DNA from: Macrostomum hystrix
Lineage: Eukaryota > Animalia > Platyhelminthes
Length of the DNA stretch: 64,000 nucleotides
Assembly: GCA_950097015.1 (NCBI GenBank)
Contig: CATNEN010000041.1
Coordinates: 3,646,386 to 3,710,385 of the forward strand
Reading direction: 5' to 3'
Of this stretch, positions 1 through 64,000 are shown one piece after another. The translations under genes were made by a program, and so were the position numbers. The notes below the pieces were generated by a model. That model worked only from the letters and a program-made list of their open reading frames with translations. It did not search any database and was not told the DNA's origin. Positions within the stretch are counted from its first letter, which is position 1, and the number at the start of each line of letters is the position of its first letter.

Positions 1-321
1 TGTAGTGCCGCGGGCACTTTGCTCTCTGCTCTTGTTTTGGGCAGTGCTCATGTACCTGACCTGCGTCTGCAGGGTCTGGCCGGTTTGGGCCAGTTGCGCC
101 CCACCCCATTGGCGTGTTTATTTTACTTTGCTCTCTGCGCTTGTGTTGTCGGGTGCTCATTGGCTGCCGGGCTCTATTTTCTCTCCCTCGCTCTTGAGCC
201 CTGTTTTCTCGGTACCCGCGGTAAGCACTGATTAACTCAGTCAGTGGCTGCCGTGCCACAGCTTTTCTACCCCTCTCCCCCTGTCGGGGTTATTTATTGT
301 GTGCCGCGAAGCTTGGGTACA
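1..321 (-). repeat. Possible LTR (TGTA...TACA) with adjacent polypurine tract
   Basis: Window starts TGTAGT; segment ends GGGTACA at 321, followed by a pyrimidine run (about 327-343) that reads as a PPT on the minus strand. No partner LTR in the window. Confidence 0.3.
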
Positions 322-1149
322 GCGACCCTTCTCCTCCCCTCTCGCCTGTCTTCGCGCGTGAGAACTGAAGATCTATAAGCGACAATAGCTATAGCGAGGA
401 AACTAATTAAGTGTAGTTTCTGTTCTTTTGACTGAAGAGTTCACGTGAGGCTACTCACGAAGATAGACAGTTATCTGAAGTTAGTCAGTCTCTTGCTGCG
501 AAGACTTGATTCTTTGATTACCCGTCGAGCCTGTGAGTAAACTTCAGCATCCGACTGTGTCACTCTAAATAGAGACGAACCACGCGACGACTTCGGCAGC
601 CGGTAAGCAACGTCTTTGAGTTAGTCCTTTTCTCGGGAGCTGTCAGACTCGCCTCAGTTAGGAGCTGCGTGCCAGAGCGTCATCACGCCGGTAGTTGAGT
701 GTGGCTGTGTGCTCATTTCGGTATATCACTATACTCTTACTAATACTTATTAGTAGTACGGACTATAGAAGCGCTAGTGAGTGTCACTGCACCACTTGCC
801 GCAGCGCAAAGTCTGAGCGCCATAGCGCCAGGCCTAGCAACTCTTATCGCAGGGCGTCACAACGCCTGCCCGTAACCATAGTCACACGAGGCAGAGCGTC
901 ACAACGCCTGTCGAGTACCATTCACCCTAATAGTACCACGGGCTGGGAACCCAACCGTCCCGTAGTCACTACACACTATTAAATTACGTCTTGATTAAGT
1001 CTTAAATGTCTTGATTGCTCATTCATTACAATTTTTTTTTGGAATTAACTTACAGATGCAGGGTATTCCATAGCAGCGTGCTTACTATTAGCTGCCAATC
1101 ATCGGCTACCATCTCTTTCCAAGAACATTTAAAAACTATTTTATTGGTT

Positions 1150-1790
1150 TTATTGACTTGACTTACTTGACTTAGCGGCAGGGAGCCTCCATGACGGACG
1201 CAGCGAGGAGGCGGTCGGTGCCGCCCATATCGCTAACCCCTGGCAGCCGGACGGCCTCCAGCGAGGTGGTGCCGCTCAGGGTGGTCCGTCGGTCGGTTCC
1301 GCCGCGCGATCCCCCTCGCCATAGGCTGGGAAGAAATCAGCTCGGCCGGTATCCCGAAGGAAGTGGGCGAGCTGTGGAATGCTCTCGGGCGAGCAGAGCA
1401 GGCTTCGACTAGGGTCGGTGCCGGCCCGAGATGTTTTAGCCTAGCCCGGGTGAAGGCCGGGCAGTGGCAGATGAAATGCTCGGCGTTTTCACGTCCGGAG
1501 CAGCAGAAGGGACACGTTTCCTCCGGCACGTGGCCTTGGAGGTACCGGTGTCTGGTGAAGCAGCCATGTCCCGAGAGGGCCATGGTGACTGCTCTCAGGT
1601 CTCTGCGATTTAGCCTAAGCAAGGCTTTACGAAGGTTACTAGAGGGGGTTGGCACCGCAGCCCTGGACTGGCGACAGTTCAGGGTGCTAGACCACCTCCT
1701 ACGGTGTTGGGTCTCCATCCAGCGGTTGATGTTGGAGTTGACCACAGAAGCGGGGATCGGGGCCTCCGGGCCCGGGCCCATCAGGGAGCT
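1150..1790 (-). mobile_element. 3' fragment of an RNase H-bearing non-LTR retrotransposon (I/LOA/R1-like)
   Basis: ORF 1233-1781 has the C-terminal motif LSGHG...CPFC...[11 protein letters not shown]; the minus-strand 3' end has short AAGTC/AAGT repeats at about 1155-1174. Confidence 0.75.
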
Positions 1791-2859
1791 GGCTGCGCCA
1801 GCCGCAGATGGTAATATTACTGTCGCACATATATTTTAATACATCTGTGTATAGATTCCATACTAACACTAACAGAAAGCATGTACACGTAGCTTATTCA
1901 AAGCACGTCTGCATGAGCAGTTTCTCAAATGTAAAATGACAACTTGCATTCATATAATAAGTCTTATACATAATATATAGGTTCAGTATAGTTTTGCAAA
2001 GTATTAGCACCTAGCATAATGGCAGTAATTAGTCACCAGAATTAATGACATTAAAGACTACTAGTAGCTGTCACTGCCCGCGAGCAGGGCCAGTTCAATT
2101 GGATCCTGGGTTTGAAGCTGTTGAGACGGACATCCCCCGATTTCGTCGATGGATGCGAATAATTCCAGGATCTTAAGCTGCATCCTGGAGCTATGCGGTC
2201 TGTAACATACTAAAACTGGGGAACGAAACTCGCGCTGGCAGACCGAGACCGGTTTCTGGCTTGTTTGCCTTCGTCAGTCAGCCATAGCCACACGCAGTCC
2301 TCTCCCACCACTCTTAGTGTGCACAGAAGTCTCTTTTAAGCTAGCCATTTTTATGGCGATATTTTTTAGTGTTATGTGAGAGTTTTGCAGCCAAGTATTT
2401 GCTTTTCTACTGTTGTCAGTAGTCTGAATTGTATCTCTCACACGGTCGTTACTTCGGGTGACGACCGCACAGGCACCTCAGTTTTGCAGCAATCATGCGA
2501 CCGAACAAACCGCTTTCGTCCTCGGCCTCATGGTTAGCCTTGACTAGAAGAACAGTCAGCTGTTCATCCGCCTGCTCGCGTCTACTGCAAGCAATGCTTC
2601 CCTCAGGCTGGCGTCGCTTTCGCGAAAACGGTTCTTTCTGCCTTTTTGAGTTATCTGGGGACGCTTGTCAGTTTCGTCCGCTAAAAAACCATTAGCCAAC
2701 AGGGCCAAAAGCAGCAAGAGGGATGGCACAGGCGTGGCGACAAAGGCAGCGGACGAACGAGTCCTGCCATAGCGAATATACGAGCGTATTTTAGGATTTG
2801 GGGCGACACGAAGGAAGGATTAAAAGGGAAGTCACGAAGCAACGGAATGAAAGCAATAC

Positions 2860-3096
2860 AAAAAATTTTACGAGCCAGAGCGCTCACGCAGCACGCACGA
2901 GAGCGTGAGCGCACAAATAAAAGTGGGGCCGACGCCGCCACCCCCCAACCAAACCACCCCAACTGCCGGCCGGCACCCAGCACCCCACCTTGTGGCAGGG
3001 ATGCACACGCGCAGGCCGCACGCACAGACAGGCGGAGGGTCGGCCCAGTCGGCTAAACACGATTACAGAGCCAGTTAAAACCGGCCCCGAAATCGC
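2860..3096 (-). repeat. Direct repeat A2 of the Ngaro-like element
   Basis: About 95% identical to 6795-7032 by eye; overlaps the last codons and stop of the YR ORF. Confidence 0.9.
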
Positions 3097-5804
3097 TCAA
3101 CCGAAGGTGGCAGGTACCGCCCTACAGCGCTGCTTGCCCAGTCACCGACTCGCATGATTGAATCGATGGGGATGCTGGCCTCCGCCGCGGATGTAGCGCC
3201 ACCTCGACGCAACGAGTGCCCAGAGAACCTGGCTGGCTCGGCGAACCCAGCCTGTCGAAGTGCTGTGGACAGGCGCCTCGCGAAGGTGCGCGCGGTGAGC
3301 GGCGCGGTGGACCGTCCGGTTCGGGTACTAGACAGGTGATGCTGGGCGTCCTGCGGTCGGTTAATGCGCAGCTGCTTCTGGAGCGCGGTGATCGGGCAGA
3401 GTGGATGTCCATCTGGGAGCTGCGGCAAGAAAACTCGGTGCTGGCGCGCCCCGAACTGGTTGGTCTTCGACCTCGGAATGACGAGGATGACGCCGGCCCT
3501 TGACGGCCGGATGCAGCTCGCGCTGAGGTCTCGCTGCGGATCGAACCGGCCAGATACGCAAAGGTTGGCTAGCCGCAGCATGGCCCACCAGCCCACGATG
3601 CAGGCACACCAGAATGCGCAGTCCCTGGGCTCTTCAGGTCGCAGCACGCCGTGCAGCCGCTGCAGGTCGGCCGGCCGCAACGCTTGTTTGCTCCTTGGGG
3701 CGGCGCCGAGGAGCCGACGGGCGCCGCGCAGGGCCAGCTGAACCAGTGGCTGCCTCGTCGGGTCAGCCACGCTGTTTGATTTGTAGAGCCAAGACACGGC
3801 GGCGAGGTGACAGGATAGGCTGCTGACGGAGAACAGCCGGTTGTTCGCCAGCTCCGCCAGGTAGTTGCACACGTCGGCGGGCTGCGCTGAAAGCGGTTGA
3901 AGTCTATGGGCGGCGCAGAATCGCATCCAGAACGCGCACTGGCTGGCGTAGGCGGAGCGAGTTGAGCTGGCGAAGCCTTGGCTGAGCAGTCGACGTGCCG
4001 GCGCGGAGAGGCCGGGAACCGGGACCACAGGAGGCGGACCTGAAACAAAAGGTGGGAGGCAGCGGCAGAACTCAAGCAAGTGGAGGCAAGCAAGCTGGTT
4101 GGCACATAGCAGGTGCCATAGAAGCGAAACAAAGTTGGCAAGCTGGCTGGGGTCATGCGCTCTGGACAGCGGGTTGGCGAGCAGCTGGAAGCGGCCAGGC
4201 ACATGGTGCGCGCGGACGATGATGTCGCGTTGAATGCAGGTCAGGGCGACGCGCTTCTGCAGGTCGGCAATACCTTGGTGCTTGGCGGAGCCCGAGTTAA
4301 TGATGCCGCAGGCGGCGGTGCTGTCAGTGTAGACTGCAACCGAGCAGCCGCTGAAGGCTTCTTGGTGCTGCAGAATCGCAACCAGCGGGGCGGCGCACTC
4401 CTTGAGGTTGATGTGCAGCTCCTTGAACGCGCCATCACAATCGGACTGCCAGTCGATGTAGAGCCAAACCGGTTCTCTGTCGACGAAATGCAGCACAGCA
4501 CCATCTCCCATGTCACAGGCGTCAGACTCAATCGCTCCAGCCGGCCGACGCGAGGGCCAGGCAGCTCTAGGCGGCAGCGTGCTCAAGGCGGTCATCCACC
4601 ACCTCAACTGCGACTGGAGGTCTTCCGTGACGCCGATCCTGTCGGACGGATGCACCAGGCTATTGACCAGCTCAATCAGCGGCCGCAGGAAAGTTCGCCC
4701 GTGCTGGGCGGCCGTGCACAGGTGGCTGAGGTGCCCGAGCAGCTTCTGCAGTTCAGACTTGCACTGGCTCCTCCGCGAGAGGCAGGTGTCAAGGAGAAGC
4801 TGAAGCTTTTCGGCTTTGTCGGCTGGGAAGGAAAGACTGGCTTGCACGGTGTCGATGTCAATGCCGAGGAACTGCAGCTTTGTCGTCGGCGGCACAGACT
4901 TTTTCTCGTTGATGATGAAGCCAAGCTTGTTGAGCAGGTTGCGCAGCTCGTGGTAGGCCCTGTCGCACTCGGCTTTCGTCCTGGCCATGACGAGGAAGTC
5001 ATCGATGAAAACGACGGTTGCCAGGAAACCCTTGCGACACATCATTCGTCGGGCCGCTTGCGCGAGGCGATGGAAAATGCTGACGGAGGCTCTGCTGCCG
5101 AATGGTAACCGCGTATCCACCAGGAAGGTTGAGCAGCCGTTGCCGAAGTCCCAGTGGATGCCGGTGGCTTGGTAGCACTGCGGAGAAATTGGCACGCTGC
5201 GGTAGGCTGACGCGATGTCCACCTTTGCCATGAACCAGCCAGGCTGCATCATCCTGACGGCCTCGTCGAAGGAGGTGAAGCGGAGACGTCGTTGTTGGGC
5301 ATAGTGATCGTTCAGGCTGCAGCCGCGAGGGACGGAGCAATCATGGATTAGCCGGATGCCGGAGCTGTCTTTCGGAATGGCTCCCAGCGGACAGACCATC
5401 GAAGGCTTGTCCACGACTGGGACGTACCTCCCGAGCCGGATTTCTTCTTCGATAACAGCTTGGACTTGGTCGCGATTCCGGTTGACGGACTGGTAGTTGC
5501 TGCAGAAACAAGGTGTAAAATCGAAGTCATCAACAATGGAGAAGCCACTCTCGATTCCGTCGAGAATAAAATCAGCGTCGGGGTCGCCAACAAGCTCGGA
5601 GCGCCAGGCGTCGATGCGGAGATCACCCACTGGCTGCGTCAGATCGGACATCCGCGCTGGAGGCTTGACGATGCAGGGCACGGGAGCGGGCTCAGCGAGG
5701 CAGTTAAAAGCAGGAGGCGTAAAATAGGTTCCGTCTCGGCGCGCTTGCTCAGTTTTTTGCGTGATTCTGCTCGGAGTGGCTGCCCTCACAGATTCGGCAG
5801 GCAC
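3075..5804 (-). CDS. Ngaro-type RT - RNase H - tyrosine recombinase, one 909-aa ORF
   Basis: RT motifs IRLIHDCS, AKVDIASAYRSVP, LPFG, FIDDFL, LQFLGI; RNase H ESDAC...YTDS...HHVPG...LSR; YR MLRLANL, PRSKTNQ, FSGHSLRRGGAT, VGDWASSAVGRY. Confidence 0.9.
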   Translation of the reverse strand: MPAESVRAATPSRITQKTEQARRDGTYFTPPAFNCLAEPAPVPCIVKPPARMSDLTQPVGDLRIDAWRSELVGDPDADFILDGIESGFSIVDDFDFTPCFCSNYQSVNRNRDQVQAVIEEEIRLGRYVPVVDKPSMVCPLGAIPKDSSGIRLIHDCSVPRGCSLNDHYAQQRRLRFTSFDEAVRMMQPGWFMAKVDIASAYRSVPISPQCYQATGIHWDFGNGCSTFLVDTRLPFGSRASVSIFHRLAQAARRMMCRKGFLATVVFIDDFLVMARTKAECDRAYHELRNLLNKLGFIINEKKSVPPTTKLQFLGIDIDTVQASLSFPADKAEKLQLLLDTCLSRRSQCKSELQKLLGHLSHLCTAAQHGRTFLRPLIELVNSLVHPSDRIGVTEDLQSQLRWWMTALSTLPPRAAWPSRRPAGAIESDACDMGDGAVLHFVDREPVWLYIDWQSDCDGAFKELHINLKECAAPLVAILQHQEAFSGCSVAVYTDSTAACGIINSGSAKHQGIADLQKRVALTCIQRDIIVRAHHVPGRFQLLANPLSRAHDPSQLANFVSLLWHLLCANQLACLHLLEFCRCLPPFVSGPPPVVPVPGLSAPARRLLSQGFASSTRSAYASQCAFWMRFCAAHRLQPLSAQPADVCNYLAELANNRLFSVSSLSCHLAAVSWLYKSNSVADPTRQPLVQLALRGARRLLGAAPRSKQALRPADLQRLHGVLRPEEPRDCAFWCACIVGWWAMLRLANLCVSGRFDPQRDLSASCIRPSRAGVILVIPRSKTNQFGARQHRVFLPQLPDGHPLCPITALQKQLRINRPQDAQHHLSSTRTGRSTAPLTARTFARRLSTALRQAGFAEPARFSGHSLRRGGATSAAEASIPIDSIMRVGDWASSAVGRYLPPSVERFRGRF

Positions 5805-6777
5805 GGAGGAATCGGCAATTGTTCCTCATGCAGCCGTTGGTGCTGTTGAAGGACAAGCACAGCTCACGGCCTGAGGATGTCCGCGGACCCATGACGCGGC
5901 TCTTGTTGCTAGGCTGGTTTCGCTTGGCTGTTTGGTTGTACTGGTCCGTCTTAATGCTGAGCAGGTGCCTGATCGACATCTGGGCGCAGTCGTTGCCCCA
6001 GCGAAGGCTGTTGGCTGCGCGGTGCTGTCGGTAGTCATGGTCGAATCTGATCACCCGGTGCGCCGGGAATCTGTCGAATAGCTCGGCCACCTGGACATTG
6101 TACTGGGCGTAGTCTTTAACTTGCTCAGTTGTGCTGTACACCTGGCCCTTGCTGGTCACCTGCGGCGCTGAGTTTTCAAGCATCTGAAGCAGGATCTTCA
6201 TGCTGCCGGCCAACCACTGTCCAACTGTCGTGCCGTCCAGCTTGGTCGTCGACTTCTTGAGCACGAGGCCGCCAGAGCTGCCCCGGGTGAGCAACTCGTC
6301 AGCCTGGCCTGACAGATCATCGACAAAGTCTCTGACGAGCAGACACGGCTGCCCGAACGGCCGGGGGTTGGCTCTAGCGCTGACGGGGCCTGTTGGGTTG
6401 AGAAGTTCAGCAAAGAGATTCTGCTGCTCACCTGATAATGTACGAGCAGTCACGACGGCGCGTTCCCGAAGCTCTCGCTCGTGTGTTTGAAGCTCTAGGA
6501 GCTGCAGCCGTTTCTGCGCCCGCCGAATCTCACCGTCCAGGTCCGCCTCCCGTGGGTCCCGGCCTTGGTCTTGGGGCTACTCCTGCGCACAGGGCGATGC
6601 CGATGCCGATGTCGATGCCGAATGGTTCAGGTGCGTCCCGCCGTCTTGAGGCTGTGACTGCCCCTCGTGTTGTCTCAATCTGGCTTGCAGGGCCGACTTA
6701 TTGCCTGCGGTTGAAAGCCCTCGGCTACCCAGCTTATTCTTGAGTTGTCTGACTGTTAGTCGGTCCACACGGTGCAT
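5749..6777 (-). pseudogene. Ngaro gag with N-terminal SAP motif, interrupted by one in-frame TAG (6577-6579)
   Basis: ATG at 6777 opens MHRVDRLTVRQLKNKLGSRGLSTAGNKSALQARL (SAP-like). Manual translation past the TAG stays open (PQDQGRDPREADLDGEIRRAQKRLQLLELQ...) and joins ORF 5749-6453 (VIRFDHDYR...RWG, CLSFNSTNGC...C...H). Confidence 0.8.
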
Positions 6778-6794
6778 GATAGCAGGCAGGTGAA

Positions 6795-7032
6795 AAAAAA
6801 TTTTACGAGCCAGAGCGCTCACGCAGCACGCACGAGAGAGCGTGAGAGCACAAATAAAAGTGGGGCCGACGGCGCCAACCCCAACCAAACCACCCCACCT
6901 GCCGGCCGGCACCCAGCACCCCACCTTGCGGCAGGGATGCACACGCGCGAGCCGCACGCACAGACAGGCGGAGGGTCGGCCCAGTCGGCTAAACACGATT
7001 ACAGAGCCAGTTAAAACCGGCCCCGAAATCGC
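6795..7032 (-). repeat. Direct repeat A1 (5' end) of the Ngaro-like element
   Basis: Copy of 2860-3096, flanked on the right by AT-rich sequence. Confidence 0.9.
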
Positions 7033-8828
7033 AACCCATAATTACACTAAAATTACACTAAAATTACACTATATTGCACTACCCTTATGAATACACCATG
7101 TAGTAATACCCTATATTTTAGAGACCTGCAACTGGGCGAGCAGTGGCTTCGTGAAGATGCCCTTCCTGCTACTGTTACCCGAAGTGACGATTGATTTCAG
7201 AAGACATGTCGGCTGGCAGTAGAGAAGAGGCAGACATTAAACGAACTGAATCGTTGCATTGGTATTGTATGGGTTATGATTTCTTAACAACTTCATTTTA
7301 GAAAAGTTATAGCTGTCGTAAAATAGTTGCAAGTATATCAATTACGAGCGTATGGGTATATACCGCATTTCTATTTTGTCTACACCCTTCCCTGGGACAA
7401 TATTCAGACGGATTGGACTAAAAATACTGTATTTGCATAACCACTGACAGACAAGAACAATATAGCTTTGTCGTTGCTTACAAATACTCAGGCTCACACC
7501 GAAGTCGGCTGCTCGACATGAAGGTGGACGAAATCAACCGCGAAATGAAGCGATTGCTTTTGTCCAATGGCAGTCAATATCCGTTGAATCTACTCGAGGA
7601 CGTATCGTCTTCTGTCTACGATCGCCTCGACTGTTACTTTGCCCGACCGCTTCCTATACCGGTCCAGCTTGCTGTTATTGACGTCTTCCTCTTGTCCGTC
7701 CGTTCGGCTGAATAAGTTCAGCGCATTGATGCCGAGCAGCAAGTGCTCTGCAATCCGCCACAGTTGATTCTCGCACCCGACTGTGAAGACTTCAGTGCTT
7801 CCAAGTGTACGACTTCATCTTCGGAATCAGTCTATGGGGTTGACGACAGAACTGAGTCGTCATGTTCAATACAATTCGATTATATTAAATGCGATGTTAC
7901 ATGTACACATGACTGATCTTTGTGGTGCTCCGTGTAAATGAACTTGCGTGGAATATTTACTCGACGCGCGCTATACTATGAGCTACGATCGTATGTACAT
8001 CTGACGGCCACGTACATGTGAGATGATTGAGGTGGGCGTCTCGCCCCAAATATAAAGAACAACGCCCAATCAGGGCTAGCTTCTAAGCGTCGTTTTCACT
8101 GCCAAGTTCTAGCCTCTGTCTTGCAGTAATTACAATCTTATAGTAAGAACTTTATCCAAAGCAAAAACCTATTCGAAAATCGAAAAGTAAGCAAAAATTT
8201 CTGCTCGACCTTGCCTGTTGCAGAAAAGTTTGTGTGTACGGATAGATGTATAGAAGCCGCTGAATTTTACGTTTTAGTTTGAATTTGAATTTTACTACTG
8301 GCAGTATAATAATGTAGAGCGTATAAGGACTTGACTTAAAATGAAATTTGTCGTAAAATTCTTACATTTCCAGATTAACTAAGCATCCCTTGTGTCATAA
8401 TTCTAACTATGCATCTTATTATGTACAATGCTTACGAAAATAATATATACTATGGCCAGGTAAATGGCAAGGCAGCAATATTCATGGCAATGTTTGCACT
8501 CCGCGCCCGTACAGCCGAGACACCTTTTAATTCAAGTCTCTGGAAAACGAGTTCATCATTTGACAAGAATTTTTTTGCACGCTTTGTAGCGTTTATTTAG
8601 TATAATTGTTAGTACGCTCGTAGTTCGTCAGCCGAATCCCAGAGTGATCAAGCTTTGCGCCTGAATAAATTTGACGGAATTATCACCAGTTTATTATTAT
8701 TCTACCCTTGCTTTCTCTTAAATTAGCTTTGATGAAGACGAATCCTATGGAATCACCTGCCAAAGCACTCGGAGTCTGGAGCTCCTAATGACCGCATTGA
8801 ACCTATTCACAGCATCTTTTAGGGTGGT

Positions 8829-9075
8829 GGGACATTGTAGCCTAGCGGTTAGTGTCAGACTCACGACCGAAAGATTTGGTTCGGTTCCCGACCCACTGGA
8901 ACAATTCGTGTCCTTCAGAAAGACACTTAAATCTTCATTGCTTCAGTTGTAAAATGGTCCATACATGGGTACAAACATCAGCTGCATAGGGTAATTGAGG
9001 ATGGATGTGGCGACCCCTCAGTCCTTGCACTGCGATGACTGACTCTCGCCTTATACAGACGGAAGTAATGTTTTA
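8829..9075 (+). mobile_element. tRNA-derived SINE with V-domain-like central motif
   Basis: A-box TAGCCTAGCGG 8838-8848; B-box GGTTCGGTTCCC 8878-8889; GTGTCCTTCAGAAAGACACTT 8908-8928 resembles the V-SINE core GTGTCCTTGAGCAAGGCACTT; AT-rich tail. Confidence 0.65.
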
Positions 9076-9703
9076 TTTGATTTTAAATAATTTAAAAGTA
9101 CATTGAGTCTGTAGCTATTGAATGCCAATTTCTTTAAATATTGTAAGAGTGAGTGAAGCAGCTATGTTCAAACTTAGAATGAATTGTAAATGTGTTGCTA
9201 AGAGCCTTGAAGTATAACTTAAAGTGAGCCCACGAACCGAGTCCATACAGTCATGGCGGTAATTGGGGGGCTCGTATAGAGCCACAGGTCGGATCCGCGG
9301 CGAGCCGACATTAATTAATGTATTAATTAATACATTAATTCGGGGTGCATGTAATTTGCGCCCTTGATCGAGGCAAAGCTCAAAGTGAGTGCACAATTCA
9401 TGACGATGCGAAAGTCTGGGAAGGTCTTCTTGCACCTGTGTGAGCGTATGCCACGTAATCGTACTGTACGAGTATAAATGGATGTGCTGTATCTGTGTTC
9501 TCAGGGCGAGTTGAGACCACATTTAGACCCTTACAGAATGCACTGCGCACCTTACAGGATTACAGGATATATGTAAGATACGAGCTACTTGAGGACTACT
9601 TATGCAGTTGCCATTACTGTCAGTAGTATATGGCTGACCCAATCGATTGAGGTCAAAATCTTTGTCTGAAGTTCTATTGGAAATCAATCTAGAAATAATT
9701 TGG

Positions 9704-10201
9704 TACATGACTGAATTGGTTTGATGACTTAAAACGATTCCTACTCGATTTTTTAAGTACGAGTATTAGCCTGGAAAGTCACCTACAAAAATGACTGAAA
9801 TACATCTGGGAGATACACTACGAATTGGGTGAAATTCTGACGCCGCAGGCTTTCTTATTGACTCCGGTTTTCGACGGGGATCGCTTCTACGTCTATCCCA
9901 GAGTACGGGGCATCAAATCCCACCGAGACCCATCAAAATTAAGGGGCATCCCGAAATCACTTTTGTCAGTGGCACCCCCTCAAAACGACAAGTAGAGCCA
10001 GACAGGGGTATACTGACTTTGAGCGAATCCCATTGAGAACCGCTTCATCTAGAGGCACGTCGGATGTTGTTAATCCCGTCGATAGATCTGAAGCCGTTGT
10101 CCGCTGGCTCATTTGCTAGCGGATCATTTGCTACATGACTGAGTTTGTTTGATGACTTTAAATGATTTCTACTCGACTTTATTAACCTGGAAAGTCACCT
10201 A
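9704..10201. repeat. Pair of 70-82 bp direct repeats flanking a 346-bp spacer
   Basis: TACATGACTGA...TTTGATGACTT...CTACTCGA...CCTGGAAAGTCACCTA at 9704-9785 and 10132-10201. Confidence 0.7.
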
Positions 10202-10353
10202 GTCACACTCACTCAGACTCTAGTAAAATTAAATATTGCGATTTTAAATTTGTTGCGTGTCTTAAGTTGTATACGAGCGTACAATACATGTTTATGTACC
10301 AGAGTTAAGTTAATAAGATATTTTTGCTGAAACATTTTAATATATGTTAAATG

Positions 10354-11180
10354 TTAATTCGAGATCGCAGATCTTAACTGCTTCTTCTTCTTCTTCTGTT
10401 TCAGGGCGCCTCCGTGTGCGGACCAGCCGATGCGGATGGCAGTAAGTTCCGCGGTGAAACTGCTGCACCAGGCAATATTCATCGTGCCTGGCGGCTGCCA
10501 CTGGGCGATAGCTGCCCCGCCTCCGTTGCGATTACCGGCTCCGACCGAGCCGTCCGTCCAGATGACCGCGGGGTCGGATTCAAGTAGCCGGACCGTGTCC
10601 CGGGCTCGCTCCTGCTTCTCGCTGGCGGGCATGTCGCGAGAGATGATGGTGGTCAGGGAGGTGTCGAAAGAAACTCCCGTGCAGTCCGACTCCCAAGGTG
10701 GCGGGCCCAGCGGCTGCGCGGCGCGTGGGTAATTGTTGAGTTGTCCGCTTTGGCCGAGTTCGTTAGCGATGCGGCGCCAGCATCCTCTGATGGGCCGCGC
10801 TGCGTCGGGCTCCAGGCCCGGAGCGCGCCTCTTGGTGGCGGCCGTGGTGGTGGTGTCGCCCTCGGCGTTCTGCTGTGTGGCGGGTGGTGTCCGCGCCGCG
10901 GCTTCGAAGGTGCGGTTCTTCATCCGGGGGCGCGTGTTTCTAGTAGCGATCTGGTGCGCGGGTGCAGCGTCTGGCAGCCGGGCCATACGCTCCAGGAGCA
11001 TGCACGCGCGCTCCATGGCGACGTGACTGACCGGCGGCTGGTTAGCGACGCCGAGCAGGTTCTCGTTGGTCGTCGTCTGGACGCAGCCGCTAATGAGGCG
11101 GGCGCAGGCATTCTGTTGTCTTTCCACGACGAGGTGCGTGCTCGGCTGCTGAGGCTGCTGCTTAACGGACTTGTCCAGAA
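10354..11180 (-). mobile_element. Non-LTR (Ingi/I-like) RT C-terminus to RNase H fragment
   Basis: ERQQNACARLISG...VIWTDGSV...GGAAI...SSFTAELTAI (RNase H motifs); truncated on both sides. Confidence 0.8.
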
Positions 11181-11900
11181 CTCACTTTCCCATGGAGTTG
11201 TTACTGTAGACAAGCAAGCAGCTGTACTCAAGAGTACCTGAATCAGGTGCTGTGATCTTGCTAATATGTGATGTGACTAATGTAAAAGCTAGCCGGTGCA
11301 TTTGCTTTCTATGGCACAAAAAACTCAGAGGGGCCATTGGAACCACAATAAAATAAACCGACAATTGTTTTTCCCAACGTTCGAGGGTTAAAGGCTACGT
11401 AATTACAAAAGAACACGGTACAGCGATTTAAGATTTCACATGCTGTACCAACGGCCCCGCGTCTAACGACCACGGGCTCTCGATAAGCGCTCGGCACTCA
11501 TTATTTTTTGTTGCACTGTTTAAAGTTTATTTAAACGTCAGCGTTGATGTTTAAAGTTTATTTTATGCAATACAAAGGAACGAAGAATTACGAGTATAAA
11601 GCACTCAATATATTGACTTCAAATTAACAGGGAAACATGATATTCTTCTAGAGCATCTACAGTCTCCTATTTTTCATATCTTTTTTGTATGATACTATTC
11701 CCTTTGTATGATGTATAGAAGTAGTTTTTCTATTACTGCTTCGTTTGCAGTTTAAATTTTATAAAAATAATTATTTTAACAAAAGCAAAAAACTAACTTG
11801 TTCGCTGACATCTTTGCCTTCAAGGCGATGTTAATGAGACTGCGATTATGACGTTCGCACAGAAGGTTTAATTTGTTTATTCACACTGAATGATCAAATC

Positions 11901-12167
11901 CACGTCAAGGCTGCGATGCAACTAGACCACCACGTCCAGGCTGCGATGCAACTAGACCACCACGTCCAGGCTGCGATGCAACTAGACCACCACGTCCAGG
12001 CTGCGATGCAACTAGACCACCACGTCCAGGCTGCGATGCAACTAGACCACCACGTCCAGGCTGCGATGCAACTAGACCACCACGTCCAGGCTGCGATGCA
12101 ACTAGACCACCACGTCCAGGCTGCGATGCAACTAGACCACCACGTCCAGGCTGCGATGCAACTAGAC
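11901..12167. repeat. 30-bp minisatellite, about 9 copies
   Basis: Unit CAGGCTGCGATGCAACTAGACCACCACGTC, nearly perfect. Confidence 0.95.
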
Positions 12168-13689
12168 AACCTGAATGCAACTGACTTTCAGAGTACGTTT
12201 CGAAGCCGAGAGTAAAACACAGAAATTTGATGCAAATACATTTTGCATCTTGTTGCAACCGCAAATACAACTATCAATACTAACATCACAGAAAACCAGA
12301 AATAGAGATTTTTGATGAATAATCATTAAGGTGAGATCCTTGGTAGCGCACGGCTGCATTATAAATCATTGGATATCTTACCATCCTTTCAAGGTCGCGG
12401 AAAACATGCCTAACTCCACCTTGAGTGATATTAATTTGAGATGCTAAGATGGCTTTCTCTGCCGAAGAGAGTGTCTTGTATTTTTGACTTAGATATGCCA
12501 GGCGATCCTTTGAAACTTTCCTAAATGTGAGAAAACCTGATATTAAGAATCAGAACGCAAGTAAAAAAGCAATAATTTAGGTAAAATGTTACATAGATTC
12601 TTTGCTCACATGAACGTTTAAAGCATGAAGACAATCGTTACTCGTATATTTAAACTTCAAACTTAAAATTGACGAACGGAACAAAACAAAGAAATAAATA
12701 TAGTTGTTGTAGTGCTTCTTCTAAAGTTACACTGTCCTTATAATTCAAATTCTCCCCTTAGTAATACATAATGTAAATGGTTGGCCTAATTTCCTTACTT
12801 ACGCTCGTATTGTTTCCAGTCACCCAAAGTGACCTAGACAATCATTATTCCGCACCCATTTTTGGGTGGACTGATACAAACTACTGATAGTTTGGGTAGC
12901 GTGGCTCTTAACACGATAACTCTAGCCTTCTGCCAGTAATATTCTAGATCTTAGATCTTAGATCTAGGCAATTCTGGAGACACTGCTCTCAGGTGATTCA
13001 GACACTAGGTCATATAATTCAGGCTCTTTGGACAGTCTGTACTCGGGCTTTCCCCGGATCGGATTGTTCACGCTTCCACTTACTTTAGAAATAAGTAAGG
13101 CTGTTTAAGATTGCTCACGAAGAGATTTAACTGTTTCTTATAATAGGCTTTGAAACGGTTGTCCTTCCCTAGTAAAGTTGGTCTATATTTATAAATCGTT
13201 CCTAATATGCTGAGTGTATATTCGATATATTTGTGACATTTAAACAAATTAACATAGGTAAAATACTATTACTATACGCATAGAATATTTTTAGCGTGAA
13301 TTTAAACTAGCCTATTGCATATTCAAGTAAAAGCCTACCGTTTCCACAGCACGAAGACTTTACAAAACCCTAGGTAAACTTTGTAAATTAAGTTTGCCAA
13401 GAACGATATACTTTGTATGACTTGGCAAGTATGCAACGTTTGTCATGAATGCCTACTTCTAAGCACTTAACAACTTTTTTGTATTAAAAATTGTGAAAAC
13501 AATTTATATAGGTAAATATTGAGAAACCAATAAACGAGAGTCTGTGGTTCAACGAAAAGCAAATACAGTAAAATATTTTGTTTTGCTAAAGATATTACAA
13601 AACACAAAATAATTTCTGTCATTTTTTACTGAAAATACGATTGGTAAATTAACAGGTGGTTCTGAAAGATTTTGAAGTGGATTACATAC

Positions 13690-13897
13690 TGTAAGACGCT
13701 GGTTTGTCAGTTAGCACGCACATAAAACGCGAAGAGCCATACGGGCTCGCTAGCACTATTTTATTTGGCAGCAAAACTGGGGTGGGCGTACCCATCCCCC
13801 CCAATCACGACACGCAAGCACGCACGCAGGCGTGTAAGCTCTACCCCCGGCCGCCTCGCAGTGTACACTGCGGGCCGCGAACTCTAAGCTGCTTACA
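13690..13897 (-). repeat. 3' LTR of Gypsy element 1
   Basis: TG...CA termini; PPT (AGAGGGGAAGTAG on minus, 13898-13910) directly adjacent. Confidence 0.92.
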
Positions 13898-16800
13898 CTA
13901 CTTCCCCTCTAGAAGAAGTTCAGTCAAGCAAAGCCGGCCATGTAAAAGTCAGGAAGCCGGCGTTCTCTCGCCGAGCGTCGGAGAGCCTCGGCCGGCTCGG
14001 GCGGGGCCGCCGGCGGATCATCGGGCTGCACGTCCTGGTCCGTCCGGTTCCGGCCAGCCGACCACCGCATCGCCACCCGGGTCAGCCGCTGGGCTGGCGT
14101 TCTCACGGCGAGGCCGTTGGCGCTCGTGTCAGCATCGGCGGCAGCAGGCAGCTCCAGCGACGGCCGCCGCTGAATGAAGAGTCGGAGCCGGTCGTGGTGC
14201 ACTACCAGCTTGCGCCGGCAGACGGCCTGGTCCTGGATGCGGTAGTTCACCTCGCACAGGCGCCGCAGGATCCGATATGTCCCTTCCATTTGTCGCTGAG
14301 GCACCGCGTCTGGCCGGGCTTGACGACGGAGTTGCGCAGCATCACCAGCTGGCCCTCTTCAAGCGGCACGAATCTGGCACCTTGGTTGACTCGCTGGTTG
14401 CGCGCCGCTTGGGCGTCTCGCATCCGGCCGTGCACCGCGTCGAAGGCGCCCTGCAGGTTCGCTTGCGTCTGCTGCAGAAAGTCGTGCGGGCTGCCGCATG
14501 TCGCCGTCCACCAGCCAGCTGTCGAGCGCCAGCCGCGGCGGCCAGCCGTACAGGACCTGGTACGGGCTGAGGCCGGTGGTGCTGTGCACGGAGGTGTTGT
14601 AGGCCCAGGTGACGTAGTGCAGCTTCCGGTCCCAGTCCTGCTAACTCTACGACACGACCGTCGCCAGCATGTCGCCCAGTGTCCGGTTGCCGCGCTCCAC
14701 GATGCCGTTGCCGCTTGGGTGGAATGGCGATGTGCGAGTTTTCTCGATGCCCAGCTGCTCGCAGAGCCGGATGAAGACTTCGCTCTCAAACTGCCCTCCC
14801 TGGTCGCTGTGCAGCACTTTTGGGGCGCCGTGCCGCAGCACAACGGCTCTGAGCAGCGCATCCGCCACCGTCACGGCGCCGATCGTCGCCAGCGCCGATG
14901 TCTCCATCCACTTGGAGAAGGTGTCGCACATGCTGAGGATGTAGGCGCAGCTCGCCACCCAGTTCTCCGCGTCCCGCCGCAGGCACGGCCACCAGCAGCG
15001 CACCGCCAGCCTGGCCACCGTCCTGTCAACACCGAGGTGGTCGCTCTGTTCGCTGGAATCCGCCTCCTGCAGGAAGTGCGGCCGCAGGTATCTGGGAATG
15101 ACCGGCTTGCCATGGAACTGCAGGATGCCCGCCGCACTTACTGATGACCCGTCCAGCAACTCGCGAACCTGCGCCGCCCAAGTGTCAGACAGATTGTCGA
15201 TTCCTGTCGCCAGCGCCTAGAACGCCTTGCTCAGCAGCGGTCTCCCGACCTGGCCGGTACAACAGCGAGAAGGAGAACTGCTGCAGCGTAGACAGCCACC
15301 GAGCCAGCCTGCCTTCCTGATCCTTGGTCGCCAGCAGTCCCTGAAGCGGCCGATGGTCGGAGTAGACGGTGAAGCTGGGAACACTGAGCAAGTACGTTCT
15401 GAAGTGCTTCAGGCTCCACACCAGCGCCAGCAGGTCCCGGTCTGTCGCCGAGTAATTTCGCTCCGCCTTGTTGAGCGAGCGCGATGCGAAAGCCACAGGC
15501 AGCTCAGCGTCCCCGTGCAGCTGGTTGAGCACGGCGCCCACAGCGAACTGGCTGCTGTCACAGCTCAAAACGAACTGTTTGCTGAAGTCGGGCAGCCGCA
15601 GCACCGGGGCAGTCGTCAACTTGTCCTTCAGCTCGTTGAACGCCCGCTCACAGCCGCTGCTCCATCTGAAGTCTCTCGCTGTCTGGCTGACGTCGTGCAG
15701 CACCCTCGCAGTCTGGCTGAAGTCTTGGATGAAGCGGCGATAGAAGCCCATCATGCCGAGGAACCGCTTCACCTCCTCTGCTGTCGTCGGGCTGGACATG
15801 CTGCGGATCGCGTCCACCTTGCTAGGGTCTGGCGCGATGCCCTGCTCGCTGACCAGGTGCCCCAGGTACAGCACCTGGCGGTGGCCGAAGACACTCTTCG
15901 CCCTGTGCAGCTTGAGTCCGGCGCCTCGAAGCCGCTGAAGGACCTGCGCTAGCCGTGCCAGATGCTCGTTGAAGGTTCTGCTGAAGACGATGATGTCGTC
16001 GATGTAGGTCAGCACCACCTCCCAGGACAAGCCAGACATGACGAGCTCATTAAGGCGTTGAAATGTCGCTGGGGCGTTGCACATCCCGAAGCCCATCTTG
16101 CGGAACTGCATTAGGCCGCGGGTGGAGTAGAAGGCAGTCCTTGGCCGGTCTTCCTCCGCCACCTCCACCTGGTGATAACCCTGCCGGTAATCGATGGTGG
16201 AGAACCAGGAACAGCCGACCAGTGCGTCCATGGCTTGCTGCAGATGCTGCAGCGTGTAGGCTTCCTTGACTGTGCAGGCGTTCAGCTGTCGCCAGTCGGT
16301 GCAGAGCCTGATGTCGCCGTTCTTCTTGCGCACCACCAGGAGGTTGCTGACCCAAGGAGACATGGACGGCTCGATAATGCGCTGTCCAGCATCTGGCCGA
16401 TCTTCTTGTCCACCTGCTCCCGCACGGACAGGGGCAGACGTCGCTGAACCTGCCCGTGCGGCCGCGTTCCGGGCTCCAGATCTATCCTGTGCTGCAGCAG
16501 CTCCGTCGTGCCCAGGTCGTACTCCGAAAAGGTCGCCTTGCGAAAAGGTCCTCATTCTGCTCCAGCAGCTGGCGCAGCCTCTCCGCATCCGCCTCGGACA
16601 GCTCAGGGTTGATGCTCCAGCCAAAGGGGTCCTCGTGGAGATTGTCGCTCCTCCCCCTGGCCATCGCACCCTCGAAAGTCCCGCCGGCTTTGTTGGCGTA
16701 CAGCAGCACGGGCTCCTCGGCCAGGTTACACATCTTGACGGGGATTCGGCCGTCGTCCGAGATAGTCAGCACGCGCGCTGAAAGCACCGCCGTGGATGCT

Positions 16801-18102
16801 ACGAAGTCCTCGCAGGGCTCGAATACCCCCTCCCCTGCTCTCGGCTGGAGTCCACCCGGAGCCATACGGCCGTCTCGCTCCTCGCCGGCAACTCCGTGTT
16901 GACCGCCACGCGAGCCACCAGAACGCTTGGCACCAGGCGGCAACTGGCCCGCGGCTGCTCGCTGCTGAAAGCCACCGTATCACTGTCGAACCGGACGACG
17001 CCTTCCTTCATGTCGATGGTCACCGTCTGCGACACCCGGCCGATGAAGTCCATGCCGAGGATCAGTCTTGGCTGGATGCCGTCCACCACGGTAAAACTGC
17101 CGTGCTCGAATCGATCTGCCGATCGCAACCTCCGCTGTCGTCAGGCCAAGGCAGCGCAGCCGAGAGCCGTCGACTGAGGTCGGCATGACGTTGTCGTTGT
17201 CGTTGCAGTCGAGCTGGCAATCAAGCTTGTCGACTTGTTCATCAGCGAAATCTGCGCGCCCGTGTCCAGCAGGGCGGGCGAGCTGTGCCTGCCGAAACGC
17301 ACTGGCACGAAGATGGATGACGCTGATCTGTGGGCCCCTTGAGAGGGGGTCGGTGCTGGCCCCAGGCTGCCGACCCTCAGCAGTTTCCCTGCGGCTGTGC
17401 AGCTGGTGTCGGGCACACCGCCGCCGTGTGCCCCTTGCCTGAGCACCTGCTGCAGCGGGCTCCTGCCGCTCTCGGGCACCGCCTCGCGATGTGGCCAACT
17501 TCGCCGCAGCTGAAGCACTTCAGCTGAAGCTGATCCGACTGTCCTCCGCCGTCACGGCTGCTGACGTCGCTGATGGCTGGCGACTCACCAACTCAATGCG
17601 GGCCGCCCGGTCGATCAGGACTGTCAACGGACAGGAATCCTCGGCCTGGTCTTTGAGCAGCGTATCTCTTACAGCTGCTGGGAGGAGGCGCATCAAGCGG
17701 AACTTCACGTCCTTCTCCCTGGCGTCCACAGAGTCGTCTGGCCGAGCCCGGAGGTGCAGCAGCAGTTTGAGGTTGTACGCCAGCTCTCTCAACGACTCAT
17801 TTGGCCGACGTTTGCGCTCCTCAAACTGCTCCATCGCCCGGTAGCTGCTCAGGCTGTCGCCGAAGTGCCCGATGAGCTCCACCTTCAGCTCCTTGTAGCT
17901 CTCTTTCTTTTCGTCTGGAAGCTCCCACACAAAGATCTGTGCCTCTCCAGACAGCAGCAGCTTTAACTTCTTCGCCTTCTTCTTATCATCCCAGTCGCTG
18001 TCATCGGCGAAGTCTTCAAACATGCCACATTCTGACATTGGAGTCAATGCCGGTGCCGCTGAACTTTTGCGGCAGTAAAGATTCTTGCTTAGTCATGCTG
18101 AG

Positions 18103-18115
18103 ACCGCTGCCACCA
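18103..18115 (-). promoter_or_regulatory. Primer-binding site, tRNA-Leu type
   Basis: TGGTGGCAGCGGT 1 nt inside the 5' LTR; complementary to the 3' end of tRNA-Leu (...ACCGCUGCCACCA). Confidence 0.75.
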
Positions 18116-18116
18116 G

Positions 18117-18328
18117 TGTAAGACACTGGTTTGTCAGCTAGCACGCACATAAAACGCGAAGAGCCATACGGGCTCGCTAGCACTATTTTATTTGGCAGCA
18201 AAACTGGGGTGAGCGTACCCATCCCCCCAATCACGCCACGCAAGCACGCACGCAGGCGTGTAAGCTCTACCCCCCCCCCGGCCGCCTCGCAGTGTACTCT
18301 GCGGGCCGCGAACTCTAAGCTGCTTACA
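18117..18328 (-). repeat. 5' LTR of Gypsy element 1
   Basis: Copy of 13690-13897. Confidence 0.92.
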
Positions 18329-18344
18329 ATAAATTACATACATC

Positions 18345-18980
18345 AGGAGGAAAGGGAAGCTAGGGTTCAGCAGGATAGTAGGCTAGGGCCCAGGATGGGA
18401 GGAAGCCTGGGTTCAGCAGGATAGAAGGCTAGGGCCCAGGACGGGAGTAAGCCTGGGTTCAGGAGGATAGGAAGCCTGGGTTCAGGAGGGGAGGAAGCCT
18501 GGGTTCAGGAGGGGAGGAAGCCTGGGTTCAGGAGGGGAGGAAGCCTGGGTTCAGCAGGATGGAGGATAGGATAGTTCAGGAGGATAGGAAGCCTGGGTTC
18601 AGGAGGGGAGGAAGCCTGGGTTCAGGAGGGGAGGAAGCCTGGGTTCAGGAGAAAAAGGAGTTAGCACTCAGGAGGGGGGGAAGCCTGGGTTCAGCAGGAT
18701 AGGAAGCTATGGTTAAGGAGGATAGGAAGCCTGGGTTCAGGAGGGGAGGAAGCCTGGGTTCATGAGTGGAGGAAGCCTAGGTTCAGGAGAAAAAGAAGTT
18801 AGCACTCAGGAGGGGAGGAAGCCTGGGTTCAGCAGGATAGGAAGCTATGGTTAAGGAGGATAGGAAGCCTGGGTTCAGGAGGATAGGAAGCTATATGGTT
18901 CAGGAGGATAGGAAGCCTGGGTTCAGGAGGATAGGAAGCTATATGGTTCAGGAGGATAGGAAGCCTGGGTTCAGGAGGAT
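18345..18980 (+). repeat. Purine-rich about 20-bp minisatellite (GGAAGCCTGGGTTCAGGAGG-like)
   Basis: Many variant copies with higher-order duplications; the same unit reappears at 23837-23990. Confidence 0.9.
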
Positions 18981-20918
18981 AGTATTGTGATTGACAATGC
19001 TTGCGCAATGAACTGAGAATTAACTACTGACCTTATTGAATGCGTGGGCGTATACTGCACTCAGACTAGAATGAGTAGGTGATTGCGTATCCATTTGTCA
19101 ATGCAACGTGCAAGTAGGAGTTTGATCTCTATAAATATACGGTAAGCGAGACGTGTGTATTCGAGCGTGAAACTTCAATCAACGAAACTCTTCGTGTTAA
19201 TTAGAACACAACAAATGGCGACGAGACTTCCATACCCAGCGGAGTTTCAACCCGTACCAGGAGAGCCTCCTGTGCCATGGGTAAGGTGGATTTCGACATT
19301 CAACAACTTCCTGGTAGCTGAAGATCTCGGAGAGGCATCAGACGGTCGTAAAAAGGCGATTCTTCTGCACCTGATTGGTGAGGAGGGACGCCGCCGAGCT
19401 GCCAACGGCGATGCAACAAAGTCACTTCAGGAGACCAAAGAGCTACTGAAGGACATCTTCAGCTCGCTGAGAAGCGTCATAGCAAAGCGCTTTGCCTTTC
19501 GGCAGCGAGCCCATCGCGACGGCGAGAGCATCAGCGACTACGTGATGGCCTTGAGAGAACTGGCAAACAACCTGCAACTTCGGCACGTTCCACGACGAAA
19601 TGATAAGAGATCAGCTCGTGGAAAAAACTGTGTACCTCGCATCAGGAAGCGACTTCTGATCGAGGAGGACAGCCTTACGCTGGCAGACGCCATGAAGATT
19701 GCTGGAAGAATCGAAGCAGCAATCAAAGATACCAAGCAGGTCAGCAGCCAAGACCTTTAGGTGAAAGCGGTGAACAAGAGACCAACTGCTCGTTCCGTCA
19801 AGAAAGTCGCAACGCCGGGTTCGAAGTGCACCCGATGCGGAGGCAATCACGAGAACAAGAGCGAATGCAAAGCGATGGGACAGAAGTGCAGACGATGCGG
19901 CAAGACGAACTATTTCGCGAAAATGTGCGGCATGAAAACGGTCTCTGCGATCGACACCAAAGAGAACGCAGAGTCCAGCTTGACGGTCCTTGCCGTGAAG
20001 AACAGAAACATCGACAACTTATTCTGCGACTGCCACTTGGACGGGCAGATGATCCGACTACAACTCGACTGCGGTGCTGCCGTCTCGTTGCTCAACACGG
20101 AGACGTTCAAGAAGTCCTTCGCTAGGCACTCGCTGATTCCGACGAGCACAAGACTGGAGGCATACGGCGGATTTGCGATCAAGACCATCGGCAAAGTCGA
20201 GCTTCCAGTGACGTTCAACGACATCAGGACAGAAGCCACATTCTACGTCGCCGACAAAGGAGCGAACATCCTGGGCCACGACCTGTTTCAGGCCCTCGGA
20301 TTCAGAATCTTCCAAGGCGAAAACAGAGTGATTAGCATCAGCGAGACTATTATCGAGTGCGACTTTCCAGGAATCTTCGACGGTCTGGGCCAGAAGGTCG
20401 CCAAGTCCAAGTTCAAGAGCTTCATTCATCGGACAAAAATCGACGCCCCGGTCAAGCCAGTGTCTCAGCCAATGCGAAAGCTGCCGATCGGCCTGAAGGA
20501 CGAAGTGACGTCAGAGATTAACCAGATGGAGCAGCAGGGCATCATTGAGAAGGTCGACGCGTCCGAGTGGGTCAGCAACGTGGTCGTGACTCGCAAGAAG
20601 GAGTCCAACAAGGTTCGCCTCTGCGTGGATCTGCGGCAGGTCAACAAGGCGGTGATCGCAGACCGCTATCCGGTACCGTCAATCGAGGACCTAACGGCCA
20701 GCATCAATTAACGGCTCGAAGTGCTTCAGCAAGCTGGATCTGCGTCAAGGCTACCAGCAGATTCCGCTGCATCCAGACTCTCGAGGACTGTACCAGTTCA
20801 CTGTGGTGCCATTTGGGCTATCCAGCTCCGGAGCTGCCTTCCAGCGAGCCCTGCAGACAGTGCTTCGAGGAGCTCCAGGCGCCATCAACATCGTGGACGA
20901 CATCCTGGTGCAGGGCTG

Positions 20919-21200
20919 CATCCTGGGCCCTACACACCAACGGCTGGCCCACCGATGGGCACTGGCTGCTGATGGGCGACCTCAACGCTCACGGTAGCTG
21001 GGACCCGAATGCTGATCCGGACCCCCCTGGAAGCGAGCTCGACGATTGGCTGAGCGACCACGGCTGGATGGCGCTCAACGACGGCAGTGCCACTAGAGTG
21101 AGCCCGGGGGGTGGTGAGTCGGCGCCCGACGTGTCGCTCTGCAGTGCTGTCTGGTCCAGCCGGATCAGCTGGCGCGTGGGGGACGCCATGGGGTCGGAAT
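20919..21200 (+). mobile_element. Non-LTR APE endonuclease fragment inside the Mag RT
   Basis: LLMGDLNAHGSW...LNDGSATR...APDVSL...WRV...MGSE: APE motifs. Confidence 0.8.
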
Positions 21201-21201
21201 A

Positions 21202-22695
21202 ATGGGGTCGGAAGTCTCGGAATAAGACCAACAAGTAAAAAATTTTTTTTGCCACACTGGTCCTTAAGCTTAATTCAAGCAGTAAATTTAAAGCAAAACT
21301 TGTTAGAACATTACGTTAAGTTATTTGTATAGTGTTTTGGTTCACTGTTTACTGCATTACTTAATTACGGCATGGCACCGCCTAGGCGTGCTGTCCACCA
21401 GCTTCTGGCACACTTCTGGCGGGATGGCAGCCCACGAGTGCTCAATGATACGGTACAGCTGGTCAGTGGAAGCTGGCTGCTGCCTCTGGATGTCCCGCTC
21501 AACCCAGTTCCATAGATTCTCAATCGGGTTGAGGTCTGGTGACTGCGCTGGCCAGTCCATGGTGCGGATGTTGTTCTCAGCAAGACATGTCTTCACAACC
21601 TTGGAGGTGTGTTTGGGATCGTTGTTCTGCTGAAACTGCCATCTGTTTACTGCACTCTGTGGCAGTTTATCTACTGCCTCTTGTAGGTGGCTGCTGTGGA
21701 TGTCACGGTACTGCTGACTATCCATCATGCCCTCAATGCGAGTTATTGACTCAGGTCCAGCTGTTGAGAATGCATCCCAAACCATGACTTCACCTCCATG
21801 CTTCACGGTATCAATGGTGCACCTGGGATCGAATTCCTCACCAGCTCGGCGGCGCACATACCGGTGGCCACCAGAACCGGTGCGGGAAAACTTGCTCTCG
21901 TCACTCCAGATGACCTTGGTCCAGTCCCCTGGTGTCCAGCTGGCATGCTGCTTTGCCCAGTTCAAGCGACGCTTCCGGTTTTTATCGGAATGAATGGCTT
22001 CTTCCTAGCGATGCGGCCATGCAGTCCAGCAACTACCAGGCGGCGGCGGACAGTCATGGGGTGCAGCTGGACATTGCAGGATACGAGCAGTTCACGGCTG
22101 ATGTCCACAGCAGTGAGCCGACGGTTGGACTCGGACATTCGCACAATTCGTCGATCCAGTCGGTGGCCAGTTTTCGGTGCCCTGCCAGGTCTTGGGGCAT
22201 AGCCTGTGCTGCCAGTGCTGCTGAGGCGCCTGAGTGCTTGCTGGAGGCAAGTTTTTGACTTTCCCAGCTGCGTGGCCATGGCACGCTGAGAAACTCCTTG
22301 GTCAAACAAGGTCTTGATTTTCCTACATGACTCAAGCGACAGAGCTCTGCCTTTACCCATTCTAGGAATTTCAAGATAATTTTTGCTTGGAGTAGTATTG
22401 AATTTTATTCTTTGGACTTGGAGAATCAGCAGGGCCACTTTTATAGCACATTTTAGGCGAAATAATGAAGTGGTCTTATTACTCTGTGACTTCTCAAATT
22501 CTAAAGCGAGATATGGGACTCCAATTGAACGTAATGAATAGCGACCAATTACCTAAGACATCTTTAATTTTATTGTCCGATGCCATCGTTATCTATAACT
22601 GTTTATTAGATTAAGATGCTCCCCCAATATGTGCAGGTTATGAAATAAAAAGTTTACTTTTTTGTTAGGTGGTCTTAATTCATTGTGCGCCACTG
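21202..22695 (-). mobile_element. Tc1-family DNA transposon (defective)
   Basis: Right terminus ...GCGCCACTG followed by TA (22696-22697); left terminus only partly matches (AATAAGACCA); transposase inside. Confidence 0.88.
21357..22360 (-). pseudogene. Tc1 DD34E-type transposase, frameshifted near 21965
   Basis: MGKGRAL...HTH...ARKKP; WSDESKF; FQQNNDPKH (second catalytic Asp apparently changed to Asn); WPAQSPDLNPIENLW. Confidence 0.9.
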
Positions 22696-23836
22696 TACAG
22701 CCTTCCGCACACTCAAGTCAGCCGTCACCAGCAGCCCAGTACTAGCTCATTTTGACTGCCAAGCTGAGACGTATGTCACCTGTGACGCCTGGGGCGGTAC
22801 TCAGCTAAGTACAAAATGAAAAAGAGGTGCCAAACGCACTAGCATCGTGAGCACTCAGCCCAGCGGAAAAGCGATACTCAGCCGGAGAGCGAGAAGCCCT
22901 GGCCTGTGTATGGAGCATCGAACGCTGGCACTACTATCTATCGCTGCGTAGTAACGTACTGCGAGTAACGCTGCGTACCGACCACAAAGCCCTGACTACT
23001 CTGCTCGACTCAAAAGGCATGGGGCACAGGCCTCTGCGCATTCATCGATGGGTCGAGAGACTTCGCGGCTACGACGTCCGGTTCGAGCACATCCCTGGCG
23101 CTGACAACAAGTGCGTGGACATGCTGTCCAGATGGGCCCCGACGGAGCCGTACCAGCCGAGGAGACCAACGAGGAGGGCTACGTCTACGCAGTCGTCGAT
23201 TCGAAAACAACGCTGACGGCAGACGCACTGGCAACGGCGACCAAGGAGGACGAAGTGCTGCAGGCGGTTCTGCGGTACATCTCGGGCATCTGGCCAACGA
23301 AGGTGGACAGCTCTCTGAAGCCGTACTTCAACGTCCGGGACGAGCTGTTCTGCTGGACCAACGGTCAGTGCCTCGGTCGTGGTGAACTCGCGATCATTGC
23401 GATCAGCCTACGACTTCAAGTTATCGAGGAGGCCCACGAAGGGCATCCGGGCGTCGTTCGGTCAAAGTAGCGGTGCCGCGACACGGTCTGGTTTCCCGGA
23501 ATCGACCGGCAGGTTGAGGACTACGTCAAGAACTGCATGGCCTGCACTCTGGCGGAGAAGTCAGGCAAGCCTCAACAGACGATCGTGACACCAGTCGAGT
23601 GGCCGGCAGGTCCATCGGACAAGATCGAAATCGACATCTTCGGCGAGGTCGCTGCGGCTCCACGGCATCAGCGGTTCCTACTGGTGATCGACGACCTGTA
23701 CAGCAAGTGGCCGGAGATTGCAGCCATGGAAACCGTCACCTCTGCCAACATCATCAAGACGCTTCGTAATCTATTTGGCCGGTGGGGAGTCCCAAAGATG
23801 CTGATCAGCGACAACGGACCCCAGTTCGTCAGCGAC

Positions 23837-23990
23837 GGGTTCAGGACTGAAACTAGGGTTCAGGAGTGGAGGAAGCCTGGGTTCAACAGGATATAGGAAG
23901 CTAGGGTTCAGGAGCAGAATAAGCCTGGGTTCAGCAGGATAGAAGGCTAGAAGTCAGGAGGGGAGTAGTTTAGAGGTCAGGAGTGGTGGT
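23837..23990 (+). repeat. Second block of the 20-bp minisatellite
   Basis: Same GGAAGCCTGGGTTCA unit as 18345-18980. Confidence 0.85.
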
Positions 23991-26900
23991 GGCCAAGGAT
24001 TAGATATTAAAAAAATTTGATTACTTAGTCTAGGCCAATTTGTAGTTATTGGTCCTTAACTAGATTACAAAGCTGGAATAACTAGATTGCAAAGTTGCAA
24101 AGCTGGAACTGTTCTGTTGCAACTAGTCGCCTATGGCCGGAGAGTTGATATCTGTCACGCGTAAGCGGGCGTGGCGGCTGGGAGCGCTTAATAGAACCAT
24201 CAAATTCGGCTCCTCAGGCTCCGAGACTTCCTACTCAGCCTGCAGCCGGTAACTACCCGATAGGGTACGCTAATGCGGTGTCCGAGACTCGTTTGCAGAT
24301 TCGAGTAAAACTAAATCGGTGATTGACTGAGGCAAGGAATTCAGTCTCGTAAAATGGCTGGAGATCCAAGTCTTAAAGTCATAGAGTACGCTCGTAAATG
24401 AGTCAAATTAAGCCAAGTGGTGTCCATTATTGCCAGCGCCTAGTAAGCTCCCATGTGGAGTGACCAAAGCGGATCAAAGTCCCAAAGTGCCCGTTTTACC
24501 AGGAACCAGAATACGACCGTTATGCCCTAACGGGTGGCTGTTGGTTACTCGGTTAGAGGCTGCGCAGAGCAAGGAAGAGGAAGTCTGATCGTAGAGGCAG
24601 ACCTTTAAGTGTAGTGCTCGCCGGGTGCGAAAGCCGGCCGGGGCGTCCTGCCGAAGGGCGAGACGCTTGTGCCTCCTGTTCAAGTGGCTGATATTAAAAA
24701 CGTAAGTCCACTTTGGGGTCATTAGAGCAGCCAGCTCAAGACGACCTACCAGGGTTTGTCTCCCTCCGTTTTGCGATTTGACACAAGGATCCTCCGGCCC
24801 GTCCTTTTGACGTTCTCCTGTCCTTCGGGGCCGGGCCGCCGCGCCTCAGGAGTAGCTAATAATATTGGTATTAAGTAATCTAGACCTGGGTTTATATTTA
24901 AATTAATAGTAATATAAATTAAAAGCAAGCTATTTAGCTAAAATAGTAGCTAGTGTGAGCAAGCCCCAAGAAAATAACAAATTATTTAAAATTTTACCTC
25001 ATACCTAATTTCAACCCCTGGTTGTGCTACTGTATACTAATATACAATACAACGAGAGCTACTTTCAAAAGGATTGGCCTGTACTGGGCTTATGGCTTAT
25101 CTGATGTTAATTTTGGATCCTTAATAGTATATTCAATATTATTTTATGTAATAATAGCAATTACTAGCTATTAGGCTCACTGTGAAGTTCGTGTGCAGAC
25201 GATTTTCCCAGACACCGGAGAAAGACACGGATTGGCGATTTCTTGATAATTCAGCGGCTTGTCGGCGGCAGCGCTAGGGTCCCGGTCCATTTGTCTCGCA
25301 TTTTGTGTAGCTATGTAAAAGGTCTTTAGTCTTTACCTATTTAAAATGTCTTTTTAGTCTACTCCTAGCTCCACGCTCGCTCTTAAGTCTAAAACCGACA
25401 TTTCAATGTATATTTAAATTCGCGCTACGTTTTCTCAGAAAGATATAGTAACAAAAATATTCAATATAACGCTAGCACCCAGACATCAAATAAATAAAAT
25501 AAAGTAACGAGATTCCTTTTTATATACGAGACTGAATTTATACACGCTGAACAAAAAATAAATAGTGACATCGTCACACCCGCCCATTCTCCAAAAACTA
25601 AAGCTGCTACTAACAGTAGCGACAAACGATGAAGTATGAATAGAACCCATAGAATCAAACAAGTTAAACCCCAACAGCGGAACAAATAACCCACGAGCGT
25701 AGTGATGGCTAACGAAAGCGCAAAGCGCGGAGCGCAACTCACATAGCAAGGCGCAAATTGCCCATAACTGGGTTCACGACAGACTGAGTGGTGATCATAA
25801 ACGCAACTAGAAACGACAGGGCTTAATCGAGTCATCTTTTTCCCAGGCACACAGGCACGGTCAGCAAAAGAGACTGGAACGACCGGTGGAACACCCCTGC
25901 TTATACAGCCGCAGGACAAAATCGCATGACAAAAAGAACACGAAGAAAACAGGGCTGACCGGAAACATTGCTAGGCTTGGCAAAACTGGGGAAGTCCGCG
26001 AACGCAAACGGCTTTACATAAAAAGCGCAGTCAGGACCAAACGTACACCGCACAGGGCGGAACAGCGACTACAGGGCAACCTCGGTAACCCGGCAACAAC
26101 AGAAGGCAGGGTCAACGGACCGGGCTGAACAACAGACGCACGAAGGCAAAAACTCTTCTCAGAGGGGCTAAAACTTAAATAACATTGCTTACAGAACAGA
26201 ACTGGGATTGCAACAACCATCACGGAACACAGTAATTCAGGCAAACATACAAATGACTGGCCGCACACGGCTGCAAAAAAATAAATAAGGGCGGTCACAC
26301 ACTTAGGGTCGGAACACGCTGCGTCGGAAACAGGGGAAAGAGACTGTGACATTAGCTTGATGCAAATAGATGAGTAAAACAAAAACGCACGGCGAAAAGT
26401 ACGAAAAAGCTTTAAGCGTTGGGTAATGACGGCCAGGAAATAAACTCGAGAGAATCTGAGGCCGGCCGATGGAGGAGGGCGCAAAAAAGGAGCGCAAAAT
26501 AAAGAGCCAAAAAAGAAAAAAAAATACAACATTAAAATTAGACCACATTTTTTAATAAGTTTTTTCCGATTGATTTTCTAAGTTACACACATTTGGGCAC
26601 CCCGGTGCTCTCATGCTTGCCGCAGATGGCATGCACCCCAGGGTCACCGCGTGATCTCAGGCACACTGGCTGTCTCCGAAGTGCTAGAGTGTGCATGCGG
26701 CCGACTTTGCGGTTGATTGGCGACGGATTACTCTGTGCCGGATGACTCGTTGACGGCTGGCTCGGTGACGACGGAGCGACGCACATCCATGGCCCGTCCA
26801 ACGACACTCAGCAGTCGTCAGTGCAGGCCGCAGGCGGTCTGATGAGGCAAGGGCCGCGAGACAGGTCATCCGCGGTCGTCCGCAACAGTAGCGAGCGAGC

Positions 26901-27565
26901 GACACCAGCAGCAGAAAGCCTGCAGTCCTCACCAGTGAAGACCGCCGACCTCAACCACAGCGAAGTCACCGACGGTGCCCACGGCCACTTCCGCCACCGG
27001 CCTCACCTGGCGAGACAGAACACAGCACAACAGGCAGACGGGTGGCTAAGGCCAACCTAGGCAGAGCACAGCACAGACAAGCAAAAACAGAGACTGCAAA
27101 AACAAACAAAACAAGGAAAACCTAAGAAAAACCTCAAGAGCGAATAAGACATTAAAGATAATCTGAAGAGCGTCAGAAAAGACATTCGTTAAAATCCACC
27201 TTCGATCTCCAGAGGGGCAGCCGCAAGGACGGACATAGACTCTAACCGCGCTCTTCCCCTCACCACAGACCGGATGGGAGAAACAGCATCTGGATGAATC
27301 TAGAGGGCTTACGCACGACCCTCCCCGACCTCGTGGTGGTCGTGTGGGCTCCTCCTTTAAGACGCTGGGAGCAGATCCCGGATAAGTTGGCACCTCCTTC
27401 GGGCTCACGATTCCCGGGACAGGGGCTCTAGGCTCCGTGGGGTGGCGGGACGAGAAGCTTGAACTGACTGATAACTCGCAGGCTCCAGATCTAGCGGGGT
27501 GGCAGCACTGCTGTGGGTCGCAGCTTCAGTGGGCAAGGTCACGCCGTCAGACTGTGACACGTACG

Positions 27566-30500
27566 CTAGACGTTGGACTTACTGTGCTTTAATTCTTTGT
27601 CTTGCGCAGCGCTACTGGAACTGTCAACACTACTGGGCAGGACTTCAGCGCCTTCAAGGCCACTCGCATCGACACGACTGGCATAGAGAACTCGGGCAAC
27701 ACGTTGGCTACTTCTGTCAGACTCGCTGACTGACAGCTTAAGGCGAAATTGCTCAACAGCGTCTAAGTAGCTAGGCTTCCTCACACAGCGTTTCAATCGA
27801 TCCACATTGTACACATTGTGCTTGGGGTTCGGCAATCTCTGGTCAGACCCACGGGAGTCTGCTTCGGGCACGAGGCGATAACTCCGCTCTGAGATCTTCT
27901 GGACTACCCGGTAGGGACCTAGCCACATATTGGAATCCAGGCCTTTGTGACTTTGATTGAGAACCCATACTAACTCGTCGACTTCAAAGCAGCTATGGTT
28001 AACGCCTCTGTCATACGAGCGTAGTAATGCTTTTGGCGCTGCTGGGCTTCGCCCCGAATTTCTCTGGCTAAAGTGGAGACATCGAATAAGTCCTTGTAAA
28101 GTCAATGGGCGAATACTGTTCCTGTTACTTCCGGATAATACTGTTCCTGTGGCGGGCGCCCGTACTTGAGGCCCAATGGGAACATGAGCTCTCTCTCTAA
28201 GAATAACTGGGCTGGCGTGAAACCGGTAGACTCAGCCACTGTCGCCCGGATGGACAGGCCTGCTAAGCGGGCGGCTAGTGACCACCCATGTGGTCTGCTC
28301 GAAACTTGGGATTGCGGCTAAGGATGTCAGCATTGACATGGTCTTTTCCAGCCCTATGATGGACTTCGAAATCGTATTCGGCTATGCGCTCTAGCGGAGT
28401 CTGGTCAACTCGGAAGTCATAGACCTCTATCGTCGACAGCCACTGGGCTAACATGCCGGTGGCGTGTTTTTAGAGTGCAGCCACTGCAGGGCTGCTGCGT
28501 CAGTTCTGACTATGAATGGCCTATCTAGGAGGTAGGTCCGGAACTGCTCTAACATGATCACTACCCCCAGGAGCTCTCGCATTGTGGCACAGTAATTCCG
28601 TTGCGCGGCAGAGAATTTTTTTGAGGCATAGGCTATGACACATTCCTGATCTCCCGGACCCTTCTGGGAAAGAAACGCCCCCCGTTCGCTTCAGGGAGCT
28701 GTCGTAGTCCAGGATGAACTAGTCGGCATTGGGCGATAAGTCTGGGTAGGCTAGCACTGGGGGCGCGCAAAGCCTGGCCTTTAAGTCGGTGAATGCCTCC
28801 TCGTGCTCGGCCTTCCAAACAAACTTCCCCTTTCCACGGGCCAGCGCATAGAGCGGTGCCGCAACAACGGAGAAATTGGGAACGAATTTGCGATAATAAT
28901 TCACAAACCCCAGAAATGCGAGCACTTCCTTTGGATCTGTGGGTGTGGACCACTCGCGAACGGCTTGAGTCTTGAGATAATTGGCTTCAATTCCCTTGCC
29001 TGAGACAATGAAACCTAAAAATTTGAATTTATCACGGAACAACTCACACTTGTTGGGCTTAATCTTTAGATTTGCCTTACGGAGGCGCCAAAGAACTAAG
29101 GCTAAGTGGCCGATCATTTGATCGTGGTCTCTAACCTTCACAATAATGTCATCCAGATACACTAGGCTCACTCTAAGGAGTAATGGTTGGAGCACTTTCT
29201 GCATCAATCTAGCTAAGGTGGCGGGAGCGGTCTTCAGCCCAAATGGGACCACTTTCCAGCGAAACGTGCCCTGGTGACAGGAAAAAGCCGTTAAATCTCT
29301 GTCCCGCTCTCTCACACCTACCTGCCAATACGCGGATGTCAGATCTAGGCTGCAGAACACTTGGGCCCCTGATAAACTTTGATAAACTATCAAAATACTC
29401 ATCAATAAGCGGCAAAGGGAAGCTGCACGGTTTTATTCCTGAGTTAGTGAATCGATAGTCAATGCAAAGTCTATGCGACCCATCTTTCTTTTTTATTAAA
29501 AAAGAAATTCCATCTGGTGATATTCCTCAATCACTCCACAGTCAAACAGCTCCGCGATGTACTGTTCTTAAAACTCTTTTTGCCCTTGCGATGTGCGGTG
29601 AGTGGACTGGAACACGGGGCGACAGGTTGGGTCCTTCTGTTCTATATCCATTTCCACTAGGGTTGTGTGGCCTAGAACTGTGTCCGACTGTGAGATCTGA
29701 CTCATGAAATAATTGAGCAGCTTCATAGTAATGGCCATTTTGGCAGGCGATAGTTTGGTCTGATCGAGACGAAATTTATTTCTCAGCCACTCCCCAGTCC
29801 TTTCGTCTGGGGGCGGTAGCTTCTCCACTAGAATGACTAAGTTACCTACGTTCTCAGTTGTAAAATACTTAATTCTCATGGAGCTGAGTTTCAGACACTA
29901 CTTCATCAGAGCCAATGCTCTGGAAAGAGGCGATTTCCTGACCCTTTCTAATGGCGACGGGCTGGTCCTCACGGTTTAGCAGACGGATTAGGACATGGCG
30001 GCCATCAGATACATTGTCCAAAGATCGGGCGACCATACATTCCCCCACTGTTCGAAAAAGGCGAGGTCCTAGAATCCCTGGGACTCCGGGATCAGCATGC
30101 AGCACGCGGCTGGGAATCAGCGATTCAGAACGGGGTGCTATCTCAATGTCGCAGGCGGAGGTAACGTGCCTGACACGATAAAGTTCAGTGTCCGCTTGAA
30201 TGACTGGGACCACCTCTCATTCCACTGTGGCTTTGCCATCGGCCACCAGAAGGTTAACCTTAAAATTGCGCATAAAGTCCAGACCTAAAAGGACATCTGA
30301 GAGCCCCGTCTCCATAACTAAGAAAACCTGCGGCTTGGTTAGGTTTCCCAGGGATACCTCACAGCTGTGAGAGATACAATTCAGACTACTGACAACAGTA
30401 GAAAAGCAAATACTTGGCTGCAAAACTCTCACATAACACTAAAAAAATATCGCCATAAAAGTGGCAAGGTTAAAACAGACTTCTGTGCACACTAAGAGTG

Positions 30501-31900
30501 GTGGGAGAGGACGGCGTGTGGCTATGGCTGACTGACGAAGGCAAACAAGCCAGAAACCGGTCTCGGTCTGCCAGCGCGAGGTTCGTTCCCCACTTTTAGT
30601 GTGCTACAACAGCGCAGCGTACCTAATATTGCGGTCTGGGTACCGTTGAATGCGGTGGCATTGCGCTTCTGCGTGGACGGGGTGAAATCTTTGTTAATTG
30701 GGTCAGCTTCTACCAGTTGGTCCCTTACTTTGGTGCCCATAGCACTGGCATTCGCGCCGGAGTCAAGATAGGAAATTATGCTGCTCTCTCCTACACTTAA
30801 CTGGACAAAACAACTCGACTCAGTTTGGCACCCAGGATTACTGGTCGCCACACTTGACATTGGCTGGCAACTCACTAACATCAAAAGCGCGATCACTGGG
30901 GCGTCCGGGGTCAGTTTCTCGGCGGAATCTAACTCGAAGGCCAACTAGCTGACGATTAGGGACTCTAGGTCGCAGTTCAGGGTCAGGCCGGGAAGAGTGC
31001 ACGAATACAATGTCCCCCAGGAGACTAGAGCGGATGAACCCGTGAGAGAGATACCACTGAGTGATCACACCGGATTCGACGGGCGGCCCCTCTCTGATTA
31101 GGTGGGCCTCTGATCTGCTGGCTACCCCTACCTGGGGGCAGAGGATGTGGGCACTCCGAGACTAGGTGATCCAACTGGCCGCAGCGATGGCATGCGCGCG
31201 AAGGCTTGCTCGTAGGTTGTGCTCGTCCGTAGCCATAATGATGGGGCTGGAAGTTTGTGAGGCCCCCCGGAGCGGGAACTTGGTGTGAGACCTCACCCCC
31301 CTGCCCTCCGCGGCGATGGGAAGACGGATGCCCGGCTTGGATACCTGACTCCGGTTGGGTGAGTGGAGGCTTAAAGCTCTGGGCTGGTCCCTCTCTTGCC
31401 TGAAACACTTGGGGCTCCTGTTTTGACGGAGACTGCAACGACTTTTGAGACTGGGAGAGCTTTTCTTCTAACTCCCTCACCCGTGCTTCTAATTCAGCGG
31501 TCCTATCGGGCGCTAGGGCGCGAACATTCGCATGACGGGTTCAACAACTGACGGACTCCTGCTATCTCTCGGGCCTTCCTACACAGGTCCTCCGCTGTCA
31601 GCATTGCGTTTTCCCTGCTCTGCAAGATCAACTTCTCGGCTAGCTAGTTGTCAAGCTTCTGTCAAGGTTACGATCAACTAGACAATGACAGAAACGGGCT
31701 CGAACTAGGGGCTCGAACTCCTGGCGGGTCATCTGAGCAGTATGGGCAAGGCTCACAAGTCGGTCAAAATAATCTTCGACTGGCTCTGCTACTTCTGGGT
31801 GGCTCCTACGAGGTACGAGCTCTAGATAGCTTTTGTCTTTCTCGGAGACATCTGTGTACCTATCAGCTAAGTCGTTGAGGGCCACCTCGATTTCGGCTTC
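27566..31900 (-). mobile_element. Degenerate Gypsy element 3 (gag-PR-RT-RH-partial IN-GPY/F)
   Basis: Zinc knuckle CHRCGQLDHLVSEC (31025-31480 ORF); protease YLDSGA and LLGLDF; RT SLDLTSAYWQV...YLDD (28719-29405); GPY motif WLGPYRV (27566-28105); integrase core largely deleted. LTRs not identified. Confidence 0.85.
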
Positions 31901-34638
31901 ATGCAGGTTGTTATTAAAGAAATGCTCTTGGCACTCGCCTACTCGTTAGCTAATAGCGACAGCAAAACGGGCCCTCTCTGCACGACAGGGATCTTATGAG
32001 CTGCGACATAGGCATTAAATTGGGCTCTCCAAAGATCGAACTTCTGCATTGGTGAATACGGGACTGGTAGTCCGAACTTGAACTGCTTTTGTACTTCTAT
32101 AACCTCTATAACTCATTTTCGTTGCCTCGGGAGTCTAAAAAGTTCGAAAACGGGGTCAAAATAATTTAGAGCGGGAATCCGAAGGATTGCCCAAAACTCA
32201 CTCCACTCGTTTTTTGCTTGTCATCAACTGATCACGTGCGAACTCTAATTTAAAGCGATACAAAAAAGGTTATTAGAGCAACATACAGCTTGTATTTTCA
32301 ACTTCGGTTTACGATCATTCAAAAAGCTTTTTTGTTAGCCAACTGTCTTTTTTGGAGGGATGCCATTGTGGCGGTTTCAACTATAGGCCTAACTAGCTTT
32401 CACCTATATTTTACCTTATGTTTTTTTCTTTGGTAGCTTGCTAGTGTTGATGAATGAAACTGGCAGCCAGTGCATCAATCAGCTTTAATGTATGTGGGCT
32501 GAAGGTGCACAACCTTCAGAGAAGAAACAGGACAACATCTCTTTGCCAATTTGGTAGTAATCTAGCAATAGTGCATTTTAATTTGCAAAATTGTATTTCT
32601 GTTGTATTTGAATTTACACTAGTTGGCAGCAGCAGTGAGTAGGCCTAGTTATATAGCCTATCTAGATACAGAAATTATTTTATCAGCTACTCAGGCTGCA
32701 GCTGCAGGCCATTGGCTGCCTTAAATTGTACCTTAGCATGGCTTCTGGTTGGTTAGCTGTTGCACCAGTAACATGACCCATGAGCAACAAAGTAACGCTG
32801 ATGATTCATGGTGCCAAGTCTTTAAGTACTAGGACAATGCATGCATGTGTAGTGATATAATTCGCGAAACTTCTGTACGATATTCAATTGATCTTTGAGA
32901 ACATTCTATACAGTACGAAAATATTGCATGGTTTCTAGAAAATTCTTCGATATAGTACAAATTAAACTTCGCCATTTTTCTCAGAATATTCATTAAGTAC
33001 AATAATTGCATAATCCACCATAAATTAGTGCATATCTAACACAAGGTCTTCATGCGCTTGCATCTAATAATAAATAGCTTAATTAAATTTGTTTTACCGT
33101 ACAGTACATTTTTAGAAACTTCCGTAAACACTAAATAAAATGCACTATAAATATTTAAACTGCACCCGATCCAGCAATAATCAAACCTTTCTGATCTCAT
33201 ACGAGACTCAACAAACAATACAAAAAGCCACCGCCTAGCTCTTAATTACTCGCAAACTCGCGACCACAAAACCGCTACACATGTTGGCATACTTATATAT
33301 CATTATCTGGACCAGGACCAGGCTCATGGCATGGATAGAATATTAGAATATAATCCACTCTGGTAACAGCCACTTGATAACAACTGCTTTGGAAAAATGA
33401 ATAGGCCTAATAACTGACAGTTATGATGCAATAACTTTATAGTAACATAAAATGTCATCCAAGTTGAATTTTTTTTGAGTAATTTTTTACATGTTTAATA
33501 TTAATAAATATAGTTTACAACTTTGTGCATTTTTCTCTTCTGTCTTCTACAATTTAAACTTCAATCATTTATAGTATTATATATAGATACACAGAACACC
33601 TCTGTCTAGAGTCTAGAGCCTAGAACTGAAGTCTTTAGACAAAACACTCTTAATCTAAAAATGAGATTATTTCCTGCTAGGTATCTCTTAGAACCTTTAC
33701 ACATTTGTTATGCACTAGTACTTTTTGTCTTTTACCTGTTTTAAAAAGACTTATTTGTTTCTATGTAAGCCTTGGCACATTACTAGGTTGCCTCTAGCTA
33801 TTTAGAACCTTTTCTAGTGCACCTGTCACAAAGAATTCCTCAAGGTGTGACTGTATATTTTTGTTTTGCTACTTCTTTGGGATATGATCAGGTCAAAACC
33901 TGAGCAGGAATCTTAAGCAAGAACCTTAAGTCAGGAATCTTTGGAAATTATGACTAGATTATAACATAAGTAGGAACCTTAGGCTAAGAATCTCAAGTTA
34001 CAACTCTAGTGTATTTACTATATTTTTTCTTGCAAGCTACTTCTTAAGATTATGATCAAGAGCAATTCCTCTTGTAGTTTTTATAGTTGCAACTGCTTAA
34101 TAGTGATGCAACTGCTTATTTACAATAACTGCTTATTATTGTGTTTGTGTTGCCTTAAAATAAGAGATCAGATACACCCAGAGTTCTGCTTTAATGCTAG
34201 ATCAGAGGCTTACCCTTGAACACAGACTATCTCAGAAATATGCAATAGCTTCAGCTATAGCTTCTACACATCGAAGAGGTAGAGAAAAGAGGGCAGAAAA
34301 AAATAAAACCTTGTAAACATAGTCTACAAGCATATTATAAAGCCTATTAGCATTTTTATCATAAAGCCCAGATCCACCACTCTAAAGCCCAACTGGCTTC
34401 ACATTCCCTGCTGCCTATTTTTAATTTGGATTAGCTGCTTGACTTGCCAGCTTAACAAGCATGCAAGCTGGTATACTTAAATCCAAAAGAGAATTTATAA
34501 TACTAGCTCCTCTTTGACATTTTTTTGTTATCAGCCTCCCAACCATGTGGTGGTCCATGGACACAATTGGGAGGCCCATAGTGCTAAATCATTATCTTGT
34601 AAAATATTTTTTAATTAGAAACTGCGATTACAGCCCTC

Positions 34639-37600
34639 ATGAACAAGCTCCTAAGCTGTGCTTGCCGACCAAAGAAGTCTGTGGAGATCCGCACACTTGA
34701 TTTCCGAAGCCGGCACCTCATTGAAGTTCCTGCAGATGCTTTCAAAAATGAAGCAACACTGGAAGTGTTGCTTTTAGACGACAACAAGCTCACTGAATTG
34801 AGAAAGGTTGTTACATAATCCGTTTTAAGTGATAACTGTCTGTGTTTCCATTACACTGAAATTTTCAAAGCACCTTAGGATTTAAATCAGCAACTCAATC
34901 CTAACTACTATATTGCAAGCAGCTGTCTTGCAACTATTAAAAGCCTATTAAGTGACCAACTCAGCTGCGTCCACATGTGTATATGAGCATGTTTAGCATC
35001 AATCTAATTTTTAATCTAAGAATCTATTTGATTAACATGTTAAAAAATCACTTATATAATAGTTAGTCATTAAACTTCATGTCAATGATACAAGTAATAA
35101 TATCAACCTCTTTGGCGCATAGAAAATTGATCATCGAAGCTATGTGGAAGTGAGAATTTCATTTATGAACATTTGTTCATTTAGTGCGGCCGCGTATTAG
35201 ACACGTGTGGTGATGGCGATACTTATCTTTCTGTAAAAATTGAACGAACCTCAACCCTAGCAATTTTCTCGTTCATAAGAGTGAAGAATGCACCACATAG
35301 GAGAAAATACATTTTCGCAGACACGTGTCCGGCGCGTTTTCGAAATTTCCTCGCGCATGTCCGTGAACTTAGTGCGAAAATTGCAATAGGCAGAATGCGA
35401 ATGCCAACGCCAATAGTAAAAACTGTCACATTCTTAAGTATACGATGTATTTGTGAGTAGTTCAGTGTCTAATTTTCATTACAGGAGCTGCTCTGTTGTC
35501 GCAGCCTCTTCAAGCTATCTCTGTCTAAGAACAGCCTCCAGTGCCTGCCGCCAAGCATTGGAAGTCTGTGCAACCTAAGCGAGCTGAATTTAAAAGACAA
35601 CAGTGAGTGCAAAGTCCATTGTAACCTCGTGACCTGAATTGCGTGAACTTGGAATAATACTTTGTATACCCTACCGTTTTAGGTTTACTTGAGTTGCCAG
35701 AGGAAATCAAGGCATGCAAATACTTACACACTTTGGACCTAAGTGGAAATTTATTGGAAGTGTGAGTTCAGAAAATATTTGCAATTTCAGTATCTATTTG
35801 CACGAGAAATAAGAACTAGCTATAGCCGCGAACCTGACAATTAGACTTAAAGGGAGGATAGCAAGTGTCGAAGAAGAGTTGATTAAACTGAAAATTGGAA
35901 ATGTCCTTGGTATCAATACAAGTCTATCCATTGAAACTAATGCCACTTTCGGGAGGCTTGATACTTTTTTCCGGCAAGCTTGTTCCGGAAGGAAAAGAGT
36001 CCATCTTCTCTGTCCTGGCATTGTGTCTTATGCTGGACAGGAGCCGGTCGATATTCGATTGCAGAACGCTAATGCGCGGAGAGCACGGAACGGATGAACG
36101 GACCCTGTCTCGCTCACGTCGGTTGGAATTGATCGATCCCTTCTGAAGGGATGTGAAGCTTGGCCACGTCAAGGATAGCTTGCCGAAAAAGCTCCTCACC
36201 AATGTAAATTTTGGTCGGGGGGGTGAATAGAGCCGAGTCGTTTGTCAATGACCACACTGAACACCGACCTATTAGCCTTTTTGAAGTTCGTGAAGGTACG
36301 TGGTGTACACAGGCGAATCGGTGAGCAGATAATGGGCAGGTACTCGGAGTTTAGGGAGGTGACCGTGGACCAGTCGCAGGAGGTAAGGATGTCATGAATG
36401 GCAAGGCTGATATCGGGTGATGTGGGCTGGCCATTGGAGGGTGGCCGATATGGTGAAGCTTCGTTGAGGACTCCGAAATTGGAGTTAAGAAAAGTTTGTA
36501 AGATGGTTGACTTTGTATCTAAAAGTACATGCGTGCTTAGATGTACAATCGCTAAGTGTACTATGCGAAGTCAAGTTTATGTGAGCGCATTGACCTCTCA
36601 GTCGTCAAGTGTTCGTCCACCCCTAAAGCCAGTGTCTAATACTCGGCTTGTCTTAACATTATTATTATATTTACTATTTGGGCCACTCAGACAAATTTAT
36701 GGATTTTCTCTCTGATTAGTAGCAATCAGTGAAAATTTTTATTATACTTGCAAAAAGGGAATTAGCTTGATGAGAGAAAACTAATTTTAATGAGGGGACA
36801 GTTGGTTAAATGGGGATAATTAGCTGAATTAAGGGTAGGGTAGATCATTGGTGCAAATTGATGCCCTATGTCATTAGAACCCGCTCTCTGCAAATTTCTA
36901 TTTTAGCTTGCCTGAAGGCATCAGCAGCCTGAGCCACCTGGCCAACCTCACGGTTAACGAGTGTTCACTGCGGAAACTGCCCAACACTCTTGGCAGGTGA
37001 TATGCTCTTTTTTTCCAGCGTTGAAGTGCTTTTACGATTACCTGTAACTTACACTTACAGTTTATAAGTCGTTTACGAGCTGTCTAATACCAACAAAAAA
37101 TTAATATTCTGTCAGTCAGCAGTTTCCTCTAATGCTAAAAAATCTTTGGTTATTTTTAGAGCTGGAAAAATAAGTACGAAGTATTGAAATATTTTGTATA
37201 TTATTATGTTATTAACTTGATTTGGACCTGTTATTTAGGCTCGGAAGCCTCTGTGTGCTGGAGGTCAGGGGTAACAAACTCAGATCACTTCCCTCGTGCA
37301 TCGGTCGGCTGAGAAAACTGGAGCGACTAGATGCTGGCGAGAACGAGTTGGAGGCTCTTGTGAGGAACTTCCAAGCTATAGAATTTTTCTATGTACTTAT
37401 TTTTTATTAGCTTTTTCTAGTCTAAAAGCTAGAAAAAGCTAGCATTCAAAAATCACTCAAAAATCATTCAAAGATCACTTCAAAAAGCGATCATTCAGCA
37501 TCGATCGATGCTGAATGAACGGTAGTTAAAAAGTGAGCACTAAAGATCTTAAAGCCGGCCTATTGAAGTAGCGCTTTTCTCTCTGTTGCTTCTTTCAGCC

Positions 37601-40503
37601 CGAATCGTTTGGCGAACTAGAAAGCCTGTGCGACTGCTGGGTGGACAAGAACCATATATCCTGTCTGCCCTCATCAGTTGGCCAGCTAAGCAATCTTAGC
37701 TTCTTGGATATCTCTGGCAACCGCATAGAAGCCCTACCACACGAGCTGGGCCTTTGTGCTGCCCTGTGTGACTTGAACTTAAGTGCCAACCTGCTGCGCT
37801 GCCTGCCGGATTCCGTTGATGGGCTGGCAGGTCTGGCTGGACTTCGGCTCGATGGCAACCGTCTGGTGCAGCTGCCACAGAGCATCGGCCGGCTGCCTGT
37901 GCTGTGTGATCTCAACATCAGCAACAACCAGCTGGCCTGCCTGCCGCCCACCATCGGCCTGCTGCGCCAGCTTCAGACTCTGCACGCAGACTGCAATCGG
38001 CTTGTCGAACTGCCCCCTAGTATCGGCAATTGCTCTAGTCTCACTATCCTGTCATTGCGAGCCAACCTGCTTAGGTTTGTGCCAGACGAGATCGGTCACC
38101 TGCAGGAGCTGCGAGTTCTTAATTTGAGCGCCAATCGACTAGACTGCCTGCCCCTTGCCATGTTGCGGCTCCCGGACCTGCAGGCGCTGTGGCTCAGCGA
38201 CAACCAGACTGAGCCATTGCCCCGACTGCAGCCCGAAGACGTCGTGACCGGCCGGGCTATCCTGCGTGTTCTCACCTGCTACCTGCTGCCCCAGATGCCT
38301 GTACCACTGGCCACCCTTAGGGAAGAAGATGAAATCGACGACTTCAGCTCCATTGAAAGACAACGCACCGTCCAATTCGCTCTAGACTGCGACGTCGACT
38401 CGTCCTCAGAGGAGCACCACCTGCCTAAAGATCTGCCTGATGGAAGAAGGCGCGGCTGGTCTTCGCGTGGCTCCAATTTTGCAGGACGGATTGGCCAGGT
38501 ATGCATTTTAAGGATTTCTGTGTGTCGGTTTCGTGGTAGCCTGCAACAGTTCTCATTTATGCTGGTACATAGTGAAATCTGCATTCCATCTAGACTTTAA
38601 ATAAAATTACCTTAGTTTAATAAAAATTTTATTGGCCAAAAGTTAGCTTTACATAGTCGAGGGCTAGCTAAGCCCAATAAAAGTGATTTGATTCATTCAG
38701 CACTCGCATAAATTTGACCCCAGAAACGCATTTTTGCGTATGTGGTTTGAGCGGTTTAGGTTTTCTTTCAATTGGCTTTTAAAATTTTTAGAAGAAATAA
38801 AAATTTTATTGGACAAAAGTTAGCTTTACATAGTCGAGGGCTAGCTAAGCCCAATAAAAGTGATTTGATTCATTCAGCACTCGCATTTGACCCCAGAAAC
38901 GCATTTTTGCGTATGTGGTTTGAGCGGTTTAGGTTTTTTTTCAATTGGCTTTTAAAAGTTTTAGAAGAAATAAAAATAAACTAATGTGTTGATGTTGAGC
39001 TCATTTTTTGTGGAAACGCGACTGTCCTACGTCAAGGTAGTTTCTTCTTTCTTGGATCTGAGTTGCTCTTTCCCTATTAATTGTCTGTTTTTATGGCATC
39101 TTCGTTTTAAAAGCGGACATTAGAACAAAAATATTCACATTTGACTATTGATCTTTATTGCGTGCCAGTCGCTAACAGTAGCATTATTTAACAAAGCTAG
39201 CTAACTCGTTTACCAACTAACATGCGCAAAAACTCGGCAGTCCACAGCCGGTGGCGGACAGCCCAGCTGTCTTCGCCGGTGCCTACCCTGTGTGACATCA
39301 AACTCGAGCAGTGCCGAATCCGCAGCCTCGCATCAGCCTCATCAAGTGGCACTGGGACATGCCATAGCTGGCGCCTCACCTAGTAATGAAGAAGCAAACT
39401 TAGCTGCAGCTGCCTCTCGCGAGAATCCTCTGGATCTAGTCAGCCCATTGTCCACTTCGTCGCCTCTTAGCGGTCATCCGACAGTGGTGAATTGCTCAGA
39501 TGCCAACAACAATAACAATGGGACCTCAGATGCGTACGAAATAGTTCTCCTGCAAGTACGGCTTCAACCTTTCTCACTCGCTTTCTTGCACATAACATAT
39601 TTTCTTATGCAGAAGAGTTTTTTTCTCACTTATTATACAGTTCTTTCCTAACAATTACCGTATACTCGTTTACCAAATCAGGATGCAACCCCGGCTGCCA
39701 CAGTCCGCATCAGGCCTGGAGATCACTCGCAGCCACGCCTTCGCCAGGCGCATGTCGGCTACGACTCTGACGGTGGCCTATCTGCCGCGCGGGTTCGCTC
39801 TCTTCCGGCTACCGTTCTTAATACATCGCCAAGGCGTGGTAGCCACACTGGCCGAGTCCCGCAGCTGCCACCGCTAGCTCAGTCCGAGTCTGCGCTTACT
39901 CCACCGCTTCCACCGCCTCCTCCGCCACCACGCGGCCCACACTGGGCTACCGCCTCATCAGGTCCTGGCGCGCCTTTAGCGGCCCCAGAAGACTCTGCGA
40001 GCAGTGACAGCGGCTACGGTGGTCGCCGGCCGGCACCGGCACCTCCACCGGGCAGGTCGCCCCCCCCACCGCCGCACATTCACAACCTGCCACCACCGAG
40101 TGGGATTCGCGTCCCGCCAGTTCGCACATCCACCGCTGTCGCGCCTGGCTTCACTGATGAGGACATAGGAGAAAGCAGCAACCCCAAGGAGTTGAGCGGC
40201 CAAGACCGATTTTTAGCCAACGCTGCAACTGCTGACAGTCTACTTATGTGGGTCACTATCGACCGCAGCCCGACTCTTGGCTTCAGCATCTCGGGTGGCT
40301 CCGACACTCCCGAGGGCGGGGTCTTTGTGTCTCGCGTCACGTCTAGTTGTCCCGCCTGGCAGCTGCTGCGGTCTGGAGATCGAATCCTGCAGGTGAACGA
40401 GGTGCCTTTCAGTGGTCTAAATCACACTGAAGCGGTGCAGTTTCTTAAAGCGCAGGGTAGAGTGCGGCTCCTTCTCCAGCGCTGTAATCGTTCAGACGTT
40501 TAA
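34639..40503 (+). CDS. LAP-family LRR + LAPSD + single C-terminal PDZ protein (Erbin/Densin-like), about 870 aa, 8 exons
   Basis: Exons with GT-AG and consistent phases: 34639-34806, 35485-35602, 35683-35761, 36907-36996, 37239-37359, 37599-38498, 39241-39555, 39682-40503. LRRs throughout; LAPSD LQALWLSDNQ...LTCYLLPQ; PDZ LGFSISGG...GDRILQVN. Confidence 0.88.
35850..36490 (-). mobile_element. Non-LTR APE endonuclease/linker fragment in LAP intron 3
   Basis: Manual translation FGVLNEASPYRPPSNGQPTSPDISLA...DWSTVTSLNSEYLPII...RTFTNFKKAN. Confidence 0.7.
38619..38976. repeat. Tandem duplication of an about 177-bp intronic unit
   Basis: Units start at 38619 and 38796 and are nearly identical. 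Confidence 0.9.
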
Positions 40504-41949
40504 GTGAGTTATTTTTGTTCTGTCAATAACGTTTTTTTCTTAACTTTGCTTTTTGGCTTTTGGCAAGCCAATTATTTTCAATTATGACGCTCAGTGAGTT
40601 GCTTTCTTGACATTTGGGATGGCAATGATTCTCACAATCTTCTCATGCCAACGTTAAACTATCCCAAGTTTAACAATTTATTATTTTCTCACTCGAATTG
40701 AGAGGAAGGAGTGGTGTTAATTTTTGCATTTTTCATACTTTAAGAAATGAATTGGATTTCAACATGCATCCTTGAGAAGTTTTTCAATACATTTTGTAGT
40801 TTGTGATTCAGGGCTAGTATTTTCGCGCTACATGACAAGCTATTTGCTCAGCGAAAAGCATTTCAGTTGTCAATGTTGAGTTTCAAAAGCGTTAGGTGCG
40901 TTTATTTATTGTTGCAGCGTGAGCGAACGCTCAGGATGCTTTGGTTCCTTAAAGTTCGCCTTATAATAATGCGATTATATAATACAGAAAAACATTTTTA
41001 TATTCCTGTTTCTTATGCAGGTACTTCTGTACAGTTTTCTTTCGCACTCATATATCAATTCATAACTGCCATGCATGCTGTTTTATTTTCAGCTGGCAGA
41101 ATGATATCATGCAGCTGAAGCAGAAGCCCGAGCGCATTTTCTAACTGACCCTGTAATTTCGCTTGCTTGACGGTAGCTTGCATCATCCGAGCTGCAGAAA
41201 AGTTTCCTATATTTTATCTAAAATCACTCTCAATTCTCCTAATGCACAGGGGTTACTGAAGAGTATTAAATAAATTCTGCGCGCAGCTGTTTACTGTGCA
41301 TGCTTAGTATTCAGAGCTACCTGAGCACATACTTAGGCCGGCTAAAGTTGGTGTGCCAAAGCGTATAGCTCAAATAGTATATACATTCTTTCTCACAAAT
41401 AAATTATCGTTTCCTATAGAGTATAGAGCGTCGAGGAAGCCTTTGCTTTTTGAGTTTTGCTTTTTGAGCAGTTTTTTATTTCATTGCTCATCGCTTTAAA
41501 GCTTTAGGCTGCCGGATAGTCAGCAGGGTTAACCCAATGGCGTAGGGAGGGGAGATGTATTATCCCCCGAACAGCCGCTATTTTTATGTTTGTTTTTCTT
41601 TGTAGTTTCTTAGTTTCTTCGAACAGTGGAGAGATAGGAGCGCCAAGCGAGCCCGGGTTGGTCGCTAGAGAGGGGGTTGGCCGCGCGTGGGTTGGTGGAG
41701 TTGGGGAAGGCAAACAAAGTGGTGGAGAAACATGAGCGCCCCGGGAAGAGTTTAAGATGGCAGGGCTCGGGACTGGCTAACACTGTGGTGATAGGAGGAG
41801 AGGCCGTCCTATTATATTTTTCGTGTTGGGTGCCTGGGGCGGTGTGGTGGAACTCTGCCGATCTTTGCAAAATATTAGAGCGTGGGGAGTGTGCATAAGA
41901 ACTGACTACCGATTGAGAAATAATGTATAAAAGGGAGAGAGAAAGTGCG

Positions 41950-42600
41950 TGCACGCGTGTGCAGTACATTAGCGAAAGTGAGCATACTTCGTAAGACATT
42001 CAAAACACAATACATTGATGCTCTATCCAAGTGCGCATGGGCCAGAGCATTAAAAATGAATCCGCTGCGGAAGTCAAGTCAGCCTTTGAGAGCGAAGCTT
42101 AAATCACTCGCACAGCTCCTTAACTCATCAGGTTCCACAAGTGCTGTATGGACAGGGGGTATTTTAGCTTTTCCAACAGCGAACAAAAGGCGGCTGTCAT
42201 AGAGCGATGGAAGCGGATCTTAAAGAATAAGATGTGGCGATATGTCACACAAGTTCGAATGGGTAGAGGATTGAACTGAGTCGAATTAAGTCTTGAAGAT
42301 TGCGTAAGACAACCCTAACCCTAAACTCAGCTCCATCTCTCTGCTACTCGCCGCTCATTTGCTCCCAGCCTAACCAAATACCCTACCTAGAACCCTCGCC
42401 TCCGCTCCCAAAGGCCCTTTTACTACTTCCGCGCTCTGCCATTCGCTGCACTGATTTGCTACTTTTTTAATGTATTCCAATTTATTATAAATGCAATATC
42501 AGTTCAATTGTATATTTCCCTTTATTCAGCTCTGAGGAAGATCTAATCTGGTCGAAACGCGTCGAGAAATTAAAACCAACTAGCCTGATCTAAAAATTGT
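41950..42600 (+). mobile_element. Decayed Penelope-like element 3' end / pLTR
   Basis: Weak GIY-YIG C-terminal-like residues (SLAQLLNSSG...RRL / ...RGLN*), then ACCCTAACCCTAA (42312-42324), a C-rich and AT-rich spacer and a hammerhead motif. Confidence 0.5.
42528..42566 (+). ncRNA. Degenerate minimal type I hammerhead ribozyme
   Basis: CTGAGGA-a-GATC(taatct)GGTC-GAAA-CGCGT-C-GAG; stem I weakened, consistent with loss of one C from GCTCCTGA. Confidence 0.7.
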
Positions 42601-44249
42601 TTTTTTTTACAATGTATGTTTTGAGCTCGATCCACAGTAGTCGACTGCGGAACTCACAAATACTACCTAAACCTAGCCCTGTGACATTATAAGTCCCACA
42701 AATTGAGCAAAAAGTAGGAGCATAATCTAAATTAAAACCCATAAAAAATAATATTACATAACTAAAATTAAAATCAGAGTTCTGAATCGTTGCGGTTGCA
42801 ATACGACAATAACATTAGAACAAAAATAAATGTAAACAGCATAAAAAACTTGCAGATAAGTATCGCCGTCTTAATAACAAGTGATTTTGATAACTATTTA
42901 AGTTAGCACACAGGCTTCTAAAGTGGCTTTAGTAATATAATTGTTTCTGTTTTTAGTTTTCGGACGAATTTAATTTGTGTTTTAACTTCCAGGTATTATA
43001 TTACGCGTCCAGTAAATGCATTTTATAAGAGCTTGTTACTGCGCAACCAAGATTTGCGAAAAAAGTATCAATTTGATGGTGTAACTCCTTGTCTTTACCT
43101 TTTAATTTTTTTAGTTGAAATATAAATACATCAGGTTTATGAATACAGAAAGTTTTGTGTTTTTAGACAGATGGAATGCTAGATATGTTTTAGTTCATTT
43201 TTATAACATCAAACATTTTATTTTGTTATTGAAAAAACAATAACGTTCACTGATAGTTAAATTATTAGTGCCTTTCTTTTCCAGCTATTTTGTGAGATTT
43301 TTAGTCTCCTTCAAACGTCATGTTAAGTAGATAACGTTTTTAATGCTTTAAAATGTTTTATGTTAGTTTTCTAATAGTAACAAATGTAAACTTTACAGTT
43401 GAACATTAAATCAAAAGTTTAATGTGTATAAAAAGTGGTCTAAATGAGACGTTCTCGATTTCTCGATAAAATAACAACAATTTTAATTTAGCAAATAATA
43501 GAAAATAGTATTATATTTTGTTTAGAGAACAACAATAATATTTTTCATAGCATAGCCCATGCAAAGTAGTTTTTGTATCTTGAACTAGCTTGTTAAATTA
43601 AAAAACATGGTTGTAATGGTTTCAAATGTTTTTACAGTAGTTATTAGTATTTAGCAGTTGTAGTCTCTCTTTAAAGTGTACAATTTACATATATATATTT
43701 ATAGTAGATAGACTGCTTTAATGTTCTTATGCTTGGCAGAAGTCAATTTCTTAATGAGATACATAATTTGTATGATAGATTTTTTTGTCCTTGAATAGTA
43801 TTATATTTAAGCAAAAAATACTTATCTAGTAAGCATGTGCTAAGTTATGATGATACCATACAACTGCCTACACATAGGTACCTACAGCCTTGATTTTTAA
43901 ACACTTCAAATTTATATTTTTTTGCTAATTTATTCGACGAGAAACATTTGCAGAAGCAAAGTTAGCAAAATTAAGCGTACTTGAATTGGTTGGCATTGAT
44001 GACTAAGATTAACCACAGCCAACCAAAAGACGTAAAACAAAGATGGAAGCAGCTGGTGGAAGGTGGGAGAGGCAGCGAAACGTAAGCAGCAAGGAGGAGA
44101 AAGCGATCCCGCCTCTGAAACAAGGAAGGAGGAAGAGGGAAAGAAGAGAGCAAAATCACCAGGCTTTAAAAAGAAGTTAGATACCAGAAGTCAGCAAGCG
44201 GCAGCAGCGACTCACTGTGCGGTGAAGCGCTATCCGAGAAATAACGAAG

Positions 44250-46640
44250 AAGGGAGTCAGACCGCCAGTCACCGGGGCAGCGGATGCCATCATAGTTATG
44301 GCATAGATGCCAGCGAAGAGGCCGCTCCTCCTCTACGTAGGATGTGACCCGAGAAACTGTGCTTAGAGATTCCACAGCACGAAATGCCGCGCTTAAGGAG
44401 TCGGATGAAGGCCGAGTGACCTAACGGGACTCGACCGCGGGCACCCAGCCAAGAAAACTGGGGCTGCCGAGGCTCGAATATTTGGTTCTCGCGCAGGTGA
44501 GCGCTGAGTGCAGCGACTAGGCAAATCAAGGGGCAATTAGAACACTGAGAAAAAAAGACCAGCAGCAGCTGGCACTCCTTCAACTGGTTGGTATTGGAAT
44601 TCTCGATCAATGGAAGCCCCCTTCTCGTAGGGATCTAGGTCGGGGGCCCGCCCCTGCAAAGTGCTTCCTTCTTCCGGACATCTCATCAACGTTCCGGACC
44701 CCTACCCGCCGGCGGGTCTTCTTGTGGCCGGCAACTGGAGATGGTCGGAAAGGGCGGCCAGCGCTGAGATCTGCGAGGCACTAAGCACTCAGCCTAGACG
44801 ATCCCAGGGAAGCTCCTTTCAGCACGGCGGAGCTCGACACTGTGCTCAGAGTGACCGGAGGTAAGTACGCGGACGAACTCTCTGCAAAAGTTGGGCCGGA
44901 TGCCCAGATCAGCTGCAAAAACAGGCAGCCGGCACTCGACGCTGTGGAAACCTTGTAGGACCAACACCACTTTGTCCTGGCTCCCGAGAAGACGGACGCT
45001 TTGCTAGTAAGCACAAATCAGATAAAAGGCACGGAGGGCTTCCGCAATCTCAACCAACTCAGAGTTGGAGACAAAATACATGCTGCAACAAGGAGGTGCG
45101 GATACTCGGAGTCACATATGACGGCCAAATCTTCTTCACCGAACAAACTCGCCGAGTCCAGTCCATCATTCGCGGTGGGCTGACTGCCCTTCAAGTCGTA
45201 TCGGCCCGAGACTGGGGGCTGACACGGAAACCCTGGCTTCGTTCGCCCAGCTGGTCTGATACGCAGCAGATGTGTGGTGGCTATTCCTCGCTCGGACCAT
45301 TTGGGAGCTATCACAGGGGTCAGCCTGTGTTTGTTTGTTCATCACAGACGCAGGCCTCCAACCTCTCGACAGTGTCGACAACCTCTAGTGTCGACAGTTC
45401 CCGGCAAACCATCTAGTGCGGGAGATCACCAAGCCCAGTCTGGTTACAAGACTGTGGGCCAGAAACGATGGGCCGAGAGGTAGCGGTATTCCCGGACGGG
45501 CCTCCAGGTGATTCAGCAGCAGAACTGCAGGCGGCCCGGGCGGAGCTCCTCAGAAAGTTGCTTTTGATCATGCTTGGCGTTATCAGAAGCGGAGCGGTAG
45601 TTTGCAGACTGCATAAAGGCTGGCGGAGGCTTGTTGATGAGGCGAACGCCATCGTGAAGACAGTCATAAATAAATCTCTCGTCGGAGTCATTCCGCAACA
45701 GCAGATCCCAGGCGGCCAGGTTCATGTCAGAAGAGCGCAGTGCTGCGAAGGGAGCGGGAGTGGGGCGGGAAGCAGAGGCGACGATTGTGAGCAATATAAA
45801 AGGAGAGGGCGGCAAAGGGGATAAAAGTTGGCCGGCTAACAAAGAAATCGAGTTTTTTGCCCCCTTCACCGCATCACCGGTCTGCCGGTACTGGAGAGCG
45901 GGGTGCGTCTTGCAGACGAGTCGGTACCTGCAATTGAGTCGCTGACAGCCGGCTGGTTAATTGAAGCTCTACCAGATGGGGTCTGGCGGCTTCGTGGTGC
46001 CAGATTAGTGGCTTTCAGGTTGCGCGGAGCGTTGTGGAGGCGATGGTACAGCTGCAGGGGTTCGCGCTATCAGCTTGCAGTAGTCTTCGTCAAACACCCA
46101 TAATACATTCGGGCTGTAGTTGGCGTCAAGGAGTTCACCGATCTTCTGGTAGCCTCTCAGCTCGCTGGTGTCATGGACCCATCGGGGTTCAGGAAGATCG
46201 AGCCGTCATAAATTAGGCACCGAAGAATTTGAGCATTACCGGCAATCCATCGGTCGACGAGATCCTGATCCAATATTGGTGGCTGTTTTTTGAATACTAA
46301 TTAGTTGCCATTCTCCATGCAGGCCGTCAGGTTCTCGCTGGACTGGTTGGCATTGGGCTTGACAAAGTCGCGAATCCGAGATAGGCATGTTTTGTGCTTC
46401 CTATACTGCGATTTGTCCTCTGCAACTGTGTCGAAAAATGTCTTATATACACCAACAGGAAAACTCTTGGCTATCCTTAAGGCAGCGAAGCAGGGGGTCG
46501 GTGGCAGAGCGGTTATCGCGTTTGCCTCTCGCCCCATGGTCCCTAAGTTCGATTCCACGGCGAGGCCACATTTATTTTGGGCGCAGCCGCGGAGAGAAGG
46601 CTTGAGGGCTTGTCGTGCAATTTATGCCCTTGAGGCCAAC
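44250..46640 (-). mobile_element. Relic of a second, divergent Ngaro-like element
   Basis: gag-like FDEDY near 46100; RT N-terminus AWDLLLRNDSDERFIYDCLHDG...SANYRS (45513-45869); YR C-terminus FSGHILRRGGA (44296-44610). Confidence 0.7.
44640..45410 (+). mobile_element. Non-LTR RT fragment nested in the Ngaro relic
   Basis: YADE (YADD-like), LAPEKT, RILGVTYDGQIFFTEQ...LQVVSARDWG; degenerate. Confidence 0.65.
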
Positions 46641-47240
46641 CTCCAAGGCACAGTGAAATGTTACACTGCCTGACAATGAGAAAGTCAGGGCAGATGTACA
46701 CACCTGTGTGAGCGTATGCCTGCGTACAGTATATGTGTGCGTGTGTGCTCAGGAGTCAGCGAAATGGGCAGAATAGCCTCCTCGCTGGCTGCAGGTCTAG
46801 TGTCACTAAATGATGTTCCATTGCCCGCAGCCCTCCTGCAATTATTATTATTATTATTATTATTAAGGCAGCGAAGCAGAAGCCTGAGGCATGTTGAGCT
46901 CTCTTTGGAGGTTAGCATGGCGTCGAGTCAGAGCCTTGATCTCCAGCTCAGCAGTGCCAGCAGTGCCCCTTGCCGTCTCGCGCCTGCCCGTTGACCGCTA
47001 ATCGGTGAACTGTGAGTCGAGAAACTCGTCGTTAAACACAGGGTTGGCAGCAGAAGCTTCAAATTTTAGGTGCTGGCAAAGCCGGTCCTACAGCTTTTGT
47101 TCGCAGCCGGTCTTTGGTAGGCCGCGCTTGGCTAGCTCTCTGGTCGAGCTGCCTGGCTGTTAGTTTACGTACACTTTGTATGGTTGTTTTGGCGTTTTGG
47201 CGTTTGAAGTTCCCTTGCTTCGACGTAGTGGAATTTCGGG

Positions 47241-47296
47241 TTTGTGAAAGCGCCCTCAGGTAACCAGACATAGTTACAGTGTTAGGGTTTAAAACC
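47241..47296 (+). repeat. 56-bp dispersed repeat, copy 1
   Basis: TTTGTGAAAGCGCCCTCAGGTAACCAGACATAGTTACAGTGTTAGGGTTTAAAACC, identical to 51057-51112. Confidence 0.9.
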
Positions 47297-47452
47297 CCGT
47301 TGCAGGCGGTGGACTGTATATTTTCCTGTTTTCACACTTTTCACAGCATGCCTGCAAGGCGTGACTGTGCAAAGTAGACAGCAATGAACCCATCAGAACA
47401 GCAATAGAATCTATGGAAAAATTTTGCTTCTGTTTCAGAGCCCGATGCAGCA

Positions 47453-50400
47453 ATGTTTCGGTGCTTCGAAAAGATCTTGACGTTCATTGGGCTGAAGAGA
47501 CCTGTATACGATGAATTCAGAACAATATATGTCAACCATAAACAACTTCGATCAAAAGACCCGTTCAATGAGGAGAAGTACCCATCAAACCGGGTCATAA
47601 CTTCCCGGTACACTTTGGTTAATTTTCTAGTAAAAAATTTACTGGAGCAGTTCAGCAGAGTCGCAAACTTTTACTTCCTGATTGTAGCAGTCGTGCAGTT
47701 AGGAATCGATTCTCCAGTTAGTCCAGCTTCTTCGTTTATGCCATTGGTCTTTGTTCTCGGTGTCACAGCGATCAAGCAGGCATATGAGGACATCCTGCGA
47801 CACAGAGCAGATGAAAAAGTCAACAATACGATTTATAAAGTCATCCGAGAGGACTCACTTGCTGATGTGAAGGCCTTTGAGATTCGTGTTGGAGATGTCG
47901 TCAAAGTTCACAAAGACGAAAGCTTTCCATGTGACCTCATTTTGTTGACATCGTCTGAAGATTCAGGTGAGAGTTTTCTTTATTAACTTATTCGTTTTTT
48001 AAAGTACACTGACTGACAAAAGTTGTTCTTTGAGGGCTAACCCAAAGGTCTTTGTGTGCAAGAGGTTAATTTAAAACGTAAAGCTTGCTGTATTTGCGAG
48101 CATATACTAGGGAGTATTTTTTTCTAACCCTGACGAATATGAGCTCAATGCACTCTGATTAATGAATCAAAGTTCTTTACCCTTTTACAGTTAGTTAAAA
48201 GCTGAAAAGTATCGCAGTAAGGTACTAGTATTGTAGTTGAATTTAGCTTGTTGAAACTAGGTTCGGCCAGAAGGGGCCGGCTGACGGTATATTTTATAGA
48301 GTTAATCGTTAGAAGGACACAGCTTTGGGTGAAAATTTGTTAAAATTGGGGGTGGACTTAAGCCACAGGGTTCTCGTTTAAAAGAGTAAACGCGCGCTTA
48401 AACGATGTACGCGCATTGTACATATTCAAAGTACGTCTATGAGTTGGAGGCATGCACATGCCCAAACAACCAATTGAACAGGGAAAGTGGGGGTTAGAAA
48501 ATACGACATGAAAAAAATGATTTTGCACTTTTCCGCCACAAGTATGGAACACTAGTCTAGTTTTTATAGACCAATAATCATTCCAGTCTATTCTAGTTGT
48601 AAGACCGTGGGTTACGAGTAAGTTGTAGTGAATAACAAAATGTGAGCAGACCTCACACGCTCACGCCAATATATGTATTGCCAAAGTTGGGGTGGGCGTA
48701 AACACCCTATAAGCACGCACACGCTGCAGCGTCAACCCCCACTCCAAACAAGCCGCACGGCACATCTATGTGCACGCACACCAACAAGCCAGACTACATA
48801 GTGAACTAGTCTCAGTAAAAAGCACTAGATACAGTCCCACCGGCAAGTATAGCTTTATACAGTCCGAAAATACAATCGAAAAAATGTGCGCATATTATAA
48901 TAAAAAGGCACTGTTTTATACGAGCTATCAGCAACCTCATTATATTATATATAATAAAATTGAATCAGAGGTACGTTATATATTCTTAATAAGAAAATTC
49001 GGGTTATGCATAAATTAGAGAATTGCGTTATTAAAAAAATTCAAAAAATTTCAGGCGAATGCAGTATTACGACAGCTAATCTGGATGGTGAGACAAACTT
49101 AAAGGCTGTGTACTCAGTGGAGCCAACAAAGCCAATGAAGTCCGTCCAGACAATCTGCGCCAGCTTGCGCGCTCGAATCTCATGTGAGCAGCCAACTGCA
49201 GATCTCTACAAGTTTAAAGGTAACATTCTTGTCAGGCACAGATCCAGACCGTACGATAAGGTTCCACTTAGTTTGAAGAATTTGCTTCTGCGAGGAGCCG
49301 TTTTACGCAACACTGATTGGGTCTTTGGTGTGGCTGTATACACTGGACAGGAGACAAAAATGCAGTTAAATTCGCAGCATGGAAGGTCAAAGAAATCTGT
49401 GATTGAGAGAAGACTCGACAAGTTTTTGCTATGCTTTATGATAACCCTACTAATAGAGTCTATATTTTGCACCTCAATGAAATGGGGATATGCTACGCTG
49501 AATAAATCTGTTACGGAGGCTTGGTACGTTTCGCCTGAACCAGCCACGCCCTGGCGGGTAGTCCAAGATCTACTTGGCTTTATCGTGCTATTTAACTACT
49601 TGATTCCTATCTCTCTGTATGTTACCATTGAGCTTCAGAAATTCATCGGCTCCATTTTCTTTGAGTTAGACTTGGACATGTACTTTGAAGATCTTGAAAC
49701 AGGGGAGAAACTCAGAGCAAAGGCAAACACATCCGATCTTAATGAAGAGCTTGGCCAGGTTGAGTACCTTTTCTCTGATAAGACTGGAACTCTCACTGAG
49801 AATAAAATGACATTTAGAAAATGTTCGATTGGAAGACGAACATTTTGCGACCAGGATGGAGAATTGTGGGAGACAGAAGGTCCCGGTGGTAATCAACTGA
49901 GCCGCCAGAGAATGCTGGGTGAGCAAGAACTTCATTTCTTCATAGTTTTGGCCCTCTGCCACACAGTTCGAGTTGAGCGACCGAAGTCTTTTAGCAGGGA
50001 TTCAGCTGGCAAATTGCAAAAAGAGGATCATTCATACTCGGCATCGGAAGCTGAAAGCTACATGTACCAAGCCAGTTCACCAGATGAAAAGGCCTTTGCA
50101 GAAGCAGCAAGAAAGTACGGAGTGATCTTCCATGGTACGGAGGCCGGTGTTAGTATTCTTTCTGTTATGGGAGTCAACGGCAAGCAGATTATTCAGCGTT
50201 ACCGTGTCCTTCATGTGCTTGAGTTTGACTCCGATCGAAAATGCATGTCAGTCATATTACAGAGATCTAATGGAACCTACTGGTTACTGACTAAAGGAGC
50301 TGAGAGCTCTATGTTAGATAAGTGCTCATCCGGTGATCGGGACTCAATTGTGCAATATAGTGGCGAATTCGCTGTAGAAGGTCTTCGGGTACTGGTCATC

Positions 50401-52716
50401 GCACACAGGGAACTTTCAGAAGAGGAATATCGTCAAATGAATTCTCTGTTGCTCACTGCAGAGCAAGACGTGGCCCACAGGGAAGAAAAAATGATTGAGG
50501 CTTGCAAGTAAGTATTAACAAATCTTTTTGAACTCTTAGCCTAGCTTTCATACCCGCTTTTATATTACCACCCGCTTATATTATTTTATTATTATCACCC
50601 TTTCAAAAGCAACAGAGCCAGAAACCCGTATTTTTATCACAAAATCTCTCATTCAGGAAAGTAAAAGAATGCCATGAAGAACTTCAATACAGAGTTGTTT
50701 AAAAAACTGATCTATGACATAGGGACATAACCGAAGAAACAAATGAGTAAATAAATGAACAAAATAATGAGCGAATGCAAGGATTAATGAGTAAACGAAA
50801 AATAAAATATTTTATTAGAGGCAGCTTTTCGAGCATTCCATATCTCACGATCGTGTACGCGGTTGACCGCTACATCTAACTGCCGGGCCGATTGAACAAA
50901 ATATTCTCGTCGCTCAAAAGCTTCAATAATCGGAGCTCTAACATTATCCACTAGGACCACTGTATGTCAGAATTTGCGACCCCCAGCTGCACCTTTCTGA
51001 GGATTTAATTTTTTGTTACTTAGGGTGCAGTTGCACATTTTTCGCAGGACGATTATTTTGTGAAAGCGCCCTCAGGTAACCAGACATAGTTACAGTGTTA
51101 GGGTTTAAAACCTGATTATTCAGCTAATGCAACTTAAAAAACTTTAATGCGCTAACAGGTCGCTGAATTTTAAGTTTATATTCTTAGATTCTATTAGTAC
51201 GCAAGTGCTCGTAGTTAGCAAGATTCGTCCTGTTGTGCTCTAACTGTCTTCTGTATATAACATAAAATGCATTAAACTTAATGGCCTGCTGAATTTTCAC
51301 AATTGGTTTTATTTGGTATTATCACTTTTTAGGGCCGTGGAACGTGACCTTGAAGCTCTAGGATTGACGGCTGTTGAGGATGAACTGCAGGCAGGTGTCT
51401 CCGAGACAATAACTGCGTTGCGTCATGCGGGCATTCAGGTTTGGGTTCTCACTGGAGACAAACGAGAGACAGCAGAGAATATTAGTTTGTCAGCAGGACA
51501 CTTTACTGTGTCTATGCAACGCATTAGAATCATTGATCAACAGTCCGCAGATGAATGCCGTAGGAGTTTACTGCAGGGCCTGGAGGAAATTGCGGCCGCT
51601 GGTTTCCCACTATCAGCTCAATACTGTGCAGTGGTCGACGGCCAGTCACTGCAGTTTCTGGTAGCCGATGAGCACACTGACTTAAAGGAATTGTTCCTTG
51701 ATCTTTGTCGCAAAACATCTGCCGTATTGTGCTGCCGGTGCACACCGCTTCAGAAAGCGAAAATTGTCGCAATGGTTAGGAAAGGAATTCAGCCAGAGCC
51801 CATAACCTGCGCTATCGGTGACGGCGCAAACGATGTATCTATGATTCGAGAGGCCCATGTTGGCCTTGGAATATTTGGTAAAGAGGGTCGTGCGGCCGCT
51901 CTAAATTCAGACTATTGCTTTGCAAAGTTTAGGTTTGCCCGTAATGCTCTTCTGTTCCATGGTCACTTGTACTATGTCCGCCTGGCAACTCTTGTTTTAT
52001 TTTTCTTTTACAAGAATGTAGCCTTCATAACTGCTGAGTTGTACTATGCATTCTTCTCGGCGTTCAGCGCACAGTCAGTGTATGACACAATTTTTCTAAC
52101 AATATACAACATGACAATGACAGCTCTGCCTGTGTTGATCTACGGTTTATTTGAGCAGCATCTGCCACGAAAACGGCTGGAGAATGAACCAAATCTGTAT
52201 AAAGACATTGCACAGAACAGAATGCTCTGGTGGAGAGAACTAATTAAATGGTGCTCCATAGGATTGTGGCATTCAATCTGCTGCTTCTTTGGTGTTTTTG
52301 CCGTATTCTCAGTCAATGATTGGGTTGGAACAAATGGCTTCGTCTTTGATGTTTATGCCTTCGGCACCGTAGTCATTTATTGCGTGCTTGCGTGCGTCAC
52401 AGCACGTATTCTGATAGTTACGTTTAGTTTCCACGTGCCTGTCCTAGTTGGCTTTCTGGTTACTACCTTAGGTTTTGTTATCATCATGTGTATTAACAGT
52501 GTTTCGACGGCGACTTTGTTATCCAACCATCTGACTTTTTTGTGGGCCTATTTCGACATTAGCCTGCAACCAGTATCTTGGCTTCTACTGCTATCTATCA
52601 CAGTGCTGGCTATGACGCCAGACTTTATTGTGCGCTGCGTGCAGGACATTCGTACTGACAGGCTAACTAAAAGGCGAATGACTTCCGAGCTACCGGTGAG
52701 AGTTATAAAGCATTAA
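47453..52716 (+). CDS. ATP11: P4-type ATPase phospholipid flippase (ATP11-like), about 1116 aa, 3 exons
   Basis: Exons 47453-47966, 49055-50507, 51333-52716 with GT-AG and matching phases; motifs LDGETNLK, PISLYVTIE, SDKTGTLT, YQASSPDE, IGDGANDVSMI, C-terminal TM helices. Subfamily assignment by motif memory only. Confidence 0.92.
48598..48798. mobile_element. Solo LTR in flippase intron 1
   Basis: TGTAAG...CTACA, 201 bp, flanked by a perfect 4-bp TSD TAGT (48594-48597 and 48799-48802); shares GGGGTGGGCGTA with the Gypsy 1 LTR. Confidence 0.8.
51057..51112 (+). repeat. 56-bp dispersed repeat, copy 2 (flippase intron 2)
   Basis: Identical to 47241-47296. Confidence 0.9.
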
Positions 52717-54375
52717 TTATTTATGTTTACTTCATTTCATTTTTTTGGACAAGAAGCGCTTTGTCTGTTTGCATGCTTGGCTGTTGGCTGTTATAAGTAG
52801 CAAGACGAGACTAACTAGGAACTCGCAACAGCATACAATACGCTCGTAAATTCTTAGTTGTTAAAACTATCTTTAATTGTCTAAGTGAGGGTGTTAACTT
52901 GAGTTAACTAAGTTAAACGTGTTTCACCATTGCACATTTCCCCGAGTTTAATTTAGGACACTATTTTAACTAGAAATTGTATTATTTAGCACCTGCACTT
53001 TAAAAACTTGCAACGCCGCAGGATACCGAACACCAACCGGCTGCCTCTGAATTTCATTATTCATCTAATGATCAGAATGGAGCCTTCGTTAATTGTAGAT
53101 TCGTAAGTTGTGTCTGGTATAGTTCATTTCTATTTTTTACTCCATTTAAATTTCTATCTATACTATCATTACTTTACTTTCTTGAAAATCTTCTCTGCCA
53201 CTATACCAATATTATGCAGCCAAATGCAGATTTCTTCGTGTTTTCATGGCCATTGCACAGAGCACAGGCCGAGCCCAACTGAATGAGGATTCGGAGGTGC
53301 AGTACTCCAGCCAGAGCTCAGGCCATTGCCAAAGGAAAGACTGTTCTGGGGTACAGCACTCGTGCCAGGACGTTGGCTTAGCTAACAATGCTTTCTTTCA
53401 AGATCGAGTCTGATTTTTGTACAAGTGTGCATTGGTTTCAGGGACTAGAGAACCAGCTTTCAGAAAAGAAATTTATTTTTGCATTGTTTTTTATATTTTA
53501 ACGTCCTTTTTGCTACCATTTATATAATAACGTTCGATTAGTTCTGTAGCGATGAATCTCTACTCTAATTTATTGCTGGTCTCAGCTAAGCTCGAGGCAT
53601 TCGGCGTGTTGACAGAACCTCTGCACTGGTGGGATATGAAGCTCTACCTATAGTTTTGTAATGCTCTTTAATTATGTTTTGTTTACTCGCAGTTTTTGCG
53701 TTTCTCTGTTTACGTTGCTTAGTAAATTAGTTGCTCTTTAAAGTCACCTTTAAAAAAGGCAAGGTGCAAATTCGAATGGTGATTATATCAAATGGGAACA
53801 ATAGCTCTGTTTTGCGCATTTTTTGTCGCTGTGAAAATAAAGATATGAAGTTCCTAGATAACTTTATGAGCACCTTATGTTGAGTCCGAGTTTCTGTATA
53901 AATCATAATTGTTTGTTGTTTACCTTCTGATTTCTGAAGTTGTTTATCAGATCAGTACGTATGCTCCTCAATAAAGATAGCCAAATATAGGCTTTTTGCT
54001 TTTGGCACTGTACGCGCCTGTAGCACGTAAAGAAAAAACTAAAGAAAAAATATTCTAATATTATTTTTATGCATAAAATAATAATTATGCATAAATATGC
54101 AAATGGTATGCTAATAAGCATACGTATTATAATTTAATTTTTACATTACTCGTCAATCATGTGACATGGTATGCTGTGAAAATTAACAAAATGCTTGCAC
54201 AAGACTGTGATTTTACCTCTACGTTGCACATTACGTTTAGCATAGCAGCAGACTTTTCTTAACAATTCTATGTATTTTTTACTTTCACTGTACGAGCTAC
54301 TTATCAAAGGAATGAGCTAGAAATACTTTGTGTCGGGATTGGTTTAATTAGCAGTATAAATTACAAATTAGAGTT

Positions 54376-54592
54376 ATTTAAACGGCTGAGCTGGTTGGAA
54401 ATAACGAGGCTGGACAAAAAGGCAACTGGCACAAACACAAAAATTAGCAAACGGTTACCCAGCCACGGGGGCTGAGCACAAGGCTAAATAACCAGGCCGA
54501 CACAGCCACACCACACACGCCAACCCCCAAGTACGCGCGCCCCAAACGGACAGACGGGCGAATTCAGACGCAGCACACCCAGCCGTTTAAAT
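54376..54592. mobile_element. MITE-like element with 13-bp terminal inverted repeats
   Basis: ATTTAAACGGCTG (54376-54388) and CAGCCGTTTAAAT (54580-54592) bound a GC-richer 217-bp island in AT-rich DNA. Confidence 0.5.
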
Positions 54593-55540
54593 CATTTTAC
54601 CGACTGTACGTGCGGCGGTGGCAAGTTGCGCATATCCGTGCCTATGTAGAATCACCTATATTTTGCGAATCAGATTAAACGTCCGCCCTCGTGATTTATT
54701 AAAATACCTCCCTCAAAATGCGTGTGTACTCTCATGGATCATATACGCTCGTGTGAAGCTTAGGAATTTTTTGTCTATTGTCACAACCAACAAAGGAATA
54801 GAAAATGGAGTATAGCTCAATAAAAAAACTTGATTATTGTCTCATAAAAAATCTTGCAATCACAAAGTTTAATCCTGGAGGGCAAAACATATATGGTTTA
54901 TAAATATTTTTCTGGATCCAATTTTTTGCTACAACAATTCCGTCACCTTACTTCTGTGCTTCACTGCTTTATTGCCTAAAGTTGCTCTATCTTCAAGTAA
55001 ATTAAAATGAATCAAAATCTATAAAACGTCTTTTATTTTACTTAACAATACTTTGTCTTTACACGTTTCTCGCTATTTAATCCATGATATGGTAATGCTT
55101 CTTTTTTTAGTCGCAGATTTTTATTCCTAAATAAAATCTCAAACTGAACTCTTAAGCTTAAGCTGAGACTTGCTTTTCTCAATCTGTTTTTTTTTCTTAT
55201 TATGAAGCAAACCTTTTGTAGGTGGCATAGAGCTGCACTGTACCCCCGAGGAGTTGTATTAAAAATTACACAACCCCAATTTTAAATGGCGAAATACATT
55301 AGAAGTACCGTATAGGAAAATGGGTTAGGAGTTAGGAACAGATCCGGTCTGCCGACTCCTTGCTAGATGACAAATGACGGAGGCTAAGAGGACAAAAGTA
55401 AATTTAGGTAGCTTTATGTAACTTTAGGTAGGGTTAGGGTTAGGACTTAGGAGGATTCCGAGGCCGGCAGGCAATCGACAGACGAGAATTAGTAATTTAA
55501 TTTAGTAAGCAAGACGGGGAACAATATAATTAGGGTAAAT

Positions 55541-55555
55541 GCTCGACGCGTTTCG
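55541..55555 (-). ncRNA. Half hammerhead (CGAAACGCGTCGAGC) truncated by telomeric repeats
   Basis: Plus strand GCTCGACGCGTTTCG is followed directly by AGGTTAGGGTTAGGGTTAGG; the CUGANGA half is missing. Confidence 0.75.
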
Positions 55556-55657
55556 AGGTTAGGGTTAGGGTTAGGAGTTAGGAACCGATCCGGTTCCGGT
55601 CGACTGCTTAATAAAAAAAGTCTAAGAGGAGACAGGCGGAATTTTTGGTTTTAAAAT

Positions 55658-55695
55658 GCTCGACGCGTTTCGGCGGGTTTGCCTTTATCAAGAGC
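55658..55695 (-). ncRNA. Hammerhead ribozyme motif with mutated core
   Basis: Minus: GCTC-TTGATAA-a-GGC(aaaccc)GCC-GAAA-CGCGT-C-GAGC; two core changes versus CUGANGA. Confidence 0.75.
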
Positions 55696-55982
55696 TAGTT
55701 AAGTGAAGAGTCTAAGGTGTGGCGGGTATATTTGTATATATAATAATAAATTTATATTAAAAAGATGGGCGCGAGGGTCGAGAGCGAATAAAAAGAGGGT
55801 TGGGGTTACAATTAACAAATGGGAGTTGAGCAGGGGTAAAAAATAAACAAATGGGAGAAAAAATGAGGGTCTGCATAGGGTCTGGGTGGGGTCTGAGTGA
55901 AAAAAGGTTAGGGTTAGGAGTTAGGAACAGATCCGATCTGACGAAAAGGAGTCAAGCTAAAGAGGATTCTAGGATTTAAGTT

Positions 55983-56020
55983 GCTCGAGCGCTTTCGGCG
56001 GGATTGCCTTCTTCAGGAGC
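55983..56020 (-). ncRNA. Intact minimal type I hammerhead ribozyme
   Basis: Minus: GCTC-CTGAAGA-a-GGC(aatccc)GCC-GAAA-GCGCT-C-GAGC; palindromic stem III AGCGCT. Confidence 0.88.
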
Positions 56021-56428
56021 TTAGATTGAGTGAAGAGTGGATAGTGGACAGTATATTTGTATATATAATAATAAATTAACATTAAAAAGATGGGCGCAAG
56101 GGTCGGGAGCGAATGAAAAGAGGGTAGGGGTTACAATTAACAAATGGGAGTTGAGCATGGGTAAAAAAATGTCAAATGGGAGAAAAATTGAGGGTCCGCA
56201 TAGGGTTTGAGTAAAAGATTAGGACAAATGGGAGAAAAAGTGAGGGTCTGGGTGGGGTCTAAGTGGAAAAAGGAAGGGTCGGTATTGGATTGGGCAAGGG
56301 TGGGCCGGGAGGTTAGGACTTAGGAGAATTCCGAGGCCGGCAGGCAATCAGCAGACGAGAATTAAGTGTAAATAATTTAATTTAAATCGATAAAGTAAGC
56401 AAGACGGGGAACAAAATAAATAGGGTAT

Positions 56429-56466
56429 GCTCGACGCGTTTCGATCGTCTGATCTTCTTCAGGAGC
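56429..56466 (-). ncRNA. Intact minimal type I hammerhead ribozyme
   Basis: Minus: GCTC-CTGAAGA-a-GATC(agac)GATC-GAAA-CGCGT-C-GAGC; GUC cleavage triplet. Confidence 0.9.
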
Positions 56467-56948
56467 GAGTGTATTATAAAACGATGTAAATATTGTAAAT
56501 ATTGTAGATAATGTAAATATTGGCAGTGGAAAGTGAGTTAAAAATCAATTGCATTGGGTTACATAAGAAAAAAATGGGCTTACTCGGGTGCAATAATAAC
56601 GTCCTAAAAATTAAGTGTTGTCTAAATTTTAAAAGTATGAAATATCATTTAACGCTAATTTTACTACTAATGAAATAAAGGTAATAAATTGTGGGTAGAA
56701 AGTAAAAATTAAAAATTAGGAAAGACATTTTTCAATACATATCGGGGAGTAGAAAAATAGGTAAAGAGTAAAACAATGAAGCAGATTGAAGATAGGAGGG
56801 GAAGAGAAAAATTAGAGGATAAAAATGCAGAAGGCTAGGGTTAGGACGTAGGAGAATTCCGAGGCCGGCAGGCAAGAATTTAATGTAAATAATATAACTT
56901 AAATCAATAAAGAAAGCAAGACGGGGAACAAAAAATATAAATATGGTG

Positions 56949-56988
56949 GCTCGACGCGTTTCGGGAATATTTTCCCTTCTTCAGGAGC
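56949..56988 (-). ncRNA. Intact minimal type I hammerhead ribozyme
   Basis: Minus: GCTC-CTGAAGA-a-GGGAA(aata)TTCCC-GAAA-CGCGT-C-GAGC. Confidence 0.9.
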
Positions 56989-57648
56989 GATGTAAAACGA
57001 TGTTTATTGTAAATATTGTAAATATTGTATATAAGTAGTATAAAAAAATATGAAACAAACGCGTTTTCCTTATGGAGAAATACATAGGTAGTACCGCATA
57101 GGAAATGCCTATACATTTAACTCAAAACGCACCAAAAATTTTCTAAGTCCTAACTCGCACGAGGAATTTTTCTAAGTCAAAGTCTATCTCTCTCTCTTCT
57201 CTCTCTCTCTATCTCTGTCCTTAGCATGTTGTTAAAAAAATTCCAAGTCCAAACTAACTGCTCATTTAGTGTGCAGATAAGAATTCAGAGACACGCTAAC
57301 AATCTGAAATGTTGATATGTTGAATCTGATATGTTGAATCAGTTTTATTTAAAGCTACCACTAGCGAGAGTTGCTGCACACAGACTTAATGACATTGTCA
57401 CACTAACTTGAAAAAATATTCTACCACAAATTAATGTTTCTGTCTTATTCATCAGATTCGGTACGAAGCTTTTTGTTGAAACAGAAATTTTTATTTAATT
57501 CCACACGCGGTAACATATGACACATGCTAAAATATTGTCGAAACAACTAGCCATAAAATAATTCAAGACTTGCTTTTGAAGCATCGCACCATTTTATGCA
57601 TCTCTTAATGCACTTACAGTATACTTAAACCGTTAACATGACCAACAG

Positions 57649-58218
57649 TCATAGATAATGAATTAAAATTCGTAAAACAAAAGATCGCAGTTTAACATAG
57701 GCTTTTCGGAAAGAATCACTTCGCGAGACATTGCGCTTAGAAATACTCTTTAGAAAGACGTGCAGAGTTTTTCGAATAGTCAATTTATAAAAGACATAAA
57801 ATACAGCCCAAAAGCCACAGCTACCGCTTCGAGGGTCTTGGACAGCAAAGCGAGTATAACTCCAATTTCTTGCCCCACCACATTGTATTCCTAACCAACG
57901 TGCCACAGATGCAATCGGATGGAGTCCAAGTGAATCGAAATATTCTCCATATCTTTTACCCTGTCGACCTGCATAGGACGTATTTCCATGCACCCAAACA
58001 CAAACCCAATGTTTTCCAGGTAGATTAGAAGTGTCTGTGTTTACAATAAAAAAATAATCCTTTTCATTAAGTGGAAGATGCTTAATACTTAATACAAAAT
58101 CTTGGGGGAATACTCCTAAGAAGACAGCATGCGAAAAATAAGCGCACAGTTTTGTAGCAATAGACCGAAGAAATCGATCTGTAACACCGTTTTGTAGAAT
58201 AGAATCAATTACTTCCAT
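57649..58218 (-). CDS. Polinton/Maverick adenain-like cysteine protease (189 aa)
   Basis: VNTD...GKHW, EYFDSLG, VQDPRSGSCG: His/Asp/Gln/Cys motifs present. Confidence 0.88.
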   Translation of the reverse strand: MEVIDSILQNGVTDRFLRSIATKLCAYFSHAVFLGVFPQDFVLSIKHLPLNEKDYFFIVNTDTSNLPGKHWVCVWVHGNTSYAGRQGKRYGEYFDSLGLHPIASVARWLGIQCGGARNWSYTRFAVQDPRSGSCGFWAVFYVFYKLTIRKTLHVFLKSISKRNVSRSDSFRKAYVKLRSFVLRILIHYL

Positions 58219-59532
58219 GCAGTTCCAGGAACAACGTCACGAAGCTCAGTTAGTTGCAATTGCTTGTCAAAAATTCCTCCAAATATGACGTTGTACACAG
58301 TGCTAGTTGCAGAACTGAATCGCAGCTCAATTTTCACGTTTCCTTCCTTATACAGTTGAACACCATGACCGATACCTGGTTCACTACCGAGACTAAAGGC
58401 AAAAATAGAGTATCCATTCGCATATTCACCCATAGTGAAACCAATGTCACGTCCTTGCAGATAAAGACCCAGTTGCTGTAGAAGAAAAGTATACTCTGTC
58501 ACACAATCACCTTCAAAGTTGGTTTGCAGCGGCCGGCATGGCATTGACTCTCCATTTACAAACACACCGATGCTGTTAACGTTAGCATGCTCAAAGTTGA
58601 ATGGATTCGTGTCCATGCTTCCATTGAATGCTCGGTTATTTACAAAAGCTAATAATAAAAGCCGTGGAACTCCACTTGGGAATAAATTCTCGTGCGTGTG
58701 GCTGGATGATCCGCGAGGAATAGTAAATGTTCCCATGCTTAGACTCCGGTGGGGATATAGAGCATTGTGGCTTTTCAGACCATGTGCATGAGCACTAGTA
58801 ACGCTAGGTGATGGTTGGACAAGTCGCAGTCGTAATTCTGCTCGCAAGAACCTAATTTCATAATCTTTAAGTTGCACATCGCTTCCTATTGATGCACCAC
58901 TCAAAACAAATTTGCTTTTTGCTGGTGTTAATTTGATACGCATTGGTGTCTTTGAAAGTAGATATCGCGGTTGACGAAAAAGATCTAAAAATAGAGGACC
59001 AGACACTGTACAATGACGATTTTCAGCAATCAACGATCGCCTCTTCGTTCGTCCTTCGTTATCGTTTGTTGAATTCATTTTACCAGCAGTATCTTTGTAG
59101 AAACCCCAAGGTACCAGACCTGACTTCTGTGCTGTGTGTCCATACTCAAGAAGTGTTAGAAGCATTGCCTTGTAGGGATACATGAAGCTTCCACCTTCAA
59201 CAACAGTGTCTCCAATAGTAAATTGCACATCTTCAAACAATGTTGCGATTGCTAAGTTGTTTACACACACATAGTTTTTTTGCAGCATCAATTGCGTTAC
59301 CTTCTCCGTCGCTGACGCGGAAGCTAACTGTTAGCACAGTATCATGCAGATCTAAATACAGATCTCCAGGCGGTACAATCTCAAACTCGATTGGAGAACC
59401 TTTTGTTATCCCATGTTGTGGTTGAATGTCTGTGTAGCGACTTTCTAAAACACTGAATTGAACAGGTGTCTGGTCAAAGAGAGAGAGTTCGCTTTTCAAT
59501 GCAGCAATGTCGGGACCGAGAAGTTGATTCAT
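58209..59532 (-). CDS. Polinton/Maverick major capsid protein, split by one frameshift near 59260-59281
   Basis: N-part MNQLL...ELSLF...PIEFEI...YLDLHDT joins C-part VNN...LF...YPYKAMLLTLL...GPL..DLF.Q..YL...NPFNF. The break lies at an A7 / TG-repeat tract. Confidence 0.8.
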
Positions 59533-59533
59533 G

Positions 59534-59968
59534 TTATTTTCCGAATAAACTAAAAAGCTTCTTGCTTGCAGCGGAGTTTTGCTTTCCTCTTCGTTTCTTG
59601 ACTCTGTAGGCACTTCGTCCTCCTCGTCGTCTTGTTACACCTCGTTTTTTTCCTTTACGTCTTAAGCTTATAGGTCTAGCTGCTCTCTTTCGTCGCTTGT
59701 TGGTTAAGGTAGGCGTGTCAAACATGTCTTCTTCAGAAGTTGAGTTCGCGTGCCGCTTGCGCCCCATACCGATTTTGCTGGCAGCGCTTTTAAAATAATC
59801 TAGGCTGCGATCCAGAAGATCCTTTTTAGCATTACGTATTACAGGAAATAGCAGTCTTTCAGCCAAGTTTGATAGGAATCCGTATCCTTCGTAGACGGGG
59901 ATTGCAGATGCTCCTCGTCCACCGATTGAATTATTTGGACCGGAATAGAAGGCGAATATCGGATCCAT
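59534..59968 (-). CDS. Polinton pVII-like basic core protein (144 aa)
   Basis: GG.G...YEGYGFLSNLAERLLFPV N-terminal motif and Arg/Lys-rich C-terminus; lies between integrase and capsid. Confidence 0.65.
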   Translation of the reverse strand: MDPIFAFYSGPNNSIGGRGASAIPVYEGYGFLSNLAERLLFPVIRNAKKDLLDRSLDYFKSAASKIGMGRKRHANSTSEEDMFDTPTLTNKRRKRAARPISLRRKGKKRGVTRRRGGRSAYRVKKRRGKQNSAASKKLFSLFGK

Positions 59969-60001
59969 GACTTATTATTAAGCGATATCAGTTTTTCAGC
60001 T

Positions 60002-61153
60002 TTACTTATACACACGAGCAAACAGTCTAGCAGTCTTTGCATCGAGATCTTTTTCACTCAGCCACTGACTCCGTGAAATTGGCATGTCTTTCCACTTTAC
60101 TAAATACAAACGATTACCCTTCTGCGATCGATCTGTTTCGAGAACCTTTTCTATATCGACAGGTTCCTCATCCACTTCATTCACGAGTAGAAGTTCATCC
60201 TCGTTGAATCTTCCTTCTAGCAAATCGAAATTATCTTCTGAATCAGCTAATTCATACATTGGCGGGTCAGACAGGTGAACATGATGAACACGAAACTTTG
60301 AATTGCTCCAAATTGTTGTGTAACCCTTTTCAAAAATTCCTCGTCGTCGGAGAATTCGCACCCAATCACCAACTTTGAATTTTGGTTTTGAAGTGCGCAC
60401 TTGTGTAAACATTTTGTCCCATAGAATTCCTTGAAGATGTTCATCATTCTCTACTCGTTTCGGTGTTTCTCCACTTAAAGCTCGATGTGGACTTGCGTTG
60501 AAATTTTTCTCTAACTGTGGCAATATGTCAAACCAACGTGCTAGATTCTTAGCTCGAAAGTATCGTTGCAGGCGTTCTTTTAGAGATCGAATAAATCTTT
60601 CTGCCAGGCTAGCCTTGTAGGAACTTTGAGAAACGAAAAACCTCACTCCCTCCTGTTTTAGCATTTGTCGCGTTGATTTTCCAAGAAACTCCATGCCTGC
60701 GTCGCCTTGTAAATAAACTGGTTTGAAGCCACTTCGAAAAATATCTTGCAGCACTTGCAGCACTTCGCTAGGTTTCTTTGTCTTTAATGGTCTAAGTCGA
60801 ATGCTTCGCGTGAAGCAGTCAATTAGAACTAGTATGAAACGATAACCTCGATTTTCAGTTTTATACTGCGGCAGGTCGGCTAAATCGATTTGAAACTGGA
60901 ATCGTGCCACGGGTGGTACACTAATTTTTGGTGTCAGAAATTTTTTAGACAACTTTTGAAATAAATGGTGCTCTTTTGTTGATCGTACCCAACTTTGTAC
61001 TTCCTTTCGTGCGTCTTCATATTTTATCTGTGGAAATTCTTTGCGCACAGCACGAACAAGTTCAGATCTATTACCTGAGAACGAAGTTGGATTTTCCAAG
61101 TTGAAGAAAGAATCAGATAGAAACTGAGCAATACTTTTACGTATTCCTTGCAT
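60002..61153 (-). CDS. Polinton/Maverick retroviral-like integrase with C-terminal chromodomain (383 aa)
   Basis: FFNLENPTSFSG, QIDLADL, YRFILVLIDCFTR, LQGDAGMEF, KASLAERFIRSLKE (33 residues between second D and E); chromodomain IEKVL...YLVKWKD...SQW. Confidence 0.9.
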   Translation of the reverse strand: MQGIRKSIAQFLSDSFFNLENPTSFSGNRSELVRAVRKEFPQIKYEDARKEVQSWVRSTKEHHLFQKLSKKFLTPKISVPPVARFQFQIDLADLPQYKTENRGYRFILVLIDCFTRSIRLRPLKTKKPSEVLQVLQDIFRSGFKPVYLQGDAGMEFLGKSTRQMLKQEGVRFFVSQSSYKASLAERFIRSLKERLQRYFRAKNLARWFDILPQLEKNFNASPHRALSGETPKRVENDEHLQGILWDKMFTQVRTSKPKFKVGDWVRILRRRGIFEKGYTTIWSNSKFRVHHVHLSDPPMYELADSEDNFDLLEGRFNEDELLLVNEVDEEPVDIEKVLETDRSQKGNRLYLVKWKDMPISRSQWLSEKDLDAKTARLFARVYK

Positions 61154-61179
61154 TGATTGTATTGCAGCAAATGAAGCTT

Positions 61180-61404
61180 GGGTTAGGGTTAGGGTTAGGG
61201 TTAGGGTTAGGGTTAGGGTTAGGGTTAGGGTTAGGGTTAGGGTTAGGGTTAGGGTTAGGGTTAGGGTTAGGGTTAGGGTTAGGGTTAGGGTTAGGGTTAG
61301 GGTTAGGGTTAGGGTTAGGGTTAGGGTTAGGGTTAGGGTTAGGGTTAGGGTTAGGGTTAGGGTTAGGGTTAGGGTTAGGGTTAGGGTTAGGGTTAGGGTT
61401 AGGG

Positions 61405-61445
<41 letters not shown>

Positions 61446-64000
61446 GGTTAGGGTTAGGGTTAGGGTTAGGGTTAGGGTTAGGGTTAGGGTTAGGGTTAGG
61501 GTTAGGGTTAGGGTTAGGGTTAGGGTTAGGGTTAGGGTTAGGGTTAGGGTTAGGGTTAGGGTTAGGGTTAGGGTTAGGGTTAGGGTTAGGGTTAGGGTTA
61601 GGGTTAGGGTTAGGGTTAGGGTTAGGGTTAGGGTTAGGGTTAGGGTTAGGGTTAGGGTTAGGGTTAGGGTTAGGGTTAGGGTTAGGGTTAGGGTTAGGGT
61701 TAGGGTTAGGGTTAGGGTTAGGGTTAGGGTTAGGGTTAGGGTTAGGGTTAGGGTTAGGGTTAGGGTTAGGGTTAGGGTTAGGGTTAGGGTTAGGGTTAGG
61801 GTTAGGGTTAGGGTTAGGGTTAGGGTTAGGGTTAGGGTTAGGGTTAGGGTTAGGGTTAGGGTTAGGGTTAGGGTTAGGGTTAGGGTTAGGGTTAGGGTTA
61901 GGGTTAGGGTTAGGGTTAGGGTTAGGGTTAGGGTTAGGGTTAGGGTTAGGGTTAGGGTTAGGGTTAGGGTTAGGGTTAGGGTTAGGGTTAGGGTTAGGGT
62001 TAGGGTTAGGGTTAGGGTTAGGGTTAGGGTTAGGGTTAGGGTTAGGGTTAGGGTTAGGGTTAGGGTTAGGGTTAGGGTTAGGGTTAGGGTTAGGGTTAGG
62101 GTTAGGGTTAGGGTTAGGGTTAGGGTTAGGGTTAGGGTTAGGGTTAGGGTTAGGGTTAGGGTTAGGGTTAGGGTTAGGGTTAGGGTTAGGGTTAGGGTTA
62201 GGGTTAGGGTTAGGGTTAGGGTTAGGGTTAGGGTTAGGGTTAGGGTTAGGGTTAGGGTTAGGGTTAGGGTTAGGGTTAGGGTTAGGGTTAGGGTTAGGGT
62301 TAGGGTTAGGGTTAGGGTTAGGGTTAGGGTTAGGGTTAGGGTTAGGGTTAGGGTTAGGGTTAGGGTTAGGGTTAGGGTTAGGGTTAGGGTTAGGGTTAGG
62401 GTTAGGGTTAGGGTTAGGGTTAGGGTTAGGGTTAGGGTTAGGGTTAGGGTTAGGGTTAGGGTTAGGGTTAGGGTTAGGGTTAGGGTTAGGGTTAGGGTTA
62501 GGGTTAGGGTTAGGGTTAGGGTTAGGGTTAGGGTTAGGGTTAGGGTTAGGGTTAGGGTTAGGGTTAGGGTTAGGGTTAGGGTTAGGGTTAGGGTTAGGGT
62601 TAGGGTTAGGGTTAGGGTTAGGGTTAGGGTTAGGGTTAGGGTTAGGGTTAGGGTTAGGGTTAGGGTTAGGGTTAGGGTTAGGGTTAGGGTTAGGGTTAGG
62701 GTTAGGGTTAGGGTTAGGGTTAGGGTTAGGGTTAGGGTTAGGGTTAGGGTTAGGGTTAGGGTTAGGGTTAGGGTTAGGGTTAGGGTTAGGGTTAGGGTTA
62801 GGGTTAGGGTTAGGGTTAGGGTTAGGGTTAGGGTTAGGGTTAGGGTTAGGGTTAGGGTTAGGTTAGGGTTAGGGTTAGGGTTAGGGTTAGGGTTAGGGTT
62901 AGGGTTAGGGTTAGGGTTAGGGTTAGGGTTAGGGTTAGGGTTAGGGTTAGGGTTAGGGTTAGGGTTAGGGTTAGGGTTAGGGTTAGGGTTAGGGTTAGGG
63001 TTAGGGTTAGGGTTAGGGTTAGGGTTAGGGTTAGGGTTAGGGTTAGGGTTAGGGTTAGGGTTAGGGTTAGGGTTAGGGTTAGGGTTAGGGTTAGGGTTAG
63101 GGTTAGGGTTAGGGTTAGGGTTAGGGTTAGGGTTAGGGTTAGGGTTAGGGTTAGGGTTAGGGTTAGGGTTAGGGTTAGGGTTAGGGTTAGGGTTAGGGTT
63201 AGGGTTAGGGTTAGGGTTAGGGTTAGGGTTAGGGTTAGGGTTAGGGTTAGGGTTAGGGTTAGGGTTAGGGTTAGGGTTAGGGTTAGGGTTAGGGTTAGGG
63301 TTAGGGTTAGGGTTAGGGTTAGGGTTAGGGTTAGGGTTAGGGTTAGGGTTAGGGTTAGGGTTAGGGTTAGGGTTAGGGTTAGGGTTAGGGTTAGGGTTAG
63401 GGTTAGGGTTAGGGTTAGGGTTAGGGTTAGGGTTAGGGTTAGGGTTAGGGTTAGGGTTAGGTTAGGGTTAGGGTTAGGGTTAGGGTTAGGGTTAGGGTTA
63501 GGGTTAGGGTTAGGGTTAGGGTTAGGGTTAGGGTTAGGGTTAGGGTTAGGGTTAGGGTTAGGGTTAGGGTTAGGGTTAGGGTTAGGGTTAGGGTTAGGGT
63601 TAGGGTTAGGGTTAGGGTTAGGGTTAGGGTTAGGGTTAGGGTTAGGGTTAGGGTTAGGGTTAGGGTTAGGGTTAGGGTTAGGGTTAGGGTTAGGGTTAGG
63701 GTTAGGGTTAGGGTTAGGGTTAGGGTTAGGGTTAGGGTTAGGGTTAGGGTTAGGGTTAGGGTTAGGGTTAGGGTTAGGGTTAGGGTTAGGGTTAGGGTTA
63801 GGGTTAGGGTTAGGGTTAGGGTTAGGGTTAGGGTTAGGGTTAGGGTTAGGGTTAGGGTTAGGGTTAGGGTTAGGGTTAGGGTTAGGGTTAGGGTTAGGGT
63901 TAGGGTTAGGGTTAGGGTTAGGGTTAGGGTTAGGGTTAGGGTTAGGGTTAGGGTTAGGGTTAGGGTTAGGGTTAGGGTTAGGGTTAGGGTTAGGGTTAGG
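61180..64000 (+). repeat. Terminal telomere (TTAGGG)n, about 470 repeats, runs to the window end
   Basis: Pure TTAGGG with only three variants: TTTAGGG near 61423, TTAGG near 62858 and 63457. Confidence 0.99.

What the first reader, a model, noticed from the sequence alone, without database searches (positions are those of the whole stretch)
55322..57010. Tandem telomere-seeded hammerhead units: a record of repeated terminal retrotransposition
Seen: six units in two subtypes (TTAGGAGTTAGGAAC at about 55322/55557/55906; TTAGGAC(T/G)TAGGAG at about 55431/56311/56837). Each begins on + with 1-3 telomere-like repeats, has a minus-strand hammerhead 60-105 nt further on (absent in the short first unit), and is cut at a variable point where the next unit starts. 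Known: Athena PLEs and Terminons of bdelloid rotifers lack endonuclease, point away from the telomere, and carry reverse-complement telomeric repeats and hammerheads at their 3' ends. Inference: RNAs ending in (CCCUAA)n annealed to the G-overhang and were reverse-transcribed onto this end in successive rounds, alongside telomerase, in a TTAGGG animal. No RT is encoded in the window, so it would act in trans.
Basis: partly seen in the sequence, partly recalled or inferred. Interest (0 to 1): 0.85.

Follow-up and report, generated by a model that had tools for sequence, protein, structure and literature searches.

The report
Hammerhead retroelement stack beside a telomere
Six short non-coding retroelement copies, each starting on telomere repeats and most carrying a Penelope-type hammerhead ribozyme, lie stacked 4 kb inside a real telomere of a flatworm-like animal; they look like RNA copies added to a chromosome end, as in rotifer Athena elements, but I found no endonuclease-free reverse transcriptase in the genome.

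Summary
Window 55322-57033 contains six head-to-tail units of two families, in the order A1, B1, A2, A3, B2, B3. Each begins on the + strand with TTAGGG-like repeats and is cut off where the next begins.

- **Hammerheads (minus strand):** intact in A3, B2 and B3, core-mutated in A2, half-present in B1 and absent in A1.
- **Position:** the window is the last 64 kb of contig C41. It ends in at least 2.8 kb of (TTAGGG)n with the same polarity as the units.
- **Genome-wide:** the telomere-repeat-plus-hammerhead signature occurs only at four contig ends (C41, C7, C9, C14) and one internal site (C3). All but one subtelomeric locus point toward the end.
- **Independent events:** copies 90-99% identical on different ends have different junctions on both sides.

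Repeated terminal reverse transcription is therefore well supported. The units are non-coding, and B has a fixed 5' end, so they need a reverse transcriptase in trans. Every Penelope-like RT I could detect in this genome is fused to a GIY-YIG endonuclease, so no Athena-like RT turned up. No RNA data exist, so transcription is untested.

The present telomere sits on a broken Polinton, not on a unit. The scan reported a similar stack on another contig of this genome (s1-262235).

The parts
55322..55430 (-). Unit A1. It starts with GGGTTAGGAGTTAGGAAC joined directly to non-telomeric DNA. Only its first ~34-42 nt match A2/A3. It has no hammerhead. Its distal 30 nt carry TTTAGGTAG-like repeats and may be a separate tiny unit.
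55431..55556 (-). Unit B1, 126 nt, 5'-truncated inside the ribozyme. Only the 3' half of the hammerhead remains (55541-55555).
55557..55905 (-). Unit A2. It begins with three telomere repeats. Its hammerhead at 55658-55695 has a mutated core (CUUGAUAA). It is 98.7% identical to a copy at C9:32.7 kb that has different junctions.
55906..56310 (-). Unit A3, with an intact hammerhead at 55983-56020. It is 5'-truncated relative to A copies of at least 610 nt on C7 and C3.
56311..56836 (-). Unit B2, full length at about 526 nt, with an intact hammerhead at 56429-56466. It ends at the family's fixed 5' end (...GCAGAAGGCTAG).
56837..57033 (-). Unit B3, with an intact hammerhead at 56949-56988 and helix II GGGAA/UUCCC. 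It is interrupted at 57033 by the Polinton terminus.
57034..61179 (-). Fragment of a Polinton/Maverick-like DNA element, with an rve plus chromodomain integrase ORF at 60002-61153. It is 99.5% identical to a full copy on C7 that also encodes a protein-primed PolB and a dUTPase. Here it is broken off by the telomere.
61183..64000 (+). Terminal (TTAGGG)n tract running to the end of contig C41. This is the present telomere, with the G strand on +.
42314..42690 (+). A related hammerhead unit of another family, in inverted orientation (hammerhead 42532-42563 on +). It is bounded by TTAGG-like repeats at one end and by TTAGGGTTAGGGTT at the other.
55253..55319 (+). Base of the stack: a ~67-nt stretch resembling the first ~70 nt of the Polinton terminus. 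The last 34 nt are 85% identical to 57072-57105. It is cut off where A1 begins.

Best explanation
A and B are two families of short, non-coding, Penelope-derived retroelements. Their RNA is the minus strand in this window.

**RNA layout (5' to 3').** An AT-rich body comes first, then a dimer-type type-I hammerhead, then a 60-105-nt tail. The RNA ends in imperfect reverse-complement telomere repeats: ...GUUCCUAACUCCUAACC in A and ...CCUCCUAAGUCCUAACC in B.

**Addition step (inferred).** That 3' end pairs with the single-stranded TTAGGG overhang, or with a few bases at a broken end. A reverse transcriptase supplied in trans extends the chromosome's 3' end along the RNA. It often stops early, which gives the 5' truncations. 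Telomerase or the next element RNA then extends the new end. Repeated rounds built the stack A1-B1-A2-A3-B2-B3, oldest innermost.

**Later events at this end.** A Polinton integrated at the distal edge of the stack. The chromosome then broke inside it and telomerase healed the break at 61183.

**Shown:** the anatomy, the polarity, the restriction to chromosome ends, the independent junctions and the non-coding nature of the units.

**Inferred:** RNA priming on the overhang and the identity of the RT. My preferred candidate is one of the intact endonuclease-bearing PLEs of this genome, whose hammerheads share the same CUGAAGA / GAAACGCGUC core.

The hammerhead is probably inherited PLE processing equipment, not the attachment device. 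Cleavage would separate the body from the telomere-pairing tail. The most recently active A subfamily has a dead core, and the C and D families have no ribozyme.
For: 1. **True chromosome end with matching polarity.** (TTAGGG)n runs from 61183 to the contig end, and contig C41 ends where the window ends.
2. **Genome-wide restriction to ends.**
   - BLAST with A3 and B2 and a pattern census (TTAGG, 50-111 nt, then CTCGASSSSTTTCG) gave 29 overlapping matches against about 2 in the reversed-pattern control.
   - The matches fall only on C41, on C7:13.47-13.50 Mb of a 13.506-Mb contig (+), on C9:32.9 and 52.5 kb (-), on C14:7.8 kb (-), and on one internal cluster at C3:5.55 Mb.
   - BLAST found one more internal copy, a truncated B at C10:2.25 Mb.
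3. **A unit between telomere tracts.** On C14 a B unit lies between (TTAGGG)19 and further telomere-like sequence, just under a 5-kb telomere.
4. **Independent integrations.** In each pair below, the junctions differ on both sides:
   - A2 and the C9 copy, 98.7% identical.
   - A3 and the C7 34k copy, 90%.
   - B2 and the C7 17k copy, 90.5%.
   - B3 and the C7 42.5k copy, 92-94%.

   Each window unit is closer to a copy on another end than to its neighbours, which are 75-82% identical.
5. **Priming by pairing.** The C7 17k B copy starts at the element's internal ACCCUAA directly after TTAGGG repeats. Basal units join non-telomeric DNA with only GG(G)TTAGG.
6. **Non-autonomous.** The units hold no ORFs. 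B ends at the same 5' base in four copies with three different neighbours, and other B copies are 29-316 nt long.
7. **Real, conserved ribozyme.**
   - Helix II covaries at 4 of 5 pairs.
   - Helix III switches ACGCGU to AGCGCU and stays palindromic.
   - 86% of cells pair, against 22-31% when the partners are slid.
   - The predicted dimer is about 6.7 kcal/mol better than two monomers.
8. **PLE RTs available in trans.** There are 59 profile hits, including open frames of 750, 775 and 712 aa. Hammerheads with the same core lie about 200 nt 3' of PLE ORFs.
9. **Matches a published mechanism.** This is the attachment mode described for Athena, Coprina and Terminons (PMC8557442, PMC6431247).
Against: - No RT is linked to the units, and no endonuclease-free PLE RT was found, so the enzyme is unidentified.
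- No RNA evidence exists for any unit.
- Two subtelomeric copies are inverted (window 42.5 kb and C7:13,469.4 kb), and two loci are internal (C3, C10).
- The hammerhead lies 60-105 nt from the repeats. In Terminons the repeats follow the ribozyme immediately.
- Only 4 of 84 contig ends are known to carry units, and I could not survey the other ends.
- Endonuclease-mediated targeting of telomere repeats cannot be excluded from sequence alone.
Confidence: 0.7

Rival explanations
1. Endonuclease-dependent, site-specific insertion into telomere repeats. An EN+ Penelope-like element nicks (TTAGGG)n and inserts A/B RNAs by target-primed reverse transcription, as the TRAS and SART LINEs do in silkworm. 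The chromosome end itself is not used as primer.
For: - Only EN+ PLE RTs are detectable in this genome.
- The most distal unit on C14 is a 97% copy of the 3' end of a GIY-YIG-encoding ORF (C39:105307-106230) that itself ends in CTAACCCTAACCC.
- Internal copies on C3 and C10 also start with telomere repeats.
Against: - Basal units (A1 in the window, C7 16.7k, C7 42.5k) join unique DNA with no telomere tract to target.
- No target-site duplications were seen at any junction.
- The number of repeats before a unit varies from 0 to 19.
- One copy is primed at an internal ACCCUAA.
- Units stack without telomere sequence on their distal side.
Confidence: 0.13
2. The RT is telomerase itself. It occasionally switches from its own template RNA to A or B RNAs whose 3' ends mimic the template region, so no transposon RT is involved.
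For: - The genome uses TTAGGG repeats and has a weak Telomerase_RBD hit at C3:1247082 (28.3 bits, cut-off 25).
- Units alternate with telomerase-type repeats.
- No dedicated RT was found.
Against: - From general knowledge, telomerase is poorly processive on non-cognate templates, and copying 500-600 nt would be unusual.
- The hammerhead and overall layout point to PLE ancestry.
- Intact PLE RTs are present.
Confidence: 0.08
3. Retrozyme-style amplification. Hammerhead cleavage of array transcripts yields monomers that circularise, and rolling-circle reverse transcription of the circles generates the tandem units.
For: - Type-I dimer hammerheads in tandem units are the hallmark of animal non-LTR retrozymes (PMC7229834; bioRxiv 10.64898/2026.07.22.740005).
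- This genome holds hundreds of short hammerhead units: 346 pattern matches against 37 in the control.
Against: - Neighbouring units belong to different families, have different lengths and are only 75-82% identical, so they are not products of one circle.
- Unit boundaries fall at telomere repeats, not at the ribozyme cleavage site.
- A2 has a dead ribozyme core yet has a 98.7% twin elsewhere.
Confidence: 0.05
4. No retrotransposition at all. The array is a patchwork made by subtelomeric recombination and segmental duplication, and the telomere repeats are relics of old fusions.
For: - Subtelomeres of C7 and C9 share satellite blocks.
- The Polinton copy is shared at 99.5% between C41 and C7.
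Against: - Every unit begins precisely with telomere-type repeats at the same element position and ends at a variable one.
- Related copies never share junctions.
- B and C units adjacent on two ends differ in divergence, 82% against 97%.
Confidence: 0.04

Closest known systems
[quoted passage not shown] 2017, as summarised in PMC8557442 and PMC6431247)
   Same: - Subtelomeric position, with the 3' end toward the centromere.
[quoted passage not shown]
- Copies 5'-truncated by telomere repeats.
- Head-to-tail mixed arrays.
   Different: - The units here are 110-610 nt and non-coding; Athena and Terminons are 6-40 kb and encode an RT.
- No EN-less PLE RT was found in the genome.
- The repeat is TTAGGG, not TGTGGG-type.
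- The hammerhead is 60-105 nt from the repeats, not adjacent to them.
- The host is a flatworm-like animal, whereas Athena is described as rotifer-specific (PMC8557442).
Coprina and other EN-minus PLEs of fungi, plants and protists
   Same: Telomere association through reverse-complement (NNNCCC)n tails plus a hammerhead, in hosts that use TTAGGG or related repeats.
   Different: - Those elements encode their own RT.
- Their hammerheads are stable as monomers (PMC4209133), whereas these are the minimal dimer type typical of metazoan PLEs.
Animal non-LTR retrozymes and hammerhead SINE-like repeats (for example schistosome Sm-alpha; PMC7229834; bioRxiv 10.64898/2026.07.22.740005)
   Same: - Short non-coding units with a type-I hammerhead that has a palindromic helix III.
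- Presumed dependence on PLE RTs.
- This genome has hundreds of such dispersed units.
   Different: - Retrozymes are dispersed or form uniform tandem arrays, and they lack telomere-complementary tails.
- These units are restricted to chromosome ends and form mixed, truncated stacks.
Telomere-specific non-LTR retrotransposons (HeT-A/TART/TAHRE of Drosophila; TRAS/SART of Bombyx; PMC5537684)
   Same: Oriented head-to-tail, 5'-truncated arrays at chromosome ends, coexisting with telomerase in the case of TRAS and SART.
   Different: A different retroelement class. Those are LINE-type, coding, with poly(A) tails or endonuclease targeting and no hammerhead.

Membership tests
EN-deficient PLEs (Athena / Coprina / Terminon) | Element encodes a PLE-type reverse transcriptase without a GIY-YIG endonuclease | tested here: not met
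   The units have no ORFs. A genome-wide PLE RT search with one protein and with a 14-sequence profile gave 47 and 59 hits. None lies in the four unit-bearing subtelomeres. All sizeable hits have a GIY-YIG domain just downstream; four short RT fragments (C7:6607722, C38:29605453, C33:1433203, C1:23931682/14242395) have none listed. The profile was built from EN+ PLEs only, so a very divergent Athena-like RT could have been missed.
EN-deficient PLEs (Athena / Coprina / Terminon) | Reverse-complement telomere repeats at the element's 3' end | tested here: met
   Every A and B copy starts on the G strand with (TTAGGG)0-19 followed by family-specific variant repeats.
EN-deficient PLEs (Athena / Coprina / Terminon) | Hammerhead ribozyme motif next to the 3' telomere-complement repeats | tested here: met
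   The hammerhead lies 60-105 nt upstream of the repeats on the element strand. The spacing is larger than the 'immediately downstream' arrangement described for Terminons (PMC6431247).
EN-deficient PLEs (Athena / Coprina / Terminon) | Location at chromosome ends, 3' end proximal, 5'-truncated, in head-to-tail arrays | tested here: met
   Eight of nine signature-bearing loci lie within 53 kb of contig ends. All but one of those eight are in the predicted polarity (one further inverted fragment on C7 lay outside the census). Truncation points are variable.
Type I hammerhead ribozyme | Conserved core CUGANGA ... GAAA ... UH, with helix I open and helices II and III closed | tested here: met
   A3, B2, B3 and six copies on other contigs have the full core. 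A2-type copies have CUUGAUAA.
Type I hammerhead ribozyme | Helices supported by compensatory changes | tested here: met
   Helix II shows changes on both sides at 4 of 5 pairs. Helix III switches CG to GC. The covariation score is 0.324 against a shuffled mean of 0.116, reached by 0 of 500 shuffles.
Type I hammerhead ribozyme | Scores against the curated Rfam hammerhead models | tested here: not met
   No hammerhead family matched at the gathering threshold or at E up to 10. This is expected for minimal ribozymes with a 2-bp helix III.
Type I hammerhead ribozyme | Self-cleavage activity | not testable with these tools
   Folding only: the dimer with a 6-bp intermolecular helix III is favoured.
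Animal non-LTR retrozymes | Uniform tandem monomers, or dispersed copies, that yield circular RNA | tested here: not met
   Neighbouring units differ in family, in length and by 18-25% in sequence. Circular RNA could not be tested because no RNA runs exist.
Telomere-specific LINEs (TRAS/SART, HeT-A/TART) | LINE-type ORFs and a poly(A) or LINE-type 3' end | tested here: not met
   No ORFs and no poly(A). The units have a hammerhead and a PLE-type layout instead.

The most novel reading that the evidence does not exclude
This animal has no endonuclease-free PLE. Instead it has a guild of at least five RT-less RNA families (A, B, C, the GIY-YIG-derived D, and E on C9) that extend chromosome ends by borrowing an RT, either an EN+ PLE RT or telomerase.

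Full-length members carry telomere-like sequence at both ends:
- The 3' tail primes on the G overhang.
- The 5' end encodes GGCTAG in B and GGTTTA in C. The finished cDNA therefore again ends in a near-telomeric hexamer that telomerase or the next RNA can use.

This would be a self-renewing add-on to telomerase-based end maintenance. The order of families at different ends (A, then B, then C, then D) would record genome-wide waves of activity.
Probability: 0.25. Interest if true: 0.8.

Novelty: new variant of a known kind. Interest (0 to 1): 0.6.

Why it matters
Attachment of Penelope-like retroelements to chromosome ends is the main living model for how telomerase may have arisen from a retroelement. 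Among animals it has been documented only in bdelloid rotifers.

- These stacks show the same signature in a second animal lineage, one that has ordinary TTAGGG telomeres.
- Here the attached elements are short and non-coding, and no endonuclease-free RT is evident.
- If that holds, end-attachment depends mainly on the RNA's 3' tail, and ordinary EN+ PLE RTs (or telomerase) can be recruited for it.
- The dead ribozyme core in the youngest A copies, and the ribozyme-free C and D units, give a direct handle on whether the hammerhead is needed at all.
- The stacks also provide datable layers for reconstructing the breakage and healing history of individual chromosome ends.

Tried and rejected
- **Rfam:** no hammerhead hit at gathering or permissive thresholds, so I used patterns, folding and covariation instead.
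- **Pfam GIY-YIG on the genome:** only two weak hits. They nevertheless led to both PLE endonuclease types.
- **Pfam RVT_1 on the genome:** about 2000 candidates, so uninformative.
- **Dispersed hammerhead loci:** five 10-kb loci held host genes and no RT. Those hammerheads belong to short non-autonomous units.
- **Longest A copies (C3, C7):** I looked for an RT ORF upstream and found none; A runs into satellite or unique DNA.
no hit near the GIY-YIG locus on C39.
- **Terminon-like reading of 57034-61179:** rejected. It is a Polinton with a protein-primed PolB in its full C7 copy.
- **Sequence allowance:** I could not read the intact PLE ORFs (C8:2.4947-2.4969 Mb, C37:3.2067-3.2089 Mb), the RT+EN relative of the C39 element (C11:4.732 Mb), C9:41.6 and 52.5 kb, or the other contig ends. 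Only their coordinates are known.
- **Read laying:** DNA-type contigs only, so there is no evidence on expression either way.
Full report
**What is there.** Window 55322-57033 holds six head-to-tail units of two families.
- A units carry TTAGGAGTTAGGAAC at 55325, 55571 and 55914.
- B units carry TTAGGAC(T/G)TAGGAG at 55440, 56313 and 56841.
- Both motifs are absent from shuffled sequence.

Read on the + strand, each unit starts with 1-3 TTAGGG-type repeats and then family-specific variant repeats. A tail follows, then the reverse complement of a hammerhead, then an AT-rich or G-rich body that stops where the next unit starts. The order is A1, B1, A2, A3, B2, B3.

**The hammerheads are real but uneven.** On the minus strand the motif reads GCUC-CUGAAGA-(helix II)-GAAACGCGUC|GAGC.
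- A3, B2 and B3 have a full core. A2 has CUUGAUAA, B1 is cut inside the ribozyme, and A1 has none.
- Rfam scores nothing.
- Across 14 copies from four contigs, helix II changes on both sides at 4 of 5 pairs (GAUC/GAUC, GGGAA/UUCCC, GGCUG/CAGCC, GGC/GCC).
- Helix III alternates between ACGCGU and AGCGCU, and both are palindromes.
- 86% of cells pair, against 22-31% for slid partners.
- Co-folding predicts a dimer with a 6-bp intermolecular helix III, about 6.7 kcal/mol better than two monomers.

This is the minimal dimer-type hammerhead described for metazoan PLEs (PMC4209133).

**Context: a true chromosome end.** The window is G000:C41:3646386-3710385, and the contig ends at 3710385. From 61183 to the end it is (TTAGGG)n on the + strand. 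The units therefore have the polarity expected if the G strand was extended on an RNA template.

The last host gene is a P4-ATPase at 49006-52716. Its best matches are flatworm proteins at 38-45% identity. The host is therefore an animal, probably a flatworm.

**Genome-wide distribution.** BLAST with A3 and B2 and a family-independent pattern (TTAGG, 50-111 nt, then the 3' half of the hammerhead) were used. The pattern gave 29 overlapping matches, against about 2 in the control. The signature occurs only at these places:
- the C41 end;
- three loci at C7:13.47-13.50 Mb of a 13,505,968-bp contig (+ strand);
- C9 at 32.9 and 52.5 kb (- strand);
- C14 at 7.8 kb (- strand);
- an internal cluster at C3:5.55 Mb.

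A truncated B copy also lies at C10:2.25 Mb. One subtelomeric copy from the census is inverted (window 42.5 kb). BLAST and the hammerhead scan found a second inverted A-like fragment at C7:13,469.4 kb. About 2% of the genome lies within 55 kb of a contig end, so four ends plus one internal site is far from random.

**Evidence that these are separate additions, not duplications.**
- Each window unit is closer to a copy on another end than to its neighbours, which are 75-82% identical.
- The closest pairs are A2-C9 at 98.7%, A3-C7 at 90%, B2-C7 at 90.5% and B3-C7 at 92-94%.
- In every one of those pairs the proximal junction and the distal end differ.
- On C14 a B unit follows (TTAGGG)19 and lies under a 5-kb telomere.
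- On C9 an A unit is followed by a 29-nt B stub.
- On C7 one B copy starts at the element's internal ACCCUAA directly after TTAGGG repeats, as expected for priming by base-pairing.
- Basal units (A1 here; C7 16.7k and 42.5k) join unique DNA with only GG(G)TTAGG. This suggests healing of non-telomeric breaks.

**The units are non-autonomous.**
- They have no ORFs.
- B ends at the same 5' base (...GCAGAAGGCTAG) in four copies with three different distal neighbours. Other B copies are 29-316 nt.
- A reaches at least 610 nt on C7 and C3 without any upstream ORF.
- DNA searches with A and B hit no ORF-bearing element.

**Which RT?** The genome has about 346 PLE-type hammerheads, against 37 in the control, and many PLE coding remnants.
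- A PLE thumb-plus-GIY-YIG ORF (L037) has 134 matches.
- A PLE RT query and a 14-sequence RT profile give 47 and 59 hits, with open frames up to 750-775 aa.
- By coordinates, every sizeable RT hit is followed by one of two GIY-YIG types.
- No RT hit lies in the four unit-bearing subtelomeres.
- I therefore found no Athena- or Coprina-like EN-less RT. The caveat is that the profile was built from EN+ elements.
- Hammerheads about 200 nt 3' of EN+ PLE ORFs share the CUGAAGA / GAAACGCGUC core with A and B.
- A weak Telomerase_RBD hit exists at C3:1247082.

**A coding relative with a telomere tail.** The most distal unit on C14 (6873-7007) is a 97% copy of the last 135 nt of a GIY-YIG ORF at C39:105307-106230. 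That ORF has CX2-5CxxC and CCHH motifs, and its reading frame ends in CTAACCCTAACCCTTACCCC. Protein-coding PLE-type elements with telomere-complementary 3' ends therefore exist here too. A relative at C11:4.732 Mb has an RT fragment upstream of the endonuclease.

**What lies between the stack and the telomere.** Window 57034-61179 is 99.5% identical to C7:13,472,679-13,476,822.
- The C7 copy continues through a dUTPase and a 1249-aa protein-primed PolB, and it has an inverted terminus 16.5 kb away.
- It is therefore a Polinton/Maverick, not a retro-added or Terminon-like unit.
- In C7 it sits between a B unit and an A unit.
- In the window it interrupts B3, and it is itself broken at 61179-61183, where telomerase repeats begin.

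**Role of the hammerhead (inference).** Cleavage at GUC|GAGC would separate the body from the telomere-pairing tail, so copies that include the body must come from uncleaved RNA. The youngest A subfamily has a dead core (A2, C9 and the C3 11.6k copy; the C3 19k copy also has a mutated helix III), and the C and D units lack a ribozyme. The ribozyme therefore looks like inherited PLE equipment, kept by selection on structure, not like the attachment device.

**Reads.** Only DNA-type contigs hold the stretch.
- Contigs of one run reproduce the left flank/A1/B1 junctions and the A3/B2 junction exactly.
- Contigs of a 2020 study show junctions not present in this assembly.
- No RNA run is on record.

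**Verdict.** It matches the published behaviour of Athena, Coprina and Terminons (PMC8557442, PMC6431247). The differences are the host phylum, the short non-coding elements and the apparent absence of an EN-less RT. The scan had already reported a similar stack on another contig of this genome (s1-262235).

Noticed in passing
window 57034-61179; L019:7679-10000, L028 and L020:1-4166 (C7:13,472,679-13,489,166): A recently active Polinton/Maverick (99.5% identity between C41 and C7). It encodes an rve plus chromodomain integrase, a dUTPase and a 1249-aa protein-primed PolB with an Endonuclease VII domain. It has inserted twice into hammerhead-unit stacks. The C41 copy is broken and capped by the telomere.
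   Followed up: partly
window 2201-2442 (-) and 30366-30608 (+): A 243-bp dispersed hammerhead unit with core CTGACGAAGGCAAACAAGCCAGAAACCGGTC, 96% identical between the two window copies. The same ribozyme string makes up about two thirds of the matches listed in the genome-wide hammerhead pattern search, so this looks like an abundant SINE- or retrozyme-like family.
   Followed up: partly
window 2860-7032: A DIRS-like retroelement. Its 909-aa ORF (3075-5804, -) has RT, RNase H and tyrosine-recombinase domains, and the element is bounded by ~240-bp direct repeats (2860-3096 and 6795-7032, 96% identical).
   Followed up: no
window 55253-55319: The DNA onto which the first unit (A1) was added resembles the first ~70 nt of the Polinton terminus (34 nt at 85% identity to 57072-57105). 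An earlier break may also have been inside a Polinton end.
   Followed up: no
L022:7031-7170 (C14) and L022:6873-7007: A run of 16-nt variant telomere repeats, (TTAGGGTTAGGGTTAT)n, forms the tail of the GIY-YIG-derived unit directly under the 5-kb telomere of C14.
   Followed up: partly
L029:8535-10000 plus L021 (C7); L022:1-1871 (C14); L023:1-207 (C9): In three contigs the 5-6.5-kb telomere tract is not terminal. Between 0.2 and 2.4 kb of non-telomeric sequence lies beyond it at the extreme contig end. This could be an assembly artefact or something real.
   Followed up: no
Read laying on window 55250-57700, runs X5-X7: Contigs from a 2020 study show junctions absent from this assembly. In one, an A unit cut at about 56104 is joined to a B start. 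In another, the C3 flank ACAAGTTTGCAAA is followed by a 15-nt A stub and then a B unit. This hints at strain-level turnover of the stacks.
   Followed up: no
L029:3362-3537 (C7) and L022:7171-7352 (C14): A ribozyme-free unit family 'C' (~170 nt, 97% identical between the two ends). It has its own variant telomere tail and follows full-length B units that are only 82% identical to each other.
   Followed up: partly
C9:52490-52590 (-), coordinates only: A further telomere-seeded hammerhead family ('E', beginning TTAGGGTTAGGGTTAGGACTAGAGTAGAATCC) in the C9 left subtelomere. I could not fetch the sequence.
   Followed up: no

What the first reader, a model, noticed from the sequence alone, without database searches (positions are those of the whole stretch)
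56837..61180. Polinton virion/integrase module between a hammerhead unit and the telomere: Terminon-like element with viral cargo?
Seen: on the minus strand the order is telomere, integrase-chromodomain, pVII-like core, major capsid, adenain protease, about 660 bp non-coding, intact hammerhead, CCTAA/CCCTA seed. All ORFs are co-oriented with the hammerhead, tightly packed (gaps 33 bp, 1 bp, 10-bp overlap) and almost intact. No pPolB, packaging ATPase, minor capsid or TIR is present. Known: these four genes are Polinton/Maverick hallmarks; Terminons are telomeric PLE units with co-oriented captured ORFs and 3' hammerheads; I know of no report of Polinton capsid modules as such cargo. Inference: either (a) a 4.3-kb RNA with Polinton genes was retrotransposed onto the chromosome end by a PLE RT, forming a retro/DNA-virus chimera, or (b) a Polinton inserted beside the units and was broken and healed by telomerase.
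Basis: partly seen in the sequence, partly recalled or inferred. Interest (0 to 1): 0.92.

Follow-up and report, generated by a model that had tools for sequence, protein, structure and literature searches.

The report
Broken Polinton in telomeric retroelement stack
A 4.1-kb piece of a virus-like Polinton transposon, with one intact end, sits inside a short repeat carrying a ribozyme-like motif at a chromosome tip and stops at the telomere; it was most likely inserted as DNA and later cut off and capped, not carried there as RNA cargo.

Summary
The genes, their order and spacing, the hammerhead motif and the telomeric seed are all there. "No TIR" is wrong. A 254-bp terminal inverted repeat (57,034 to about 57,287) starts with the Polinton end motif AGTAGT. 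It has twice the contig depth of the element's interior and sits exactly where likeness between neighbouring hammerhead units stops. Other copies (about four per genome) continue with non-telomeric DNA past 61,179, so the telomere caps a break in a longer element. Integrase-capsid-protease on one strand is the standard Maverick module, so co-orientation says little. An older 70-bp TIR stub (55,252-55,321) is also capped by telomeric repeat, with no hammerhead unit on its inner side. Best reading (0.65): a young Polinton inserted as DNA into the last unit of an Athena/Terminon-like stack, and the end was then lost and healed, as happened to every unit there. Rivals: one-ended or end-biased integration (0.17); a Polinton-interrupted unit copied here as RNA (0.10), which the break 26 bases before the integrase start codon does not exclude. 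No listed contig bridges either junction, and RNA was not tested.

The parts
55252..55321 (.). Older, diverged Polinton TIR start, cut after 70 bp and capped by the seed of unit B1
   Evidence: 54 of 75 columns identical to 57034-57106, in register from TIR base 1; score 61 against a best of 28.5 elsewhere among 24,356 windows; spanned by an identical single-copy-depth contig 54480-55458
55322..55431 (-). Unit B1, 110 bp, 5'-cut before its hammerhead
55432..55556 (-). Unit A1, 125 bp, cut inside its hammerhead
   Evidence: 112 of 136 columns identical to A2
55557..55905 (-). Unit B2, 349 bp, hammerhead 55658-55695 with altered core
55906..56310 (-). Unit B3, 405 bp, hammerhead motif 55983-56020
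   Evidence: 266 of 330 columns identical to B2
56311..56836 (-). Unit A2, 526 bp, hammerhead motif 56429-56466
56837..57033 (-). Unit A3, 197 bp left: telomere-like seed 56837-56852, 96-nt spacer, hammerhead motif 56949-56988, 45 bp of AT-rich tail; interrupted by the Polinton
   Evidence: alignment to A2 ends at 57033; seed junction spanned by an identical contig at depth 80.7
57034..57287 (.). Polinton terminal inverted repeat, 254 bp, starting AGTAGT; inner edge approximate
   Evidence: contig 57034-57138 identical, depth 634 against 310-343 for the interior; other flanks joined at 57034 in X2 and X6; loose ends behind 57287 in X1 and X2
57288..57648 (-). Non-coding stretch behind the protease, with two poly(A)-signal-like hexamers (57344, 57490)
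   Evidence: function not tested
57649..58218 (-). Adenain/Ulp1-type cysteine protease, 189 aa
   Evidence: Atlas 0.96-0.97 to clusters partly labelled Peptidase_C5/C48; ASFV S273R protease E 0.0064; Pfam C48 and C5 only E 0.051
58209..59532 (-). Double jelly-roll major capsid gene, in two frames (59233-59532 and 58209-59288)
   Evidence: both pieces match 442-aa homologues at 65-68%; model of the 359-aa piece pLDDT 94.7, Foldseek to PBCV-1, Sputnik and mavirus capsids, best E 2.5e-10
59534..59968 (-). Small basic ORF, 144 aa, in the slot of the Maverick PW gene; identity not confirmed
   Evidence: 1 unnamed homologue, 33% identical; slot from PMC8097293
60002..61153 (-). rve integrase with C-terminal chromodomain, 383 aa
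   Evidence: Pfam rve E 2.2e-7 (31.5 bits, under the 32.6 cut-off), Chromo E 3.7e-6
61180..64000 (+). TTAGGG telomere array, joined to the Polinton 26 bp before the integrase start codon
   Evidence: 470 copies, 99%; other copies go on with non-telomeric DNA at 61179

Best explanation
A 4,146-bp piece of a Polinton/Maverick, starting at an intact terminal inverted repeat, lies inside the last of six short hammerhead-type repeat units and ends at the telomere; most likely an ordinary Polinton was inserted here as DNA by its integrase, and the chromosome tip was later lost inside the element and probably healed by telomerase. Steps: (1) short non-autonomous units were added head-to-tail to this end, probably by a Penelope-like reverse transcriptase acting in trans (structure shown, enzyme inferred); (2) a young Polinton went in at 57033|57034 (junction shown, integrase action inferred from the exact end); (3) a break or erosion at 61179 removed the rest of the element, its second TIR and the rest of the unit (loss shown by longer copies elsewhere, cause inferred); (4) new TTAGGG repeats were added (shown; telomerase inferred). 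The piece lacks polymerase, ATPase and a second end, so it would not move by itself.
For: Exact Polinton end: the window reads AGTAGT at 57034, the commonest Maverick end motif (PMC8097293). An identical contig starts at that base with depth 634, 2.0 times the interior. Unit-to-unit likeness stops at 57033. Different flanks meet 57034 in X2 and X6. Longer copies: a 6,446-bp contig in X1 runs 3,475 bases past 61179, X2 shows the same non-telomeric continuation, and X3/X4 contigs run 181 bases past it. Interior depth is about 4 times the host flank. Integrase, PW, major capsid and protease on one strand is the conserved module. All five inner units (110-526 bp) are 5'-cut and followed by telomere-like repeat, so terminal loss is routine here. 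The older TIR stub has no unit-like sequence on its inner side (14 comparisons, none above the shuffle maximum), so a Polinton end reached this place without a hammerhead unit. 14 of 19 listed differences from other copies fall on third codon positions (p 4e-4): a young copy of a lineage under selection. Analogue: MAGGY insertion into a truncated MoTeR, and truncation with new telomere seeded on one T (bioRxiv 10.1101/845669, passages).
Against: No listed contig spans 57033|57034 or 61179|61180 of this copy (28 of 39 pieces hidden, 128 of 160). The X2 and X6 flanks fall short of the tool's 31-letter bridging rule (12 loose letters; 30 matching letters). The target-site duplication cannot be checked. 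A chance hit into a 200-bp terminal unit by one of about four copies is improbable, and two Polinton ends within 1.8 kb need explaining. The break lies 26 bp before the integrase start codon, where an mRNA could begin. The module points the same way as the units (1 chance in 2). X1 may be the source sample; X1-X4 are one study, and X3 and X4 look like one data set.
Confidence: 0.65

Rival explanations
1. Polintons of this lineage reach chromosome ends non-randomly: either the chromodomain integrase prefers subtelomeric chromatin, or one-ended integration cuts off the distal chromosome, which only survives near a tip. The free end of the element is then trimmed and capped by telomerase. The distal TIR may never have been joined.
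For: Two Polinton TIR starts, 1.8 kb apart, each cut and capped by telomeric repeat; no other match to this TIR start among 24,356 windows of the 61 kb. The integrase has a chromodomain, suggested to influence site choice (PMC8502044, passage).
Against: n = 2 at one end, one of them chosen by the finding. The other visible flanks of the TIR (X2, X6) look neither telomeric nor unit-like in the letters shown. TIR depth is twice the interior, so most copies have both ends. Full insertion plus later loss gives the same sequence.
Confidence: 0.17
2. Two-step RNA route: a Polinton first inserted into a hammerhead unit elsewhere; an RNA starting just before the integrase gene read through capsid, protease, TIR and hammerhead to the seed, and a Penelope-like reverse transcriptase copied it onto this end.
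For: Same strand as the units; intact seed and hammerhead motif; 5' end 26 bp before the integrase start codon. Terminons carry long cargo and are 5'-cut by telomeric repeats (PMC6431247 section 8). Composite cassettes are inferred to transpose in MoTeR arrays.
Against: It needs the same unlikely insertion plus a second event and a donor, none seen. The product would be 4.3 kb against 110-526 bp for the five inner units. Two poly(A)-like signals lie between protease and TIR (weak). The older stub has no unit on its inner side. No reverse transcriptase gene lies in the stack.
Confidence: 0.1
3. The unit-TIR-Polinton piece was copied or moved as DNA from another chromosome end (break-induced replication or telomere capture).
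For: Such copying is inferred for MoTeR arrays; the units are multi-copy and offer homology.
Against: The junction inward of A3 is spanned at single-copy depth (80.7 against 72.5-82.5). It only moves the insertion event elsewhere.
Confidence: 0.05
4. Misassembly: a Polinton copy was joined wrongly to the unit or to the telomere.
For: No listed short-read contig spans either outer junction.
Against: The inner joint falls on TIR base 1, as a real insertion would. Junctions further in are spanned by identical contigs. Contigs with TTAGGG may be filtered out as human-like, by the tool's own text.
Confidence: 0.03

Closest known systems
Polinton/Maverick elements (PMC8097293: passages and section 7 read; adintoviruses, PMC8502044: passages)
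   Same: rve integrase with chromodomain, double jelly-roll capsid, adenain-like protease, one-strand integrase-to-protease module, (AGT)2 end, TIR length within the reported 46-1,447 bp.
   Different: Only 4.1 kb of a reported 12.7-24.6 kb; one TIR; no minor capsid between integrase and the small ORF; the module points towards the TIR, as reported for the cane toad, not towards the centre; capsid gene frameshifted in this copy.
Athena/Terminon endonuclease-deficient Penelope-like elements (review PMC6431247, section 8 read; primary papers not held)
   Same: Head-to-tail, 5'-cut units at a chromosome end, joined by short telomeric repeats, with a hammerhead motif and reverse-complement telomere-like repeats at the 3' end.
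   Different: Units are 110-526 bp with no ORF; the seed is 96 nt behind the hammerhead and imperfect; the ORFs begin beyond a foreign TIR rather than inside the unit.
Type I hammerheads of metazoan PLEs with short palindromic helix III (PMC4209133, passages)
   Same: Conserved core, bulged base before helix II, palindromic loop 3; helix II differs among the units yet stays paired.
   Different: Not scored by Rfam; cleavage not tested.
MoTeR arrays of Magnaporthe telomeres (bioRxiv 10.1101/845669, passages)
   Same: Secondary transposon insertion into a telomeric retroelement; truncation followed by new telomere.
   Different: Fungal non-LTR elements with their own enzymes; the secondary insert is an LTR element, not a Polinton.

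Membership tests
Polinton/Maverick | Retrovirus-like integrase | tested here: met
   Pfam rve E 2.2e-7 (just under the curated cut-off) and Chromo above its cut-off
Polinton/Maverick | Double jelly-roll major capsid | tested here: met
   Model pLDDT 94.7; Foldseek hits to PBCV-1, virophage and adintovirus capsids. A sequence-profile search of the PDB found nothing.
Polinton/Maverick | Adenovirus-like cysteine protease | tested here: met
   Atlas 0.96-0.97, ASFV S273R E 0.0064; not folded; no homologue at E 0.001
Polinton/Maverick | TIR with (AGT)2 or (AG)3 end | tested here: met
   One end: 57034 to about 57287; motif
Polinton/Maverick | Second TIR and 6-bp target-site duplication | tested here: inconclusive
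   Absent from this copy, which ends at the telomere; doubled TIR depth implies two TIRs in other copies
Polinton/Maverick | Protein-primed polymerase, packaging ATPase, minor capsid | tested here: inconclusive
   Not in this piece. The contig DNA beyond 61179 was not available as sequence, so the other copies were not read.
Polinton/Maverick | PW / core-protein gene | tested here: inconclusive
   Right slot and basic composition; 1 unnamed homologue; Atlas did not answer. The pVII likeness is recalled, not tested.
Athena/Terminon (the six units) | 3' hammerhead plus reverse-complement telomeric repeats | tested here: met
   3 full motifs, 1 altered, 1 cut, 1 unit cut before it; seed 96 nt behind the motif in A3
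Athena/Terminon (the six units) | Head-to-tail 5'-truncated array joined by telomeric repeats | tested here: met
Athena/Terminon (the six units) | PLE reverse transcriptase ORF | tested here: not met
   No such ORF in the stack. The 3 RVT_1 hits among 15 ORFs scanned lie 26 kb or more inward, 1 with a tyrosine recombinase and 2 with LTR-type RNase H.
Terminon (unit plus Polinton genes as cargo) | Cargo ORFs as part of one RNA-copied unit | tested here: inconclusive
   A TIR end separates genes from unit; no donor or transcript could be sought
Hammerhead ribozyme | Self-cleavage | not testable with these tools
   Pattern and paired helices only

The most novel reading that the evidence does not exclude
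A telomere-attaching Penelope-like system copied a Polinton capsid-integrase module onto the chromosome end as RNA: a Polinton inserted into a hammerhead unit, and a read-through RNA beginning 26 bases before the integrase start codon was reverse-transcribed onto the telomere, giving a DNA-virus/retroelement chimera. A second unexcluded reading (0.17) is that these Polintons repeatedly cut chromosome tips by one-ended or end-biased integration.
Probability: 0.1. Interest if true: 0.75.

Novelty: new member of a known kind. Interest (0 to 1): 0.3.

Why it matters
As best read, it is a clear snapshot of chromosome-end turnover: retro-units added, a DNA transposon inserted, the tip lost and healed. 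It also records an Athena-like non-autonomous unit stack with TTAGGG telomeres and a young Polinton family. That is useful but ordinary. It would matter more if Polinton ends proved enriched at chromosome tips (a link between Polinton integration and terminal deletion), or if a donor locus and read-through RNA turned up (virus genes moved by a telomeric retroelement). I saw neither in the listings of six paper searches (titles and abstract starts only), and the primary Terminon and Athena papers were not held.

Tried and rejected
No whole genome is held, so other loci could not be read. Rfam: nothing relevant. Related loci with the capsid alignment: 0 confirmed of 131 candidates in viral contigs and 0 of 361 in metagenome contigs, so gene order and TIRs of close relatives were not seen. 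Protease homologue search: 0 of 30 candidates. Capsid profile against PDB sequences: 0. No RNA holder listed; expression is untested. The joint 61195 to 56427 was set aside as a probable false joint between telomere-like letters. The inverted match 56312-56330 / 57136-57154 was considered as an inverted unit end; it lies inside the TIR and was not followed up. Depth arithmetic for the copy number of the 57033|57034 junction was dropped, because hidden contigs and related families make it unsolvable. Microhomology at the telomere junction: at most one or two T bases in the window, uninformative. Earlier-findings look-ups by place, by sequence and one by words returned nothing. No supplementary files were read; they may hold gene maps of invertebrate Polintons that bear on gene order.
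Full report
1. Observation. The last 9 kb of the window hold, from inside out: a stack of short repeats (55322-57033), 4,146 bp of Polinton-type DNA (57034-61179) and 470 TTAGGG repeats from 61180. The integrase hits Pfam rve (E 2.2e-7, just under its cut-off) and Chromo. The capsid gene lies in two frames, broken between 59233 and 59288; both pieces match 442-aa homologues. The 359-aa piece, folded with 121 homologues, gives pLDDT 94.7 and matches double jelly-roll capsids. The protease resembles adenain/Ulp1 proteases (Pfam only E 0.051). The small basic ORF could not be named.

2. The hammerheads. Rfam finds none. A descriptor of my own (stem I, core, stem II, short helix III) gives 3 hits in 61,179 bases, all on the minus strand in the stack; 0 of 1000 shuffles of the stack reach 3. 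Stem II differs between units and stays paired. This fits the type I motifs with palindromic loop 3 described for PLEs (PMC4209133, passages). The stack is six head-to-tail units of two families; each begins, on the plus strand, with a short telomere-like seed, and five are 110-526 bp and 5'-cut. That is the Athena/Terminon layout (PMC6431247, section 8), without any ORF. Cleavage and the mobilising enzyme are inferred, not shown.

3. The missed TIR. Likeness between units A2 and A3 stops at 57033. At 57034 the window reads AGTAGT, the commonest Maverick end (PMC8097293, section 7). In run X1 an identical 105-bp contig starts at that base with depth 634; interior contigs have 310-343 and host-flank contigs 72-83, ratios of about 8:4:1. 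The tool warns that depth is no copy number, so this is approximate. Contigs in X2 and in X6 (another study) join other sequence to 57034; these are short (12 loose letters; a 30-letter match) and fall under the tool's bridging rule. Loose ends behind 57287 in X1 and X2 mark the inner edge. So the non-coding gap is 45 bp of unit, a 254-bp TIR and 361 bp behind the protease.

4. The telomere caps a break. A 6,446-bp X1 contig matches 58208-61179 with 17 differences and 1 gap, then runs 3,475 bases further; X2 shows the same non-telomeric continuation; X3 and X4 contigs run 181 bases further. All four runs are one study, X1 may be the source sample, and X3 and X4 look identical. Of 19 listed differences inside ORFs, 14 fall on third codon positions (p 4e-4; 13 of 15 without one cluster; one search listed 40 of 169 rows). 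The copy is therefore young and comes from a lineage under selection. Contigs in all four runs lack the capsid frameshift, so it is private to this copy or an assembly error.

5. Co-orientation. Integrase, minor capsid, PW, major capsid and protease form a one-strand module in vertebrate Mavericks. Four co-oriented genes are thus one observation, and their match to the unit strand is 1 chance in 2.

6. A second Polinton end. 55252-55321 aligns to the TIR from its first base (54 of 75 columns; score 61 against 28.5 as the best elsewhere among 24,356 windows) and is cut off by the seed of the innermost unit. An identical contig spans it at single-copy depth. Its inner flank resembles no unit and no part of the Polinton (14 comparisons, none above the shuffle maximum). 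This end arrived without a hammerhead unit behind it, which favours DNA insertion. It also raises the question of an end bias, on n = 2.

7. Mechanism. Shown: unit stack, exact TIR junction, longer copies elsewhere, telomere at the cut. Inferred: integrase insertion in place, terminal loss, telomerase healing (0.65). The fungal MoTeR arrays show the same kinds of event (bioRxiv 10.1101/845669, passages). Against: neither outer junction is spanned by a listed contig (11 of 39 pieces shown, 32 of 160), the target-site duplication is lost, and the break lies 26 bp before the integrase start codon. Rivals: one-ended or end-biased integration (0.17), RNA copying of a Polinton-interrupted unit (0.10), DNA copying from another end (0.05), misassembly (0.03). 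No genome was held and no RNA holder was listed, so a donor or transcript could not be sought.

8. Comparison and novelty. The piece files as a truncated Polinton/Maverick; polymerase, ATPase and minor capsid could not be read in other copies. The units work like Athena/Terminon 3' ends but have no reverse transcriptase, so they are at most non-autonomous relatives. The whole is not shown to be a Terminon with cargo. Six paper searches (listings only) showed no report of Polinton cargo in telomeric PLEs or of Polinton targeting to ends; a further search gave the adintovirus paper and another nothing used. The primary Terminon and Athena papers were not held; I read the outline of one preprint on retrozymes and passages of PMC9683012 without using them. 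An earlier scan note reached a like verdict for a fungal case (e1-9707221; unchecked). Interest 0.3; new member of a known kind.

Noticed in passing
window 55252-55321: Second, older Polinton TIR start at the inner edge of the stack, cut after 70 bp and capped by telomere-like repeat.
   Followed up: yes
window 55322-57033: Two unit families (A, B) alternate; they share little beyond the seed and the hammerhead palindrome. Contigs show family members elsewhere, one joined at 56838 to non-telomeric DNA.
   Followed up: partly
window 57136-57154: Inside the TIR, 19 bases are 84% complementary to the 3' end of unit A2 (I7); may be chance.
   Followed up: no
window 54369-54599: Inverted arms of 20 nt, 191 nt apart, with raised contig depth: a probable MITE.
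   Followed up: no
window 3075-6576: Tyrosine-recombinase retrotransposon with a long open RT-recombinase frame.
   Followed up: no
window 37572-53000: Host genes nearest the end: LRR and PDZ exons (37572-40503) and a P4-type phospholipid ATPase in long exons (47408-52716), which points to an animal host (host inferred).
   Followed up: no
window 60756-60760: Four differences from other copies within five bases of the integrase gene, probably one event.
   Followed up: no
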